Shown piece by piece: positions 1 through 64,000 of a stretch of DNA of 64,000 nt; position 1 is the stretch's first letter; each line of letters starts with the position of its first letter. The position numbers were made by a program, and so were the translations under genes. The stretch is taken from contig JAAZZB010000006.1 in the NCBI GenBank assembly GCA_014239365.1, forward strand, positions 75,189 through 139,188. The letters are read 5' to 3'. The notes below the pieces were generated by a model. It saw nothing but the letters and a program-made list of their open reading frames with translations. It made no database searches and was not told the DNA's origin. This DNA comes from Verrucomicrobiia bacterium. GTDB lineage: Bacteria > Verrucomicrobiota > Verrucomicrobiia > Limisphaerales > UBA1100.

Positions 1-46
1 CTTTAAAAAAACCGCGCCTCACCGGTGCGAGTGAAGCGAATTATTA

Positions 47-1486
47 TTAACTCCCCCACCCTTCCGCCAAACGCACGAGGGTGCGGACGGCGATGCCGGT
101 TGCGCCTTTGCCGGAATTAGGTTGGGCTTTGTCAAACCACGCAGTGCCGGCGATGTCGAGGTGCGCCCACGGAGTGCCTTCCACGAATTGCTCCAAAAAT
201 TTTGCGGCGGTGATGGTGCCGGCTTTGCGATCGGAACCGGCATTGCGCAGGTCGCTCATATCGCCGCGCATGGGCTCGAGATAATCGGCGTCCATCGGCA
301 GCGGCCAAAAGCGTTCGCCGCATTCGCGTCCGCGCAATGCGATGCCGTCGCCGAGTGCTTTGTGATTGCCGAGCAACGCCACGCGAACGCTGCCAAGCGC
401 GACGCTCACTGCGCCGGTGAGCGTGGCGGCGTTGATGATGTGCGTTGCGCCGAGGCGATTGGCGTAAGTGAGCGCATCGGCGAGCACGAGGCGGCCTTCG
501 GCGTCGGTGTTGATGACTTCGATGGTTTTGCCATTCATCGCGGTGATAATATCGCCCGGGCGCGTGGCGGTTCCGCTGGGCATATTTTCCGCCATCGCGA
601 GCAAACAAGTGACGCGCACACGCGGCTGCAAACGGCCGATGGCGGTGATCGCGCCGATCATCGTGGCCGCGCCGCCCATATCGTACTTCATTTTTTCCAT
701 CGAATTGGCGGGCTTCAGCGACAGACCGCCGGTATCAAAAGTAATCCCTTTGCCGACCAGAAAAAGATGGTCATCATTAATTGGATCCTCGGGATTCCAA
801 CTGAGCCGAACCATCCGCGGTGGGCGCACGGAGCCTTGGCCGACGGCGAGGAGCGCGCCTGCACCGAGTTCGCGCAAGTCGTTTTCGTCGAGCACTTCCA
901 CTTCTAATCCGGCGGCTTCACCTTCGCGTGCGGCGCGCGTTGCAAATTCTTCGGGGCCCAAATCGTTGCCGGGAATTTCCACCAACTCGCGCGCGAGGTT
1001 CACGCATTCGGCGGTGATGCGTCCGGCATCGGCAATCGACTGATCGCCGGTGGTCAGCAAAATGACTTCTTCGACCGGCCACGGTTTTTGTTCTTTATAA
1101 CCGCTGGGGCGATGTTCACCAAAGCCCGCGCCTTCGGCGGCCAATCGCGCGCAAGCATCGGGCGGAAGCAGCAACGCCACCGAGCGACACTTGGCCTTGG
1201 CGGCGGCGCGCACAGCTTGGCCGGCGGCGGCAAACCAATGGCGCGCCATCGGTGCTTCGCCGAGGCCGATGAGAAACACACGCTTCACGGCAGTATCCGG
1301 CACGCGATGGATGAGCGTGCACGCGCCGGTTTTGCCGGTGAATTCGCCGGTCTCGATGAGTTCGCCGGGCAAGCCGCCGAGGCGCGCATCGAGCGCGGCA
1401 TCCACCGCGGCGCCTTTGGCCAGCGGCACGGCTAGCGCGTCGACATTGAGTTCTTCCCAGTTTCCAGAATGAAGGGTGATGTTCAT
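47..1486 (-). CDS. pepA: Leucyl aminopeptidase (M17)
   Basis: VGKGITFDTGG, MKYDMGG, NTDAEGRL and WAHLDIAG motifs; start trimmed to MNITLH at 1486. Confidence 0.95.
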   Translation of the reverse strand: MNITLHSGNWEELNVDALAVPLAKGAAVDAALDARLGGLPGELIETGEFTGKTGACTLIHRVPDTAVKRVFLIGLGEAPMARHWFAAAGQAVRAAAKAKCRSVALLLPPDACARLAAEGAGFGEHRPSGYKEQKPWPVEEVILLTTGDQSIADAGRITAECVNLARELVEIPGNDLGPEEFATRAAREGEAAGLEVEVLDENDLRELGAGALLAVGQGSVRPPRMVRLSWNPEDPINDDHLFLVGKGITFDTGGLSLKPANSMEKMKYDMGGAATMIGAITAIGRLQPRVRVTCLLAMAENMPSGTATRPGDIITAMNGKTIEVINTDAEGRLVLADALTYANRLGATHIINAATLTGAVSVALGSVRVALLGNHKALGDGIALRGRECGERFWPLPMDADYLEPMRGDMSDLRNAGSDRKAGTITAAKFLEQFVEGTPWAHLDIAGTAWFDKAQPNSGKGATGIAVRTLVRLAEGWGS

Positions 1487-1502
1487 AATTGTTTTCCTAA
1501 AA

Positions 1503-2168
1503 TTAAGTTTTATCCGGCCCCGGCTCGATTGTCGCAATGGCGTGCAACAAATCGGTGGCGGCTTGGTGATATAATTTTTTGAGCTGTTCTTTGTCTTTGG
1601 TTTCGTTTGCCTTGGCCCGAAGGTCGCGGAAGTCGAGCGGTTCGCCAAACTTTATTTCCACCCGATAAGGACGCGGAAACCAATGATGCCGGTTGAAGGC
1701 TTCGTACGAGCCGAATAATTTGACGGGAACCACGGGCGCATCGCTCTTGAGAATGATGAGGCCCACGCCGGGCTGCGGGGCTTGGATTTGGCCGGTGTGC
1801 GAGCGGGTGCCTTCGGGATACATCATCACCGCATCCCCGGCGCGCAGGCGGGTGAAGAAGGTTTTCAAGCCGCGGCCACTGCCGGATTGGTCCACGGGAA
1901 TGACGCCCCAACTGTGCAGCAACGTCCCGACCAATGGAACTTTGTAAGCACTGGCGCGCGCGAGGGCGATGACCAATCGCTGCACGGAACAGACCATATA
2001 AAATGGATCGAGATAACTGACGTGATTGGAGGCAAGAATCACGCCGCCGGTTTGCGGCACGCGATCGTTGTGCAATACGCGGCGGCGAATCCAAGTGCGC
2101 GTGAATAGCCCCGAGATGAACCGGGCCAGCCGATACGAAACACCGATGCGCGTGGGGGTTCGTGCCAT
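1503..2168 (-). CDS. PlsC-like lysophospholipid acyltransferase
   Basis: NHVSYLD (HX4D) and YPEGTRS motifs; start MARTPT 2 nt after the SDR stop. Confidence 0.9.
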   Translation of the reverse strand: MARTPTRIGVSYRLARFISGLFTRTWIRRRVLHNDRVPQTGGVILASNHVSYLDPFYMVCSVQRLVIALARASAYKVPLVGTLLHSWGVIPVDQSGSGRGLKTFFTRLRAGDAVMMYPEGTRSHTGQIQAPQPGVGLIILKSDAPVVPVKLFGSYEAFNRHHWFPRPYRVEIKFGEPLDFRDLRAKANETKDKEQLKKLYHQAATDLLHAIATIEPGPDKT

Positions 2169-2170
2169 TG

Positions 2171-2977
2171 CTATTTCCCTTGCCCGCGAAAAATGCGCAG
2201 CACTTTGCGGCGCAACAGCGCGGGCCACAGCGCTTTGAGAATGGGCGCGAGGCGCAGGCGCGGCGGGATGATAAGTTCATGCCGGCGCTCGCGCATCGCG
2301 TCGATGATTTCGCGCGCGCATTGTTCCAGCGTGATGGACTCGTGATTGTGCGAGCGTTTGCTTTCGCCCATCGCCGCGCCATCGCCGGTGCACGCGTTGG
2401 CGCGCATTTGGGTGCCTTGAATCCAATGCGGATGGACGGTCAAAATATCAACGCCGGTTTCCTCCAGCTCGTAGCGCAGCGTATCGCAAAAGCCTTCGAG
2501 CGCGTGTTTGCTGGCAACGTATCCGGAATGCGCGGGCACGGCGATTTTGCCTTGGATGCTGCCGATGGAAACGACGAGCCCGCCGGACTTCTTAAGCGCG
2601 GGCAATGCAAAGTGCAGCGTGTGCACGAGGCCAAGATAGTTCACCTCCATCAAGCGGCGAAACAAACTGAGGTCAGTCACTTCCTCGAACTTGGCCCACA
2701 TACTGAGGCCGGCGTTTGAGATGAGAAAATCAATGCCGCCAAAGCGCTCGGTGGTTTTGGCGATGAGGCGTTCGCAATCTTCGGGCTGCGTGACATCGCC
2801 GGTGACGGCCATCGCTTCGCCGCCCGCCGCTTCGCATTCGGCCACGGCTTCGGCAAGGGCCTCGGCGTTGCGGGCGAATAGCACAATGCGACAACGCCGT
2901 GCGGCGAGATCGCGCACGAGTTGGCGGCCCAAGCCGGATGAGGCGCCGGTGATGATGACAACTTTTTTGGCAAACAT
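2171..2977 (-). CDS. SDR oxidoreductase, DHRS7B/PexRAP-like (putative acyl/alkyl-DHAP reductase)
   Basis: TGASSGLG, SNAG and YVASK motifs; GSIQGK..ASKHA..F.D.LR.E and ANACTGDG resemble DHRS7B as recalled. Confidence 0.85.
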   Translation of the reverse strand: MFAKKVVIITGASSGLGRQLVRDLAARRCRIVLFARNAEALAEAVAECEAAGGEAMAVTGDVTQPEDCERLIAKTTERFGGIDFLISNAGLSMWAKFEEVTDLSLFRRLMEVNYLGLVHTLHFALPALKKSGGLVVSIGSIQGKIAVPAHSGYVASKHALEGFCDTLRYELEETGVDILTVHPHWIQGTQMRANACTGDGAAMGESKRSHNHESITLEQCAREIIDAMRERRHELIIPPRLRLAPILKALWPALLRRKVLRIFRGQGK

Positions 2978-4722
2978 TAGTCCGCCTTGTTGAACGACGC
3001 AATGGCCTCATCGGTCAAGCCCCATTCGCGGAGGGGATCGGGGCCGGGAATGATTTTGCCGGGGTTCATCACGGCTTTGGGGTCGAGGCCGTCTTTGATG
3101 GCGCGCACGGCTTTGACGCCGGTGGGCGAAAGATCGGCCTCAATCCACGGGAGATGCTCCGTGCCGATGGCGTGATGATGGCTAACGGTGCCGCCGTTTT
3201 GGAGGAAGGAATCTTCGGCGGCTTTTTTGATGTAAAGATATTGATCCATCTCGCGGCCTTCGATTTGGCGGCAGCCGAAGGTGAAGTAGAGGCTCGCGCC
3301 GGTGTGATAGTTGTGGCTGATGTGGCAGCCGACCCACGGATCCGCGCCGGTATCACGAATGGCTTGTTGGATGTTGGCGAGGGTTTTGGTGTAAAGATTG
3401 TGGAGGTTCTCCCACGTGGTGGAAGTTTCGCTGACGTCGCCCATCACGCCGCGGTCCATCAAATAATCGCGGACGTGCGGGAAATCATACTTCGCTTCCT
3501 TAAAGGAATTGCCCGGACCTTCGCCGAGGTTCACGCCGCCGTGCTTTCGGAAAACCCGATTGGATTCCCGCCGCTGCAAATGGAACGTATCGTAATCGCC
3601 TTCGTATGCGGTGGTCATCATACAGCACTTTGTAAAATCAATGCCTTTGATGTTGCGCAAATACCATTTCATTACCGCGCCGATTTTTTGTTTCAACGGC
3701 GACTCCACTTTTTTGAAGGCCGCGCTCAGGGCCGTTTTGCCCGGATCGTTAAGGCGCGTGATGATCGGCATCGCACCGTGCCGCATGCATTCGTGGATGG
3801 CGTGAATGCCACTTTCGAAATCCGGGAACAACCAACCTTCAAACAATTTATATTCCGGCAAGCGATGCACTTGCATCGTCACCTCGGTGATGACGCCGAG
3901 GATGCCTTCGCTGCCCACGCACAAACTCCGCACGTCAATTCCATTGGAAGTATTGGGAACCGTGCGCGTGACGATCGTGCCGCTGGGCGTGACCATCCGC
4001 ACCGCGATGACCATATCCTCAATCTTGCCGTACTTGTCGCTTTGCATTCCCGCCGAACGCGTGGCCACCCAACCGCCGAGCGTGGAGTGCACAAACGAAT
4101 CCGGGAAATGCCCAAGCGTAACGCCTTCCGCCTCAAGCTGTTCCTCCATATGCGGCCCATAAACGCCGGCCTCAATGCGGGCGAGTAGCGATTTTTTATC
4201 AACCGCCAACACGCGATGCATCCGGCACATATCGAGGCTCACAATGAATCGCCCATCGCGATCTTTCGGCTCAATGCAACCGGCGATGTTCGTGCCACCG
4301 CCAAACGGAATGAGCACGGCGTTGTGTTCGTGGGCGGCTTTGACGATGGCCACCACGTCATCTTCGCTCGCGGGATAGACAACGAGATCCGGCGCGAAGT
4401 CCACTTGCCCGCGCCGCAAGCGAAACAAATCGCGAAAGGCTTTTCCGGCGGCATGGATGAGGCGATCTTTTTTGTCGACGGAAAATTGGTCGCCCGAAAG
4501 CGCGTCGCGCAACGCCGCAAGAAAAGGCGCATTCTCTTTCGCCGCGGGCAGATGCACGTCATCAAACTTCACCGGCGGCGTGGGCTCGACTTGTTCCAGC
4601 CCCAACTCGCCGCTGAGGTACGGCCACAGCTTCGGCTTGTCGGCATCGCTGAAGCTCACGTCCTCGTGGCCCCAGCCCCACCATTTCATATGGCGAATTT
4701 TGGGTTCGGAAGAATTAGCCAT
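2977..4722 (-). CDS. Alkyldihydroxyacetonephosphate synthase-like FAD oxidoreductase (AGPS)
   Basis: KWWGWG, PFGGGTN, GHFPDS...STLGGWVATRSAG...YGKIED, GSEGILGVITE and the SHHHAIG triple-His motif. Confidence 0.88.
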   Translation of the reverse strand: MANSSEPKIRHMKWWGWGHEDVSFSDADKPKLWPYLSGELGLEQVEPTPPVKFDDVHLPAAKENAPFLAALRDALSGDQFSVDKKDRLIHAAGKAFRDLFRLRRGQVDFAPDLVVYPASEDDVVAIVKAAHEHNAVLIPFGGGTNIAGCIEPKDRDGRFIVSLDMCRMHRVLAVDKKSLLARIEAGVYGPHMEEQLEAEGVTLGHFPDSFVHSTLGGWVATRSAGMQSDKYGKIEDMVIAVRMVTPSGTIVTRTVPNTSNGIDVRSLCVGSEGILGVITEVTMQVHRLPEYKLFEGWLFPDFESGIHAIHECMRHGAMPIITRLNDPGKTALSAAFKKVESPLKQKIGAVMKWYLRNIKGIDFTKCCMMTTAYEGDYDTFHLQRRESNRVFRKHGGVNLGEGPGNSFKEAKYDFPHVRDYLMDRGVMGDVSETSTTWENLHNLYTKTLANIQQAIRDTGADPWVGCHISHNYHTGASLYFTFGCRQIEGREMDQYLYIKKAAEDSFLQNGGTVSHHHAIGTEHLPWIEADLSPTGVKAVRAIKDGLDPKAVMNPGKIIPGPDPLREWGLTDEAIASFNKAD

Positions 4723-5443
4723 GGAGTTCCTTCAACTTGTGAATGCGTTTTTCCATTTCGCGAGTGATGGCACTATAAATCATTCGACCGCCGCCATGTT
4801 CCTCGCGAAAGCGGTTCGGGTCAATCGCTTCCCCGATATAAACCCGCAATCGCGTGGGCTTGAAAAATTTGCCGCCCTTCGGATACGCGCGGTGCGTGCC
4901 GTTGATATAAACCGGCACGATGGGCAAACTCAATTCAGTGGCAATCATCGCCGGCCCCTTTTTCATCGGAGCCATCTCGCCGGTTTGCGAGCGCGTGCCT
5001 TCAGGATAAATAATGAGGCTGCGATGGCCGTGGGTGGTGAACTCGCGGCACGCCACCATCAGCTTCACGATGCTCTCGCGATTGGCGCCGCGATCGGCGG
5101 GAATGAGATTCATCAGGCGCGAGAGAAAGCTGTTGCGCTTTTCGTTGTCGAAAAAATAATCCTTCGCCGCCACCATTCCGTATTGTTCGAAATCCTCGCC
5201 GCCGGCGTACATCAACGCGGCGCTGTCCATATGGCTGCAGTGATTGCTGCAAAACATAAACGGCGCGGACGGCAGATTTTCGCGGCCCACCACCTTGAGT
5301 GGGCACCACACATTAAAAAGCACGCGGCAAAACAGCTCGAAAAATTTGTGCCACATCGCCGCCTTGCCGCGCGGCGATTTGCGCAGATAGCCGTACTCCG
5401 GCTCGAGTTCCGCCTCTTTCAGTAATTCCTGAAAGCTCGACAC
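4715..5443 (-). CDS. PlsC-family acyltransferase (candidate DHAP acyltransferase)
   Basis: NHCSHMD (HX4D) and IYPEGTRS motifs; GTG start at 5443 with GGAGG Shine-Dalgarno upstream; overlaps the AGPS start by 8 nt. Confidence 0.88.
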   Translation of the reverse strand: MSSFQELLKEAELEPEYGYLRKSPRGKAAMWHKFFELFCRVLFNVWCPLKVVGRENLPSAPFMFCSNHCSHMDSAALMYAGGEDFEQYGMVAAKDYFFDNEKRNSFLSRLMNLIPADRGANRESIVKLMVACREFTTHGHRSLIIYPEGTRSQTGEMAPMKKGPAMIATELSLPIVPVYINGTHRAYPKGGKFFKPTRLRVYIGEAIDPNRFREEHGGGRMIYSAITREMEKRIHKLKELHG

Positions 5444-5445
5444 GC

Positions 5446-6597
5446 TTACCTCCCGAATTTCGCGTGGGCCTCGGCGAACTCGTTGCTCACGATGGCCCCC
5501 GCCAGTGAAATTTCCAGCGCCAATGCTGACGCACAAATGATCTCCGCCAGTTTGCGCGATGAATGTTCGCCCCCGGCGCAGCCCAATAATTCCAAGTTCG
5601 CCCGTTGCGCGTGCAGCCGCGTGGCCCCGCCCACCGTGCCCACCGTCACGCTCGGCATACTCAGCGTGGCATATAAATCGTCCCCGCGTTTTTCGTACGT
5701 CGCAATGCCGATGGCGTTCTCCGCGACGCACGCGACATCCTGCCCCAACGCGAGATAAAGCGCCGCCAACGCGTTGGCGGTGTGGAGGTTCATCCCCAGC
5801 ATCCCGGCCATTTGCGAGCCGAGATGTTTATCGGTAAGCGCTTCGATGAGTTGATCGGCCGTGACGCGCAGTAATTTTTTTAGGATGCGATTGGGAATTT
5901 GGAAACTGGCGATGACGTGATGGCCGCGCCCTTTGATGAGGCTGCGATGCGCGGGGTTTTTGTCCGCATTAAAATTGCTTTCCAGCAAATATCGCAACGG
6001 CGTTTCGCCGGAAAGATTTTCGACAATGTAACGGCACGCGGCATCGGTGCTCAACGTCACCATATTTTGTCCGGCGGCCTCGGCGGTGTGATAAATGAAA
6101 TCGAGGATGACGCGGTTGTGGATGATGTGTTTATCGATCCGCAACAGTTTGCCGTGGCGCGTGGTGCTTTCGGCCGCTTTTTTGATGTCGTCATAACGAG
6201 CGTCGATGATTTTGAGAAAAGCCATCGCCTCTTCGATTTCATCAAACCGAAACACCGGCGCGCGCGAAAGTTCCTGCTTCACGTGGCGCGTCTTGATGCC
6301 GCCCGCGCGATGGGTCAGATAAAATCCGCGCGTCATCGAAAGGCTCAGCGTGCCCTCCACCGTGCACAGCGGCACATAAAAATCTCCCTGCGCGTAAGTG
6401 CCGTCGATTTTCAACGGGCCCGAAATGCTCAACGGCAGACCAACAAAGCCCACGTGATTTTCGATGAGCCCCTTGAGATTTTCCGGATCATCCAGCGCAA
6501 ACGCCGGCATCGCGTGCCCCGTCTGCTCCTCCAGCCATTGCTGGCGCGCCTCGGTATCCGCTTGGGCGTACCCGCGCGGTGGTGTCAATTTATTCAT
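5446..6597 (-). CDS. HMG-CoA reductase family protein (class I-like, catalytic domain only)
   Basis: ENHVG, CTVEG (catalytic Glu), EAAGQNMV, ADKN, LGQDVA (catalytic Asp), GTVGGAT and the C-terminal AHAK His. Confidence 0.9.
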   Translation of the reverse strand: MNKLTPPRGYAQADTEARQQWLEEQTGHAMPAFALDDPENLKGLIENHVGFVGLPLSISGPLKIDGTYAQGDFYVPLCTVEGTLSLSMTRGFYLTHRAGGIKTRHVKQELSRAPVFRFDEIEEAMAFLKIIDARYDDIKKAAESTTRHGKLLRIDKHIIHNRVILDFIYHTAEAAGQNMVTLSTDAACRYIVENLSGETPLRYLLESNFNADKNPAHRSLIKGRGHHVIASFQIPNRILKKLLRVTADQLIEALTDKHLGSQMAGMLGMNLHTANALAALYLALGQDVACVAENAIGIATYEKRGDDLYATLSMPSVTVGTVGGATRLHAQRANLELLGCAGGEHSSRKLAEIICASALALEISLAGAIVSNEFAEAHAKFGR

Positions 6598-6694
6598 AGT
6601 GTTGGCCAAAACCGCCCGAAAAAGCGGGCCCGCGGCGTTGGGTCGCTCATCGCGGATGCGGGCAATCTAGCGACAAAACCCCGTCAGTCCAGCA

Positions 6695-9007
6695 TTACTT
6701 GCCCATCTTGCCCGCATCACGCCCCAGCCACGCCGGCAACAAACCCAGCGCCGCCACCAACGCCCCCGCCAAACCCGCCGCCAACAGCAACCCAAAATGC
6801 ACCACCGGCGGAAAGGACGCGAATGCGAACACACACAAAATCCCTCCCAGGATCACCGTGGTGCAAACGATTGGCCGGCACTTCACCTCCAACGTTTCCT
6901 TCAACGCCGCATTGCCGTCCAGCCCGCGCGCGCGCGCCATCCGCCAGTGCGTGATGAAATGAATCGTGTCGTCCACCGCAATCCCAAAGGCCACCGCCGC
7001 CACCATGATGGTGATCGCGTTCAAGGGCACGCCGGCGAAGCCCTGCAGCGCCACCACCAACCCCACCGGCAGCACGTTGATGAACAGCGCAATGAGCGCC
7101 AGCGACAGCGACCGCCAAATCACCACCAACGCCAACCCCACCAACGCGCACGTGATGCCCGCCGTACTCGTTTGGCTGTCCACGATCACGCGATCCGCCT
7201 CGAGGACTTCATGGATGCCTTGCGTGGCCGAGATCCCAATCGTCGCATTCGGTCGTGCATCGGCCAGTTCCCGCACCAACGAATGAATCATCGTGATATA
7301 TTCCTCCGCCGCCATAAAGCGCGTGCGGACGTACAAATACGTTTTACGTTTTCCTTCATCAAACAGGATGTCCATCAACGGCAGCATTTCCTCGAACGCT
7401 TCCGAGCTAAGGATGCTCAACATATTCGGCTTCAACAATTTCTCGGCCATCACGCGCACCAGCGTTGACTCATCATCCACCGCCGCGTGATAGATCTGAT
7501 CCAACACCCACGGGTAAACATAAGCCACCTCCACTTCCTCGTGCGCGATGGCAATTGCCCGCGCGCGGTTCAAAAACTCCACAAACTTTTTGTCACTCAC
7601 GCCGTCCGCCCGGCCGGAATCAATCTCGATGCGCAGCACATTGATGCCGCCACATTCGCGATCGCACAGTTCCACCACTTGCCGCGTGGGACTTGCCGGC
7701 TCCAGAAATTCCGTGGCGCGAATATCCGTGCGCACCTTTGACCAACCCCAAACCATCGCGCCCACCAGCAGCAACGTGCCCACCGCAATCGCCGGACGCC
7801 ACCGGCGCACCCGGTCCAGCCACCGCCCGTAATCCAGCGGTAACGTCTTTTCTCGAACCGCCGCGGACACATTGCCCGCGTGCAGAAAACGCAATAGCAT
7901 CAACGCCGGACCGAAGGTGATGGAGAACATCAAAATCATTCCCGCGCCGCCGATGAACCCGAATTCACGAATCGACGGCACCTCGCTGGCCATCAACGAA
8001 AATAATCCCGCCGCCGTGGTCAGTCCCGCGAAGGCGCTGCTGCGGAATACTGTTTCGAACACCGCCCGCACCGCGTCCTCCGCCGACTGCCCCGCGTTGC
8101 GGGCGCGTTGATACGCCGTGCCCACGTGAATGAGCATCGCCAAATGCAGGCCCGTGAGCAGCGGAAAAAGCATCACCGTAAACACGTTTGCCTTGTCGCT
8201 AATCAGCGTGATCAATCCCGGCAACGCCGCCAAGCCCAGCACTTGTGCGAGCAACACCGCCAGCACCATCCACAACGAACACCGAAACGTCAGCAACAAC
8301 ACCCCCAACAAAACCGCCGAAGCGATGGGCAGGAACAGCCGCATATCCCTCCACAGCGTCAGCCGAATTTCCTCCTCCGCGTGCGGGGCGGACAACACTT
8401 GAAATCGCTGCCCCATTCCCGCAAACGGCGCCAGCGTGGCATTGATGGACTCCACGTATTTTTGGTTGGACTCCGAAGTGCTGACGTCCGCCTCGCACAT
8501 CAGCCACATCATCGCGCGGCGGTTGTCCGGCGTGACCAAAAAATTTTGCAGCAACGGCAGCCGATCCTTGCAATACCCGCGCGCCGTTTCCAACTCCGCC
8601 TCGCTCAAGCCCGCGATCAATGGCTGCATTTTCAACGGCGGCACCGACGTCAACGCCACCTCCGGACGAAACGGTGGATACACCAAACTCAAGGCATGAT
8701 AAACATGCGGATTGGCCATGCACGCCGTGCTGATCTCCCGCAGGCGCACGATCGATTCCGGCGCGAACACATCGTCGAACTCCACCACCACCAGCGCAAA
8801 CACGAGGTTGTCCTCCACCTGCGCCATCCGGCTGTTGACCGACTTGTACCCCTCCAAGCTGCGTTGATCGCCCGAAAGCAGCACCTCCAAATCCGCCCCC
8901 AACTTGAAATGATCCATCCGCCCAATCAGCCCCATGCAAACCAGCGCCACCAGCACGGCCCACAACCGAAACGGATCAAGATTGAATTTTCCCTTCGGAA
9001 CCTCCAC
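6695..9007 (-). CDS. MMPL/RND family transporter
   Basis: Two halves of 1 TM + soluble loop + 5 TM; GLTTAAGLFSL and GIAVDDTIHF motifs. Confidence 0.88.
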   Translation of the reverse strand: MEVPKGKFNLDPFRLWAVLVALVCMGLIGRMDHFKLGADLEVLLSGDQRSLEGYKSVNSRMAQVEDNLVFALVVVEFDDVFAPESIVRLREISTACMANPHVYHALSLVYPPFRPEVALTSVPPLKMQPLIAGLSEAELETARGYCKDRLPLLQNFLVTPDNRRAMMWLMCEADVSTSESNQKYVESINATLAPFAGMGQRFQVLSAPHAEEEIRLTLWRDMRLFLPIASAVLLGVLLLTFRCSLWMVLAVLLAQVLGLAALPGLITLISDKANVFTVMLFPLLTGLHLAMLIHVGTAYQRARNAGQSAEDAVRAVFETVFRSSAFAGLTTAAGLFSLMASEVPSIREFGFIGGAGMILMFSITFGPALMLLRFLHAGNVSAAVREKTLPLDYGRWLDRVRRWRPAIAVGTLLLVGAMVWGWSKVRTDIRATEFLEPASPTRQVVELCDRECGGINVLRIEIDSGRADGVSDKKFVEFLNRARAIAIAHEEVEVAYVYPWVLDQIYHAAVDDESTLVRVMAEKLLKPNMLSILSSEAFEEMLPLMDILFDEGKRKTYLYVRTRFMAAEEYITMIHSLVRELADARPNATIGISATQGIHEVLEADRVIVDSQTSTAGITCALVGLALVVIWRSLSLALIALFINVLPVGLVVALQGFAGVPLNAITIMVAAVAFGIAVDDTIHFITHWRMARARGLDGNAALKETLEVKCRPIVCTTVILGGILCVFAFASFPPVVHFGLLLAAGLAGALVAALGLLPAWLGRDAGKMGK

Positions 9008-9080
9008 GGCGGCTCTTCTACAACGCGCAAGCAGCCAATTCGACTATTTTTTGCCCCGCAACTCCAGCACCGCCATCGCT

Positions 9081-9150
9081 AACCACAGATTTCGCAGATT
9101 ACACAGATAACCCCAAAAAAAATCTGCGCTCATCTGCGTAATCTGCGGTT
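9081..9150. repeat. REP-like palindromic element ((CAGAT)x3 / (ATCTG)x3)
   Basis: AACCACAGAT TTCGCAGAT TACACAGAT ... ATCTGCGCTC ATCTGCGTA ATCTGCGGTT. Confidence 0.75.
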
Positions 9151-9158
9151 CAAAAAAA

Positions 9159-10940
9159 TCAAGCCGCCAAGTGAGCGCGGGAGATTTGTTGGGCTTGGGC
9201 GATTTGCTCGGGGGTCATGCAGCGGGCGGTGTGGCGTTTGTTTTTCTCGGCGATTTCCAGGCCGTGCGATGAGGCGCGGTTGAACCACACGTACGCGAGC
9301 ACGTAATCCTCCGGCACGCCGCGTCCGCGCAAATAGCAATCGGCCAAAATCAATTGGGCCTCGGGCACTTCCTGCGCGGCGGCGAGCTGGCACCACTTGG
9401 CCGCTTCGCCGGCATCCGCGTCCACGCCTTCGCCGTGATGATAGAGCGTCGCCAACACGTGCTGCGCCACGGCGTGCCCTTGCTTGGCGGCTTGGCGATA
9501 CCACGTGACGGCTTGATCCAAATTAGCCTCCGTGCCGCGACCGAGGTGCAGCATCACGGCGAGATTATATTGCGCCCGCGCCAAACCTTGATCCGCCGCC
9601 AACTCGTACCAGCGCAAAGCCGAAGTAAAATTCTGTTCCGTGCCGCGTCCCTGTTCGTGGAACGCGCCCAGATTGCACTGGGCGCTGGCGATGCTTTGTT
9701 CGGCCGCGAGCTTGTAATACTTGAGCGCTTTGACGTCATCGGCGGGCACGCCACGTCCGCGTGCGTGCATTGCGCCGAGGTTAAACTGCGCCGCCGCGTG
9801 GCCGGCATCGGCGGCGAGCGTGTACCAATCGGCGGCTTCCGTGAGATTTTCTGGAACGCCATCGCCGCGCTCGAGGCTGACCGCCAGCCGATACTGCGCT
9901 TCATTCACGCCGCCTTCGGCGGCTTTGCGCAGCCACTTCACAGCGGCCGCCGCATCGCGCGGCAGCGCCACGCCGTCATCCAGCGCGCGCCCGAGTAGCC
10001 ATTGCGCCTCGGTGTGATCGGCGGTGGCGGCTTGTTCCAGCCATTGCGCGGCTTCGGGCGAATGCGCTTCGAGTAAGTTACGGCCAAGATTGAATTGCGC
10101 GGGCAAGCAATTTTGTTCCGCCGCGCGGCGATACCATTCCATGGCTTCGCCGGCATCCGCATCCACGCCGATGCCTTCGGCAAGGCAACGACCCAAATTA
10201 TTTTGTGCAGCGGCGTGGCCGACTTCGGCGGCGGCGCGATACCAACGTGTGGTTTCCGTTTTGTCGGCATCCTCTTCAGCCGCCAACAAATCGGCCAAGT
10301 GCGCCTGGGCGGCGGCGTGATTTTTCTCGGCGGCTTTGGTGAGCCATTCCTTGGCGACTTCCAAATCTTTTTCCGCGCCACGCCCTTGCGCGCAGCGAAG
10401 GCCGAGGTTGAATTGCGCGGCGGTGTTGCCTTGCTCGGCGGCTTTGCGGAACCAACCGACGGCTTGGGCTTCATCGGCGTCCACGCCGGTGCCTTCGGAA
10501 AAGCATACGCCCAAATTATTTTGTGCCAACGCGAAGCCTTGCTCGGCGGCTTTCGTTAGCAACGCCGCGCCTTCGGATTCGTTGGCGGACACGCCGTTGC
10601 CGCGCACGAGCCGCCAGCCGAGGATGGCTTGGGCGCGCGCGTAGCCGAGCTCGGCGGCTTTACGATACCACTTGAGCGCGGCTTTGAGATCGGGCGCGCC
10701 GAGCGCATCGCTGGTGTACAGAAGGGCGAGATTATTCATCGCGGGCGGGAAGTCGCGCTTGGCGGCTTTGCGATACCATTTCTCGGCCTCCTTGAGATCG
10801 CCCTCGCCGCCGTCGCCGTCACCATTGGCAAGCTTCACGGCGAGCGTAAATTGCGCTTTGAGCACGCCATCTTTGGCTTGCGAGCGCAATTCTTTCAGTT
10901 CCGCTTTGGCGGATTTTTCTGCCTGTTTGTCTTCGGCCAT
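9159..10940 (-). CDS. Sel1-like repeat protein (about 15 repeats)
   Basis: Recurrent AQxNLG...G.GV..D...A..WY..AA.QG 36-aa units; start trimmed to MAEDKQ. Confidence 0.93.
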   Translation of the reverse strand: MAEDKQAEKSAKAELKELRSQAKDGVLKAQFTLAVKLANGDGDGGEGDLKEAEKWYRKAAKRDFPPAMNNLALLYTSDALGAPDLKAALKWYRKAAELGYARAQAILGWRLVRGNGVSANESEGAALLTKAAEQGFALAQNNLGVCFSEGTGVDADEAQAVGWFRKAAEQGNTAAQFNLGLRCAQGRGAEKDLEVAKEWLTKAAEKNHAAAQAHLADLLAAEEDADKTETTRWYRAAAEVGHAAAQNNLGRCLAEGIGVDADAGEAMEWYRRAAEQNCLPAQFNLGRNLLEAHSPEAAQWLEQAATADHTEAQWLLGRALDDGVALPRDAAAAVKWLRKAAEGGVNEAQYRLAVSLERGDGVPENLTEAADWYTLAADAGHAAAQFNLGAMHARGRGVPADDVKALKYYKLAAEQSIASAQCNLGAFHEQGRGTEQNFTSALRWYELAADQGLARAQYNLAVMLHLGRGTEANLDQAVTWYRQAAKQGHAVAQHVLATLYHHGEGVDADAGEAAKWCQLAAAQEVPEAQLILADCYLRGRGVPEDYVLAYVWFNRASSHGLEIAEKNKRHTARCMTPEQIAQAQQISRAHLAA

Positions 10941-11105
10941 CAGTGCAGCTGGTATTTTTCGCCGCGGCAACAAATGGATTGCACGCGGAAAACGGTCGTT
11001 TTTACCCGTTTTTCACGCGAAAAGCCAGTCATTCTCCTTGGCGAATGTATTTGGAAAAATAGAGCAACACTTGTGCCAAAGTCTGTTTTTTCCTGAAAAA
11101 CCCAC

Positions 11106-11140
11106 AAAAAACCCCGCCGCCCGCCGAAGCGAGGGGGGGG
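11106..11140 (-). terminator. Intrinsic terminator
   Basis: Minus strand CCCCCCCCTCGC-TTCG-GCGGGCGGCGGGG-TTTTTT: a cUUCGg tetraloop with a U-tract after the gene ending at 11178. Confidence 0.65.
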
Positions 11141-11177
11141 AAACAGGCAGGTTGGGTAACCCGTGATTGTCTGTTTT

Positions 11178-11879
11178 CTAATTCTTTTTGCCGCCCTTGC
11201 CGCCACGCTTTTGGCGTTTGAGGCGGGTATCGAACGTTTCCACTTCGCCATCACCATCGACCACTTTGATGATGGCCAAGCCGGTTGGGGTAGTGACAAA
11301 ATCCACGGTGGCATCCTCTTCACCTTCCTCGTCTTTGGCCTTCACCGTGGCGCGCAGACCGCGCTCGGTGGCTTTCCATTTGCCAACGTAGATGGGACCG
11401 CCTTTCAAATCTTCGCAGGGGGTGACGGTGAATGCGCCATCGGGTTTCACTTGCACAGAGAGATGCTCTTCATCGAACCATCCAACGTAGACACCCGCTG
11501 GCCCTTTTTCGGCCAATCGTTTGTTGCGCTTGAATTGGGGCATTCCGAATTCATCCACTTCGCCACCGGGTGAGATCACTTTCACCAGCGCGAGGTCACC
11601 GTTATCCACCGTGAACACGACTGTGCCTTCGTCGCCGGTGGGGTCTTTGAGCTTGGCGGTGAGGGTGTTGCCGTCGCGCTTCCACGTGCCGCGCATTGTG
11701 AACTTGGGGCGCTCGGCGCTGGGCCGGACGATGATGGAGCCATCGGCTTTGAGAATGGCGGTGGCGAGTTCGCCTTCGATTTCGCCTTTGTAAGTGCCGG
11801 CGATGGGCGGTGCTTTTTTGTCCGCACCTAACGCAATGAATGCGATGAGGCTGAACAGAGTGAAGAGTTTTGTTTTCAT
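11178..11879 (-). CDS. Secreted hypothetical protein with two tandem beta-rich repeats
   Basis: Signal peptide MKTKLFTLFSLIAFIALGA; repeats GTYKG..LKADGS..GTWK and GVYVG..VKPDGA..GKWK. Confidence 0.75.
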   Translation of the reverse strand: MKTKLFTLFSLIAFIALGADKKAPPIAGTYKGEIEGELATAILKADGSIIVRPSAERPKFTMRGTWKRDGNTLTAKLKDPTGDEGTVVFTVDNGDLALVKVISPGGEVDEFGMPQFKRNKRLAEKGPAGVYVGWFDEEHLSVQVKPDGAFTVTPCEDLKGGPIYVGKWKATERGLRATVKAKDEEGEEDATVDFVTTPTGLAIIKVVDGDGEVETFDTRLKRQKRGGKGGKKN

Positions 11880-11881
11880 TT

Positions 11882-13264
11882 TTATATCTCCCAGCCTTTG
11901 CGGTAATCTTTGGTGGCAAAGGCGGTGGCTTTTGGGTTTGAGGATTTGAGTTTCTTGGCGTTCCAATCGAAGCCTTCGCCGACGCGCATTGCGATGTTGC
12001 CCAACAGGATGGCTTCGGTGAAGTTGCCGGCGTGGTTGAAATTGGAGAGGGCGAGTTCGGGGTTGTTGGCCTTGATGGCTTCGGCCCACTCGAGTTTCAT
12101 GCCGACATCGCCTTTGTTATTGCGGGCGAGCACGGGGTCGGTTTTTTTGAATTCCGGCGCTGCTTTGCCGCCGGGCACGGGGAGGAGTTTCCACGCGGCG
12201 CCGTAGTCGTTGGGAGAATATAGAATACCTTTGGTGCCGACGATGAGCGAGCCGCTTCCGGGGGGATTGTTGCCGTGGAAGAGCTCGGCGGGCGGCAGTT
12301 TCTTTTTGCCGTTTTGTTTGCCTTCGTACCAAAAGAAATCCACTGCGCCGCGGCTCCCACGAACGCCTCGGCCACGGATGGCGGGGAATTTTAGTTTGAT
12401 CACGGCCCACGCGGGGAAGGTCTCGGGGTTGATGGGGCCAACGGTGATGGGCTCGACCCACGTCGGTTGCGTGAGACTGCAACCCATATAAGCGAGGTTG
12501 GCAGTGTGACAGGCCATGTCGCCCATTGCGCCGGTGCCGTAGTCCCACCAACCGCGCCATTTGAAAGGATGATAACCGGCGTTGTACGGGCGCATCTTGG
12601 CGGGGCCAATGAATGAATCCCAATCGACGGTGTCGGGCACGGCTTGCTCGGGTAAAGCCTTGGTGATGCCCGGCGCTTGCGGCCACACGGGGCGGTTGGT
12701 CCACACGTGACATTCCTTGATCTCGCCGATGGCGCCCGCCCACAATGCCTCGACGCCTTCGCGCATGCCGTTCATCGAGGTGCCTTGATTTCCCATTTGG
12801 GTGCACACTTTATTTTTCTTCGCCTCGAGGCGCATTTGGCGCGCTTCCCAAACGGTGTGGGTCAGCGGTTTTTGGCAGTAAACATGAATGCCCTGACGCA
12901 TCGCGCGGATGGCGGCGGGGGCGTGCGTGTGATCGGGGGTGGACACGGTGCACGCGTCGATCTCCTTGCCCATCTTGTCGAGCATTTCGCGGAAGTCGGT
13001 AAACTTTTTTGCCTTGGGAAAATTCTTGGCCGCGCCCGCGCCTCGGCGGAAGTCCACATCGCAAAGCGCAACCACCTCTCCGATTTTACCCGCGCCGCTA
13101 ATATCGCTGCCGCCCTTGCCGCCCACGCCGATGCCGGCGACGGCGAGGCGTTCATTGGCGCCGAAAACGCGGGAGGGGAGAAAGTTCACCGCGATGGCTG
13201 AGGCCGCGCCAGCCTTGAGGATGTCGCGTCGGGTGTAGGATTTGATCAAAGTTTTGTGTGACAT
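11882..13264 (-). CDS. Tat-exported Gfo/Idh/MocA oxidoreductase
   Basis: TRRDILK Tat motif, IGVGGKG, STPDHTH, YCQKPLTH, GDMACH. Confidence 0.93.
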   Translation of the reverse strand: MSHKTLIKSYTRRDILKAGAASAIAVNFLPSRVFGANERLAVAGIGVGGKGGSDISGAGKIGEVVALCDVDFRRGAGAAKNFPKAKKFTDFREMLDKMGKEIDACTVSTPDHTHAPAAIRAMRQGIHVYCQKPLTHTVWEARQMRLEAKKNKVCTQMGNQGTSMNGMREGVEALWAGAIGEIKECHVWTNRPVWPQAPGITKALPEQAVPDTVDWDSFIGPAKMRPYNAGYHPFKWRGWWDYGTGAMGDMACHTANLAYMGCSLTQPTWVEPITVGPINPETFPAWAVIKLKFPAIRGRGVRGSRGAVDFFWYEGKQNGKKKLPPAELFHGNNPPGSGSLIVGTKGILYSPNDYGAAWKLLPVPGGKAAPEFKKTDPVLARNNKGDVGMKLEWAEAIKANNPELALSNFNHAGNFTEAILLGNIAMRVGEGFDWNAKKLKSSNPKATAFATKDYRKGWEI

Positions 13265-13324
13265 GAGAACGTGTGTGTCAGCCGAGTATCGACTGTGCAC
13301 GAGGATGCGCAAGGGTTTTTTTGT

Positions 13325-13390
13325 TGAACCGCCAAGCCCCCAAGACGCCAAGTTTATCTTTTCCTGGCGTCTTTGTGACTTAGCGGTTCA
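13325..13390. repeat. REP-like palindromic element (AACCGCCAAG family), copy 1
   Basis: TGAACCGCCAAG..AAGACGCCAAG ... CTGGCGTCTT..CTTAGCGGTTCA; related copy at 14783. Confidence 0.75.
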
Positions 13391-13396
13391 CCCGAT

Positions 13397-14737
13397 TTAC
13401 CAACCCCAGCCTTTGCGGTATTCGCGGCGGACAAATTGGTTGGCGTTGGCGCTTTTGGCGGTGCCTTTTTTGGGGTCCCAGTCGAGCGGTTCGTTGGCGC
13501 GGATAGCGAGATTGCCGAGCAACACGACTTCGGTAAACGGACCGGCAATTTCGAAGCGGCTCAATGGAGCGTGGCCTTTGCCGGCGGCGGCATCGAGCCA
13601 TTCGGTGTAATTGCTCTTCACACGCGGGAGGGTGCGCGGCGTGTTTTGCTCGATGTGTTTTACCTCGTCGGCGGCGCGACCGGTGACTTTCCAGCTATTG
13701 CGGAATCGATTGAAAAAAAGTTTCCCCTTCGTGCCCACGAGCATTGAGCCGTAGCTGCCTTGGCGACCGCCTTTCGCCATATTCACGCCGCCGGTAGTTT
13801 CCTGCGAGGGCGCGTTTTGCACGCCGTCTTTTTTTCCATCGTACCAAACCAGCTTCACCGGCGGACGCTTCCCGCGCGCGGGGAATTGATAATCGATGAC
13901 GGCCCATTTGGGCGGGCTTTCTTTCGTGCCGCCGCCGTGCCGCGCCTCCACGTGCGTGGGCACGCCGAGCTCGAGACTCCACCACGCCATATCCATTAAG
14001 TGACACGCCATATCGCCCAACGCGCCCGTGCCGAAATCCCACCAACCGCGCCACGCGAAGGGCACGTAGCCTTTGCCGTATTCGCGGAAGGGCGCGGGGC
14101 CGAGCCACAAATCCCAATCCACATTCGCGGGCACCGGCTCCTTGGGCGGACGCGCCGCCATGCCTTGCGGCCAAATGGGGCGGTTCGTCCACACGTGCGC
14201 TTCGGTGACCTCGCCGATGATGCCCGCGCGCACAAGCTCCACCACACGCCGGATGGGTTCGCCCGCGTGCGCTTGGTTGCCCATTTGCGTGACCACCTTG
14301 CTGGCGGCGGCTTGCTTCACCAACTCGCGCGCTTCCCACACATTATGCGTGAGTGGTTTTTGGGTGTAACAATGCTTGCCCATTTGCATCGCCTTCATCG
14401 TGGCCACGGCGTGGGTGTGGTCGGGCGTGGAGATGGTGCAGGCGTCGATGCTCTTACCCATTTGATCGAGCATCACGCGGAAATCAGAAAACACTTTTGC
14501 CTTCGGATATTTTTTGAACGACCCCGCGCCGCGCCGCGGATCCACATCGCAGAGCGCCACGATATCCGCGCCCGCCGCAGCGGAGCCATTGATATCCGCC
14601 GTGCCTTTGCCGCCCGCGCCAATCCCGGCGACGGCGAGGCGCGCGTTGGCGCCAAAGACGCGTGAAGGAAAAAAGTTAAACGCAAACGCGGAAGCCGCGC
14701 CGGCTTGGATAGCTTGTCGACGTGTGATGCGTGGCAT
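13397..14737 (-). CDS. Tat-exported Gfo/Idh/MocA oxidoreductase (paralogue)
   Basis: TRRQAIQ Tat motif, IGAGGKG, STPDHTH, YTQKPLTH, GDMACH. Confidence 0.93.
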   Translation of the reverse strand: MPRITRRQAIQAGAASAFAFNFFPSRVFGANARLAVAGIGAGGKGTADINGSAAAGADIVALCDVDPRRGAGSFKKYPKAKVFSDFRVMLDQMGKSIDACTISTPDHTHAVATMKAMQMGKHCYTQKPLTHNVWEARELVKQAAASKVVTQMGNQAHAGEPIRRVVELVRAGIIGEVTEAHVWTNRPIWPQGMAARPPKEPVPANVDWDLWLGPAPFREYGKGYVPFAWRGWWDFGTGALGDMACHLMDMAWWSLELGVPTHVEARHGGGTKESPPKWAVIDYQFPARGKRPPVKLVWYDGKKDGVQNAPSQETTGGVNMAKGGRQGSYGSMLVGTKGKLFFNRFRNSWKVTGRAADEVKHIEQNTPRTLPRVKSNYTEWLDAAAGKGHAPLSRFEIAGPFTEVVLLGNLAIRANEPLDWDPKKGTAKSANANQFVRREYRKGWGW

Positions 14738-14782
14738 GGGAGAAGGCTGCGGAAGTTGCCCGCGATTGTAAAGATTTTTTTG

Positions 14783-14830
14783 AACCGCCAAGGCCAAAAA
14801 TGAACTTGGCGTCTTTGTGCCTTGGCGGTT
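14783..14830. repeat. REP-like palindromic element (AACCGCCAAG family), copy 2
   Basis: AACCGCCAAGGC ... GCCTTGGCGGTT inverted repeat. Confidence 0.75.
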
Positions 14831-14845
14831 AACAATCCCCGCGCT

Positions 14846-15124
14846 ATGGATTATCTACGCGACCAAGCGTTTCAATATTACGGCTGCGACTGGGCGGCGA
14901 TGGTGTTCACATTTCTTTCGTTGTACCTGCTGGGCAACCGCAACCGGTTCGGTTTTGCAATGGGAATCGGGGCAAACGTTTTTTGGTTCAGCTATGGCTT
15001 CATGACCCACAGTGTCGCCAATATGCTGTGCAGCGTGGTGGTGATGCTGCTGCAGTTTCGCGGTTGGCAAAAGTGGACGCGCGAATCTGAAAAGACTGTT
15101 GAGGCCAAACCGGAGATCGCCTGA
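14846..15124 (+). CDS. Small 3-TM membrane protein, PnuC/semi-transporter-like
   Basis: DWAAMVFTFLSLYLLG.R.R.GF...GWQKW pattern; three hydrophobic helices. Confidence 0.6.
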   Translation: MDYLRDQAFQYYGCDWAAMVFTFLSLYLLGNRNRFGFAMGIGANVFWFSYGFMTHSVANMLCSVVVMLLQFRGWQKWTRESEKTVEAKPEIA

Positions 15125-15201
15125 CGCAAGCTCGACATTTGCCGCAAACTGTAGTAGCTTCCGCGCCGATTCCGGATGAACCGGATCACCCAAAACGCAC
15201 T

Positions 15202-15798
15202 ATGAACTCCCGCTCATTCCTCGCCGCGCTGGCGGCCGCCTTTGTTGTTTTTGTCTGGCAATCCATTTCGCATATGGCCCTGCCGTGGTTTCACGATTCG
15301 CTCAACAAATTTGAAAACGAAGCCGCGATGGTGGAGGCGTTCAAGGCCAATGCCAAGGTCGATGGAATTTATCATTTGCCGCAAGCGGATATGAAAGACG
15401 AAGCCGCCACCGAAGCGGCGATGAAACAAATGGAAACCGGCGTGTCCGTGTTCGTCGCCGTGCGGCTCAACGGCCGTGGCGGCATGGCGCAATCACTGGT
15501 GCACCAGTTTATTTACAATCTCCTCGGCGCGCTGTTCGTCACGTTTTTGCTCACCAAACTCTCGCACTCGGGCACGGGCTGTCGCGTGGGCGTCACAGTG
15601 TTCTTCGCGCTGTTCGCCATCGCCACCGCCATCCTCCCCAACTGGTCGTGGTGGGCTTTCTCTAATTCCTTCACCGGCTTTTTGGTGTTCGATCATCTCG
15701 TGGGCTGGACGCTCGCCGGCTTCGTGCTCGCCAAGCTCGTGCCCAAAAATGATGAAGGCGAACCGGAAATCGAATCGGTTGAAAGTGACTCAGAATAA
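15202..15798 (+). CDS. Hypothetical membrane protein (4 TM)
   Basis: FVWQSISHMALPW, DGIYHLP and hydrophobic helices; start MNSRSF. Confidence 0.75.
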   Translation: MNSRSFLAALAAAFVVFVWQSISHMALPWFHDSLNKFENEAAMVEAFKANAKVDGIYHLPQADMKDEAATEAAMKQMETGVSVFVAVRLNGRGGMAQSLVHQFIYNLLGALFVTFLLTKLSHSGTGCRVGVTVFFALFAIATAILPNWSWWAFSNSFTGFLVFDHLVGWTLAGFVLAKLVPKNDEGEPEIESVESDSE

Positions 15799-15800
15799 AA

Positions 15801-16496
15801 TTACTTCAACGCCGCTTTCACCTCTGCTTTGCGCATAAAGATCAGAAGGATAATAGGATAAACAATGCGCAGTAATTTCCCGATCATTTGACCGATCTTT
15901 CCCGGCGTTAACTCGGTACTGCCTGAAACGTTGCCAATTGCATCAGGCATCAAAGCAAATTCCATTATTGATTCAGCGATACTGACCAATAAATATCCGA
16001 TGGCATAAATATCCGATGGCATAAACCATCGCCAACGTGCGACCCCATTTTTTAGCCATCAACAGCCCAACGCCGCTGATTAATTGGATCAATAACAGGA
16101 TGATTGCCACCCCGCTGAGAACCACACCGAATATCAACATTGGCTTCGCTTCACTGCCGATTTTCCCAGCTTCAACCGCCGCCAAAAGAGCGATCAACGC
16201 GGCTGTCCCGATGCCCTGACAAATCCCGCATAAGATGCCAAACAGGATGTTCAATATACCAAACACTTTCGGTGTTTGAGTGGGCGTGGAGGCAGGTGCG
16301 GTGGCCACCGGCGGCGGTGCGGCGCTAAGGGCGGCGGCGAATTCCGGGAAGGTGGCGACGGCGGCCCATTCGGTTGTGCCTTCTTTGTGGATCATCGTCG
16401 CGGCGTTGGCTTGGCCGGATTGAATCCATTGAATCACCGCCGCTTCATCCACGGGGCCGTACTGTTGCTGGTCGCTGCCAAGAATGGTGTAAACAT
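15801..16496 (-). pseudogene. GYF_2 (DUF4339) domain membrane protein, frameshifted
   Basis: [14 protein letters not shown]...[31 protein letters not shown]_2 motif; 16-bp tandem duplication at 15989-16020 shifts the frame; ATG at 16496 is 2 nt out of frame. Confidence 0.75.
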
Positions 16497-16602
16497 ACGG
16501 TTGGGGCCGATTGCGGGCTTGCGTGCCGCCTCGAACCGCACCACACTGCACGCACACCCCGCCCGGCATCAAGTTATTTGCCGTGCAATTTTGAAAATAA
16601 AA

Positions 16603-18150
16603 ATGAAAACCCTCACACGCATTTTTCAAATCACCGCCCTCGTGTGGTTCACCTCCGCCCTCTCCGCCGCGCCCGCCGGCAAACGGCCGAACATTTTGTT
16701 TGTCTTTACCGACGACCACGCGGCGCACGCCATTAGCGCTTATGGTTCAAAGATAAACACCACGCCTCACATGGATCGCCTTGCCAAAGAAGGTATGCTT
16801 TTTGAAAAATGTTACGTGAGCAATTCCATTTGCGGGCCAAGCCGCGCCGTGATTCTCACCGGTAAATACAATCACCTCAACGGTTACTTCCGCAACGGCC
16901 TCACGTTCGATGGCTCGCAAATGACGTTTCCTAAACTGCTGGGCAAGGCCGGTTATGCGACGGCGATGATCGGCAAATGGCATTTGAAAAGCACGCCCAC
17001 GGGGTTTGATTACTTCGACGTGCTCGTCGGCCAAGGGCCGTATTATAATCCGCCAATGAAAACGACGAACGCGGAAGGCAAAGTCGTCACCGTCAAGCAC
17101 ACCGGTTACACCACCGACATTATCACCGACAAAGCGCTGGCGTGGCTCAAGAATGATCGCGATCAATCCAAACCATTTATGCTGATGTACCAACACAAAG
17201 CCCCGCATCGCAACTGGCAGCCGGGGCCGAAACATCTCACGCTGTTTGATGATGTGGAGATTCCCGAGCCGGAAACTTTGTGGGACAATTACGAAGGCCG
17301 CACTTCAGCCGCCCACAAACAAGCAATGACCATCGCGCGCCATCTCAGCCCCAACGACCTCAAGCTCAACGCCGGCCCCGGCAACCTCACACCCGCGCAA
17401 AAGAAAAATTGGGACGCCGCTTACGGCCCCAAAAACGAAGCCTTCCGCAAAGCCAAACTCCAAGGCAAAGCGTTGGTGAAATGGAAATACCAGCGCTACA
17501 TCAAAGACTACCTCCGCTGCGTGCAAAGCGTGGACGACAACCTCGGCCGCGTGCTCGATTATCTCGACGCCAGCGGCCTCGCCAAAAACACCATCGTCAT
17601 TTACAGCAGCGACCAAGGCTGGTACCTCGGCGATCACGGCTGGTACGACAAACGCTGGATGTACGAGGAAAGCCTCGTGATGCCGCTGCTCGTCCGCTGG
17701 CCCGGCGTCGTCAAGCCCGGCAGCCGCAACACCGACATCGTTTCCAATCTGGATTTTGCCGAAACCTTTTTAGACATCGCCGGCGCAAAAATCCCCGCAG
17801 CAATGCAAGGCCACAGCATCGTACCGCTCCTCGAAGGCCGCACGCCCAAAAATTGGCGCACGCATTTTTATTATCACTACTACGAATTCCCCGGCGCCCA
17901 CAGCGTCGCCCGCCACTACGGCGTCACCAACGGCCGCCACAAACTCATTTACTTTTACCAATACGACGAGTGGGAACTCTTCGACCTCGGCAAAGACCCC
18001 AACGAACTCACCAGCGTCTACGGCAACAGCGACTACAAAAAAGTGCAGTCCGATCTCCTCGCCCAACTCAAACGCCTCCGCGCCCAATACAAAGTCCCCG
18101 AACAAGACCCCGTCCGCCCCCCGCGCAAGCCCCGCCCAAAGAAAAAGTAA
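16603..18150 (+). CDS. Sulfatase (Cys-type, S1)
   Basis: [26 protein letters not shown] motifs; signal peptide. Confidence 0.95.
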
Positions 18151-18158
18151 ACACGGGA

Positions 18159-18262
18159 GGGACGAGTTCCACCTCGTCCCAAATCTTTTAATTCAAAATT
18201 CACCACAGAGGCACAGAGGGCACAGAGATTTTTTGCCTCTGTGTTCTCTGTGTCTCAGTGGT
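18159..18262. repeat. Composite REP-like element, left direct repeat
   Basis: GGGACGAG-TTCCAC-CTCGTCCC followed by CACCACAGAGGCACAGAG...CTCTGTG..CAGTGGT; near-identical to 18508-18609. Confidence 0.85.
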
Positions 18263-18282
18263 ATAAAAACCGAGGTGAACTA

Positions 18283-18495
18283 ATGAGCCGACGATACGCC
18301 ATTGTAATTGAGCAAGGCCCTGAAAGTTACGGGGCCCACGTTCCTGATTTACCCGGCTGTGTGGCAGCCGCCACTTCCCGCAGTGAAGTGCTGCAATTGA
18401 TTCGGGAAGCCATCGATCTCCACCTCGAAACCTTGCGCGAAAGCGGCGAGCCCATCCCCGAGCCCGCTTCTCAAACTGAATACGTAGAGGTATAA
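18283..18495 (+). CDS. hicB: HicB-family antitoxin (short, orphan)
   Basis: RYAIVIEQGPESYGAHVPDLPGCVAAA...EAIDLHLETLRESGEPIPEP; GAGGTG Shine-Dalgarno; no hicA nearby. Confidence 0.88.
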   Translation: MSRRYAIVIEQGPESYGAHVPDLPGCVAAATSRSEVLQLIREAIDLHLETLRESGEPIPEPASQTEYVEV

Positions 18496-18507
18496 TTTGC
18501 GGCTCTT

Positions 18508-18609
18508 GGACGAGTTCCACCTCGTCCCAAATCGTTTAATTCAGAATTCACCACAGAGGCACAGAGGGCACAGAGAATTTTGCCTCTGTGTTCTCTGTGC
18601 CTCTGTGGT
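18508..18609. repeat. Composite REP-like element, right direct repeat
   Basis: GGACGAGTTCCACCTCGTCCCAAATC...CACCACAGAGGCACAGAGGGCACAGAG...CTCTGTGCCTCTGTGGT. Confidence 0.85.
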
Positions 18610-18623
18610 TAAAAAAGAAATCT

Positions 18624-21600
18624 TCACTCCCCGCGCAGGTACGCCAGCAAATCGGCCATCGCCGCTGGCGGCAGCGCGGCTTCGAGGCCGGGGGGCATTA
18701 GGGAAAGGCCGGTGCTTTGGAGGGTTTTGATGTTGGCGCGGAGGATGATTTGTTCGGCGCCAATGGCGGTGCGCAGCGTGAGGCTGGTGGGGGTCTCAGC
18801 GGTGATGACGCCGGTGTGCGCGGTGGCGTTGCGGGTGATGATGACGTAGCCGACGTACTTGTCTTCCACGGCGCGATTGGGATCGAGGATGGCGGTGAGC
18901 CAATCGGCGGTGGGCTTGGCGGCGAAGAGGGCGGGGTCCGGACCGACAGGATTGCCTTGATTATTGAACCGATGGCAAACGGCGCAGTTGGCTTTGAACA
19001 GGAACGCGCCGTCTTCGGCGTTGCCTTTGAGTTTCCCAATACCGGCATAGCGGGCGATGACTTTGGCGCGGTTGGGATCGACTTTGCCGAAGAGTTGGAT
19101 GGCGCGTGCGCGGAGGGTGGCGTCGGTGTGTTTGGTAAATTTCTGGCGATGCGCGGGGCTGATTTGGTTGGCGGCCAAATCGCCTTTCTCGAGCGCAGCG
19201 AGAAGGGCTTGCGTCCACGCGGGGCGGGTGAGGAGGGTTTCAATCGCTTCGGCGCGGATGGCGGGGCTGAAGGTTTGCCAACTACCGAGTAATGCGCTGA
19301 CCAAGTGCGGCTGATGAATTTTTCGCAACGTGGCGAAGGCGGTTTTTTGAAGCGCGGGCGGATGCTCGGCGGCGAGTAATTTGACGAGGGTTTTTTTGTC
19401 GGCATCAATCGGTTCGAGACCACGCCCGAGAAGCGGAATGGCAGCTTGGCGTTCGGCGACGGTGGCGTTGGGATTGGCGGCGGTGGCGCGGGCGTGTTTG
19501 AACAGGGCGGCGGTTTTGGTAAGGGCGGCTTTGAGTTTGGGCGGAGCGGTCTTTTGGAAATCGATGAGAGTTTGGCCGCGGGCGTGGAGGGCGTCGAGCA
19601 GTCCGGCCAAGATGGTGAGGTCGGCGGGAGTAAGATCATTGAGCACGAGCGCGAGGGCGTCGAGTTGCTCGCCGGTGGTGGCGAGTTTGAGGAGGTGATT
19701 GGAAAGCGCGGCGGGCGGGCGGCCTTTCTGCGAAAAGATTTGCTTGAGCATCGCGGCGGCGTGCGGGGCGGCGGAGCTTTTCACCGCCAACTGAATGTCA
19801 GCATTTTTGGGATGCTGCACGGCAAGGTAAACAAGGCCTTCGGTGACAAGCTGGCCCTTGCCTTGGCCGAGGGTGAAGGCGAGCTGGCGGAGGACGCGGG
19901 GGGATTTGTCGGTGAGGCATTGGCGGGCGAGCGCTTCGTTGCCGCCCTCGCATAAACGCACGGCGTGTTCGCGGACGGCCGCGTGGTCATCGCGCAGAGC
20001 ACGGGCAAGGGTTTCTTTGTTGAGCGCGTTCAAGCCCGCGAGGGTGTGCAGGGCGTGGATGCGTGCTTGGGGCGAAACGATTCCGCGCAACATATTGGCG
20101 GCGATGGAGCCGAGGCGCTGATGGGTTTTCGGGTCGTTGCGCGTGATGAGCAATCGCTGGGCGGTGTCGCGTTGCCAACCGTTGGGATGGTCGAGTGCCC
20201 AGACGAGTTGTCGCGTGGGGAGTTTATCGAGGCGCGGGATTTTTCGCAGCTTTGCGCCTTTGGGAACCACGCGCCAAATGCGTCCTTTGTCGTGGCCGGC
20301 GCGGAGGTCCACGCGGCTTTGCATCGTGGCGGGAATCCACTCGGGATGCTCGATGATGAGGCGGTACATATCGGCGATGTACAACGCGCCGTCGGGGCCG
20401 GTTTTGAGTTGCACGGGGCGAAACCAGTTGTCGGTGCTGGCGAGGAATTCGCTTTTCTCTTCGCCCGCCGCGCGGTGGCTCTTGAAGCTCACGCCGTCGG
20501 GCACGAGCACTTCGCGATGGACGAGATTGTGCACCGGTTCGCTGATGAACACGCTGCGCGCAAACTCTTTGCCGAACAAGCCGCCGCGATAAGGCGTGGC
20601 GCTGTTGGCGCTGGTCACGTGTCCGTAGCTTTGCGGTTGATTCGGGCGCACCATCTTCGCGCTGATGGGGAAACAGCGGTTGCTGGAAAACGTATTGCGA
20701 CGCGTGGCCCCCACGGCGAGCTGCGGATTGCGCGCGAGGTAACGCAACGGCACGTGGTAATGCCACAGCCAGTTTGGGTTGTTGTTGCCGAACCAATTCC
20801 CCCAGTCATCGCGCCAACGGCCGAACTGTGTTTGGCCCGCGACGGCTTCGAATTCGCCAGTCATCTTAAAACGAAAATCGCGTCCGCTTATATTAGTGCG
20901 CGCGCCCGTGGCTTTGCTGGTGATCGTGCCGCCGCTGTCGCCGTTGGCGGCGTAAATCCAGTTGTCCAGCCCGAGCGCAAAGCCATTCATCCGATGCTGC
21001 TGATTGCCCTCGCGGAAGCCGGTGAAAAGCACGCGGCGCACATCGGCGCGGCCATCGCCGGTGGTGTCCTCGGCGTAGAGGATGTCCGGCGCGGCACTGA
21101 TGAGCACGCCCTTGCCCCACGCGAGCACGCCATTGGGAAAATTCAGGCCCTCGAGAAACACCGTCGATTTTTCATAACGCCCGTCGCCGTCCGCATCCTC
21201 CAGCCAACGCACCACGCCGCCGGGTTTGCCATCGATGCCGAGCGGATAATCGCCCATCTCGGCCACCCAAAGTTTGCCGTCCGCGCCCCAGTCGAACGCC
21301 ACCGGATCGCGCAATTGCGGCTCGCTCGCGACGAGCTGCACCGCGAAGCCCTCGCGCACTTGAAAGCATTGGCGGCTTTCCTCCGGCTCCTTCGCCTTCG
21401 GCCCGCCGAAATCCAGCAACTCCTTAAACGACCGCCGATCCACCACATCCGGCAAATGCGCCGTGTCCTCGTTTTGAACCCACAAGTGCCCGCTATGAAA
21501 CCACGCGCCATTATTCGGATGCTTGCCCCCGCGCGAAATCATCGGGATCGCATCCTTGTCCCCGCGCTTCCCCTCGCGCGCCATCGTCCATCCCGGCTTC

Positions 21601-23369
21601 CATCCCAACCCCGGATTCACCCGCGTCTCCCAAAGATAAACGCCCCAGCGTTTTTCATTAGAAAAAACAATGTCATCAAATCCGTCGCCGTTGAGGTCGA
21701 TGAAGCGCACGCCGTTGTCTTTGCCTTCTTTGTTTACGATGGTTAACCCTTTGGGCAGTGTAAACGGGAGCTTTACCCAAGATTTCTTTTTATCGTTCCA
21801 TTCATAGATGAAGTTCTCGTGTTCATTGCTAACGATGCACTCGCACTGACCATTGTTGTTAATGTCACGAAGGCGAATGCCAACATCACGGGGTGCTGTT
21901 GTATCGAACGTTTTGAGATTCGTGTAACCAATGACTGATTCGATTAAATCGAGCCCCTTTCTTAGAGCCTTATCTTCCTTCCATTTGCCTTTAGAAAATG
22001 TCCAAAATCTCGGATATAAAATGGTGTCTTCATACGAGCCACGACATTGCTCGAACGCTGAAACTTTTCCTTTATGAATGATCCCGAAATTAACCTCTGA
22101 GTTTACTGCACGAGAATCGCCATTCATTTCTTTCCCAATCCCAAATGGTTGCTCAGTTCTTTCCCACTTTCGCTCCTTCGGTTTCCAAATTCGGGTTACT
22201 TGGTGGAGCATCTTGTTGATGAGAATGTCCATATAGCCGTCGCCGTTTACATCAACGAGTCGTGTTCCCCTGTCAGAGTTAAGCGCGTGTGGATGTCGGA
22301 TTTGTTCGTTTTCAGCCATTTTCTCCAGCCGCTCCGCGCACTCTTTAAAATTCAAAAACTTCACCTTCTTGCCGTAGGTTTTTTCCGCGTAGTCGATGAG
22401 GGCGACGAGTTGGTCGGGGCTGCTCCAGCCGTGGGGGTGGAAGACGAGGTTCATCACACCCTGTTTGCGCACGGTGACGTCGAGGGCGCGTTTCCAATCC
22501 TCGAGCAGTTGCGGCTGGCGATCGCCGATGAGATTGTGCGCCTCCCAATCGCTCGGCACCGTGCAAGGAAATTCCCAGCATAGGCGGTTGACCACATAAG
22601 GATACGGATAATCCTCAATCGTGCCGACGTACGAACCCATCGTGCGCATCCCCTTGCGATGTTTGGGCGTGACCTTGCGGGGGAGATACTTGGCGAAGCG
22701 CTCGGTGCCGTCCTTGTCCAGCACCCACTCGCGCGGGAGGGATTTATCCTTGGAGGTGGTGATGTTGAACACCGAGGAATCGATTTTCAAAAACCGCCCG
22801 CCCTCGCTGGTCTGGTTAAAAATCTCCGCAAAGAAGCGCGGGCTCAAACTGTTCATCGAATCGCAACACGGCATCCGATAAGCGACCGGATTGTTCCCCT
22901 TAATTTGGCTGAGCAAATCCACCCCGCCGTGAACGACATTCGCCGCCTGCAAAAAATTTCCCTTCTGCAAAAGCGGACACGGATGCGAAAGCGTGTGCAC
23001 CTCAATGCTCAAGCCCTCCTTCAACCACGCCTGCACCTGCTTATCATCCGGCGCAATCCGGCACGTCATAATACTCACCGGCGCGCGCCCATCGATTTTT
23101 TTCAACCGCTCCAAAATCGGCCGCAAAAATTTCTCATACCCCGCCGCAGCCCGCATGTCATCGATGCCCAAAGTGACCACCGCCTCCACCCCGTCCTCGC
23201 CCACCCACTGCGGCGTAATCAACTTCGGGAAATCCCGATGCGGATAAAACGGACTCGGATCATCAAGGTAAGTCAGACGATTCGCGGGGCTCTTGGAAAC
23301 ATGAGTTTGGGCGAAAGCCGGAAGGGCCAGCGCGAAGAGTAACAGCAGCAACAACCGAATGGAATTCAT
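18624..23369 (-). CDS. Multidomain PVC-type heme protein: deacetylase-like N-terminal domain, FG-GAP region, dehydrogenase beta-propeller, HEAT-like repeats, cytochrome c
   Basis: LGIDD and EVHTLSH motifs; DVNGDG/DLNGDG; VASEPQLRDPVAFDWGADGKLWVAEMGDYP; CAVCH; SLMPPGLE. Confidence 0.9.
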   Translation of the reverse strand: MNSIRLLLLLLFALALPAFAQTHVSKSPANRLTYLDDPSPFYPHRDFPKLITPQWVGEDGVEAVVTLGIDDMRAAAGYEKFLRPILERLKKIDGRAPVSIMTCRIAPDDKQVQAWLKEGLSIEVHTLSHPCPLLQKGNFLQAANVVHGGVDLLSQIKGNNPVAYRMPCCDSMNSLSPRFFAEIFNQTSEGGRFLKIDSSVFNITTSKDKSLPREWVLDKDGTERFAKYLPRKVTPKHRKGMRTMGSYVGTIEDYPYPYVVNRLCWEFPCTVPSDWEAHNLIGDRQPQLLEDWKRALDVTVRKQGVMNLVFHPHGWSSPDQLVALIDYAEKTYGKKVKFLNFKECAERLEKMAENEQIRHPHALNSDRGTRLVDVNGDGYMDILINKMLHQVTRIWKPKERKWERTEQPFGIGKEMNGDSRAVNSEVNFGIIHKGKVSAFEQCRGSYEDTILYPRFWTFSKGKWKEDKALRKGLDLIESVIGYTNLKTFDTTAPRDVGIRLRDINNNGQCECIVSNEHENFIYEWNDKKKSWVKLPFTLPKGLTIVNKEGKDNGVRFIDLNGDGFDDIVFSNEKRWGVYLWETRVNPGLGWKPGWTMAREGKRGDKDAIPMISRGGKHPNNGAWFHSGHLWVQNEDTAHLPDVVDRRSFKELLDFGGPKAKEPEESRQCFQVREGFAVQLVASEPQLRDPVAFDWGADGKLWVAEMGDYPLGIDGKPGGVVRWLEDADGDGRYEKSTVFLEGLNFPNGVLAWGKGVLISAAPDILYAEDTTGDGRADVRRVLFTGFREGNQQHRMNGFALGLDNWIYAANGDSGGTITSKATGARTNISGRDFRFKMTGEFEAVAGQTQFGRWRDDWGNWFGNNNPNWLWHYHVPLRYLARNPQLAVGATRRNTFSSNRCFPISAKMVRPNQPQSYGHVTSANSATPYRGGLFGKEFARSVFISEPVHNLVHREVLVPDGVSFKSHRAAGEEKSEFLASTDNWFRPVQLKTGPDGALYIADMYRLIIEHPEWIPATMQSRVDLRAGHDKGRIWRVVPKGAKLRKIPRLDKLPTRQLVWALDHPNGWQRDTAQRLLITRNDPKTHQRLGSIAANMLRGIVSPQARIHALHTLAGLNALNKETLARALRDDHAAVREHAVRLCEGGNEALARQCLTDKSPRVLRQLAFTLGQGKGQLVTEGLVYLAVQHPKNADIQLAVKSSAAPHAAAMLKQIFSQKGRPPAALSNHLLKLATTGEQLDALALVLNDLTPADLTILAGLLDALHARGQTLIDFQKTAPPKLKAALTKTAALFKHARATAANPNATVAERQAAIPLLGRGLEPIDADKKTLVKLLAAEHPPALQKTAFATLRKIHQPHLVSALLGSWQTFSPAIRAEAIETLLTRPAWTQALLAALEKGDLAANQISPAHRQKFTKHTDATLRARAIQLFGKVDPNRAKVIARYAGIGKLKGNAEDGAFLFKANCAVCHRFNNQGNPVGPDPALFAAKPTADWLTAILDPNRAVEDKYVGYVIITRNATAHTGVITAETPTSLTLRTAIGAEQIILRANIKTLQSTGLSLMPPGLEAALPPAAMADLLAYLRGE

Positions 23370-23415
23370 CCATCAAAAGTAAAAGGGGGGAAGCAGAAAG
23401 TCAAAGCCACAGAAA

Positions 23416-23470
23416 GGTAGGGCGTGCTGTCCCAGCGCGCCACGGCGGGATGGGGACACCCCGCCCTACC
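23416..23470. repeat. GTAG-type REP doublet
   Basis: GGTAGGGCG...CGCCCTACC with internal hairpins; supplies the TAG stop of the gene ending at 23466. Confidence 0.8.
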
Positions 23471-24818
23471 TCTTCAGCGAGGAGGCGGCCGTGACTTCCA
23501 CTTTGAAGGCGTGAAATACTTCCTGTCCGCTGGCGTCGGTGAGGGTAAGAATGACGCTTTGGGGGCCGGGCTCCTGAGTGGCGGGGATTTTCCACGTCAA
23601 CCGATTCCGGCGAATCTTCATTCCATCCGGCCCACTGCTGAGGACGGCTTTGGCGCGACCGCGCGCGGATAAAATTTCCAACTCATAAGAATACGTCTGG
23701 CCAGCAGTAACGCGCTTGGGTGGCACGGAACTGGCAAAAAGATAATCGATGCCCTTCTCTTTCATCACTTCCACCAACGACACGCGCCGGAGAATGAGCT
23801 CATCATTCGAAGGCGCAAGCGTGAGCAAGAGATTTGCATTCGGGAAAAAATGGATGCGCTGATCGATGGGCAACCGCGCGGAGAATGCGCCGTGCAGTTC
23901 CTCAAGTTCGGGCAGTGTGATGAGGAGTTGGCGATCGTTGGCGGTGAAGAACGAAATCGATGGCTTCGCCTTGGGGCGTTGGCCGTAGTACGGGCCCGTA
24001 CCTTTGACGCCCATTATGTAAGCGGGATGGTAAGTGGGCAAACAACGCAAACCATCGAAGCGCGCTTTGTTGAGCTGCGTCAGTTCCTGCGAGTACACGC
24101 CGCCGCTGGTGAGCACGAGGCTGCCGTCCGGGCTGGGGATGAGGTAACCGGCACTGGAATGTTGGCTGCGCACGTGATGTGATTTGCCAATCAAAGTAAG
24201 CAGACGAATGCCAGAAGGCGAAATGCCCGGCGCCCACGCGGTAAAGGAAGTGCCATCAAGCGAGGCGCGTATGCGCAGCGGATGGCTCGGATGCGCCATC
24301 CAAAAAGTATCCTTTTGACCGAACGAAACTTGTTTCAATGTCAACGGATCATAAAAACGCGCGCCCTTGCGCGTGAGCAACAGCGCCGGCCCCGACGAGC
24401 CCGCGCCCATCACTAAGGCATCGATCGTGGCGGTTTCCTCCAAGGGCAAGGTGAGTTCTTTTTTGAAGGACTTGAGATCCCAACGCTGAATCAATTTATG
24501 ATCGCGTGCCACCATCAACAGCTTGTCCATTCCGCCCGCGAGCAAAATGTCATCCGCGCCAATGCGGAGATGCTTTACAATTTTCCCCGCCGCCACATCG
24601 AACACCGCCAATTGTCGCAGCTTGGGTAAATGAAAAATAAGAAAACGCCCGCCACCTACAGCCGTCACCGAGCTTGCGGTTGACGGCAGCGTTCGTTTCA
24701 GCATACCGCTCTTCGGAAAATTCGGTTCCTTCATCGACGCACCGATTGCGGAGGAAGTGGAACTTGGCACGCCACACCCCAAAGCAGCAGCCAACAAAAT
24801 CATCATCGCGGGTTTCAT
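23466..24818 (-). CDS. Putative lipoprotein, beta-propeller-like with C-terminal Ig-like domain
   Basis: Lipobox-like AALGC; C-terminal YSYELEI...LSSGPDGMKI....LTWKIP resembles He_PIG/cadherin-like domains. Confidence 0.7.
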   Translation of the reverse strand: MKPAMMILLAAALGCGVPSSTSSAIGASMKEPNFPKSGMLKRTLPSTASSVTAVGGGRFLIFHLPKLRQLAVFDVAAGKIVKHLRIGADDILLAGGMDKLLMVARDHKLIQRWDLKSFKKELTLPLEETATIDALVMGAGSSGPALLLTRKGARFYDPLTLKQVSFGQKDTFWMAHPSHPLRIRASLDGTSFTAWAPGISPSGIRLLTLIGKSHHVRSQHSSAGYLIPSPDGSLVLTSGGVYSQELTQLNKARFDGLRCLPTYHPAYIMGVKGTGPYYGQRPKAKPSISFFTANDRQLLITLPELEELHGAFSARLPIDQRIHFFPNANLLLTLAPSNDELILRRVSLVEVMKEKGIDYLFASSVPPKRVTAGQTYSYELEILSARGRAKAVLSSGPDGMKIRRNRLTWKIPATQEPGPQSVILTLTDASGQEVFHAFKVEVTAASSLKR

Positions 24819-24860
24819 TCGGAAAAACGTAAAAGATGAAACGCACAAAGTCAAAGCCAC

Positions 24861-25424
24861 TTACCGCACCACCACGCATTCGGGCAACGCGGCTTCCAGC
24901 TCGGCCACGGCGGCATCGGTCACCGGTGAGGCGGTCAGCAAGAGCAGACGCAAGCTTGTCAAACCGGCTAAATGTTTGAGGCCGGCATCGGTGATTTTTG
25001 TGTCGTACAAATATAATGCGCGCAATTTTGTTTGGCCCGCCAATTTGGCGAGGGCGGCATCGGTCACGGCCAAACTGCCGAGCCCCAGCCACAGTAAATT
25101 TCCTTCGGCATCAAAATCGTGATCCATCGCCAACGATTCCACGGCGGCTTTGAGATTTCCCTTTTGTTGGAGCGCACGCAGCAAGGGATCGCTCGTGGGA
25201 CTGGAGGGAGTGGAGGGATTTACGGGCGGGGAATTGGTGGCGGGAATTGCCGGTGCATTGGTTTGAATTGGCGCAGGATTGTTTGTGGCATTTGCAGCTT
25301 TCGCAGGCGGTGGGAGGTCGGCCGGTTTTTTGTCCTTCATCGTCACCGCCAAAAAAATGGCCAACGTCAAACCCAACCCAGCCAAGGATACGACGATTAT
25401 TTGATTTCTGGATACTGCGGCCAT
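24861..25424 (-). CDS. Membrane-anchored leucine-rich repeat protein
   Basis: N-terminal TM, Pro/Asn-rich linker, LRR units L..L.L..T.ITDAGLKHLAGLTSL. Confidence 0.85.
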   Translation of the reverse strand: MAAVSRNQIIVVSLAGLGLTLAIFLAVTMKDKKPADLPPPAKAANATNNPAPIQTNAPAIPATNSPPVNPSTPSSPTSDPLLRALQQKGNLKAAVESLAMDHDFDAEGNLLWLGLGSLAVTDAALAKLAGQTKLRALYLYDTKITDAGLKHLAGLTSLRLLLLTASPVTDAAVAELEAALPECVVVR

Positions 25425-25473
25425 CGCTCGGTGGCCCAATGTGCCCGTCCGCGAACGAAACGGCAAGGGAAGG

Positions 25474-26283
25474 TTATTGCGCGGATTGAAACTCAACCGA
25501 CAAACGTTGCCCTTCAGCCACGGCCTCGGGGATCATTTGGTCGGTGAGCAATTCCTTGTCACGTTGTGCCTGTCGGTGATTTGCTGCCGCAGCAAGGTTC
25601 AGCCATTTATAAGCTAGCACGAGATCCTGCTCCACGCCTTCACCGTGCGCGTAGCACAAGCCCGCGTAGTATTGGGCGTCCACGTGCAAATTTTCTGCCG
25701 CGCGTAAAAACCATTTCGCAGCCTCCACGTCATCCTTGGGCACACCCTCGCCCACTTTGCAAAAGTAACCCATTTGAATTTGCGCATCGGCATAGCCCTG
25801 ATCGGCGGCCTTTTTCATCCACGCGGCAGCAGCCAGATCATCCTCGAGCACGCCGCGGCCATCGGCCAACATCAGCGCCAGATTGTACCGCGCCTTTTCC
25901 AAGCCTTGTTGCGCTGCCCGTTCGTAGTACATCGCAGCCAGAGGAATATCCTTTTTCACTCCGGTGCCTTTTTCGAGCATCAACGCTAAATTAAATTGCG
26001 CTTCCGCCAAACCCGTATCAGCAGCTTTTTGATACCACTCCGCCGCGGTGACTAATTGTCCGGCGACATCGTGCTGCAACCCCAAATTAAACTGTGCTTC
26101 CGGATTGCCCGCCTCGGCTTTGCTCCGATCAATCGGTGGCTGAGTGTGGGTTGGAATCGGAAACCCGTTTGGCTGGGGAACATCAACTTCCGGAGCAACC
26201 GGTGTGCTCGTGGAACCGCAACCCGCCAGAAAAAACGCCACGGCCAATCCCGTCGCCGCACAAATGTTCAAGTTAGTTTTCAT
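25474..26283 (-). CDS. Sel1-repeat lipoprotein
   Basis: FLAGC lipobox; five Sel1 units. Confidence 0.9.
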   Translation of the reverse strand: MKTNLNICAATGLAVAFFLAGCGSTSTPVAPEVDVPQPNGFPIPTHTQPPIDRSKAEAGNPEAQFNLGLQHDVAGQLVTAAEWYQKAADTGLAEAQFNLALMLEKGTGVKKDIPLAAMYYERAAQQGLEKARYNLALMLADGRGVLEDDLAAAAWMKKAADQGYADAQIQMGYFCKVGEGVPKDDVEAAKWFLRAAENLHVDAQYYAGLCYAHGEGVEQDLVLAYKWLNLAAAANHRQAQRDKELLTDQMIPEAVAEGQRLSVEFQSAQ

Positions 26284-26357
26284 GCAAAAATACCGCCCAT
26301 GGAGTAGCGGGGACAGTAGCAAAAATGAAGACGCCCATCAAGCCGGAACGTTACAGA

Positions 26358-26735
26358 TCAGTCCGGCGCGCCCATTTCCGCGCGCAAAGCGTCGAGGTCA
26401 TCCGGGCTAAATTGCCGCGCCACTGCATCAAGATTTTTGCCCGCCTTGCGATCGCCCTGATTCGCCGCCTGAAAAAAGAACCGATACGCCTTCAGCAAAT
26501 CCTGCTCCACGCCATCGCCCGAAAAATGCCGCGCGCCCAAATTATTCTGCGCCAGCATATGCCCCGCCGCCGCCGCTTGTTGCAGCCACTCCACCGCCAC
26601 ATCGTCATCCAGCTCCACGCCCATCCCCAAAGCGTGCCGCCAGCCCAACTCATACTGCGCCTCCAGCGCCTCGGCATCGCCCCCCTCCGCCTTGGCGGTG
26701 AGGGCTTCCAGATTCAGTTCATTTTCGTCAGTCAT
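26358..26735 (-). CDS. Small Sel1-repeat protein
   Basis: AQYELG...GMGVELD and AQNNLG...GDGVEQD. Confidence 0.88.
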   Translation of the reverse strand: MTDENELNLEALTAKAEGGDAEALEAQYELGWRHALGMGVELDDDVAVEWLQQAAAAGHMLAQNNLGARHFSGDGVEQDLLKAYRFFFQAANQGDRKAGKNLDAVARQFSPDDLDALRAEMGAPD

Positions 26736-26782
26736 TTTTTCGCGGGCAACGAGACTGCACTCCACCTAACTTTATGGCGAGC

Positions 26783-26810
26783 TTGACATTCGTACCAATT
26801 GTGGTACATT
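26783..26810 (+). promoter_or_regulatory. Sigma70 promoter with overlapping TA operator palindrome
   Basis: TTGACA-N16-TACATT with extended TG; GTACCA-ATTG-TGGTAC palindrome; ATG 6 nt after the -10. Confidence 0.75.
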
Positions 26811-26816
26811 AGCCAA

Positions 26817-27167
26817 ATGGCAATTGAACGGCCCATTCCAGTTTGGTTTTTCCAGACAGCAAAAGGGAATGAGCCGGTTCGGGAATGGTTGCGAGGATTA
26901 CCCAAGGCCGATCGCCGACGAATTGGCGAGGATTTGAAAACCGCCCAATTCGGCTGGCCATTGGGGATGCCGTTGGTGCGCAAGTTGGAATCAGATTTAT
27001 GGGAAGTGCGCACGCGATTGACCGGTCGCATCGCGCGGGTGCTGCTCACCGCAAGCGATCACGGCTTGGTGCTGTTGCACGGGTTTATCAAAAAAACTAA
27101 AAAAACGCCGGCGGCTGACCTCGCTCTGGCCCGCCGCCGACTACGACAACTTGATTATGAAAAATAA
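26817..27167 (+). CDS. RelE/HigB-like toxin (Gp49/DUF891 type)
   Basis: FFQTAKGNEPVREWL...GWPLGMPLVRKL..DLWEVR...LLHGFIKKTKKTP. Confidence 0.92.
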   Translation: MAIERPIPVWFFQTAKGNEPVREWLRGLPKADRRRIGEDLKTAQFGWPLGMPLVRKLESDLWEVRTRLTGRIARVLLTASDHGLVLLHGFIKKTKKTPAADLALARRRLRQLDYEK

Positions 27168-27471
27168 TAATAAACATATCGGAAGCAACTTGGACGATTT
27201 TCTGGCTGAAGACGGCACCTTGGCTCAGGCGGAAAGCGTGGCCATCAAGCGAGTGATCGCACATCAACTCGCCAGATTGATGGAGCGGCAACAACTTACA
27301 AAGACCGCGATGGCCCGCCGCATGCACACCAGTCGCGCGGCGGTGGATCGCCTGATGGATCCCGCCAATGCATCCGTCACGCTGTCCACTCTCAGCCGCG
27401 CCGCCAATGCGTTGGGCACAAATCTACAAGTGAAACTTTCCCGACCGCGGGCAGCGGCCAAGGTGGCCTAA
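27157..27471 (+). CDS. XRE/HTH antitoxin (HigA-like)
   Basis: HIGSNLDDFL...LTKTAMARRMHTSRAAVDRLMDP.N.SVTL.TL; overlaps the toxin end. Confidence 0.9.
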   Translation: MKNNNKHIGSNLDDFLAEDGTLAQAESVAIKRVIAHQLARLMERQQLTKTAMARRMHTSRAAVDRLMDPANASVTLSTLSRAANALGTNLQVKLSRPRAAAKVA

Positions 27472-27914
27472 TCTTTCCGGCTGTCCATCACGAAGGTGAC
27501 GGGGCCGTCGTTGATGAGGCTCACGTCCATCATCGCGCCGAACTCGCCGGTTTGCACGGGCACTTCAAGTGCGCGGAGTTGTTCGCAAAAATATTCGTAC
27601 AAGCGCTTGCCTTCCGCGGGTTCTGCCGCAGTGGTGAAGCTGGGCCGACGGCCTTTGCGCCAGTCGCCCGCCAGCGTGAATTGGCTGATCACCAAGGCGG
27701 CGCCGTTCACGTCGCGGATGGAATGGTTCATCTTACCATCGGCGTCATTGAAAATCCGAAAACCCGCGATGCGATCGGCCAAAAAATCCGCGTCCGACTC
27801 CGCATCGCCCTTGGCCACACCGAGGAGGATGACCAAGCCCGTGCCGATCTCGCCTGTGACGCGATCGCCCACGGTGACTTTAGCGGCGGTGGTGCGTTGG
27901 AGAACGGCGATCAT
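27468..27914 (-). CDS. dtd: D-aminoacyl-tRNA deacylase
   Basis: MIAVLQR, SQFTL, KGRRPSF, GEFGAMMDVSLINDGPVT. Confidence 0.95.
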   Translation of the reverse strand: MIAVLQRTTAAKVTVGDRVTGEIGTGLVILLGVAKGDAESDADFLADRIAGFRIFNDADGKMNHSIRDVNGAALVISQFTLAGDWRKGRRPSFTTAAEPAEGKRLYEYFCEQLRALEVPVQTGEFGAMMDVSLINDGPVTFVMDSRKD

Positions 27915-27920
27915 CGGTGA

Positions 27921-28047
27921 AGGCCCAATGACCAATGACCAAATCCCAATGAAATCCCAAACCCCAAGACCCAATTCAAACCGAACGCCCATTGAAAATT
28001 GGAGCTTGGGATTTCCTTGGTCATTGGGCCTTGGGAATTGGTCATTT
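27921..28047. repeat. Heptamer-periodic palindromic repeat element
   Basis: AGGCCCAATGACCAA (27921) pairs perfectly with TTGGTCATTGGGCCT (28017); AATCCCA/TTGGGA heptads. Confidence 0.75.
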
Positions 28048-28944
28048 ACCCCCCTTCCACCCCAGCCAACTCTTAAGCGTAACAATATCTTTCCGGATCG
28101 CTGCCACGTGTTGCGGAATCAGCTTGGGATCGCGGTGGTTCAAATATTCTTCGTGCAAATTGATGGGGCCGGTGAAACCGCTGGCAATGAGTTGGCGCGG
28201 GTATTTTTTGTCCACGATGCCTTCGGCGAGCGAGCAGTTTTTGCGGTTGTTATTTTCCCAACGGAAACTTTTTACGTACAACGCGCCGATGCGCGGACGC
28301 AGCAGATTCGCATTCAATGGCCACGCGCGCATCCCTTCGGCTTTGGCGTGGCTGAGATCGAACCCCACCGAAACGTGCGCGGGATCGTGCGCTTTGAAAA
28401 GGTCGTGCAAATCCCACAAAGGCGCACCGACGTAGTTGCTGCCGGAATGGTTTTGGTAAATCGCTTGGATTCCCAATTCTTTATTGAGCGCCACGAGGTT
28501 TTTTAGAATGGGCCGGAACTCGTCGAGTTGTTTTACAACAGATCGTTTGAGATCATATTTGTAATAACCCATTCGATAACGCTTCACGCCGAGCTTTGCA
28601 GCCACGCGAAGTTGCTGCACGTTGAGTTTGTCATCGGCGTTGTTAATGCCCGAGGCCATGATGGTGAGCTCGAGCTTTCGCTTGCGAAGGGCCTCCACCA
28701 TTTTGGGTAATTCATCGGGCACTTGCTCGGGCGTGATGTGGCCGCCGGGGCGGATGGTGCCCTCAATGCCATCAAAGCCCAGCTCGGCAATGAGGTCGGC
28801 CAAGTCATCATAGCTCAATGATTGGAAAGGCTTGGTGAACACACAAAATGGATTGCGCCGTTTGACTCCCAGCGTTTCGGCGGCGAGCAATGGCGCGGCC
28901 ACGGCGGCGCTTGTAGTGGTTGCGAGAAATTGTCGGCGTTGCAT
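28042..28944 (-). CDS. Tat-exported sugar phosphate isomerase/epimerase (xylose isomerase-like TIM barrel)
   Basis: QRRQFL Tat motif, FTKP, GFDGIE, YQNHSG, FDLSH, NLHEEY. Confidence 0.88.
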   Translation of the reverse strand: MQRRQFLATTTSAAVAAPLLAAETLGVKRRNPFCVFTKPFQSLSYDDLADLIAELGFDGIEGTIRPGGHITPEQVPDELPKMVEALRKRKLELTIMASGINNADDKLNVQQLRVAAKLGVKRYRMGYYKYDLKRSVVKQLDEFRPILKNLVALNKELGIQAIYQNHSGSNYVGAPLWDLHDLFKAHDPAHVSVGFDLSHAKAEGMRAWPLNANLLRPRIGALYVKSFRWENNNRKNCSLAEGIVDKKYPRQLIASGFTGPINLHEEYLNHRDPKLIPQHVAAIRKDIVTLKSWLGWKGGK

Positions 28945-29032
28945 AGGCCGACTGTGCCGCGCGCGCGCGCGGGCGTCCATCATTTAACCTTCCGCCCGAC
29001 GCATCGCCTCCGTAGGATGCCGCCGCTTTCCG

Positions 29033-30352
29033 ATGGATTCCTCCAAGGCACTTGATCAACAAACCATCTTCCGCACGTGGCTTCCGCTCGCGGCGAGTTG
29101 GCTATTGATGGGCGCGGAGCTGCCGCTGCTCAGCGCGGTGGTGGCGCGCCTTGCCGATCCGGATATTCATTTGGCAGCGTACAGCGGCATTGTGTTTCCG
29201 CTGGCGCTGGTGATTGAGTCGCCGATTATTATGCTGCTCACCGCGTCCACCGCGCTGAGCCGCAGCATGCGCGCGTACAAAAAAATGTGGCGGATGATGA
29301 CGTGGATGAGCGTAGTGCTGACAGTGCTGCACGTGGCGATCGCGTTCACGCCATTGTACGATTTCATCGCGCTGAAAATTCTCAATGCCCCGGTAGACAT
29401 CATCGAGCCCGGCCGCATTGGGTTGCAAATCATGACGCCGTGGACGTGGGCCATCGCGCATCGGCGATTTAATCAGGGCGTGCTCATTCGCTTTGGTCAA
29501 TCCGGCGCAGTCGGCTGGGGCACGGCGATGCGATTGGTGGCGGATGTGATTGTCCTCGCCATTGGTTTTGCGTTGTACGATGTCGCCGGCATCGTGGTGG
29601 CTACGGCGGCGGTGGCGGCGGGTGTGCTGGCGGAGGCGGCGTATATTCGCTGGAAAGTGCAGGCGGTGATCACCGGCCCATTGCGCGAAGCAAGCAACGG
29701 GAAAGGCCCGGCCATCACGCAACGCGAAGTGATTTTGTTTTATTTGCCGATTGCCTTCGCGCCCACGATTGGGTTGCTCGGCCAGCCGATGCTCACCGGT
29801 GCGATGGGTCGGATGGATGTGCCATTGCTCACGCTGGCAGTGTGGCCCACGGTGAACAGCCTCATCTTTATGCTACGCGCCGCGGGCATCGCGTACACGG
29901 AAGTGGTGGTGGCGCTGCTCGATCGCCCCGGCGGCTTACGCCAGTTGCGGCGGTTCACCGTGTGGCTGAGCCTCGGGCTGAGTGTGCCGTTGCTGGTTTT
30001 GTGCACGACGCCGTTGATTGATATTTGGTTCGACCGCTTCATCGGACTGCGGCCGGAACTGGCCGCGCTGGGCAAATCGGCATTGTGGTTTGCGGTGTTG
30101 ATGCCGCCGGTTACTGCGTGGGGATGTTATTTTGAGGGCTTACTCATCCACCACAAACGCAGCGCGCCGGTGACTGAAGCGGTGGTGTTTTTTATTGTCA
30201 CGCTGTTTGGCTTTCTGTTTTTTGCCGTGCAAACCCAAAGCATGCCGGGCCTGAACGCGGCCGTGTGCGCGATGACGCTCGGCGGCGTGGTGCAAATGCT
30301 ATGGCTCTGGCGACGCAGCCACGGCATCGCCCTCGAATATTTGGAGAAATAA
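29033..30352 (+). CDS. MOP-superfamily 12-TM transporter, ANKH/MATE-like
   Basis: Two similar halves (TWLPLAA / FYLPIAF), HLAAYS..VFPL...ESP; 12 hydrophobic segments. Confidence 0.7.
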   Translation: MDSSKALDQQTIFRTWLPLAASWLLMGAELPLLSAVVARLADPDIHLAAYSGIVFPLALVIESPIIMLLTASTALSRSMRAYKKMWRMMTWMSVVLTVLHVAIAFTPLYDFIALKILNAPVDIIEPGRIGLQIMTPWTWAIAHRRFNQGVLIRFGQSGAVGWGTAMRLVADVIVLAIGFALYDVAGIVVATAAVAAGVLAEAAYIRWKVQAVITGPLREASNGKGPAITQREVILFYLPIAFAPTIGLLGQPMLTGAMGRMDVPLLTLAVWPTVNSLIFMLRAAGIAYTEVVVALLDRPGGLRQLRRFTVWLSLGLSVPLLVLCTTPLIDIWFDRFIGLRPELAALGKSALWFAVLMPPVTAWGCYFEGLLIHHKRSAPVTEAVVFFIVTLFGFLFFAVQTQSMPGLNAAVCAMTLGGVVQMLWLWRRSHGIALEYLEK

Positions 30353-30447
30353 TCGCTAAGGTTTTCGCTTGGCCCGTCATTTCTTCCCGACGACTGAGAT
30401 CAGTATTTTTTTGGGAAAAAAACGCCAAGGTCGTGTAGGTTGTTGCA

Positions 30448-30999
30448 ATGAACGAGCCGAACGCCGGAGAACAACATCGGATTCACGTGCAACAATTGTT
30501 CGTGAAACATCAGGGCGTGCTCAAGGGGTACGTGCTAGGGTTGGTGCCGGAATTTGCTTCGGCGGAGGATGTGCTGCAGGAAGTTTTTTTGACGGTGACG
30601 GCCAAGGCGGATCAGTTTGAAGAAGGCAGCAACTTCGTCGCGTGGGCGCGCAGCATTGCGCGGTTTAAGGTGATGGAACACTGGCGCGCGCGACGGGGCG
30701 AACCGCAGGCGCTCAGCAACGAAGTGCTCGAATCGCTGGCGGCTTCCGCGCCGGATGAGGTGCCGGAAGAACAAAGTGAACGCGAGCGGGCGCTCAAAGG
30801 CTGCCTCGCACAACTCTCGCCCACGGTGCGCGAGTTGGTGGAGCTAAGATACGCGCAGGAACATAAGCCCGCCGAGATTGCGCGCATCAAAAACTGGACG
30901 CCCGAGGCGGTGTACGTCGCCCTCTCCCGCGCGCGCGCGGCATTGCGGGTGTGTTTGCAAAAACAGTTGGCGCTATCCGGCAAGGGGGAAGGGATTTGA
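30448..30999 (+). CDS. ECF sigma factor (PVC type)
   Basis: AEDVLQEVF, FEEGSNFVAWARSIARFKV, VYVALSRARAALRVCL. Confidence 0.93.
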   Translation: MNEPNAGEQHRIHVQQLFVKHQGVLKGYVLGLVPEFASAEDVLQEVFLTVTAKADQFEEGSNFVAWARSIARFKVMEHWRARRGEPQALSNEVLESLAASAPDEVPEEQSERERALKGCLAQLSPTVRELVELRYAQEHKPAEIARIKNWTPEAVYVALSRARAALRVCLQKQLALSGKGEGI

Positions 31000-31176
31000 T
31001 TTGATCGCGGCTAAAATTTTTGGCGAAGGGAATGGTTTTCCCGCGCCACAACAAATGTCCCTTGGGACTGGTTGGGTACAGACAGCACGGCGGTTTCCTG
31101 CCGCGTTTGGATCGGGGCTCCGCCCGGTGCAGCGCGGTGGGAGCCGTTCGTGCAACCCATTAAATCTGGAGACTGA

Positions 31177-32616
31177 ATGATGGAAGATAAACGACTCGCC
31201 CGTCTATTGGACGGGCACTTTGACGGCACACTAAAATCCGCCGACCGGCTGGAACTCGAAACGCTGCTGCGCGAAAGCGAGCAAGCCCGCGCCGAGTACT
31301 GGGCGCACGCCCAATTGCACAGCGATCTGCACGGCGCGCTGCGTCTGCCCGCTGCTGCGCCGGAGCCGCGCCCCACGCCAATGCAGCGTTGGCGGCATCT
31401 TATGCCCCGCCCCGCCCGTCGCATTCTTGCCCACGCCGCCGTGGTGGCCGCGTGCCTCGCCTTCGTTTGGTGGGCCCGCCAGCCGACTGCACCAGCACAA
31501 TCGGAGCCGGTTTATGTCGCCGTCATCGGCCATCTCAATTCAGTTAAGAGCCTGCAAAATTTCCAACCCGGCCAAGCCATTGCCACCGGTGAACTGGAAA
31601 TAAAAAATGGCCTGTTGGAATTGAAATTTTTCAACGCCGCCACCGTCACGCTGCAAGGCCCCGCGCGACTGGAGCTGCGCTCAATGGATCGGCTGGTGCT
31701 GCACCACGGTCGCCTCGCCGCGCGTGTGCCGGAAACGGCAATCGGGTTCACTGTCGAAACACCCGCCGGCAAAATCATCGACCTCGGCACCGAGTTTGGC
31801 GTCCACGTCCGCGACGATGGCACGATGGAAACGCACGTGTTCGAAGGCGAAGTGGATGTGGCCTTGCCGCGTCAGTCCACGCACCGACTCACCGCCGGCA
31901 CCGCACTCAATGTTTCCACCGAAGGCACCGCGCAGGAAGCCCCCGCCAATCCCGCGCAATTCCCGCGCTCCGTAACGCAATTGGATCAACTCCTGCTCAA
32001 TCCCGGTTTCGAGCCGGGCACGCCTGTTTATAGTTATGGCATCCCGCACGCGCCCGGCCGATGGAGCGGCGATCTCGCCGTCATCACCGGCCCCGAGATG
32101 GGCATCCAACCCAAGACCGGCAAAGGAATGCTGCGCTTCGATCGCTCCATCCATTTGCTCACCGAAGAGGACACCGAAGAATCCCACGCCGCCAGCGAGC
32201 AATGGCAAATCATTGACCTCCGCCCCCTCAAAGCCAACGCGCCGCGCGCCGCCTTCACCGCCACCGCCCGCGCATACTTCAATCGCATCGACGCCGGAGC
32301 CTCCACCGACACCCGTTTTGAAATCGGCCTCTACGCCTACGCCGGCACCCCCACCGATGCCCATGCGCATTGGAAAAATCACAGCCGCCGCCTTGCCGGC
32401 CATTTCAGCGGCATCAACACCGATGCCAACCCCGCCACCTGGCAGCCCGCCGAAGCGCGCCTCACCATCCCCGCCGAAGCCGATTTCATTCTACTGCGCC
32501 TCTACGCCGTGGAAGATATCGCCGATGAACACCCCCAACAAACCGAATTCGCCGGCCACTACGCCGACGCCGTCCAACTCACCCTCCAACGCGCCCCCCT
32601 CCCCGCCACGCGCTAA
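31177..32616 (+). CDS. FecR-domain anti-sigma factor
   Basis: N-terminal LLDGHFDG..LE.LL helix, TM segment, GFTVETPAGKIIDLGTEFGV...HVFEGEV. Confidence 0.9.
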   Translation: MMEDKRLARLLDGHFDGTLKSADRLELETLLRESEQARAEYWAHAQLHSDLHGALRLPAAAPEPRPTPMQRWRHLMPRPARRILAHAAVVAACLAFVWWARQPTAPAQSEPVYVAVIGHLNSVKSLQNFQPGQAIATGELEIKNGLLELKFFNAATVTLQGPARLELRSMDRLVLHHGRLAARVPETAIGFTVETPAGKIIDLGTEFGVHVRDDGTMETHVFEGEVDVALPRQSTHRLTAGTALNVSTEGTAQEAPANPAQFPRSVTQLDQLLLNPGFEPGTPVYSYGIPHAPGRWSGDLAVITGPEMGIQPKTGKGMLRFDRSIHLLTEEDTEESHAASEQWQIIDLRPLKANAPRAAFTATARAYFNRIDAGASTDTRFEIGLYAYAGTPTDAHAHWKNHSRRLAGHFSGINTDANPATWQPAEARLTIPAEADFILLRLYAVEDIADEHPQQTEFAGHYADAVQLTLQRAPLPATR

Positions 32617-32652
32617 ATGGAAAAGTAAAATCAGCAATCATTGTAGCGGCGC

Positions 32653-33990
32653 TCAATGACCGCCGCTACGGTCCACGCCCTCGCGATGGTGCTTGCTCAG
32701 CCGCTCGAGTTTTTCACCCCATAACTTCTGCGCCATCTCGCGGGCGGGGACGAACGGGCATTTGGGCTTCGGATTTGCGTGTGTGACATCCTGATGACGC
32801 AGCGCGTATTGCGCGCCGGTGAGCACAGCGTCGCTGCCCCATTGGCTTTCGAGGTGCTGCATCGCGGCATCCAACGCACCCCAGCGTTCGGCATCGGTGG
32901 TGCCCCACAGCGTCGGCTGCGTGTCCAGTGGTTTGAGGTTGCAAAAACAAATCCGAATCTGCCGCACGGGCTGCACGTGGCCGGCCATCGTTTCATCAAA
33001 CAATTCCTCGAGCACGGTGTTGATCGTGGAATTCAGAAACTGCGGATGATCAAAGCGATGCCCCGCGCCGCTTTCCGAAAAATCCGTGAAGCGAATGGCC
33101 AAACTCATCTCGCGCGCCTGCAACCCTTCGCGCCGCAGTTGGCCGATCAGCCGCGTGCTTTCGCTGAGCGCGAAGATCAGCGCCGCCTCATAATCCGGCT
33201 CGTCGAAGGGCAGCGTGGTGCTGCTGGAAATCGTCGTGCGCGCTTTCACCTCCAACAACAGCGGCTCGTTCCAATGCCCGTTGGCGAAGAGCCAAAGTTG
33301 CTGGCCCCAAATGCCGAACTTTTGTTTCAGCATCGTCGAGGGCAACCGCGCCACATCGCCAAACGTCCGCGCGCCCAGCACCGCCAGCGAACGCTCGCGC
33401 CGCTTGCCCACGCCCGCCAATTCGCTGACGTGTCGTTCGGCCAAAAATTCTTTTTCGCAATCCGGCGGCACCTCCACAAACCCCGGCTTCGCCGCGCTCG
33501 TCGCCAGCTTTGCCATCCACGTGCTGCGCCCGAGGCCCGCGGACACCGGCAGCCGCAGCTCATCCTGAATCCGCGCGCGCAAGCCATTCACATAATCCGC
33601 CGCCGTCGCCACGGTGGTCTCGCGCCAGACGTGCGTGCCCATCGCCGTCAAATCCAGAAACCCCTCGTCGATGGACATCGGCACCAACGTCGGCGAGTAA
33701 TCCTCCATGATCTGAAACATCGCCTTCGAAAGCCGCCGATACTCATCATACTGCGGCCGCGCCAGCACCCCGTGCGGACACACCCGCTTTGCCTCAAAAC
33801 ACGCCATCCCCGTGTGAATCCCAAACCGCTTCGCCTGACGATTGGCGGCAATCACAATCCCATCCCCACGCCGCCCGCCGCCCACCCACACCGGCCGCCC
33901 CGACAACGAGGCATCCAGCGCCACCTCGCAACTAGCAAAAAAGGTGTCGCCATCCACATGCAAAATTCGACTGGGCTGCCGGGTAATCAT
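32653..33990 (-). CDS. dinB: Y-family DNA polymerase IV
   Basis: ILHVDGDTFFASCE, AKRFGIHTGM, SIDEGFLD, AKLA...KP, LAGVGK. Confidence 0.9.
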   Translation of the reverse strand: MITRQPSRILHVDGDTFFASCEVALDASLSGRPVWVGGGRRGDGIVIAANRQAKRFGIHTGMACFEAKRVCPHGVLARPQYDEYRRLSKAMFQIMEDYSPTLVPMSIDEGFLDLTAMGTHVWRETTVATAADYVNGLRARIQDELRLPVSAGLGRSTWMAKLATSAAKPGFVEVPPDCEKEFLAERHVSELAGVGKRRERSLAVLGARTFGDVARLPSTMLKQKFGIWGQQLWLFANGHWNEPLLLEVKARTTISSSTTLPFDEPDYEAALIFALSESTRLIGQLRREGLQAREMSLAIRFTDFSESGAGHRFDHPQFLNSTINTVLEELFDETMAGHVQPVRQIRICFCNLKPLDTQPTLWGTTDAERWGALDAAMQHLESQWGSDAVLTGAQYALRHQDVTHANPKPKCPFVPAREMAQKLWGEKLERLSKHHREGVDRSGGH

Positions 33991-34368
33991 CGGAATTCCT
34001 CTCCACTCTCCGCGCAAAATCACGCGCTGTCAATGTGAGGGAAAAGGTGGGACAAAGAAGGTCTGAGAGCGCAATTTATCCCACTCGCCGCACTTCAAAA
34101 TGCCGATGCTTGCGCTTGGCTTTGGTGACTTCGAAGGCGAGGCTGGCGTCGAACAAGGCCGCGATGCGGGCGGCAGGCAACGCACGCGGAACGGTCTTTC
34201 TTTTTCATCACGCCGCAGAGTATCGGAGGCAAATAGACTTATCGTTCTTTTGCTCCTCACACCGCTCGCAATCCACAGTTACCTTACCAACTAAAACAAG
34301 ATTTACCGTTGGAAATTCCTCTGTTTTACCCTTGTCCAAAATGGCTTGCGGCGGCATAAATTTCAGCC

Positions 34369-34821
34369 GTGAAACCATTTCGACTTACTTGGATTTTGAT
34401 GGCGGCGGTAATTTGCAACGCAACGGCGGACGACATTCGTGGCGAGGTGGAGTTCAGCATCAACGCGAGGGCAAAGACGACCAAAGCGGGGACGCCCTTT
34501 GCATTAGAGCTGGAATACAACATCGCCCCCGGCTGGCACATCGGTCCGCAAACATCGAAAGTCACCATCCCCACTGAGCTGGAGTGGACGCTGCCCGAGG
34601 GGGTGAAGCTGGTGAAAGTGGAATGGCCGGAGCTGAATTATTTTGGCAACCCGCCCGGCTTTCAAGGCAAAGTGATTCTCCACGCCAAACTGCAAGCGGC
34701 GAAGGACTTAAAGCCCGGCGCGAAATTAACCATCGGCGTCCGTTCATCGTGGCAAGTGTGCAAAGGCATTTGTAAACTGGGCGAGGCGACGAAGTTGGTG
34801 AAGGTGACGGTTGCAAAATAA
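34369..34821 (+). CDS. Exported DsbD N-terminal-domain (thiol-disulfide) protein
   Basis: Signal peptide; IAPGWHI, PTELEWTLPEG, EWPE, WQVCKGIC (CxxxC). Confidence 0.85.
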   Translation: MKPFRLTWILMAAVICNATADDIRGEVEFSINARAKTTKAGTPFALELEYNIAPGWHIGPQTSKVTIPTELEWTLPEGVKLVKVEWPELNYFGNPPGFQGKVILHAKLQAAKDLKPGAKLTIGVRSSWQVCKGICKLGEATKLVKVTVAK

Positions 34822-34837
34822 AACACATCAAAAATTT

Positions 34838-36043
34838 ATGAAAACACAAACTCTCTTCAAAACCTTCGCAACGCTCACCGCCCTCGGCACGGCCGCTGCC
34901 GCGTACGCGGTGGATTTCGCACCGCCGCTAATGATGCAGGCCAACGGCCAACCCATCAGCACCGAATCCCCCGGCTACGCCGCGCCGTGTTGGGCGGATG
35001 TGGATGGCGACGGCAAAAAAGATTTGCTCGTCGGCCAGTTTGCCGGCGGAAAAATTCAGGTGTTCAAAAACACCGGTGACAACAAACTCGCCGCCGGCCA
35101 ATGGCTGCAGGCCGACGGCAAAACCGCTAAAGTCCCCGGCGTATGGTGATGCACCAGCTCGACTCCACAGTTTGTGGATCTCAATAACGACGGACACCCC
35201 GACATTCTTTCCGGTTCTTACTCGTGGAATGAGCGGGGAATGGCCGGCATTTTCCAAGTGCTCTGGGGCCAACCCGGCGGTGGTTTCAAGCAACCCACCC
35301 CACTGCAAGGCACCGACGGCAAGCCGCTGATTATTCTGCCAGACGATAAAAAAACCCCCACCCTCGCCCGCATCTGCACCCGGCCCACCGCTGCGGATTG
35401 GGATGGCGACGGCCACATCGACCTCGTGGTCGGCAACTTCGGCGGCAGCTTTTATCTCTTCAAAGGCGAAGGCAAAGGCAAGTTCGCGCCCAAAGCCACA
35501 AAACTCACTTCCGGCGGCAAAGCCCTTGAAGTCCGACACCACAGTGACCCCTTCGTCATCGACTGGGATGCCGATGGCGACCTCGATCTCCTTAGCGGAG
35601 CATCCGGCGGCGGCGTGCACTGGGCCGAAAACACCGCCGGCAAAGGCAAAGCCCCGACGCTCAAACCGTTCAAAGCCATCATCGCCTCCGGCCCCAAACG
35701 CGAATACGGCGCGATGCTTAAAGAAGCCGACCTCGACGGCCCCGGCAGCGACACCCGCATTTGGGTGGACGACATCAACGGCGACGGCAAGCTCGACCTC
35801 CTTGTTGGCGACTCCGTGCAACTCGTTTCCCCAGCCAAAGGCTTGACCGAAAAAGAGTACCACAAACAAAAAGCCGCGTGGAAAGTTGAGAAAGACAAAT
35901 GCATCGCAATACTCAGCAATCGGAAATCGAAAAAAGCTGAGAAACGCGCCGCCGGCAAAAAGATGAACAATCTACACAACCAACGCAAAGATTTCGAAAT
36001 CACCAAAAGCACCGGCTACGTGTGGCTCTATTTGCAGAAGTAA
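34838..36043 (+). CDS. Secreted FG-GAP/VCBS repeat protein, candidate selenoprotein (in-frame TGA at 35147-35149, codon 104)
   Basis: ORFs 34811-35149 and 35174-36043 are in frame: VPGVW-TGA-CTSSTPQFVDLNNDGHPDIL; five DxxGDG-type repeats; SECIS-like hairpin follows. Confidence 0.8.
35161..35180 (+). promoter_or_regulatory. Candidate bacterial SECIS element
   Basis: GA(C bulge)TCCACA-GTT-TGTGGA-TC, starting 11 nt after the TGA; loop begins GU. Confidence 0.65.
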
Positions 36044-36094
36044 GGTAGGGACGCGCTGCCGCGCGTCCAGGACACGCGGCAGCGTGTCCCTACC
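36044..36094. repeat. GTAG-type REP doublet
   Basis: GGTAGGGACGCGCTGCCGCGCGTCC-A-GGACACGCGGCAGCGTGTCCCTACC between convergent genes. Confidence 0.85.
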
Positions 36095-36104
36095 ATCACC
36101 AACT

Positions 36105-36620
36105 TCACTTCTTCAGCTTAAACGAATCAAAAAACTTTTCCGCGCTTTTGAAAGCTATGTCGTTCGCCTTGGCGACGAGGGTGAGTTGATACACTCGCGT
36201 GCCCACCACATACAAACGCGTGTGCACGGAGTAGTCGCCGGGCGGCGCGGCGGTTAATTTAAATTCACGGCCCTCGTGTTCCCCCAACTTAATGGCTTTA
36301 GGAATAGCGGGCTTGCCTTTCACATTTTTCGCCATGCCCTTTGCCATCAAATCCAGTAACTTTCCCGGCGGCGTGGTCTTCAAAAATGCCTCCGGATAAT
36401 CGTGCGTGGCCACGCGCCACACCGTGTCCTTGTTCGGCGTGTGCGAGTGCGCAGTAATTTTCACCACGCCAAATGGATAACGATTCTGCCCGCTTTTCAC
36501 CGTTACTTTTCCCGGCATAGAAATGGCAAATTTTCCATCGGGCGATTTATACTCGGGCCAATCAGCGGCGTGCAAACAAGGGGCCAACATGAATGCAAAA
36601 ATCAGTACGCGTATTTTCAT
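36105..36620 (-). CDS. Secreted hypothetical protein (PsbP/DUF1795-like PVC family)
   Basis: Signal peptide MKIRVLIFAFMLAPCLHA; W.EYKSPDGKFAISMPG...GHEGREF-like segment...RVYQL...KFFDSFKL. Confidence 0.7.
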   Translation of the reverse strand: MKIRVLIFAFMLAPCLHAADWPEYKSPDGKFAISMPGKVTVKSGQNRYPFGVVKITAHSHTPNKDTVWRVATHDYPEAFLKTTPPGKLLDLMAKGMAKNVKGKPAIPKAIKLGEHEGREFKLTAAPPGDYSVHTRLYVVGTRVYQLTLVAKANDIAFKSAEKFFDSFKLKK

Positions 36621-38749
36621 TTTTTGAGAATGGGTTGCGGCCGCAGATGACGGTGGAGGTACAACCAGCGGAGGCTGCTTGAATGGCTGATGAGGCCGTG
36701 TTTGCTGCGGGGGTAAATCATCATATCGAATTGCTTGCCTGCGCGTTGGAGGGTGTCGGCGAGTTGCCACGTGTTGGCGGGGTGCACGTTGTCGTCGATG
36801 AGGCCGTGCAGGAGGAGGAGTTTGCCTTTCAGGTTTTTCGCGTGGGTGAGGCAGGAGCCAGCGCGATAGCCGTCCGGGTTTTCCTTGGGGGTGCGCATGT
36901 AGCGTTCGGTGTAAATGGTGTCGTAGTTTTTCCAATCGGTCACCGGCGCGCCCGCCACGCCGACGTGAAAAACATCCGGATAACGCAGCAACGCCAGCGC
37001 GCTCATATAGCCGCCGTAGGAATGGCCGGCGATGCCCACGCGCGTGGCGTCCACGTACGCGCGCTTGGCGAGGTGGCGCACGCCGGCGGCTTGATCGTCG
37101 AGATCCACCGTGCCGAGTTTGAGGTAGCCCGCCGTTTCAAACGCCTTGCCGCGCGCGGCAGTGCCGCGATTGGCAATGGTCGCCACGAGAAAACCAAACT
37201 CGCAATATGGATTCGCCGCCGAATAACGATTACTCACCCCGCGCGAACTCGGCCCGCCATACACGCTCACCAACAGCGGGTACTTGCGCTTCGGATCAAA
37301 ATTCGCGGGCTTGTACAGCGTGCCGTAAATAATCGTTTTGCCGTCCGTCGCTTTACAGGCAAACAACTCCGGCTTGGCGAGCCCCAACTCGGCCTCCATT
37401 TTTTTGTCGGCATCCGGTCGCTCTGTCAGCACGACAACTTCGTTTCCTTTCGCATCAAACAACGCCATCACCGGCGGCACGCCCACGGCTTCGCGTCGCG
37501 CCACGAACCATTTGTGATCGGGCGAAATGTTGAACGTACTATAATAAAGGGCATTGCGCGTGAGCCGCGTGTGGCCGGTGCCATCGGGCCGCACGCGATG
37601 CAAGTGATCGTTGAGAGGATTCCCGCCACTGCGCGCGGTGAAATAAATCCAGCCGGATGTTTCATCCACCTTCACCAACGCGGTGGCCGGCTTACCCTTC
37701 AGATTTGAAAGCGGCCCCAGCCGCGAACCGTTGAGATGGCGCAGCTCGTACTGCTTCCAGCCGGTGCGTTCGGTTTCCCAAATGAAACGTTTTTTATCAT
37801 CAAGGAAACGCATGAGCGACAGATTATTTTGCCAAGCCGGTTGTTGCTCGCGCACCACCACGCGCGTACGACCGGTGGCAGGATCGGCGGCCACAATCTC
37901 CAATGTGTCCTGTCGGCGATTGGTACGATTGAACAGCAACGCCGATCCATCGGGCGCGAAGCGCGCGTTGAAAATATATTGCGTGGGGTCGCCGCCCACA
38001 TTCACGCGCGTGGTGCGGCGCGTTTGGCGGTCGTAAATGAGAAGACCCGCGACCGGATTGGCATCGCCGGATTTCGGATAACGCACCGTTTGCACGTCGG
38101 TGTAGTTGGCGGTGTTGCCGGTGGTGAGGTGGTAATCGCGCAGATGCCGCTCGTCCATTTCATAAAACGCCAGCCGCCGACTATCCGGCGACCACCACAT
38201 CGCGGAGCTTTGCCGCAGTTCCTCGCCATAAACCCAACACCCCGTGCCGTATCGAAATTTTTCTGTGCCGCCCTTAGTGACGGAAATCACTTGCGTAGCG
38301 TTGGCGTCCACTGCGGGCGCGCCTTTTTTTGGCGGCGCCGTTTCGATCACCACATTAAAATCCCGATACCGCGCCATCCACTTGCCATCGGGCGAAAGCG
38401 CCTGCGTCGCCTGCCGCGCCCGCCCCACACGCGGCGACCGACGCGGCGGCGGTCCGGATGGCGGCTTGGGTTTCGATGGCTTGCCAAGATCTTTGATAGA
38501 AAAATCGCCGAGACTCAAACGGAACTGATTTGTCCCGCGCACAAAAGTCATCGACCGACCATCGTCCGCCCATTCAACACGGCTCACGCGGCCAGCGCCA
38601 CTCAACATCGCTGTAGCCTCGCGGACACGTTGAAAGCTCTCAAACCCAGGCAAATGCGCCAGCGGATGGGGCGGCGGTTTTTTCTCCGCCGATTCCGCCG
38701 CGCAGCAGCTGACTGCGAGGCACGAAAAAATTTTCAGCCAACGATTCAT
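36617..38749 (-). CDS. S9B dipeptidyl peptidase IV family
   Basis: WVYGEE, WWSPD, VYGGP, GHSYGG nucleophile, DDNVH, YPRSKH. Confidence 0.93.
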   Translation of the reverse strand: MNRWLKIFSCLAVSCCAAESAEKKPPPHPLAHLPGFESFQRVREATAMLSGAGRVSRVEWADDGRSMTFVRGTNQFRLSLGDFSIKDLGKPSKPKPPSGPPPRRSPRVGRARQATQALSPDGKWMARYRDFNVVIETAPPKKGAPAVDANATQVISVTKGGTEKFRYGTGCWVYGEELRQSSAMWWSPDSRRLAFYEMDERHLRDYHLTTGNTANYTDVQTVRYPKSGDANPVAGLLIYDRQTRRTTRVNVGGDPTQYIFNARFAPDGSALLFNRTNRRQDTLEIVAADPATGRTRVVVREQQPAWQNNLSLMRFLDDKKRFIWETERTGWKQYELRHLNGSRLGPLSNLKGKPATALVKVDETSGWIYFTARSGGNPLNDHLHRVRPDGTGHTRLTRNALYYSTFNISPDHKWFVARREAVGVPPVMALFDAKGNEVVVLTERPDADKKMEAELGLAKPELFACKATDGKTIIYGTLYKPANFDPKRKYPLLVSVYGGPSSRGVSNRYSAANPYCEFGFLVATIANRGTAARGKAFETAGYLKLGTVDLDDQAAGVRHLAKRAYVDATRVGIAGHSYGGYMSALALLRYPDVFHVGVAGAPVTDWKNYDTIYTERYMRTPKENPDGYRAGSCLTHAKNLKGKLLLLHGLIDDNVHPANTWQLADTLQRAGKQFDMMIYPRSKHGLISHSSSLRWLYLHRHLRPQPILKK

Positions 38750-38762
38750 CAACGGGGTGCAA

Positions 38763-40232
38763 CTAATCGATCGGCTTGAAGGGGAAATCCGCTGACGGAC
38801 TATGTTCCGATTGCATCAGCCTCCGAATTTGGTCCACTACCTTGGGGTGCTGCGCGGCGACATCTTTGGATTCGGCGATGTCGGTTTTCAAATTGAAGAG
38901 CTGAATCTTGAGCGGGGTCTTATTATTTTTACGGAGCATATTTTGGCGCACGCCTTTCCAATGGCCCATCCACACCGCTTGTTGGCCGCCGTAGCCGGTG
39001 AATTCGCGATACAAAAACGCGCGCGGGTCTTGTTTTTTGCCAAGCAACGTGGGCGCAATGCTGATGCCGTCGATATCGATGGATGCCGGAGCGGATGCCC
39101 CGATCAAATCCAGCACAGTGGGCAGCCAATCCTCCAGGCCGGTGCGATAATGAGACGTGCTGCCGGCTTTGATTTTGCCGGGCCATTTGACGATGAGCGG
39201 CACGCGGATGCCGCCTTCATACAGCGAACCTTTCAAGCCGCGCAAGGGCTTCACGCTTTCAAAAAAATCGTAATCCACTTCGAGTTTCAAATGTGTGGTG
39301 CCGTTGTCGGAGGTGAAGACGACGATGGTATTTTTTTCGAGGCCGAGTTCTTTAACGAGGTTGAGTACGTTGCCAATGTAGCGATCCATGCGGGTGATCA
39401 TCGCGGCATACGCGGCGCGCGGCGTGAAGTGAGGCGTGTAGCCGTAGCCTTTGGCGCGGGTGAACGGCGGGTCATTCCATTTCTGCGCGAGGTAGGGCTT
39501 AAGTTCCTCATCGGGCACATGCAGCGCCACGTGCGGGATGACGGTGGGGTAATAGAGAAAAAACGGCCGGTCCTTGTTTTTTTTCACAAACGCCAAGGCA
39601 CGATCGTTGATGCGATCGGGCGCGTAGTCTTGTCCTTTAAAAATATCGTAGCTGCGCGGATCGCCGGCATCCGCACCTTGCGGCAACGAAGCATGACCGG
39701 GCACGGGTGGCTTATTGTTGAGCGCGTACTTTTCTTTGTTGCTCCAAAGATAGGGCGGATAATAGCTGTGCGCGACACGCTGGCAGTTGTAGCCAAAAAA
39801 ACGGTTAAAACCCTGATGCATAGGATCGCCCGTGGAGCCCGGCCCGCCCAGGCCCCATTTGCCAAACGCGCCGGTGGTGTAGCCCTGCTTTTGCAACAGC
39901 TCGGCCATCGTCACCTCGGCCAACGGGATCGGGTGTTGGCCTTCGGGCTTAAGTTCCTTGTTGTTGCGCACAAACGAATGCCCCGGATGCTTGCCGGTCA
40001 TCAACACACAGCGTGACGGCGCGCACACGGCGTTGCCGGAATAGTTCGCTGTGAAGCGCATCCCCTCACGCGCAAGTCGATCAAGATGCGGCGTCTTAAT
40101 TTTCTTTTGCCCGTACGACCCCAGCTCGGAATAGCCAAGGTCATCGGCCATGATAAAAATAATATTCGGTTTCTGCTCGGCGAAAAGTGCCGGAGCAATG
40201 GAAATGCAAATGAGGGTGAGAATTCGTTTCAT
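38763..40232 (-). CDS. Arylsulfatase
   Basis: KPNIIFIMADDLG, CAPSR, GKWGLG, TSDNG, LYEGGIRVP. Confidence 0.95.
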   Translation of the reverse strand: MKRILTLICISIAPALFAEQKPNIIFIMADDLGYSELGSYGQKKIKTPHLDRLAREGMRFTANYSGNAVCAPSRCVLMTGKHPGHSFVRNNKELKPEGQHPIPLAEVTMAELLQKQGYTTGAFGKWGLGGPGSTGDPMHQGFNRFFGYNCQRVAHSYYPPYLWSNKEKYALNNKPPVPGHASLPQGADAGDPRSYDIFKGQDYAPDRINDRALAFVKKNKDRPFFLYYPTVIPHVALHVPDEELKPYLAQKWNDPPFTRAKGYGYTPHFTPRAAYAAMITRMDRYIGNVLNLVKELGLEKNTIVVFTSDNGTTHLKLEVDYDFFESVKPLRGLKGSLYEGGIRVPLIVKWPGKIKAGSTSHYRTGLEDWLPTVLDLIGASAPASIDIDGISIAPTLLGKKQDPRAFLYREFTGYGGQQAVWMGHWKGVRQNMLRKNNKTPLKIQLFNLKTDIAESKDVAAQHPKVVDQIRRLMQSEHSPSADFPFKPID

Positions 40233-40278
40233 CGTGTGGCAAAAGCATACCGACATTCTCGGCCGAACGCAACACTCA

Positions 40279-40395
40279 GGAGGGGCAAGTTCCAGCTTGC
40301 CCGCTTTGAATTTACCACAGAGATCACAGAAAATTTCAGCCTCTGTGCCTCTGTGTTAAAAAAAGAAATGGGACGAGGTGGAACTCGCCCCTCCC
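40279..40395. repeat. Composite REP-like element, degenerate third copy of the 18.2/18.5-kb family
   Basis: GGAGGGGCAAGTTCCAGCTTGCCC, ACCACAGAG...CTCTGTG, then inverted GGGACGAGGTGGAACTCGCCCCTCCC. Confidence 0.75.
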
Positions 40396-40405
40396 TTGGG
40401 CGAAT

Positions 40406-43768
<3,363 letters not shown>

Positions 43769-43811
43769 AATTCGTGTGCAAAAAAGACGCTATCGATGAA
43801 GCGGCATTCAA

Positions 43812-44201
43812 TCAATCCCACAAAATCGGCGTGTCATAAGGGCGCAACAATGGATCGGGCGAAACCAGAGTCAACCCCGATTCCATCGCGTGCGCCACGA
43901 GTAGGCGGTCGAAGGGATCGCGATGATGCATCGGCAAATTCTCAACCCGAAAAATGACCTCCGCGTTCAAGGGAAGTTCCACAATTTGATAACGCGCGAC
44001 CAAGCCGGGAACAATCTCAGAGGGCGGCTGCTTCCAGTGCAACTTCCCAATCGAGTGCTTAATCGCCAACTCGATGTACGAAACGTGGCTGATAAAAAGC
44101 TCGTTGTCCGGGCTCACCAACTCATCCACTAGGCTTGGCGGCAATTCCTCGTGCTCATCAAACAGCCAAATCGCCGTGCACGTATCCAGCAGCAACCTCA
44201 T
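43812..44201 (-). CDS. vapC: VapC PIN-domain toxin
   Basis: MRLLLDT, SYIELAIK..IGKL, LPMHHRDPFDRLLVA. Confidence 0.93.
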   Translation of the reverse strand: MRLLLDTCTAIWLFDEHEELPPSLVDELVSPDNELFISHVSYIELAIKHSIGKLHWKQPPSEIVPGLVARYQIVELPLNAEVIFRVENLPMHHRDPFDRLLVAHAMESGLTLVSPDPLLRPYDTPILWD

Positions 44202-44458
44202 CGGGCGGGCAGTTCGCTCGAGTTGTTTCCATAAAAGTCCGCTTCCAACTGCGGATCCGGCTCATTAAAATCCTTCGGCAACGGCATCATCCCCCGCGCC
44301 AATCCCAATGGCCGCTTGCCTTCGGGCGTCGGCTTCAGTGGCGTGATCTGTGCAAACGGCTTGTTGTTTTTGCACAGCACAATGCGCTCCCCATTCTGCA
44401 CTTGCCGCGAAATCTCTGAAAACTTCGCCTTCGCCTCCGCTATGTTGACCATCTTCAT
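44198..44458 (-). CDS. Phd/YefM-family antitoxin
   Basis: VNIAEAKAKFSEI...GERIVLCKNNKPFAQI...RPLG...DFNEP; 4-nt overlap with vapC. Confidence 0.92.
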   Translation of the reverse strand: MKMVNIAEAKAKFSEISRQVQNGERIVLCKNNKPFAQITPLKPTPEGKRPLGLARGMMPLPKDFNEPDPQLEADFYGNNSSELPAR

Positions 44459-44464
44459 AGTCAC

Positions 44465-44493
44465 AATGTTGGTCATCTTTGGCGATTTGTCAA
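44465..44493 (-). promoter_or_regulatory. Sigma70 promoter of the phd-vapC operon
   Basis: Minus strand TTGACA-N17-AACATT-N6-ATG. Confidence 0.6.
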
Positions 44494-45894
44494 CTATTTT
44501 GCCACTTTTTCCAGCATTTTTAGCAGCGCCTTTTTGATTTTTTCGGAGGCTAGAATCTCCAATGTGCAGGTGCCCATCCACGTTTCGTAGCCGCCGAGGG
44601 CGTGTTGGCGGGGGGTGGGGAGGTAGCCGTAATGGCCGTTGGCCAGCTCGATGGTGAAGGTGCTTTGAGGGAGCGGGCTTTGGGCCTTGAGGGTGAGGCC
44701 GATTTCGCAGAGCACTTCGCACGGGATACTGATGATGCCCACCTCGCCGAGGCGCAGTGCTTGCAAAACGATTTCCTCCTCGCGCGGGCCATTGGCGAGG
44801 GCAAGCGTTCGGCGCGCGTAGGATTCTGCCAAACGCGGCAAGGGGTTGGGCGGGTTATCGGATAACACAGCTTTGGCAAAGGCGATTTGTTTGGCAGTGG
44901 GGATGCGGGTTTTTAGGGTGAGCAAAGTTTGCTCCATGGCGAGCGAAATGTTTTTGCGGAATTTTGCTTTTGCGTGCGCGGCAAGTACGCGATCAGCCAC
45001 GAGTTTGGCGACTTCGTTCATTCGCTGAAGGGGCGGCTGCCTCGGGCGCGGTACGCGGAAGCTGATGTTGTTGATGTCGCCGCTGGTGCCGTTGGACATC
45101 ATCGCGACAAAGCCTGCGTCTTTACCAATCGCCTTTTCGATGAGGCCGGAGAACACTCCAAAATAATCCGCCGACACGCCGCCTCCCGGAACGCCGCCCA
45201 CATAATGCAGCGAGTAGTTTGCGAGCAACGCAATCGGCCGTCCATCAGTGCCGCGCAGGGAAATAAAATGCACCTCGGGATCCGTGGGGCCCGCCGGTCG
45301 CTCGATGAGGTTGCGCGGCGGGTTCATGCGCGCGATGTCCGTTTTTTTACCAAAAGGATTTACCGCAATGCCGCCGGGCTTCATATGCCAGCGACGATTG
45401 AAAATTTCTTCCGGCACCAACGCCACGCCGTGGGCCAATTCGGCGGGTGCGAGGTTTTTCTCCGCCTGCACAATTGCGGCGGCGATGCCTTCGACGAGTT
45501 GATTAAAATACGCTCGATGCACTGCGTCGGTGCGATTGGTGAGGCGGTCTTTCCCCGGCGGGGCGGTGTGTGTGTGCGTGGCGGCGACGAGGATGCGATC
45601 GCCGCGAACCTTTGTGCGCTTCGCCGCAAGCGCCTTGGCGGCGTCGAGGTAATTACGGCCAATGAGGCAGTTGTCGACGATCACAATCGCTAACCGTGTT
45701 TTGCCATCATCACAAACAATCGCCCGCGCGTGCAACGGATCATGCGCCTTCGTGGCGAGGCGTTCGTGGAAGGAACCAATCATTTGCAACGGCCATTGCT
45801 TCGGCGTGATATCCACCTTCGCCGCGCCGGCGCGAAACTCCGCCCACGCGTGGGTGGTGGTGAGAAAAAGGGTGAGGAGAATTTTGATTTTCAT
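44494..45894 (-). CDS. Neutral/alkaline ceramidase-like secreted hydrolase
   Basis: GAAKVDITP, HDPLHARA, ATHTHTAP, NYSLHY, NGTSGD, GYLPT...GGYE. Confidence 0.85.
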   Translation of the reverse strand: MKIKILLTLFLTTTHAWAEFRAGAAKVDITPKQWPLQMIGSFHERLATKAHDPLHARAIVCDDGKTRLAIVIVDNCLIGRNYLDAAKALAAKRTKVRGDRILVAATHTHTAPPGKDRLTNRTDAVHRAYFNQLVEGIAAAIVQAEKNLAPAELAHGVALVPEEIFNRRWHMKPGGIAVNPFGKKTDIARMNPPRNLIERPAGPTDPEVHFISLRGTDGRPIALLANYSLHYVGGVPGGGVSADYFGVFSGLIEKAIGKDAGFVAMMSNGTSGDINNISFRVPRPRQPPLQRMNEVAKLVADRVLAAHAKAKFRKNISLAMEQTLLTLKTRIPTAKQIAFAKAVLSDNPPNPLPRLAESYARRTLALANGPREEEIVLQALRLGEVGIISIPCEVLCEIGLTLKAQSPLPQSTFTIELANGHYGYLPTPRQHALGGYETWMGTCTLEILASEKIKKALLKMLEKVAK

Positions 45895-45961
45895 GGCGTT
45901 GGATTTCATTCGTTGAACGTGTGGTGGATTAATTCTCGTCAATTCGCGTCATTTTTTCAAC

Positions 45962-46591
45962 TCAATTACCCGCAAGTGATTCGATCATTATTTGGATACT
46001 GGCACGGGCGGCTTTGGGGTATTTCGCGGGCAGTTTGAGGGGCAACAGTGAGGAGTAGTTGAAGCTGATGGAAATGATGCCGTACGCAACGGTCCAGCAT
46101 CGCGCAGGGGTGGCGTTTGGAAATTCAATGCGCAGTTGTTGCTGCGTCAGGTTTACCAAATCGTTGACGTAAGTGGCCATCAATTTGCGGATGGGTGGGG
46201 ATTTTTCAGCTGCGGCAATGAGGGATTCCGCCACTAACAGGCTCTGCGCGGTATCGGTTGATTCCAAAGGGAGCAGGATGTCGAGCAGTTGTCGGATGCG
46301 TTCTTTATTCGGAATGGCGGCGAATGATTCCTGGGCTTCCCGCTGGTATTTGCCAACTACACGGCGAGCGAGCGCCATCACAAGATCTTCGCGGTTGCCG
46401 ACGAAATGGCGTAGGATGCTCCGCTGCATACCCGCGGCATTGGCGACTTGCTCCATCGAACAGCCTTCCAATCCGTGACGGGCCACGCAAATTTCAAAAG
46501 CATCAAGGATTTCAGCCACCCGGGTTTCCGCAAGGCTGGGCCGACCTCGATGGGTCGGGGGATTGGATTTTTTAATTTTCACTGTTGACAA
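45962..46591 (-). CDS. TetR/AcrR family regulator
   Basis: GRPS....R..EILDAF..CVARHGLEGCSMEQVANAAGM.RSILRHFVGNREDL; exact start uncertain. Confidence 0.9.
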   Translation of the reverse strand: MSTVKIKKSNPPTHRGRPSLAETRVAEILDAFEICVARHGLEGCSMEQVANAAGMQRSILRHFVGNREDLVMALARRVVGKYQREAQESFAAIPNKERIRQLLDILLPLESTDTAQSLLVAESLIAAAEKSPPIRKLMATYVNDLVNLTQQQLRIEFPNATPARCWTVAYGIISISFNYSSLLPLKLPAKYPKAARASIQIMIESLAGN

Positions 46592-46628
46592 TATAACAGA
46601 CCGCGATTAGATTGTCCAAGACGACAAT
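46585..46628 (+). promoter_or_regulatory. Sigma70 promoter with candidate TetR operator
   Basis: TTGACA-N17-TAGATT; ATTGTC-N6-GACAAT palindrome at 46611-46628; extra GACAAT half-site at 46587. Confidence 0.65.
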
Positions 46629-46637
46629 TTATTCATC

Positions 46638-48071
46638 ATGAAAACCATTCCAAATAGGGGTCATTTGCTAGGATTTGTATGCGCCGTGCTGGTGTTGGGT
46701 TGTGGGCCGCGAGATGAGGAGGATGCTGCAGGAGGCGGTGAAGAGGTGTCCTACGTGAACGACATCCAGCCCATTATAGAAAATTTCTGCACCACCTGCC
46801 ATGCGGGCGAGGATCCGGAGGGGGATTTTGTGCTAACGAGTTATGCGGACGTCCGCAAATATGCGGAGGAGGGCAAGCTCTTGCAGCGTATCAACGATGC
46901 TAAGAAGCCCATGCCCGAGAGCGGCCTGATGCCGCGCCATTTGCGGCGGCTATTCAAACGTTGGGCGGATACCGGCTATCTCAACGAAGGCACCATCGCA
47001 CGAAAAGCAATCCCAATAAAACCCATGAAATATCCAAAAGCTAGAATACATCCGATCGACATCAATGAGCGCGGCTTCGACCTGTTGAGCCGCCTGCAGG
47101 GGCACTGGGCCGGCTCGATGAACCTGATGGGCCTGCAGCATGATTGGATGGCGTTCGATTACCGCGCGATTGCGCCATCGCATATGCACGGCATCTTTGA
47201 AGGCGGCACGATGGGCAATCTTTTTACGTCGTTCTTTGTGGCCAACTACAAGGGGCGTCGGACGATTATGGCGCGCAACGGCGGCATCCTGAATAACATT
47301 TATCGCACCAGTTATTTCGTGCTCGATCAGGCGCGCGAACAAAACGGGGGTGCTTACTATCGCCTGGTGGATGTCCATGGCGGCAAGGCCATCATGTGGA
47401 TGGAGTTGACCTTTCGAGGCGATCGAATGGAATTTAATGCCTTCACCAGTCGGTTTGGTTCGCAGAAGCAAAAACGCCATATGGCGTTCAAGGCGAAACA
47501 GACCAACCCTGAGTTGTCGGCAACCGCAGCACGAGCGTTAGGCTTCCCCCGCAACGAAGTAGCCTTTGATTTTTCAAAAGGTCTGCCCGAACCGGATTGG
47601 GGCAAGGACGGACCGGCGTCTTCCGCCAGCTACATGGCCACGGACAAAACCAAAACCCTGCTTGAGCTGGCACACATGGCCGGCGATCCCATTCGGATTG
47701 ATCAAATGCCACACCTGTCACAACTCAGTGTTTCCATTAAACGCAATGCACGCACGGCGGGCAAGAAGCTGCTGATTTATCTAACCCTCAAGCCGCTGAC
47801 GCTTGCCAACAAGAAGTTAGCCATTCAGGACGGCTTCGTGCGGTTGGACTTGATGAATGGACTGCTTTCATTCCCGGAAATTGCAGGCAAACAGGATTCC
47901 TTCACCTTCACATATCTACATCCGGGAGAATATTTCCTGACGGTGATCGCTGATATGAACGGCGACAGCCTGCCTTCAACGGGCGATTTCAACAGTCCAT
48001 CGTTGAAAATATTGGTCCCTCCCCTTGGCCATCCCAAAGTGACCGTGGATAATCTTACGATGCAAAACTAA
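46638..48071 (+). CDS. Lipoprotein with N-terminal cytochrome c domain and uncharacterised C-terminal domains
   Basis: VLGC lipobox; VSYVNDIQPII..FCTTCH...PMP; DMNGD near the C-terminus. Confidence 0.82.
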   Translation: MKTIPNRGHLLGFVCAVLVLGCGPRDEEDAAGGGEEVSYVNDIQPIIENFCTTCHAGEDPEGDFVLTSYADVRKYAEEGKLLQRINDAKKPMPESGLMPRHLRRLFKRWADTGYLNEGTIARKAIPIKPMKYPKARIHPIDINERGFDLLSRLQGHWAGSMNLMGLQHDWMAFDYRAIAPSHMHGIFEGGTMGNLFTSFFVANYKGRRTIMARNGGILNNIYRTSYFVLDQAREQNGGAYYRLVDVHGGKAIMWMELTFRGDRMEFNAFTSRFGSQKQKRHMAFKAKQTNPELSATAARALGFPRNEVAFDFSKGLPEPDWGKDGPASSASYMATDKTKTLLELAHMAGDPIRIDQMPHLSQLSVSIKRNARTAGKKLLIYLTLKPLTLANKKLAIQDGFVRLDLMNGLLSFPEIAGKQDSFTFTYLHPGEYFLTVIADMNGDSLPSTGDFNSPSLKILVPPLGHPKVTVDNLTMQN

Positions 48072-48078
48072 CCTTGGT

Positions 48079-48133
48079 GGTTGGGCGCGCTGTCCCCGCG
48101 CGCCGCGGCGGTGTGGCGACACCTCGCCCTACC
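48079..48133. repeat. GTAG-type REP doublet (degenerate)
   Basis: GGTTGGGCGCGCTGTCCCCGCGCGCC...CGCCCTACC, similar to 23416-23470; supplies the sulfatase TAG stop. Confidence 0.75.
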
Positions 48134-49583
48134 TGCCTTCGCGTTTGTTCGGGTCAAACTTTTTGTTTGAGGTCGGCATTCTCGCGCCGGTATCCTTGCG
48201 CCATTGGGCGAGTTTGGCGGCGAGGGCTTTGACTTTGTCAGGATGCTTCTTGGCGAGATCGGTTTTCTCGCCGATGTCCTCGGCCAAATTGAACAGCTCC
48301 AGCCGGCCGTCCTCGTACCATTCGATGAGCTTCCAGTCGCCCTCGCGCACGGCGGCCGTGGGGGCGTTGCCCTGATTGCCGTAGTGCGGGTAATGCCAGT
48401 AGAGCGCGCCGCGGTCTTGGGGTTTGCCGCGCAGGGCGGTGGTGAAACTCACGCCGTCAATGGGCAGGGGCAGCTGCGGCTTGAGACCGGCCATTTCCAT
48501 GATGGTCGGGAAAAAGTCCGTGCTGGTGACGGGCGTGTCGTTCACGCTTCCGGGTTTGGTGACGCCGGGCCAGCGAACCATCATCGGTTCGCGGATGCCG
48601 CCTTCGTACATCCAGCCCTTGCCGCCGCGCAGCGGCAGATTGCTGGTGGGATGCCCTTCGCTGGTGGAGAGGCCGCCGTTGTCGCTCATGAAAAACACGA
48701 CGGTGTTCTCTTCCAACCCGTGTTCCTTGAGGCCCTCGAGCACCTTGCCGACGGCGAGATCCATCGCCTCCACCATGCCGCCGTACACGGCGTGCTCCTG
48801 CACGAGGCGCACCTTTCGGTTGTGTTCCTTGCCCCACTTGGCCTCGAGGCCGCGCTCTTGTTTGCGGGCGAGATATTTGTCACGCAAATCCGTGCGCGAG
48901 ATCAACGGCGTGTGCACAGAGTAAAACGAAAGGTAGGCGAGGAAGGGCTTGTTCTTGTTGGCGGCCATGAACTTCACCGTCTCGCTGGCGAGTCGATCGG
49001 GCAGGTGCTCCCCGTCGGGGCCGTCCTTTAGGCGCGGGTTGCCGTAGGGTGAAAAATATTTTTTACCGCCGTACGGGCCGCCGCGATGATGGCCGCCCAT
49101 GTTCACGTCAAAGCCCTGATCTTCCGGCCAGAAACCTTCGTTGCCCAAATGCCATTTACCGGCAAAAAATGTGGCGTAGCCGTTTGCCTTCAGCGCCTCG
49201 GCGAGGGTGAATTCCTTGAGTTCCAGCTGGCGTGTGTAGGTCGCGGGCAGGAGCCGCGTATTGCGCCGCCACGCCTTGCCGGCGGACGCACCGATATAAT
49301 CGGTGACGCCCGTGCGGGTGGGATAGCGGCCGGTCATAATGCTCGCGCGCGTGGGGCTGCATACCGTGCAGGCGGCGTAGGCGCTGGTGAATTTCATGCC
49401 CGAAGCCGCGAGCCGATCGCAGTTGGGCGTGGCGTAAAACGAACTGCCGAAGGATTTCAGATCCGTCCAGCCGAGGTCATCGACCAGGAAAAAGACGAAG
49501 TTGAGCGGCTTGGTTTTTTGTTCAGCCTGCGCCACAGCCGGGCACAGGAACGTCAATAAAATTAGAACGCGAAACGCTTTCAT
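48129..49583 (-). CDS. Sulfatase
   Basis: NFVFFLVDDLG, CSPTR, GKWHLG, MSDNGG, YEGGIR. Confidence 0.95.
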   Translation of the reverse strand: MKAFRVLILLTFLCPAVAQAEQKTKPLNFVFFLVDDLGWTDLKSFGSSFYATPNCDRLAASGMKFTSAYAACTVCSPTRASIMTGRYPTRTGVTDYIGASAGKAWRRNTRLLPATYTRQLELKEFTLAEALKANGYATFFAGKWHLGNEGFWPEDQGFDVNMGGHHRGGPYGGKKYFSPYGNPRLKDGPDGEHLPDRLASETVKFMAANKNKPFLAYLSFYSVHTPLISRTDLRDKYLARKQERGLEAKWGKEHNRKVRLVQEHAVYGGMVEAMDLAVGKVLEGLKEHGLEENTVVFFMSDNGGLSTSEGHPTSNLPLRGGKGWMYEGGIREPMMVRWPGVTKPGSVNDTPVTSTDFFPTIMEMAGLKPQLPLPIDGVSFTTALRGKPQDRGALYWHYPHYGNQGNAPTAAVREGDWKLIEWYEDGRLELFNLAEDIGEKTDLAKKHPDKVKALAAKLAQWRKDTGARMPTSNKKFDPNKREGR

Positions 49584-49649
49584 GGATGGGCCAAGTGTGC
49601 CCGCAGCCCCGTTCCAGCGCAAGCTTGGCTTGGCGATGGCAGCGGCCGT

Positions 49650-50093
49650 TTATTCACTTACAATTTCAAAAATCGCCTCCACCTCCACCGCCGCGCCGGT
49701 GGGGAGGGCGGCGAAGCCGAGGGCGCTGCGGGCGTGGAAACCGTCGCCGTCTTTGCCGTACAGTTCATGCAAGAGATCGCTGGCGCCGTTGATGACAAGG
49801 TGCTGATCAGTAAAGTCCGGCGCGGAGTAAACGCAGCCAAGTAACTTGATGACTTTCAGCCCATTGAGGGTTCCGTGTGCGTTGTGGACGGAGTTCAGGA
49901 TTTTTTGCGCGCAATCCTTCGCGGCGGCGTAGCCTTCCTCGACGGTGACATCTTTGCCAAGCACACCTTTCGCGTCGCTGGTGTGACCGCTGGTGAGGAG
50001 CTGATTGCTACTGCGAATGCAGAGGTTGAGATAGCCGGGTTCTTGTTGGGTAAATTGAATGCCAAGGTCGGCTGCTTTGTCTTGAGGGTTTAT
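49650..50093 (-). CDS. RidA/YjgF family protein (ATA at the expected start)
   Basis: Frame stays open from ATA-AAC-CCT (xNPQDKAADLGI...LLTSGH) through FTDQHLVINGASDLL...HARSALG..ALP.GAAVEVE. Confidence 0.8.
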   Translation of the reverse strand: MNPQDKAADLGIQFTQQEPGYLNLCIRSSNQLLTSGHTSDAKGVLGKDVTVEEGYAAAKDCAQKILNSVHNAHGTLNGLKVIKLLGCVYSAPDFTDQHLVINGASDLLHELYGKDGDGFHARSALGFAALPTGAAVEVEAIFEIVSE

Positions 50094-50204
50094 GCGGGGA
50101 TTATAAAGGCTGGGTCTCAGTGGGCCAGCGAAAACTGCGATTCAAAAGGATGACTGCGCCAAGCCCGGCAGCGGCAGCGGCATCACCCGGCGCAAAAGAA
50201 GGTG

Positions 50205-51560
50205 CTAAAACAACGGCAGCGGGGCACCTTCGCAAATTTGGAATGGACGGCCGAGTACGTCGTGCAGTTCGGTGCGGGGGTCGATGCCCATCGCCTGGAA
50301 AACCGTGGCGTGGATGTCGGCGGGGGAACAGGCGTTGGAAGCGGGCTCGGCGCCTTTGCGGTCGCTGCTGCCGTAGATTTGCCCACCGCGAATGCCGCCA
50401 CCGGCGAGGGCCAGCGAGTACACGCCGGGATGATGGTCGCGTCCGCCGTTCTTGTTGATTTTCGGCGTGCGCCCAAAGTCGGTCAGAAAAACCACGAGCG
50501 TCTCGTCAAGCATGCCGCGCATCTCGAGGTCGGTCAGCAGCGCGGAGACGGAGCGATCAAACACCGGCAGCAGTCGGTCCTTCATTTTCTTGAAATGCCC
50601 GCGGTGCGTATCCCAGTTGTCTCCACCGCCACCGGCGAGGTCGCCCGCCGAGCACAACGCCTGCACCACCGGCACACCGGCCTCCACGAGCCGGCGCGAG
50701 AGCAGCAGCGTTTGCCCGCCGATGTGGTCGCCGTACAACGCGCGCAGTTTCGGGTCTTCTTTTTCGAGGTCGTACGCCGCGCGCACGGGCGAGCCGAGCA
50801 GCATGTCCGCGGCCATTCGGCGAAAATTATCGAACCGTTCGTACTCGGTTTCCGCGCCATTTTTCCGACTGACATTTTGCTCGAGTTGTTCGAGCAATGT
50901 GCGCCGGCCCTCGACGCGCTGCTTCTCGAGGTTCAGTTTTAATTTCAGCTCGCGGTCGGTATAGCGCGACACGCCGCCATATGGTTTGCCCGCGGGCGTG
51001 CGCACAAGGATGGGGTCGTGTTTCGCGCCGAGCCAGCCCGCGCCTTCGCCAGCCATTTGCGTGCCGTTGTCGTACATGGAGTACGGCATGCGAATGGCCC
51101 GCGGCGTGCCGACGCCGGGATGGTGGAAATGCGAAATCATTGAGGCCAGCGACGGCCAGTTGTTGCGGCTCTTGGCCTTGATGCCGCCCACGGGATTGTG
51201 GCCGGTCATGTTGATGTACATGCCCTGCTGATGCCCGCCCTGTTTGTGATGCACCGAGCGCACGATGGCCAGTTTGTCCGAGTGCTTTGCCAACAGCGGG
51301 AGGTGTTCGCAAAACCGGATGCCCGGCGTGGCGGTCTTGATGGGCTTGAACTCGCCGCGAAACTCCGCCGGCGCTTCCGGCTTGGGATCGAACGACTCGT
51401 AATGGCTCATGCCGCCCCAAGTATAAATAATGATGCACGCTTTGGCCTTGCGCGTGGGAGCGGCGTGGGCCGACAACTTTAAAAAAGTTGGAATCGTCAA
51501 GCCGGCAAGGCCCACGCTGGAGCGCAGGAAATCACGTCGTGAATGTTGCAGACTCAACAT
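50205..51560 (-). CDS. DUF1501 family protein
   Basis: SRRDFL, GGMSHYESFDPKP, WDTH, DFGRTP, GRDH. Confidence 0.93.
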   Translation of the reverse strand: MLSLQHSRRDFLRSSVGLAGLTIPTFLKLSAHAAPTRKAKACIIIYTWGGMSHYESFDPKPEAPAEFRGEFKPIKTATPGIRFCEHLPLLAKHSDKLAIVRSVHHKQGGHQQGMYINMTGHNPVGGIKAKSRNNWPSLASMISHFHHPGVGTPRAIRMPYSMYDNGTQMAGEGAGWLGAKHDPILVRTPAGKPYGGVSRYTDRELKLKLNLEKQRVEGRRTLLEQLEQNVSRKNGAETEYERFDNFRRMAADMLLGSPVRAAYDLEKEDPKLRALYGDHIGGQTLLLSRRLVEAGVPVVQALCSAGDLAGGGGDNWDTHRGHFKKMKDRLLPVFDRSVSALLTDLEMRGMLDETLVVFLTDFGRTPKINKNGGRDHHPGVYSLALAGGGIRGGQIYGSSDRKGAEPASNACSPADIHATVFQAMGIDPRTELHDVLGRPFQICEGAPLPLF

Positions 51561-51646
51561 CGTTTCTTTGACGCTGTAAACGATTTCAGAATTTCAGCTA
51601 ATTTTAGCGGCCTGCTGAAAACTAGAATTCATTGGCGGGAAGCCAC

Positions 51647-52504
51647 TTACTTCGCCTTTGGGATGACCGCCTTCGCCAATTTCGCTGTCGAGATGAAGTA
51701 GCCAATCGGTTTATCCTTTTCATCGGTAATGAGCCAAGTGGCATCAGAAAAAGTGTTTTGTTCGTGAGTCGCGCCGACGTTGAGTGTCGCATAAATCTTC
51801 AGCCCGCCGCCGTATTCGACCCAGTAAAGCTTCACCTTACGGCCCGATTGGTTTTCAAAGACCACCGTCGTGAACGAGCCGGTCTTCGACTTGGGCGGTT
51901 TCTGGTCGCTCGCTGCAATCCATTTCAACGCGTCCATCGGCTTCGGCTCCGGCTTCTTGATAACCACGACCTTGCTCAAGTCGAGCCCGCGCACAATTTT
52001 CACCTTCGGCCGCGCCTTTTTAAACCGCGCCACGCCCGCGTCGGTCACATCAGTCTGCCAAACATAGAGCTGCTTGAGATTCTTGAGCTCCGCCAATTGG
52101 TCGAGCGACTTGTCGGTAATCTTCGTCGCGTATAAATTCAAGTACTCGAGGTCGGGCAGATTAACGAGATTGCCGATGCCCTCGTCACCAATCTTCGTGC
52201 GCTCGAGATGCAATCGGCGCAACTTCGTGAGGCCCTTGAGATGCAACAACCCGGCGCTCGTGATTTGCGTGTCGCGCAAGTTCAGAGCGATGACATTTTT
52301 CAACGCGGCCACATTCGCCAGCCCGTCATCAGTCAAGCCGCGCCCGCGCAAGTGAAACTCCACTTCCCATTGCTCCCCCTCGCCCGGATAAGGCAGCACG
52401 AGCCCACCGCTTTTTTTAATGGCCTCGAGTGTAGCGGAATCCGCCGCTTGCACACCAAACGACAATGACGAACAGAGTATCAATCCCAACAGTATCTTTT
52501 CCAT
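51647..52504 (-). CDS. Secreted LRR protein with C-terminal VHL-beta-like domain
   Basis: Signal peptide; 24-aa LRRs; VVFENQSGRKVKLYWVEYGG...YATL..G......TF....WLITD. Confidence 0.8.
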   Translation of the reverse strand: MEKILLGLILCSSLSFGVQAADSATLEAIKKSGGLVLPYPGEGEQWEVEFHLRGRGLTDDGLANVAALKNVIALNLRDTQITSAGLLHLKGLTKLRRLHLERTKIGDEGIGNLVNLPDLEYLNLYATKITDKSLDQLAELKNLKQLYVWQTDVTDAGVARFKKARPKVKIVRGLDLSKVVVIKKPEPKPMDALKWIAASDQKPPKSKTGSFTTVVFENQSGRKVKLYWVEYGGGLKIYATLNVGATHEQNTFSDATWLITDEKDKPIGYFISTAKLAKAVIPKAK

Positions 52505-52521
52505 GATCTTATTTTTCGAAA

Positions 52522-53685
52522 TTAGTTTTTGGTGAATTCCTTTGGGACGCTGCCATCGCCGGTGGCCTTGCCGCCGAGCAGCCACGCGAGGTTGAATCGG
52601 GCGACGGTGGAGCCGCCTTTGGGGCCACCTTCGAAGTGATGGAAAATCATACCTTCGGTCTCCGTGCCCGGGCGGCCGGAGGTGATCGACGAGTACGCGT
52701 GGGCACCGGCGAAGATGAGCCGCTTGATGGGCCATGTTTTGCCGCCGTCGAAGCTGGCCCACACGGTGCCGCGATTGCGAGCGTTTGGGCTGTCGCAGTT
52801 ACTGTAAATTAAAATGTCGCGGCCACGAATCGGCAACCGCGTAAGGCCGCCCATGCAGCCGTAGTTCGTATTTTGTGGACCGTCGGGCAGCGCCTTGCAG
52901 AAGGTGAGGTTTTTCCACGTCTGGCCGCCATCGGTGCTCGTGGCGGTCCAACGCCGCCGCGGGTTGGCGCCTTCCTCGGCCCAGTGACGGCGCGAGTTGT
53001 AATAAATTGTCCCATCGGCCAACTCCGCCAACGTCGCCTCGCCCGTGCCGTTGGCGGGGAAGGGGTCGCTCGTCTGCCACGTCTTGCCGCCGTCGTCGCT
53101 GAAGATGGCGTTGGTGTAATGCCGCGGCCAACTCGCGCGCTCGTTCTTGCCCGCATAAAAACGCGACGGCCGAATCAGCCGCCCTTTGTGTTTCCCGTGC
53201 CGGAGCGTGATGCCGTGCTCGTTCATGTGCATTGACGGCATATTGCCCTTTGAGTCCGGCTTGATTTTAAACTCAATCTGCTTCCACGACTTCCCGTCGT
53301 CCGTGCTGCGAAAAACCCGCAACGGCGCCGGCGGATGGCTGTCCTCCACGAAGGCGAGGATTGCGCCCGACGTCTCATCCACCGTCAACCCACCGCACTG
53401 AAAGCCCGGCTTCGCGATGACAATCTCCGCCCCCCAAGTTTTCCCGCCATCCTCACTGCGCCGCGCGCGCACGCTGCGAGTGCCAAAGGTGGTCAGCACT
53501 GTCCCCTTCAACGTCACCACCACATTGGGCATCCGTTCGCTTTTAAAAACTTGCGTCATCTCCAATCGCGGTTTGCCAAGAAACGGCTTCAGCGATCCTT
53601 CAACAACTGGGGTGCACTCGGCGGCGTGGACAAAGCCCGCGAGGTAACTTCCCGCCAGCATTAGAATGAAACGAATATTTTTCAT
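52522..53685 (-). CDS. Sialidase-like BNR/Asp-box protein
   Basis: RMP motif; five S.DGGKTW-type Asp boxes; AYS. Confidence 0.88.
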   Translation of the reverse strand: MKNIRFILMLAGSYLAGFVHAAECTPVVEGSLKPFLGKPRLEMTQVFKSERMPNVVVTLKGTVLTTFGTRSVRARRSEDGGKTWGAEIVIAKPGFQCGGLTVDETSGAILAFVEDSHPPAPLRVFRSTDDGKSWKQIEFKIKPDSKGNMPSMHMNEHGITLRHGKHKGRLIRPSRFYAGKNERASWPRHYTNAIFSDDGGKTWQTSDPFPANGTGEATLAELADGTIYYNSRRHWAEEGANPRRRWTATSTDGGQTWKNLTFCKALPDGPQNTNYGCMGGLTRLPIRGRDILIYSNCDSPNARNRGTVWASFDGGKTWPIKRLIFAGAHAYSSITSGRPGTETEGMIFHHFEGGPKGGSTVARFNLAWLLGGKATGDGSVPKEFTKN

Positions 53686-53757
53686 AGATCGGGAAAGGAT
53701 GACGCGCCGCGAGCGAATGGCAATCGGAAATGCCCGCTTATGTTTGTGCGTGAAGCG

Positions 53758-55143
53758 TTAAAATAATTCCGAAATTGGCTGACCGCCTTCGGTGACAATG
53801 GGGATGGGGCGGCCTTGGGCGTTGGTCCAGTGGGAATTGAGATCAATGCCGAGGTGTTGAAAAACAGTAGCGGCAAGGTCACTGGGGCCGACGCGACGGG
53901 TGGCGACGTCGTAGCCCTTGCGGTCAGTGCTACCGATAACACGGCCGTGGTTGAGACCGCCGCCGGCCATGACCATCGACATGACGCGCGCCCAGTGGCC
54001 GCGTCCGGCGGTTTTGGTCATCACGGGGGATCGGCCGAATTCGCCCATCATTAAAATCAACGTGTCGTCGAGGAGCCCGCGTTGCTCAAGGTCGGTAACG
54101 ATGGCGTTCAAGGTGCGGTCGACACGGGGCATAAGCGGCTTGAGTCCCTTCTTGATTCCGCCCCAACGAACTTCATCGCCGTGATGGTCGAAATAGCCCC
54201 ACGCGCCGCTGACGAGCACGAAGGTTGAGCCGGCTTCGACAAGGCGGCGGGCGAGCAGCGCCTTTTGGCCGATGCTATCGCGTCCATAAAAATCGCGCAT
54301 CTTAACGGTCTCTTCATCGAGATTGAACGCGCGTTTGGCGCGGCCGGAGAGGACCGTGTCGAGCGCTTGTTGCGTGTAATGATCGAGCTGGGCAACGGCG
54401 GGATTGTTGTCGAGGTCGCGATGCATGCGGTCGAGCTGGCCTAGCAACGAGCCGCGTTCGCGCAGGCACGGGGTGGAGAGGCCCTCGGGCAACGCAAGGC
54501 GGCCGGCGAGGTCTTGGCCTTTCACCGGTGCGAAATCTCCGCCCAAGTGACCGGCCTCCCAAACATCCGAACGCCACGAATCGGCGAGGCCCACAAAGGC
54601 CGGCATGCCCGGATGATTCGGCCCGCGAAACTTTGCCGCGATGGAGCCCATGGAGGGATAGCCACCGCCATCCTTGCCGTCATTAGTGCGGCGCGCCAGC
54701 GGATTGCCGGCCTGCATGGTGATGGGCGTGTGGTTGCTCGCGCTGCAATCCACGCCACGCAGAAGGGTGAGCTTATCCATCAACTTGGCGGTCAGTGGCA
54801 GATGCTCGCTTACGCGTACGCCGGGTAGACGAGTCGGGATGCTACCGAACGGCCCGCGAATCTCGCTGGGAGCATCAGGCTTGGGATCCCACATATCAAT
54901 GTGGCTCGGGCCGCCGGACAGCCAAAACAGAATGACGTTTTTTTTGCGTTTTGGATTACCCGCCTTCGCCGCTGCCGCGCGGTGTTGCAATAGCATCGGC
55001 AACGAAAGCCCCGCCAAACCGGTGAGCCCCGTTTGCAAAAACCATCGCCGCGAATTGACGCGTAGTAAGTCACCGTCGGCCGGACTGAAGAGGGGCGCAA
55101 TGCCACCATTGGAATGCTCGGATTTATTGCAACGCTCACTCAT
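53758..55143 (-). CDS. DUF1501 family protein
   Basis: SRRWFL, GGPSHIDMWDPKP, FDHH, GEFGRSP, GRGHW; start uncertain (55143-55179). Confidence 0.9.
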   Translation of the reverse strand: MSERCNKSEHSNGGIAPLFSPADGDLLRVNSRRWFLQTGLTGLAGLSLPMLLQHRAAAAKAGNPKRKKNVILFWLSGGPSHIDMWDPKPDAPSEIRGPFGSIPTRLPGVRVSEHLPLTAKLMDKLTLLRGVDCSASNHTPITMQAGNPLARRTNDGKDGGGYPSMGSIAAKFRGPNHPGMPAFVGLADSWRSDVWEAGHLGGDFAPVKGQDLAGRLALPEGLSTPCLRERGSLLGQLDRMHRDLDNNPAVAQLDHYTQQALDTVLSGRAKRAFNLDEETVKMRDFYGRDSIGQKALLARRLVEAGSTFVLVSGAWGYFDHHGDEVRWGGIKKGLKPLMPRVDRTLNAIVTDLEQRGLLDDTLILMMGEFGRSPVMTKTAGRGHWARVMSMVMAGGGLNHGRVIGSTDRKGYDVATRRVGPSDLAATVFQHLGIDLNSHWTNAQGRPIPIVTEGGQPISELF

Positions 55144-55351
55144 TTTTTCGATTGTGCGCATATGATTAGTTTTCCGCAATTATCAATCCAGCAGTGCGAA
55201 ATCCCTGCCCACGCAATATTTAGAAGACATAAAAATCAAGATATTCAGCGAACATTAGCATTGCTCAATCCAGAATGCCGCGCGCCAATCCGGTGGCGAG
55301 TAATTTTTTAAAGAAGCAGCCTCGCTGGCTTGACCGCGAGAGCCCTTCACC

Positions 55352-56509
55352 TCAGCGATTCGACCGGAAGCGACCCGGTGGCAGGCTGAATTGTCGTTGA
55401 AAGGCCCGCACCATGACTTCCAAATGTTGATAGCCCGTGCGCTCAGCGATGGCGGCGAGGGGGTAATCGGTTTCGATGAGCAATCGCCGAACGTGTTCCA
55501 GCCGCGCGCGGCGTATCTCGGCCGCGGGCGTGCGGCCAAGGGCTTGGGTGAACCGATGCTCCAACGAACGCCGCGACACGAAGAGCGCCTTTTGCAAATC
55601 ACTAACCTTCAGCGGTTCGGTCGAATGATCGCGGATGTGTCGCAACGCAGCGGCCACGAGAGGATCTTCCACCGCGGCGGTATCGGTGGATTGCCGCTGC
55701 ACCACCCCCACCGGCGGCACGTGGATTGGCTTCGCGGGCGCGCGACGTCCAGACATCAATCGATCCAACAACGCCGCCGCCTCGCGGCCCACGCGCAGTG
55801 GCGATTGATCAATGTTCGACATCGGCACGGGTGCCAGCGAATTCATCACCGAATCGTGCTCGGCACACAGCACCGCCAAATCGTCCGGCACGAGCAACCC
55901 ATTCGCGCTGCACGCGGCGATGACTTCGCGCCCGACTTCGCCGTTCCAAACCAGCAACGCCGTCGGATGCCGCAAGCCGCGCAGCCAGTCGACCAGCCGT
56001 TGGCGCTGCTGATGCAAAGGCCGACGATGCTCCCTCGATTTGCCAGAAAACGAAACGCACTCAAAACCCGCCGCGCGCGTGGCGATGGCAAACTCCGCGC
56101 CGAGCACATCCGCATAACGCGGCTGCCCCACCGGTCCCACGTAAGCGAATGACCGAAACCCTTTCTCCACAAAATGACTCGCCGCCAACCGCGCGCACGC
56201 CGATTCATCGGAGGACACCCGCGGGATGGCGCGGCTGTGCTCGCCCTGCCACGAAACATTGACCGCCGACAACCCGCGCCGCCGAAGCGCCCGTTCCTGC
56301 GCGCGATCCACCAACCGCAGGATAACCCCATCCCCGCGCCAACCCTTCGGCAACTGCATCGTCTCCAGCAACCCGCGCGGTTCGATATGCAAATCCCACG
56401 GCCCGTGCTCGCGCGCATAATCCGCCACGCCCCGCAACAACTGCCGATGCCACTCACTCGTCGTCTGCACCAACAACGCCACCCGCCGAGTTTTCCGTTT
56501 CCGCGCCAC
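55352..56509 (-). CDS. XylR-type regulator (LacI-like sensor plus AraC HTH)
   Basis: RRVALLV..LLRGVADYA, VPDDLAV, VSRRSLEHRF, IAERTGY; divergent from phnA. Confidence 0.92.
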   Translation of the reverse strand: MARKRKTRRVALLVQTTSEWHRQLLRGVADYAREHGPWDLHIEPRGLLETMQLPKGWRGDGVILRLVDRAQERALRRRGLSAVNVSWQGEHSRAIPRVSSDESACARLAASHFVEKGFRSFAYVGPVGQPRYADVLGAEFAIATRAAGFECVSFSGKSREHRRPLHQQRQRLVDWLRGLRHPTALLVWNGEVGREVIAACSANGLLVPDDLAVLCAEHDSVMNSLAPVPMSNIDQSPLRVGREAAALLDRLMSGRRAPAKPIHVPPVGVVQRQSTDTAAVEDPLVAAALRHIRDHSTEPLKVSDLQKALFVSRRSLEHRFTQALGRTPAAEIRRARLEHVRRLLIETDYPLAAIAERTGYQHLEVMVRAFQRQFSLPPGRFRSNR

Positions 56510-56526
56510 GCCCCACCAAACCGCCC

Positions 56527-56557
56527 TTTGCGCAAAACATCAATTTAATTGCGCAAA
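56527..56557. promoter_or_regulatory. Tandem TTGCGCAAA boxes, candidate operator
   Basis: TTGCGCAAA at 56528 and 56549, 21 bp apart, in the divergent intergenic region. Confidence 0.65.
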
Positions 56558-56605
56558 TGCTCATTGCGGTTTTGGGGTTGGGGCGGCACGGTGGGGCGCG
56601 TTGAT

Positions 56606-57844
56606 ATGGCGGATTTTTCGATAAATGGAATAGACTACCGGTTGCCCTCGGGGCCGGTGGCGGTGATTTGCGTGGATGGCTGCGAGGAGGCGTATTTGGA
56701 TGTGGCGCTGGCACGGGGCCGGATGCCGCAGTTGGCGCGGATTTTGGACGGCGGCTGGCGCGGGGTGGCTCGCGGGGCGTTGCCTTCGTTTACGAATGTG
56801 AATAATGCGGCCATCGTCACGGGGGTGCCGCCGGTGGTGACGGGGTTGAGCGGGAATTTCTTTTTAGATCCGGACACGGGCGAAGAGGTGATGATGAATA
56901 GCTCGGATTTTTTGCGCTGCGAAACTTTGCTGGCCGCCGCCGCGCGTGCGGGCCGTACGGTGGCGATGGTGACGGCGAAGGAGAAGCTGCGCGATTTACT
57001 TTCGCCGGGGCTCTTTGATGAGGGCGTAACGGGGATGGCGTTTTCCGCCGAGAAAGCCGCCGAGGCGCGCGAGGCCACGCATGGCATTGGCGATGTGGAG
57101 GCGTTGGCGGGCGACACGCCTCCTATCTATAGTGGCGAGGCGAGCGTGTATGTGCTGCGCGCGGGCGCGGCTTTGGTGGAAGCGGGCCGCGCGGATTTTT
57201 TGTATCTTTCGCTGACGGATTATATTCAACACAAATTCGCGCCGGAAGAGGAAGGCGCGCTGGAATTTTACGAAGCCCTCGACGTGCAACTCGGGCGGTT
57301 GACGGATCTTGGCTGCCGCCTCGGCATCACTGCCGACCACGGGATGAACGCCAAATGCCACGCCGACGGCACGCCGCGCGTGATTTATGTGGAGGATGTT
57401 TTGCGCGAACAATTTGGCGACGGTCACAAAGTAATTTGTCCCATCACCGATCCGTACGTTGTGCACCACGGCGCGTTAGGTTCGTACGTGACGGTTCATC
57501 TTGCCGACCCAAATCGTGCCGAAGAAATTGCCGAATGGCTACGCACGCTCGATGGCGTGACGGAAGTGCTGTCCAAAGCCGAAGCGGCGGAGGCATTGGA
57601 ATTGCCAGCCGACCGGATCGGCGACCTCATCGTGATGAGCGCGGCGGATACGGTCGTTGGCCGAAGCCCGGAATATCACGACCTCTCTAAACTGGATCGT
57701 CCACTGCGTTCGCACGGCGGTCGGTTTGAAACGAGGGTGCCGTTTATTTTCTCCGGGCCGCTGAACGCCGAGTACGCGGCAAAGGCTGCGGATGATCCGC
57801 GCAATTTTGATGTGTTTGATTTTGTGTGTAATGGGATCGAATGA
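56606..57844 (+). CDS. phnA: Phosphonoacetate hydrolase
   Basis: ICVDGCE, PSFTNVNN, YLSLTDYIQHK, TADHGMN, DPYVVHHGALGS, LRSHGG. Confidence 0.95.
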   Translation: MADFSINGIDYRLPSGPVAVICVDGCEEAYLDVALARGRMPQLARILDGGWRGVARGALPSFTNVNNAAIVTGVPPVVTGLSGNFFLDPDTGEEVMMNSSDFLRCETLLAAAARAGRTVAMVTAKEKLRDLLSPGLFDEGVTGMAFSAEKAAEAREATHGIGDVEALAGDTPPIYSGEASVYVLRAGAALVEAGRADFLYLSLTDYIQHKFAPEEEGALEFYEALDVQLGRLTDLGCRLGITADHGMNAKCHADGTPRVIYVEDVLREQFGDGHKVICPITDPYVVHHGALGSYVTVHLADPNRAEEIAEWLRTLDGVTEVLSKAEAAEALELPADRIGDLIVMSAADTVVGRSPEYHDLSKLDRPLRSHGGRFETRVPFIFSGPLNAEYAAKAADDPRNFDVFDFVCNGIE

Positions 57845-57855
57845 TGATTGAACAA

Positions 57856-57920
57856 GGACTCGCAAGCTCGCCCCTCAAATGAGAGGCGACAGTATAATGG
57901 AGGGAGGAGCTTGCGAATCC
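57856..57920. repeat. REP-like inverted repeat between phnA and phnY
   Basis: GGACTCGCAAGCTCGCCCCTC ... GAGGGAGGAGCTTGCGAATCC; TATAAT in the loop at 57893. Confidence 0.7.
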
Positions 57921-57949
57921 CTTTACTAGTCCAAAAAAAGAATTTCAAA

Positions 57950-59380
57950 ATGAACGAGACTGAACAAACTAAAATACTGGAACTACCGTGCTACATCGCT
58001 GGCGAAGCAGTGGGCGGGGAATTGCTCGATGTAATTTATCCGTACACCGGCAAGGTGGCGGGGCGTGTGCGGCAGGTGGATGGCGCGGGATTGGAGCGGG
58101 CGCTGACGGCGACACAACCGGTCGAGCTGACGCGTTGGGCGCGACACGAAATTTTGATCAACGCGCGCGGATTGTTGTCCGACCGCGCGGAGGAATTTGC
58201 ACAGCTCATTCGCAGCGAGACGGGACTGTGCATGCGCGAGACGCGTTACGAGGTGGGGCGGACGCAGGATGTGCTGCAGTTCGCGGCGATGGAGGCGCTG
58301 AAGGACGACGGCCAGATTTTTTCGTGTGACATTTCGCCGCAAGGGCAGGCGCGCAAAATTTTTACAATGCGCGAGCCGTTGAAATTAGTGGCGGCCATCA
58401 CGCCGTTTAATCATCCGCTCAATCAAGTGGCGCACAAACTTTCGCCGGCCATCGCGGCGGGCGCGCCAGTGATTCTCAAACCCTCGGAGAAAACGCCGCT
58501 CACTGCGCTGCGCTTCACCGAACTGCTATACGAAGCGGGTCTGCCGCCGGAAATGCTCAGCACGATTGTCGGGCCGCTGGATTCGGTAGTCACGCCGCTC
58601 ATCGCGGATGATCGCGTGGAACTGGTGAGCTTCACCGGCAGCGTGGCCATCGGCAAAACGATTTCGCGCACGGCGGGCTACAAAAAACTTTGCCTCGAGC
58701 TGGGCGGCAACTCGCCGCTCATCGTGTTGGACGATGCGGATCTTGAACTCGCCGTGAAACTCGCCGCCGAGGGGTGCTTCCGCAATTCCGGCCAACGCTG
58801 CACGGCAGTGAAGCGGCTGCTCATTCACGAGGCCCTGCTCGGCGAATTTACCGAAGCCTTTGTGGCGAAGCTAGCGGAGTATCCCTGCGGCGATCCCGCC
58901 GATGACGCCACGCGCGTGGGCACGGTCATTGATGAAAATTCCGCCAAGTTGCTGGCGTCGCGCGTGGAAAAAGCCGTGGCCGATGGTGCGCGTGTTTTGG
59001 CCGGCGGCAATCGCGAGGGCGCGTTGCTCGAGCCCACCATCATTGCCGATGTGCCGCGTGATGCGGAGATGGTCGTGCAGGAATCCTTCGGCCCGCTTGC
59101 GCCGATTATGCCGGTGAAGGATTTGGACGACGCCATTGCGTATGCCAATGGCACGGCGTTCGGGCTGTCCTCGGGCGTGGTCACCAACAACATGGACGCC
59201 ATGCTCGCGTGCGTGAAAGGCATTCGCACCGGCACGGTAAACATCAACGCCGTGCCCGGCTATCGCATCGAGAGCTCGCCGTTCGGCGGCGTGAAAGATT
59301 CCGGCCTCGGCATTAAAGAAGGTGTCATCGAATCCATCAAATATATGTCCAACGTGAAAACTTTTTCGCTGCCATGGTAA
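57950..59380 (+). CDS. phnY: Phosphonoacetaldehyde dehydrogenase
   Basis: ALDH motifs ITPFNHPLNQVAHK, LELGGN, NSGQRCTAVKR; FSCDIS and PGYRIE; phn context. Confidence 0.93.
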   Translation: MNETEQTKILELPCYIAGEAVGGELLDVIYPYTGKVAGRVRQVDGAGLERALTATQPVELTRWARHEILINARGLLSDRAEEFAQLIRSETGLCMRETRYEVGRTQDVLQFAAMEALKDDGQIFSCDISPQGQARKIFTMREPLKLVAAITPFNHPLNQVAHKLSPAIAAGAPVILKPSEKTPLTALRFTELLYEAGLPPEMLSTIVGPLDSVVTPLIADDRVELVSFTGSVAIGKTISRTAGYKKLCLELGGNSPLIVLDDADLELAVKLAAEGCFRNSGQRCTAVKRLLIHEALLGEFTEAFVAKLAEYPCGDPADDATRVGTVIDENSAKLLASRVEKAVADGARVLAGGNREGALLEPTIIADVPRDAEMVVQESFGPLAPIMPVKDLDDAIAYANGTAFGLSSGVVTNNMDAMLACVKGIRTGTVNINAVPGYRIESSPFGGVKDSGLGIKEGVIESIKYMSNVKTFSLPW

Positions 59381-60498
59381 ATCAAAACGACAAACCCCTC
59401 TTCACCCCCGGCCCGCTCACCACCAGTCCCACGGTGAAAGCCGCGATGGGGCGCGACCTCGGCTCGCGCGACACAGAATTCATCGGCATCATTCACGACC
59501 TTCGCAACAGCCTGTTGCAACTCGCCGGTGTTTCGCAAGCCGATGGTTGGGAGGCGGTGCTGATGCAGGGTAGCGGCACGTTTTCGATTGAGTCGGTGCT
59601 TTCGTCCATCACACCGCCCGACGGCAAATGGCTCGTCATCATCAACGGTGCATACGGCGAACGTATTTTGAAAATCATCAAGCGGCACGGCTTTGCCGCC
59701 GAGGCGATTCGCTGTTCGGAAAACGAATTGCCCGACCTCGCCGGCATCGCGGCAGCGCTTGGCAAAGGCGGGTTCACGCACGTTGCCGTTGTGCATTGCG
59801 AAACGACTTCCGGCATTATGAATCCCATTGCGGAGATTGGCGCGTTGGCGAAGGAGCGCGGCTGCGTTTATTTTGTCGATTCGATGAGCGCATTTGGCGG
59901 AGTGGAATTTGACTTCGCCGGCAGCCAACTCGATTGCCTCGTGTCGAGCGCCAACAAATGCGTGCAGGGCGTGCCGGGTTTTGGCTTTGCGATTTGTCGG
60001 CGCGAATTGCTGGAAGCCACCGAAGGCCACGCGCGCACCATCAGCCTCGACCTCACTGCGCAATGGCGCGGCTTGGAGGGCAACGGTCAGTTTCGGTTTA
60101 CGCCGCCGACGCACACGCTGCTTGCTTTTGCGCAGGCGTTGGGCGAGTTGGACGAAGAAGGCGGCATCGCCGCGCGCGCCGCGCGTTACCGCGCCAACCA
60201 CGATGCGTGCGTGGCGGGGATGCGCGCGATGGGCTTCACGGAATACGTTCCGGAACATTTGCAAGGCCACATCATCACGTCGTTTTTGTATCCCACGGAT
60301 GATTTTGATTTCGAAGATTTTTACAATCGCTTAAACGAAAAGAGCTTCGTCATTTATCCCGGCAAAGTGACGAAGGCCAATTGCTTCCGCATCGGCCACA
60401 TCGGCCATTTGTTCCCCGCCGACACCGAAGCGCTGCTGACTGCCATCCGCGCCGTGGCCACTGAAATGAATCTGTCCATCGAGGCCAAGCCTGCATAA
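59374..60498 (+). CDS. phnW: 2-aminoethylphosphonate-pyruvate transaminase
   Basis: LFTPGPLTTS, MQGSGT, HCETTSG, DSMSAFG, SSANKC (PLP Lys), QFRFTPPTH, VIYPGK. Confidence 0.95.
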   Translation: MVNQNDKPLFTPGPLTTSPTVKAAMGRDLGSRDTEFIGIIHDLRNSLLQLAGVSQADGWEAVLMQGSGTFSIESVLSSITPPDGKWLVIINGAYGERILKIIKRHGFAAEAIRCSENELPDLAGIAAALGKGGFTHVAVVHCETTSGIMNPIAEIGALAKERGCVYFVDSMSAFGGVEFDFAGSQLDCLVSSANKCVQGVPGFGFAICRRELLEATEGHARTISLDLTAQWRGLEGNGQFRFTPPTHTLLAFAQALGELDEEGGIAARAARYRANHDACVAGMRAMGFTEYVPEHLQGHIITSFLYPTDDFDFEDFYNRLNEKSFVIYPGKVTKANCFRIGHIGHLFPADTEALLTAIRAVATEMNLSIEAKPA

Positions 60499-60506
60499 AC
60501 TTCCGT

Positions 60507-61823
60507 ATGTCCGACCCTTCTTCCACCGAGCAAGACGCGCGCTACACCCACTGGCGCTGGCGCATCTTCTTCATCACTTGGATCGCGTACGCCGGATTTT
60601 ATCTTACCCGCAAATCATTTTCCGTCGCCAAAATTGGGATGGAAAAAGATCCATCAATCAATTTGGATCCCGCAATGATGGGGGCGCTGGATGCGTCCTA
60701 TCTCGTCGCCTATGCCATTGGCCAATTTGTTTGGGGCATGTCCGCCGATCGTCTGGGCACGCGCAAGGTCGTGCTCGGCGGTTTGTTAACCTCCGTCGTC
60801 GCCGGCGTGGCGATGGGTTTTTCGTCTGCCACATTAATGTTTGGCGGCTTGTTATTTGTTCAGGGCTTGGCGCAATCCACCGGTTGGGCGCCGCTTACAA
60901 AGAACGTCAGTTTTTGGTTTCCACAAAAACAGCGCGGAGTGATCTACGGATTTTGGTCCACCAACTATGCGGTGGGCGGCTTGATCGCTGCACCCATCGC
61001 CGGATTCCTCGCGGTGTATTTTGGCCATTGGCGATATGCGTTTTGGGGGCCCGCAATTATTTTACTCGGCGTATGGGTGCTGTTTTTAATGCTTCAACGA
61101 AATCAACCCGAAGATGTGGGTTTGCCTCCGGTGGATGAAACCGAGGAAGACAAGGTGGATGGAAATTCAGAGAGTGGCGAAGCTGAAGCAAAAGCTAATT
61201 GGTGGAAAACCTCCCTGCAAGTTTTGAAAAACAAGCAGGTGTTAATTATGGCCGCCAGTTATTTTTTTCTGAAGCCAACCCGCTACGCCATAATTTTTTG
61301 GGGACCCTATATGGTGAACAAAAAACTCGGCACCAATGAGTTGGACTCCGCCATCACCAGCGCCATCTTCGATGGGGCCGGCGTGTTGGGCGCGTTGGCG
61401 GCCGGGATTGCATCCGATAAAATTTTCAAATCCAGACGTATGCCCGTGTGTGTTGTTTCGTTGGCAGTCTTGGCCGTCACTCTGTTTATGTTCGACACCT
61501 TCACCAGCACCGGCAGTCATCTGATGATGGGCGTGTTGCTGTTCGCCATCGGGTTTTTCATTTATGGGCCGGACTCCATTTTGGCCGGCGTTGCCGCAGT
61601 GGATTTTGGCACCAGCAAAGGTGCCGGCACCTCGGCGGGCTTCATCAATGGCTGCGGCTCCATTGGCGCCATCCTGGGCGGATCGCTGCCGGGGGTCATC
61701 TACTTACATTACGGCTGGGGCACGCTGTTTAATATTCTTGGAGCATCAGTTTTTATTGCCGCCATTCTGCTTGCTACCCGCTGGAATGCGGTTCCCACCA
61801 CACAATCTAAGTCACCCGCATGA
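60507..61823 (+). CDS. MFS transporter, organophosphate:Pi antiporter (GlpT/UhpT) family
   Basis: WRWRIF..TWIAYAGFYLTRKSF, QSTGW, WFPQKQRG, AGFING.G. Confidence 0.88.
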   Translation: MSDPSSTEQDARYTHWRWRIFFITWIAYAGFYLTRKSFSVAKIGMEKDPSINLDPAMMGALDASYLVAYAIGQFVWGMSADRLGTRKVVLGGLLTSVVAGVAMGFSSATLMFGGLLFVQGLAQSTGWAPLTKNVSFWFPQKQRGVIYGFWSTNYAVGGLIAAPIAGFLAVYFGHWRYAFWGPAIILLGVWVLFLMLQRNQPEDVGLPPVDETEEDKVDGNSESGEAEAKANWWKTSLQVLKNKQVLIMAASYFFLKPTRYAIIFWGPYMVNKKLGTNELDSAITSAIFDGAGVLGALAAGIASDKIFKSRRMPVCVVSLAVLAVTLFMFDTFTSTGSHLMMGVLLFAIGFFIYGPDSILAGVAAVDFGTSKGAGTSAGFINGCGSIGAILGGSLPGVIYLHYGWGTLFNILGASVFIAAILLATRWNAVPTTQSKSPA

Positions 61824-63064
61824 ATCAATCGAATGGAACGCTGAACCTTGCTGACTTGATTGCCTCGCGGCGCGAGGGACATTCGATGCCGCAAGAATTT
61901 TACACGGACGCCGCGGTGCACGTGGCGGATGTGGAGCGGATTTTTAAGCGACAATGGGTGTTCATCGGGCACTCGTGTCAAATTATTGAAGCGGGGGAAT
62001 TTTTTACGGTCACGATTGGGGACGACCCCTTGATAATTATTCGCGGCGATGACGGCGTCATTCGCGCGCTGCATAATGTATGCCGACATCGGGGAACGCT
62101 CATCAGTCGCGAGAGCTGCGGCAAGGCGCGGCGGTTGGTTTGTCCGTATCATCAGTGGACCTACGAACGCGATGGCAAGCTCGCTTCGTGTCGAGGGATG
62201 CACGAAATCAATCGAGACGAACATTCGCTGCTCCCCGCGCACTTGGAGGATTTGGAGGGAATGCTCTTCGTGTGCCTCGCGGACACGCCGCCGGATTTCG
62301 TCGCCGCGCGCGAAGCGATGGCGGAAGTCGTGCGCCCGCAACGAATGGGCAAAGCGAAGGTGGCAAAGATTGTCGATTACGAGGTCGGCTCAAACTGGAA
62401 ACTTGTTTGGGAAAACAACCGCGAATGCTACCACTGCAACGTCAATCACCCGCAATACATCAAAGCAAACTTCGACCATTTCAATAGCGACGACACCACG
62501 CCGCGCGTGCAGCAACGCATCACGGCCGCCGCCGAGCGACACGCCGTCCAATGCGCGAAGAATGGGCTCGAAGTCACCCACAAAGAAACGGGCATGGCGA
62601 CTTTCCCGGACCCCGATCGTGGCCTGTGGTTTTCCGCCAACCGCACCACGCTCGTCGATGGCTACGTCAGCGAAACGATGGACGGCCAACAAGTCGCGCC
62701 GCTCATGGGCGATTACACCGACGCCGACGTGGGCACGATGCGCTGCCGCACGATGCCGAATATGTGGAACCATTCCAGCTGCGATCACGTCGTAAGCACG
62801 CGCCTTTTGCCGACCGCCGCCAACCGAACCCAAGTGCGCGTGATGTGGCTCGTGCATCCCGACGCCGAGGAGGGCCGCGATTATGATTTGGAAAAACTCA
62901 TGCCCTTTTGGCAACTCACCAGCGAGCAGGATTGGGAGCTATGCGAATTCGCGCAGACTGGCATCACCTCCAGCGCCTACCGCCCGGGCCCGTATTCCAC
63001 CCCCAAAGAATACAACGTCGACGCCTTCGTGCGATGGTACTTGGAGGCTTTGCAAAATGGTTAA
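61820..63064 (+). CDS. Rieske non-heme iron oxygenase alpha subunit, GbcA/Stc2-like (quaternary amine N-demethylase type)
   Basis: CRHRG...CPYHQWTY; NWKLVWENNRECYHC...HP; WLVHPDAEEGRDYD...W..T.EQD; YRPGPYS. Confidence 0.88.
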   Translation: MNQSNGTLNLADLIASRREGHSMPQEFYTDAAVHVADVERIFKRQWVFIGHSCQIIEAGEFFTVTIGDDPLIIIRGDDGVIRALHNVCRHRGTLISRESCGKARRLVCPYHQWTYERDGKLASCRGMHEINRDEHSLLPAHLEDLEGMLFVCLADTPPDFVAAREAMAEVVRPQRMGKAKVAKIVDYEVGSNWKLVWENNRECYHCNVNHPQYIKANFDHFNSDDTTPRVQQRITAAAERHAVQCAKNGLEVTHKETGMATFPDPDRGLWFSANRTTLVDGYVSETMDGQQVAPLMGDYTDADVGTMRCRTMPNMWNHSSCDHVVSTRLLPTAANRTQVRVMWLVHPDAEEGRDYDLEKLMPFWQLTSEQDWELCEFAQTGITSSAYRPGPYSTPKEYNVDAFVRWYLEALQNG

Positions 63065-64000
63065 CCAACCCAAAACCGCAAACATCGTCATCGTCGGCGG
63101 CGGCGCCGTGGGGTGCGGCGTTGCGTATTCGCTGGCGAAGGCGGGCGTCGAAGATGTTTTGCTTTTGGAAAAAGAATCGACGCTCGCGGCGGCAACTTCC
63201 GGCCAAGCGGCGGGGCTCGTCGGCCAAGTGCGCAACAGCGTGGAGCGCACGCAACTCGCGATGTGGTCGGTGCAGACGTTTAGCGAATTGCAAGCAGACG
63301 ACACTGCCAACCCCGGTTGGCGGCAAGTCGGCTCGCTGCGCGTGGCGCTGAATGACGAACGCGTCGCGGAGTTTGAGGGCATGAAAGCGGTGGCGGATGA
63401 AGCCGGTTTGGAAACGGAATTCATCGACCCCACTGCCGCGCAAACACATTGGCCGCTGATGGATTTTTCCGCAGCGAAGGCGGTGCTTTGGTGCGCGTCC
63501 GATGGCTATCTGCAACCGAGCGACCTCACCATGGCGTACGTGGCGCACGCGCGGAAATTGGGCGCACAGTTTTTGACGAGCACACCCGCGCGCGAAATTC
63601 GCCTTGAGGGCGGTCGCGTCACCGGCGTGGAAACCGACGCGGGCATCATCGAATGTAAAACGGTCATCAACGCCGCGGGCGCGCACGCCTTTCACGTCGC
63701 GCAAAGCGTCGGACTCGAGCTGCCGATCGTGCCGGTGCGCCATGAATTTTTCGTGACCGTCCACGCCGATGGCCTCGTGCCCGAGCTGCCGGTGGTGCGC
63801 ATTCCGGATGCCACGCTGTATTTGCGCGCGGAAACCAACGCGCTGCTCTGCGGCGGCTGGGAACCGGAAGGGCTCTCGACTGACCCGCGCGGTTTCGCGC
63901 TGACCGCCGAGCCGCCCGCTATCGAGCCGGATTACGAAGTGCTCGGTTGGTTCGCCGAACAACTCGCGCCGCACTTGCCGAAGGTAAACGATCTCGGCCT
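63057..64000 (+). CDS. FAD-dependent oxidoreductase, sarcosine/dimethylglycine dehydrogenase-like (runs off the window end)
   Basis: Not in the ORF track; my translation gives MVNQPKTANIVIVGGGAVGCGVAYSLAKAG...TSGQAAGLV...GWRQVGSLRVA...SDGYLQP...VINAAG; overlaps the Rieske stop. Confidence 0.85.
   Translation, partial: MVNQPKTANIVIVGGGAVGCGVAYSLAKAGVEDVLLLEKESTLAAATSGQAAGLVGQVRNSVERTQLAMWSVQTFSELQADDTANPGWRQVGSLRVALNDERVAEFEGMKAVADEAGLETEFIDPTAAQTHWPLMDFSAAKAVLWCASDGYLQPSDLTMAYVAHARKLGAQFLTSTPAREIRLEGGRVTGVETDAGIIECKTVINAAGAHAFHVAQSVGLELPIVPVRHEFFVTVHADGLVPELPVVRIPDATLYLRAETNALLCGGWEPEGLSTDPRGFALTAEPPAIEPDYEVLGWFAEQLAPHLPKVNDLG

Follow-up and report, generated by a model that had tools for sequence, protein, structure and literature searches.

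Ten genes, from phnA to the gene of an EtfD-like membrane protein, follow each other on the same strand at the end of the 64,000-nt stretch of DNA that was analysed (the window) and beyond it, with a divergent regulator gene in front and a convergent esterase gene behind the 661-aa Fe-S/CCG gene (Table 1). As described in the initial annotation, phnA, phnY, phnW and the genes of an MFS transporter, a Rieske oxygenase and an FAD oxidoreductase (DAO1) all lie on the plus strand and are tightly joined, at +3 nt for phnA-phnY, -7 for phnY-phnW, +8 for phnW-MFS, -4 for MFS-Rieske and -8 for Rieske-DAO1. Over all ten genes the junctions range from -8 to +8 nt except at two places, where 111 and 285 nt intervene. 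These gaps are filled by REP-like palindromes that recur throughout the genome (221 BLAST HSPs, counted without removal of the query's own locus and its self-palindromic matches). The same gene order is found in two independent assemblies, PhnY-PhnW-MFS-Rieske-DAO1-DAO2 in L003 (86-93% amino-acid identity) and PhnW-MFS-Rieske-DAO1-DAO2 in L109 (90-94%), so that the arrangement is no assembly artefact. ETF genes, foreseen by the initial annotation as a possibility past position 64000, are present there as etfB and etfA; a GcvT domain, a reductase and a folate gene, also to be looked for there, were not found in the cluster, the genes past base 64000 included. The open reading frame of phnA opens at 56549, the ATG at 56606 matching the profile start, and the match of PhnA spans positions 2-407 of the 408 of TIGR02335. 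For phnY the ATG at 57950 is probably the actual start, while DAO1 starts with the ATG at 63057 (7246 in L002), with GGAGG 10 nt upstream and a frame of 410 aa.

Table 1. Genes of the operon and the divergent regulator gene. Positions refer to the 64,000-nt window; genes past its end are given in window-equivalent coordinates.
Feature	Position	Strand	Basis
XylR/AraC-type regulator, divergent	55352..56509	-	Pfam Peripla_BP_3, HTH_18, PBP1_XylR: periplasmic-binding-protein-like sensor and AraC HTH
phnA, phosphonoacetate hydrolase	56606..57844	+	TIGR02335 486.4 bits (cut-off 407.55)
phnY, phosphonoacetaldehyde dehydrogenase	57848..59380	+	TIGR03250 604.7 bits; Pfam Aldedh 442 bits
phnW, 2-aminoethylphosphonate:pyruvate transaminase	59374..60498	+	NF010006 448.9 bits (cut-off 296)
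MFS transporter, organophosphate:Pi antiporter (OPA; GlpT/AepP-like)	60507..61823	+	TIGR00881 265 bits, GlpT 199 bits
Rieske non-heme iron oxygenase alpha subunit	61820..63064	+	Pfam Rieske and Ring_hydroxyl_A
DAO1, FAD-dependent amine dehydrogenase	63057..64289 (cut by window end, 64000)	+	Pfam DAO 204 bits
DAO2, second FAD enzyme	64401-65672 (past window)	+	Pfam DAO
etfB	65669-66421 (past window)	+	Pfam ETF
etfA	66707-67681 (past window)	+	Pfam ETF_alpha
EtfD/DgcB-like membrane Fe-S/CCG protein, 661 aa	67678-69663 (past window)	+	Nitrate_red_gam (NarI-like), Fer4 (4Fe-4S), 2xCCG

The PhnW-PhnY-PhnA pathway converts 2-aminoethylphosphonate (2-AEP) to acetate and phosphate. PhnA and PhnW pass their equivalog cut-offs, PhnW also those of TIGR02326 (426.3 bits; cut-off 400.8) and TIGR03301 (415.1; 360.8), and PhnY falls slightly below its cut-off of 635.65, with the next best model at 411 bits. 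Together with the GlpT-like MFS transporter, these enzymes resemble the known combination of PhnW-PhnY-PhnA with the permease AepP, from which the operon differs by the coupled or contiguous Rieske gene, two DAO genes, etfBA and the EtfD-like gene downstream. PhnX, PhnZ-like proteins, a PhnZ/TmpB-type HD protein and PhnJ were not found in this genome, which is 93.6% complete. The transporter stays under the cut-offs of TIGR00881 and GlpT and shares 27% identity with E. coli GlpT, of whose residues R45 and R269 are kept, with K80 replaced by Q and H165 by Y. An identity to GlpT of 27.75% is reported for AepP in the available text (PMC8316502), the likeness of AepP to the operon transporter being drawn via GlpT. 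Orthologs with 45-50% identity adjoin the Rieske gene in L004, L013, L112, L126, L134, L136 and L162, whereas MFS proteins encoded beside phnA in other Verrucomicrobiota are 24-27% identical. Judged by sequence, the transporter belongs to a Rieske-associated subfamily of the organophosphate antiporter type and not to a betaine transporter type.

By its active-site motifs, the Rieske protein is predicted to be an oxygenase of the demethylase type. It carries the motif C88-x-H90...C108-x-x-H111, and alignment to Stc2 (H204/H209/D360) places the iron ligands at H205, H210 and D371, with N200 at the position of CntA-Y203. This Asn, the Rieske motif, the His-His-Asp triad, the bridging Glu and a Cys-x-x-Cys beside the iron are held in common with GbcA/BmoA and Stc2; identity to canonical members is 38-43%, and among solved structures the protein comes closest to Stc2 and a Ruegeria homolog. 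Although NCBIfam GbcA is the best named model, its score of 385.5 bits is far under the cut-off of 670 and the protein falls into a separate clade in trees, so that canonical GbcA identity was rejected. The protein is rather assigned to a new clade of group Vb (N-demethylase type) distinct from GbcA/BmoA/Stc2, which comprises 91 of the 149 rows of the Rieske tree (74 non-Chloroflexi and 17 Chloroflexi-type; 58 other rows). Conserved in the clade are R308 (100%), R310 (99-100%), Y213, S320, F363 and W372, where canonical sequences carry L, F, L, L, V and R, respectively; by alignment, several of these residues lie next to the iron ligands and to the Trp that contacts the product in Stc2, as described in the available text (PMC10952381). 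A two-residue F-P insertion at 262-263 further distinguishes the protein from GbcA/BmoA (glycine betaine) and Stc2 (stachydrine), and so do its partners, since a GbcB-type reductase is adjacent in 27/41 canonical but only 1/39 clade loci, while a DAO-family partner accompanies 77/91 clade rows and 2/58 others. A Rieske reductase, of GbcB type or otherwise, was found neither in the cluster nor in the genome, whose sole FNR-like gene is devoid of a ferredoxin domain and in which the operon Rieske gene is the only Ring_hydroxyl_A gene found, with no second Rieske oxygenase.

DAO1 and DAO2, of about 410-423 aa, have their best solved-structure match in the FAD domain of dimethylglycine dehydrogenase (DMGDH; E 2.7e-48 and 1.7e-39). 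The initial description of the FAD enzyme as sarcosine/DMG-dehydrogenase-like holds in part, as both proteins lack the folate (GcvT) domain of DMGDH/SarDH, so that any formaldehyde would be released free, and as DAO1 groups with PbfC. DAO1 is 32% identical to the phnWX-adjacent DAO of Azospirillum B510, which we take to be PbfC from its position in an unannotated record, and the two are sisters in two trees (SH-aLRT 95 and 91) that contain a single, long-branched PbfC sequence. DAO1 thus appears nearest to the N-methyl-AEP dehydrogenase PbfC, at an identity too low to establish membership of that family. At 10 genome loci its orthologs adjoin the Rieske gene, and at an eleventh, L015, the ortholog lies about 5 kb downstream of it. 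DMGDH-like FAD domains, with both ETF subunits (alpha and beta) and an Fe-S/CCG membrane protein encoded nearby, are shared with DMGDH/SarDH, which work with ETF and ETF:quinone oxidoreductase, and with bacterial DgcAB, which works with EtfAB; instead of an ETF:quinone oxidoreductase, the quinone-reducing partner here would be of the NarI-like/CCG type, presumably EtfD or DgcB by name, the domains being what was tested. DAO-family enzymes within AEP clusters have a counterpart in PbfC and PbfD (Zangelmi et al., 2023; PMC10590968). According to the available text of that work, PbfC is a dehydrogenase that converts N-methyl-AEP to phosphonoacetaldehyde and methylamine and does not demethylate, trimethyl-AEP is accepted by none of the Pbf enzymes, the acceptor of PbfC is unknown, in contrast to the ETF genes in the operon here, and no cluster combines different Pbf subgroups, whereas two DAO enzymes occur together here (PMC10590968). 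The paper mentions neither Rieske nor ETF (0 occurrences each), both of which are present in the operon.

Linkage of the Rieske clade to phn genes, on whose conservation the initial reading had been made to depend, recurs, the neighbours being phnA/phnY/phnW or an ABC transporter of the AEP type. When PhnA, PhnY, PhnW, AepX-like SBP and OPA MFS on the same contig are counted as AEP-type markers, they accompany 18/74 non-Chloroflexi clade rows (14/43 on contigs of at least 8 kb), 0/17 Chloroflexi-type rows and 0/58 other rows. The non-Chloroflexi clade is found beside AEP genes in Verrucomicrobiota, Burkholderiales and Actinomycetota, in at least three unrelated architectures. In the Burkholderiales locus L029, a DAO-GcvT and a Rieske gene face phnW and the genes of an AEP-type ABC transporter in convergent orientation, followed by gntR-phnA-phnY, and the SBP of this transporter shares 55% identity with a protein annotated as 2-AEP SBP; in the Actinomycetota loci L035 and L037, a PbfD-like DAO (29% identity over 387 aa with the phnW-adjacent DAO of A. 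baumannii) is divergent from phnA-phnY-Rieske; on the metagenome contigs L117, L125 and L133, the Rieske gene and the gene of an AepX-like SBP point away from each other; and L168 combines PhnW, a PbfD-like DAO and Rieske. PhnA is above cut-off in 7/8 Verrucomicrobiota genomes with this Rieske gene and is a contig-end fragment in the eighth, against 4/400 in a sample of other Verrucomicrobiota genomes with the Rieske gene in 0/400, counts that overstate the support since the carrier genomes are related and not independent. The linkage is not universal, as the Chloroflexi subclade, which shares the R-x-R signature but has MttB, kinases and aldolase as neighbours, and some Planctomycetota carry the module with no C-P cleavage gene found. 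PhnA, PhnX and PhnJ were not found in G003, G005, G029, G032, G036 and 7/12 Chloroflexi (PhnZ was sought in five of them), all MAGs, for which such absence is not proof; G003 and G005 correspond to the Planctomycetota loci L005 and L007, the former with the full Rieske-DAO1-DAO2-ETF set.

As explanation for the ten-gene operon we favour, with moderate confidence, a breakdown of tri-, di- and mono-methyl-AEP along with plain AEP, in which the methylated forms supply PhnY and PhnA and the electrons are taken up by ETF; it is the gene context that points to methylated AEPs as substrates. After import of the phosphonate by the GlpT/AepP-like transporter, the Rieske oxygenase would hydroxylate the quaternary amine at one of its N-methyl groups, yielding formaldehyde and dimethyl-AEP, possibly monomethyl-AEP; to our knowledge, no flavin amine oxidase can attack quaternary amines. 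DAO1, which is PbfC-like, and DAO2 would continue with the oxidation of these tertiary and secondary amines. They would either strip the remaining methyl groups to give AEP for transamination by PhnW, or cleave the C2-N bond as PbfC does, to phosphonoacetaldehyde and methylamine or dimethylamine. Electrons would pass from DAO1/DAO2 via EtfAB and the membrane Fe-S/CCG protein to quinone, PhnY would oxidise phosphonoacetaldehyde to phosphonoacetate and PhnA would release acetate and phosphate from the latter; the regiochemistry of DAO1/DAO2 and the coupling to ETF are what we infer. As PbfC cleaves rather than demethylates, the flow may enter at phosphonoacetaldehyde, bypassing PhnW. The initial proposal of a stepwise demethylation of trimethyl-AEP to AEP for PhnWYA is backed by the recurrent phn linkage and the co-occurrence of PhnA, but less so in its final part. 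Its novelty stands in so far as no report of a Rieske route for methylated AEP was found in the literature searched. TmpA/TmpB, a 2-oxoglutarate oxygenase and an HD-domain oxygenase, convert trimethyl-AEP, the same proposed starting compound, to glycine betaine and phosphate by oxidative C-P cleavage, whereas hydrolytic cleavage by PhnA after demethylation is proposed here. TmpAB is the only trimethyl-AEP route described, according to the available text of PMC10590968. With its breakdown genes for AEP, a common phosphonate, joined to an oxygenase and two flavin enzymes, this marine bacterium can probably use N-methylated AEP as well.

Alternatively, Rieske-DAO1-DAO2-ETF might be a self-contained module for the demethylation of glycine betaine or another carboxy-betaine that merely landed by phnAYW in this lineage, which we consider unlikely. 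With the Rieske enzyme leading to dimethylglycine and the two FAD dehydrogenases to sarcosine and glycine, three enzymes for three methyl groups would constitute the exact set to glycine; GbcA as best named model, the nearest solved structures and the DMGDH match of both DAO proteins agree with this, the module stands alone in L005, L015, L119 and L131, and betaine catabolism of Pseudomonas is also accompanied by ETF and a DgcB-like Fe-S protein. Yet the low GbcA score and the separate clade, the canonical Arg by the Asp iron ligand replaced by Trp along with two new Arg, the rarity of an adjacent GbcB-type reductase and the missing folate domains argue against it, as do a linked transporter of the organophosphate antiporter and not the betaine carrier type, AEP markers beside the clade in several unrelated architectures but beside none of the other rows, and PhnA in the Verrucomicrobiota carriers as compared with the phylum sample.

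Still less probable appears the demethylation of the phosphate ester phosphocholine (and N-methyl-phosphoethanolamines) by a module that has only niche or regulator in common with phnAYW. Phosphocholine is isosteric with trimethyl-AEP, the antiporter type of the linked MFS would suit it, the R-x-R motif is common to the Chloroflexi subclade, whose clusters have a choline/ethanolamine-kinase-like gene and no AEP markers, and in some carriers no gene for C-P cleavage was found; but this reading would leave unexplained both the translational coupling to phnW, phnY and phnA and the independent recurrence next to phnA/phnY, AepX-type transporters and Pbf-like oxidases, PhnA and PhnW score as true equivalogs, and the operon has no gene for phosphoethanolamine use. 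We know of no precedent for oxidative demethylation of phosphocholine. Equally improbable is that the module handles only mono- and di-methyl-AEP, or N-methylated 1-hydroxy-AEP, as secondary and tertiary amines, with trimethyl-AEP no substrate and the Rieske enzyme a second, oxygen-dependent demethylase beside the flavoenzymes. PhnW, retained in the operon, fits a pathway ending in AEP, the related Stc2 removes two methyl groups in turn from a quaternary, then a tertiary amine (PMC10952381, available text) and monomethyl-AEP is described as the common natural derivative; however, mono-methyl-AEP and, in part, di-methyl-AEP are within the reach of Pbf-type flavoenzymes on their own (both PMC10590968, available text), beside which a Rieske enzyme would be redundant, and the characterised group V enzymes all use quaternary ammonium substrates, as stated in the available text of PMC7948474.

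The divergent regulator of the operon has an ortholog with 84% identity that adjoins phnA in L100. In L005, a Rieske/DAO/ETF locus, a homolog with 37% identity lies some 8 kb away from the Rieske gene.

2-Aminoethylphosphonate (AEP) ranks, together with the forms methylated at its nitrogen, among the most common phosphonates in nature. To our knowledge, N-methylated amines are not usable by the transaminase PhnW, and we know of no flavoenzyme that attacks the quaternary form. Catabolism of the phnA type is widespread in the sea, as stated in passages of PMC8316502, and PMC10590968 presents TmpAB as the sole described route for trimethyl-AEP.

The initial annotation had read phnA, phnY, phnW, an MFS gene, a Rieske alpha subunit and an FAD oxidoreductase as neighbours on the plus strand, and these six genes are confirmed, with junctions of +3, -7, +8, -4 and -8 nt in order from phnA through the first DAO-family gene, DAO1. 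The same gene order is found in two independent assemblies, as PhnY-PhnW-MFS-Rieske-DAO1-DAO2 in locus L003 and as PhnW-MFS-Rieske-DAO1-DAO2 on metagenome contig L109, and given this repetition the arrangement is real. The assignment of phnY is supported by its position between phnA and phnW. Past position 64000, where a GcvT domain, a reductase, ETF or folate genes had been envisaged, ETF genes are indeed present, but no GcvT domain, reductase or folate genes were found there.

Features of the operon and its surroundings (L002, contig stretch with the operon and its downstream part)
Feature	Position	Strand	Match or description
371-aa protein	51647-52762	-	leucine-rich repeats; weak VHL beta domain match (27.8 bits)
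XylR/AraC-type regulator	upstream of phnA, divergent
phnA	56606-57844	+	TIGR02335 486.4 bits, above equivalog cut-off 407.55
phnY	57848/57950-59380	+	TIGR03250 604.7 bits (cut-off 635.65); next model 411 bits
phnW	59374-60498	+	NF010006 448.9 (cut-off 296), TIGR02326 426.3 (cut-off 400.8); above three equivalog cut-offs
MFS, organophosphate:Pi antiporter (OPA) type	60507-61823	+	TIGR00881 265 bits (cut-off 407.75)
Rieske oxygenase alpha subunit	61820-63064	+	Pfam Rieske 68.7 bits
DAO1, DAO-family FAD enzyme, 410 aa	63057-64289 (crosses window end)	+	DAO domain, no GcvT
G+C-rich palindromic element, DAO1-DAO2 gap	L002 8494-8561 (window-equivalent 64305-64372)
DAO2, 423 aa	111 nt after DAO1		DAO domain alone
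etfB	overlaps DAO2 by 4 nt
G+C-rich palindromic element, etfB-etfA gap	L002 10611-10895 (window-equivalent 66422-66706)
etfA	285 nt after etfB
661-aa protein	overlaps etfA by 4 nt		NarI-like membrane part, 4Fe-4S dicluster, two CCG domains
Esterase	downstream of the 661-aa protein, convergent		closes the unit
666-aa protein	L002 17093-19093 (window-equivalent 72904-74904), downstream of the operon		Schlafen group 3 DNA/RNA helicase domain (263 bits)

The palindromes in the gaps are REP-like and recur over many of the genome's contigs (221 BLAST HSPs, counted raw and with the query's own locus included), and both larger gaps are read as palindrome insertions into one operon. Promoter-like sites (6 versus 5.7 expected) and terminator-like sites (34 versus 23.9 expected, sd 5.3) within the operon were uninformative for its limits. 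The genome itself comprises 3.3 Mb in 89 contigs and is 93.6% complete, and its Rieske gene is most closely related to those of MAGs labelled Verrucomicrobiota. Sequencing runs holding the stretch amounted to 20 rows, marine or seawater metagenomes, four of which, from a single study, contain at least half of the sampled words; among the public runs listed, none was an RNA run. Apart from the operon, the leucine-rich repeat protein listed in the table has as its neighbours two DUF1501 genes and one gene for a BNR-repeat protein.

The Rieske protein carries the [2Fe-2S] motif C-x-H...C-x-x-H at C88, H90, C108 and H111 (pattern search) and an iron triad, H205, H210 and D371, aligned with H204, H209 and D360 of the stachydrine demethylase Stc2; D371 is invariant across all groups of a 149-row tree. 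Alignment to Stc2 equally displays a Cys-x-x-Cys pair, and the bridging Glu, E202, stands three residues ahead of H205, as E205 does before H208 in CntA. At the position of CntA Y203, group Va C-N-cleaving enzymes have Tyr or Phe and group Vb demethylases Asn, according to PMC7948474, and by this rule N200, found in 100% of the new clade and in 94% of canonical GbcA/BmoA-type rows, places the protein among the demethylases of group Vb. Identity as GbcA was rejected, as the NF058607 score of 385.5 bits compares with an equivalog cut-off of 670 and the protein falls into a separate clade in two trees. It shares 38-43% identity with homologs from Rhizobiaceae and Halomonadaceae. In an 81-sequence tree it groups with 39-40 rows in a clade separate from the 41 canonical ones, and in the 149-row FastTree, built from 160 loci and the window protein after 12 loci with a match below 90% of the query had been dropped (among them L004, L162 and L168), the new clade has 91 rows and the remainder 58.

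The new clade is set off from the canonical enzymes by Arg at positions 308 (100%; canonical Leu) and 310 (99-100%; canonical Phe), by Tyr at 213 and Ser at 320 (both canonical Leu), by Phe at 363 (canonical Val) and by Trp at 372 (canonical Arg), with R340 present in 80-88% of its rows. W372 immediately follows the Asp ligand in the alignment to Stc2, and F363 is located just ahead of the Trp which, as described in the relevant section of PMC10952381, touches the product in Stc2. This signature may represent a rebuilt anion site.

An HMM made from 12 reductases neighbouring canonical Rieske genes detected an adjacent GbcB-type reductase (FNR plus [2Fe-2S]) at 27 of 41 canonical loci versus 1 of 39 new-clade loci, and none in the window's cluster. 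The genome has one Rieske oxygenase, and the sole FNR-like gene found in it, which is also the one match of the HMM in the genome (contig C78, 10602-11630; about 240 aa), adjoins gcvT and combines FAD_binding_6 and NAD_binding_1 without a ferredoxin domain; the long Arg-rich N-terminal extension of its open reading frame is probably not coding. Fer2 matches in the genome were only weak, 31 and 23 bits, inside open frames of 616 and 263 aa. ETF as the donor, considered as an explanation of the missing reductase, was discarded, since most loci of the clade are without ETF genes and, by reasoning, the redox direction is unfavourable.

A DAO-family enzyme accompanies the Rieske gene in 77 of 91 new-clade rows versus 2 of 58 other rows, and the type of partner varies with lineage. 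In Verrucomicrobiota, Planctomycetota and one Armatimonadota it is DAO1 (405-410 aa), with orthologs at 11 genome loci, adjoining the Rieske gene in ten and located about 5 kb downstream in L015. Among genome loci DAO2 orthologs occur only in L003, L005 and L015, together with ETF genes in the latter two, the contig of L003 ending within DAO2; they are also present on metagenome contigs L109, L112, L119 and L131. Neither DAO1 nor DAO2 of this operon contains the GcvT-type folate domain taken as the mark of a DMGDH or SarDH, and DAO1 is thus not a complete counterpart of the sarcosine/DMG dehydrogenases to which the initial annotation had likened it, whereas the partner in Burkholderiales and Chloroflexota is an 810-aa DAO-GcvT protein which does have the folate domain.

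DAO1 and the Actinomycetota partner resemble Pbf flavoenzymes. DAO1 is 32% identical (E 4e-44) to the DAO encoded immediately after phnW-phnX on plasmid pAB510a of Azospirillum sp. B510; the record has no annotation, and from species and location this DAO is taken to be PbfC. The DAO1 clade is sister to this single PbfC sequence (SH-aLRT 95 with LG+G4, 91 in a quick PMSF tree), from which a long branch separates it, and in both trees the two stand apart from the folate-domain DMGDH-like enzymes; a tblastn search of plasmids with the Azospirillum DAO, which might have split the long branch, matched itself alone. For the Actinomycetota partner, a 387-aa alignment with 29% identity links it to the Acinetobacter baumannii DAO whose gene directly precedes phnW-phnX, a position that is the PbfD1 arrangement.

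According to PMC10590968, PbfC and PbfD convert N-methyl-AEP to phosphonoacetaldehyde and methylamine, PbfD1 additionally accepts dimethyl-AEP, and trimethyl-AEP is a substrate of no Pbf enzyme; PbfC is described there as a dehydrogenase of poor reactivity with O2 whose acceptor is not known, and Pbf subgroups as never occurring in the same cluster. Neither Rieske nor ETF is named in the main text of that paper; its supplementary sequence lists and cluster drawings may show Rieske-containing clusters. Placed ahead of Pbf-type enzymes, a Rieske demethylase would close precisely the gap to which its authors point. Domains of an ETF chain are present in the operon, namely Pfam ETF (139 bits), ETF_alpha with ETF, and CCG (two stretches), Fer4_8 and Nitrate_red_gam, with no NCBIfam equivalog at or above cut-off for these proteins. 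The encoded ETF with the membrane Fe-S/CCG oxidoreductase would be a natural acceptor for a Pbf-type enzyme.

Linkage to AEP genes was assessed by tblastn, requiring at least 40% identity for PhnA and PhnW, 48% for PhnY, 45% for an AepX-like binding protein and 40% for the OPA MFS, each match spanning at least 30% of the query. With these thresholds a marker was found on 18 of 74 non-Chloroflexi rows of the clade (14 of 43 on contigs of at least 8 kb; 13 of 74 when counting phn or AepX markers only), on 0 of 17 Chloroflexi-type rows and on 0 of all 58 other rows; L027 fell short of the threshold, its PhnW being 39% identical. Several distinct architectures occur. All genes are in one operon in the window's lineage, while in the Burkholderiales locus L029 NUDIX, DAO-GcvT and Rieske genes face phnW and the genes of an AEP-type ABC transporter in convergent orientation, and gntR-phnA-phnY comes next; the transporter's binding protein is 55% identical to the annotated 2-AEP binding protein beside phnWX of Azospirillum lipoferum. 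In Actinomycetota, the DAO gene is divergent from phnA-phnY-Rieske (L035, L037) or the Rieske gene lies about 1 kb beyond gntR-phnW-phnA-phnY (L036). On metagenome contigs L117, L125 and L133 AepX-like and Rieske genes are divergent, and on L168 PhnW, DAO and Rieske are consecutive. Such different architectures argue for repeated selection and not for a single inherited accident. PhnW above cut-off was not found in the genomes of L035 and L037, which suggests a transaminase-free route. In these two loci (6056-11754 and 5630-11756, respectively) the PbfD-like DAO, phnA, phnY and Rieske genes are followed by a glutathione peroxidase gene.

At the level of genomes, the Rieske gene occurred in none of 400 other genomes sampled from the window's phylum, four of which have PhnA; as this precluded a two-by-two table, the 38 genomes behind the new-clade loci were used instead, yielding counts and not a test, with related genomes non-independent. 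Fifteen of the 38 have PhnA above cut-off; in addition, three Actinomycetota have matches of 346-387 bits beside PhnY, and one genome has a PhnA fragment at a contig end. Among Verrucomicrobiota carriers seven of eight have PhnA above cut-off and the eighth a fragment, versus none of 12 Chloroflexota carriers. PhnX reached its cut-off in 6 of 38, including four Chloroflexota and genome G024, where phnX-phnW is 15 kb from the Rieske gene, and PhnW in 16 of 26. PhnJ was found in none of 18 genomes searched and a PhnZ-type protein in one of five. In 12 MAGs of unstated completeness (G003, G005, G029, G032, G036 and seven Chloroflexota) PhnA, PhnX and PhnJ were all not found. In MAG G030, the genome of L032, PhnA (C35:15074-16285) is split across several frames and PhnX (C25:32775-33530) has three in-frame TGA codons, which reflects either gene decay or faults in the assembly.

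The transporter is 27% identical to Escherichia coli GlpT. R45 and R269, which we take to be the phosphate-binding arginines of GlpT, are kept in the window's MFS, R45 also in seven of eight Rieske-linked orthologs (L004 has no letter there) and R269 in all eight. K80 is replaced by Gln in the window protein and seven of eight orthologs (Met in L162), and H165 by Tyr throughout. PMC8316502 also has a statement on the role of these GlpT residues. Orthologs of 45-50% identity are located beside the Rieske gene on contigs without phn genes (L013, L126, L134, L136, L162 and L112), and this suggests that on those contigs, as well, the substrate carries a phosph(on)ate group. Other Verrucomicrobiota have next to phnA an MFS of a different subfamily, 24-27% identical.

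The initial annotation had proposed that trimethyl-AEP is demethylated stepwise to AEP, which then feeds PhnWYA. Its link to AEP catabolism is well supported; the substrate and the exact steps are what we infer. We lean towards the view that the operon serves methylated AEPs, with either removal of the methyl groups until AEP is left or an entry through phosphonoacetaldehyde. One Rieske enzyme and two DMGDH-like enzymes would suit the conversion of glycine betaine to glycine as well, and the module is complete in L005, in the genome of which PhnA, PhnX, PhnJ and a PhnZ-type protein were not found, an observation that speaks against methylated AEP. The Rieske protein, however, fails the GbcA cut-off, belongs to a separate clade and has no adjacent GbcB-type reductase, and a glycine betaine module is accordingly considered unlikely. 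Phosphocholine as the substrate is judged more improbable still, and a system acting on no quaternary substrate at all just as improbable as phosphocholine.

For the methylated-AEP reading a broader formulation is offered tentatively, as somewhat less likely to be right than wrong. The R-x-R motif, replacing the canonical Arg beside the iron-binding Asp, would define a new Rieske subfamily specialised for phosph(on)ate-bearing quaternary amines, which together with PbfC- or PbfD-like flavoenzymes would constitute a third, oxygen-dependent trimethyl-AEP route, one that spans at least five phyla and concludes with hydrolysis of the C-P bond through PhnY and PhnA, with the flavoenzymes of the window lineage wired to a dedicated ETF/EtfD chain. 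If so, this chain would answer the question of the physiological electron acceptor of PbfC. Should the operon act as its context suggests, ETF would be the missing acceptor of PbfC-type dehydrogenases, Rieske demethylases would gain a new substrate class, and the phosphonoacetate pathway a new entry by which P, N and C are released from methylated AEPs; marker genes would become available to trace methylated-phosphonate turnover in metagenomes. The phnWYA core, the AepP-like permease, Pbf flavoenzymes, group Vb Rieske demethylases, TmpAB and the DMGDH/ETF chain are already known, whereas the combination of these parts and the Rieske clade itself are new. Among the papers listed by full-text searches of openly available literature, judged by their listings and abstracts, none described a Rieske enzyme taking part in the breakdown of phosphonates. 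The methylated-AEP idea is directly testable, as the needed substrates have all been synthesised already, according to the methods passages of PMC10590968.

Inside the new clade, the Chloroflexi subclade (L010, L014, L016-L020, L022-L024, L028 and L046) has the R-x-R signature and a conserved cluster of its own (e.g. L024 400-20900), which encodes a DeoR regulator, two DAO-GcvT proteins, a PfkB kinase, an MttB-family methyltransferase, a choline/ethanolamine-kinase-like protein, a class II aldolase, a CBS protein, an SBP_bac_6 ABC transporter and a permease. The cluster resembles a pathway for quaternary amines that still lacks an explanation; its substrate probably differs, phosphocholine being a guess. 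An MttB-family methyltransferase is also encoded on metagenome contig L112 (10001-18810), where Rieske, DAO2, etfB, etfA, DAO1, methyltransferase and OPA-type MFS genes are consecutive, that is, oxygen-dependent and usually corrinoid-dependent demethylation systems stand beside one organophosphate transporter.
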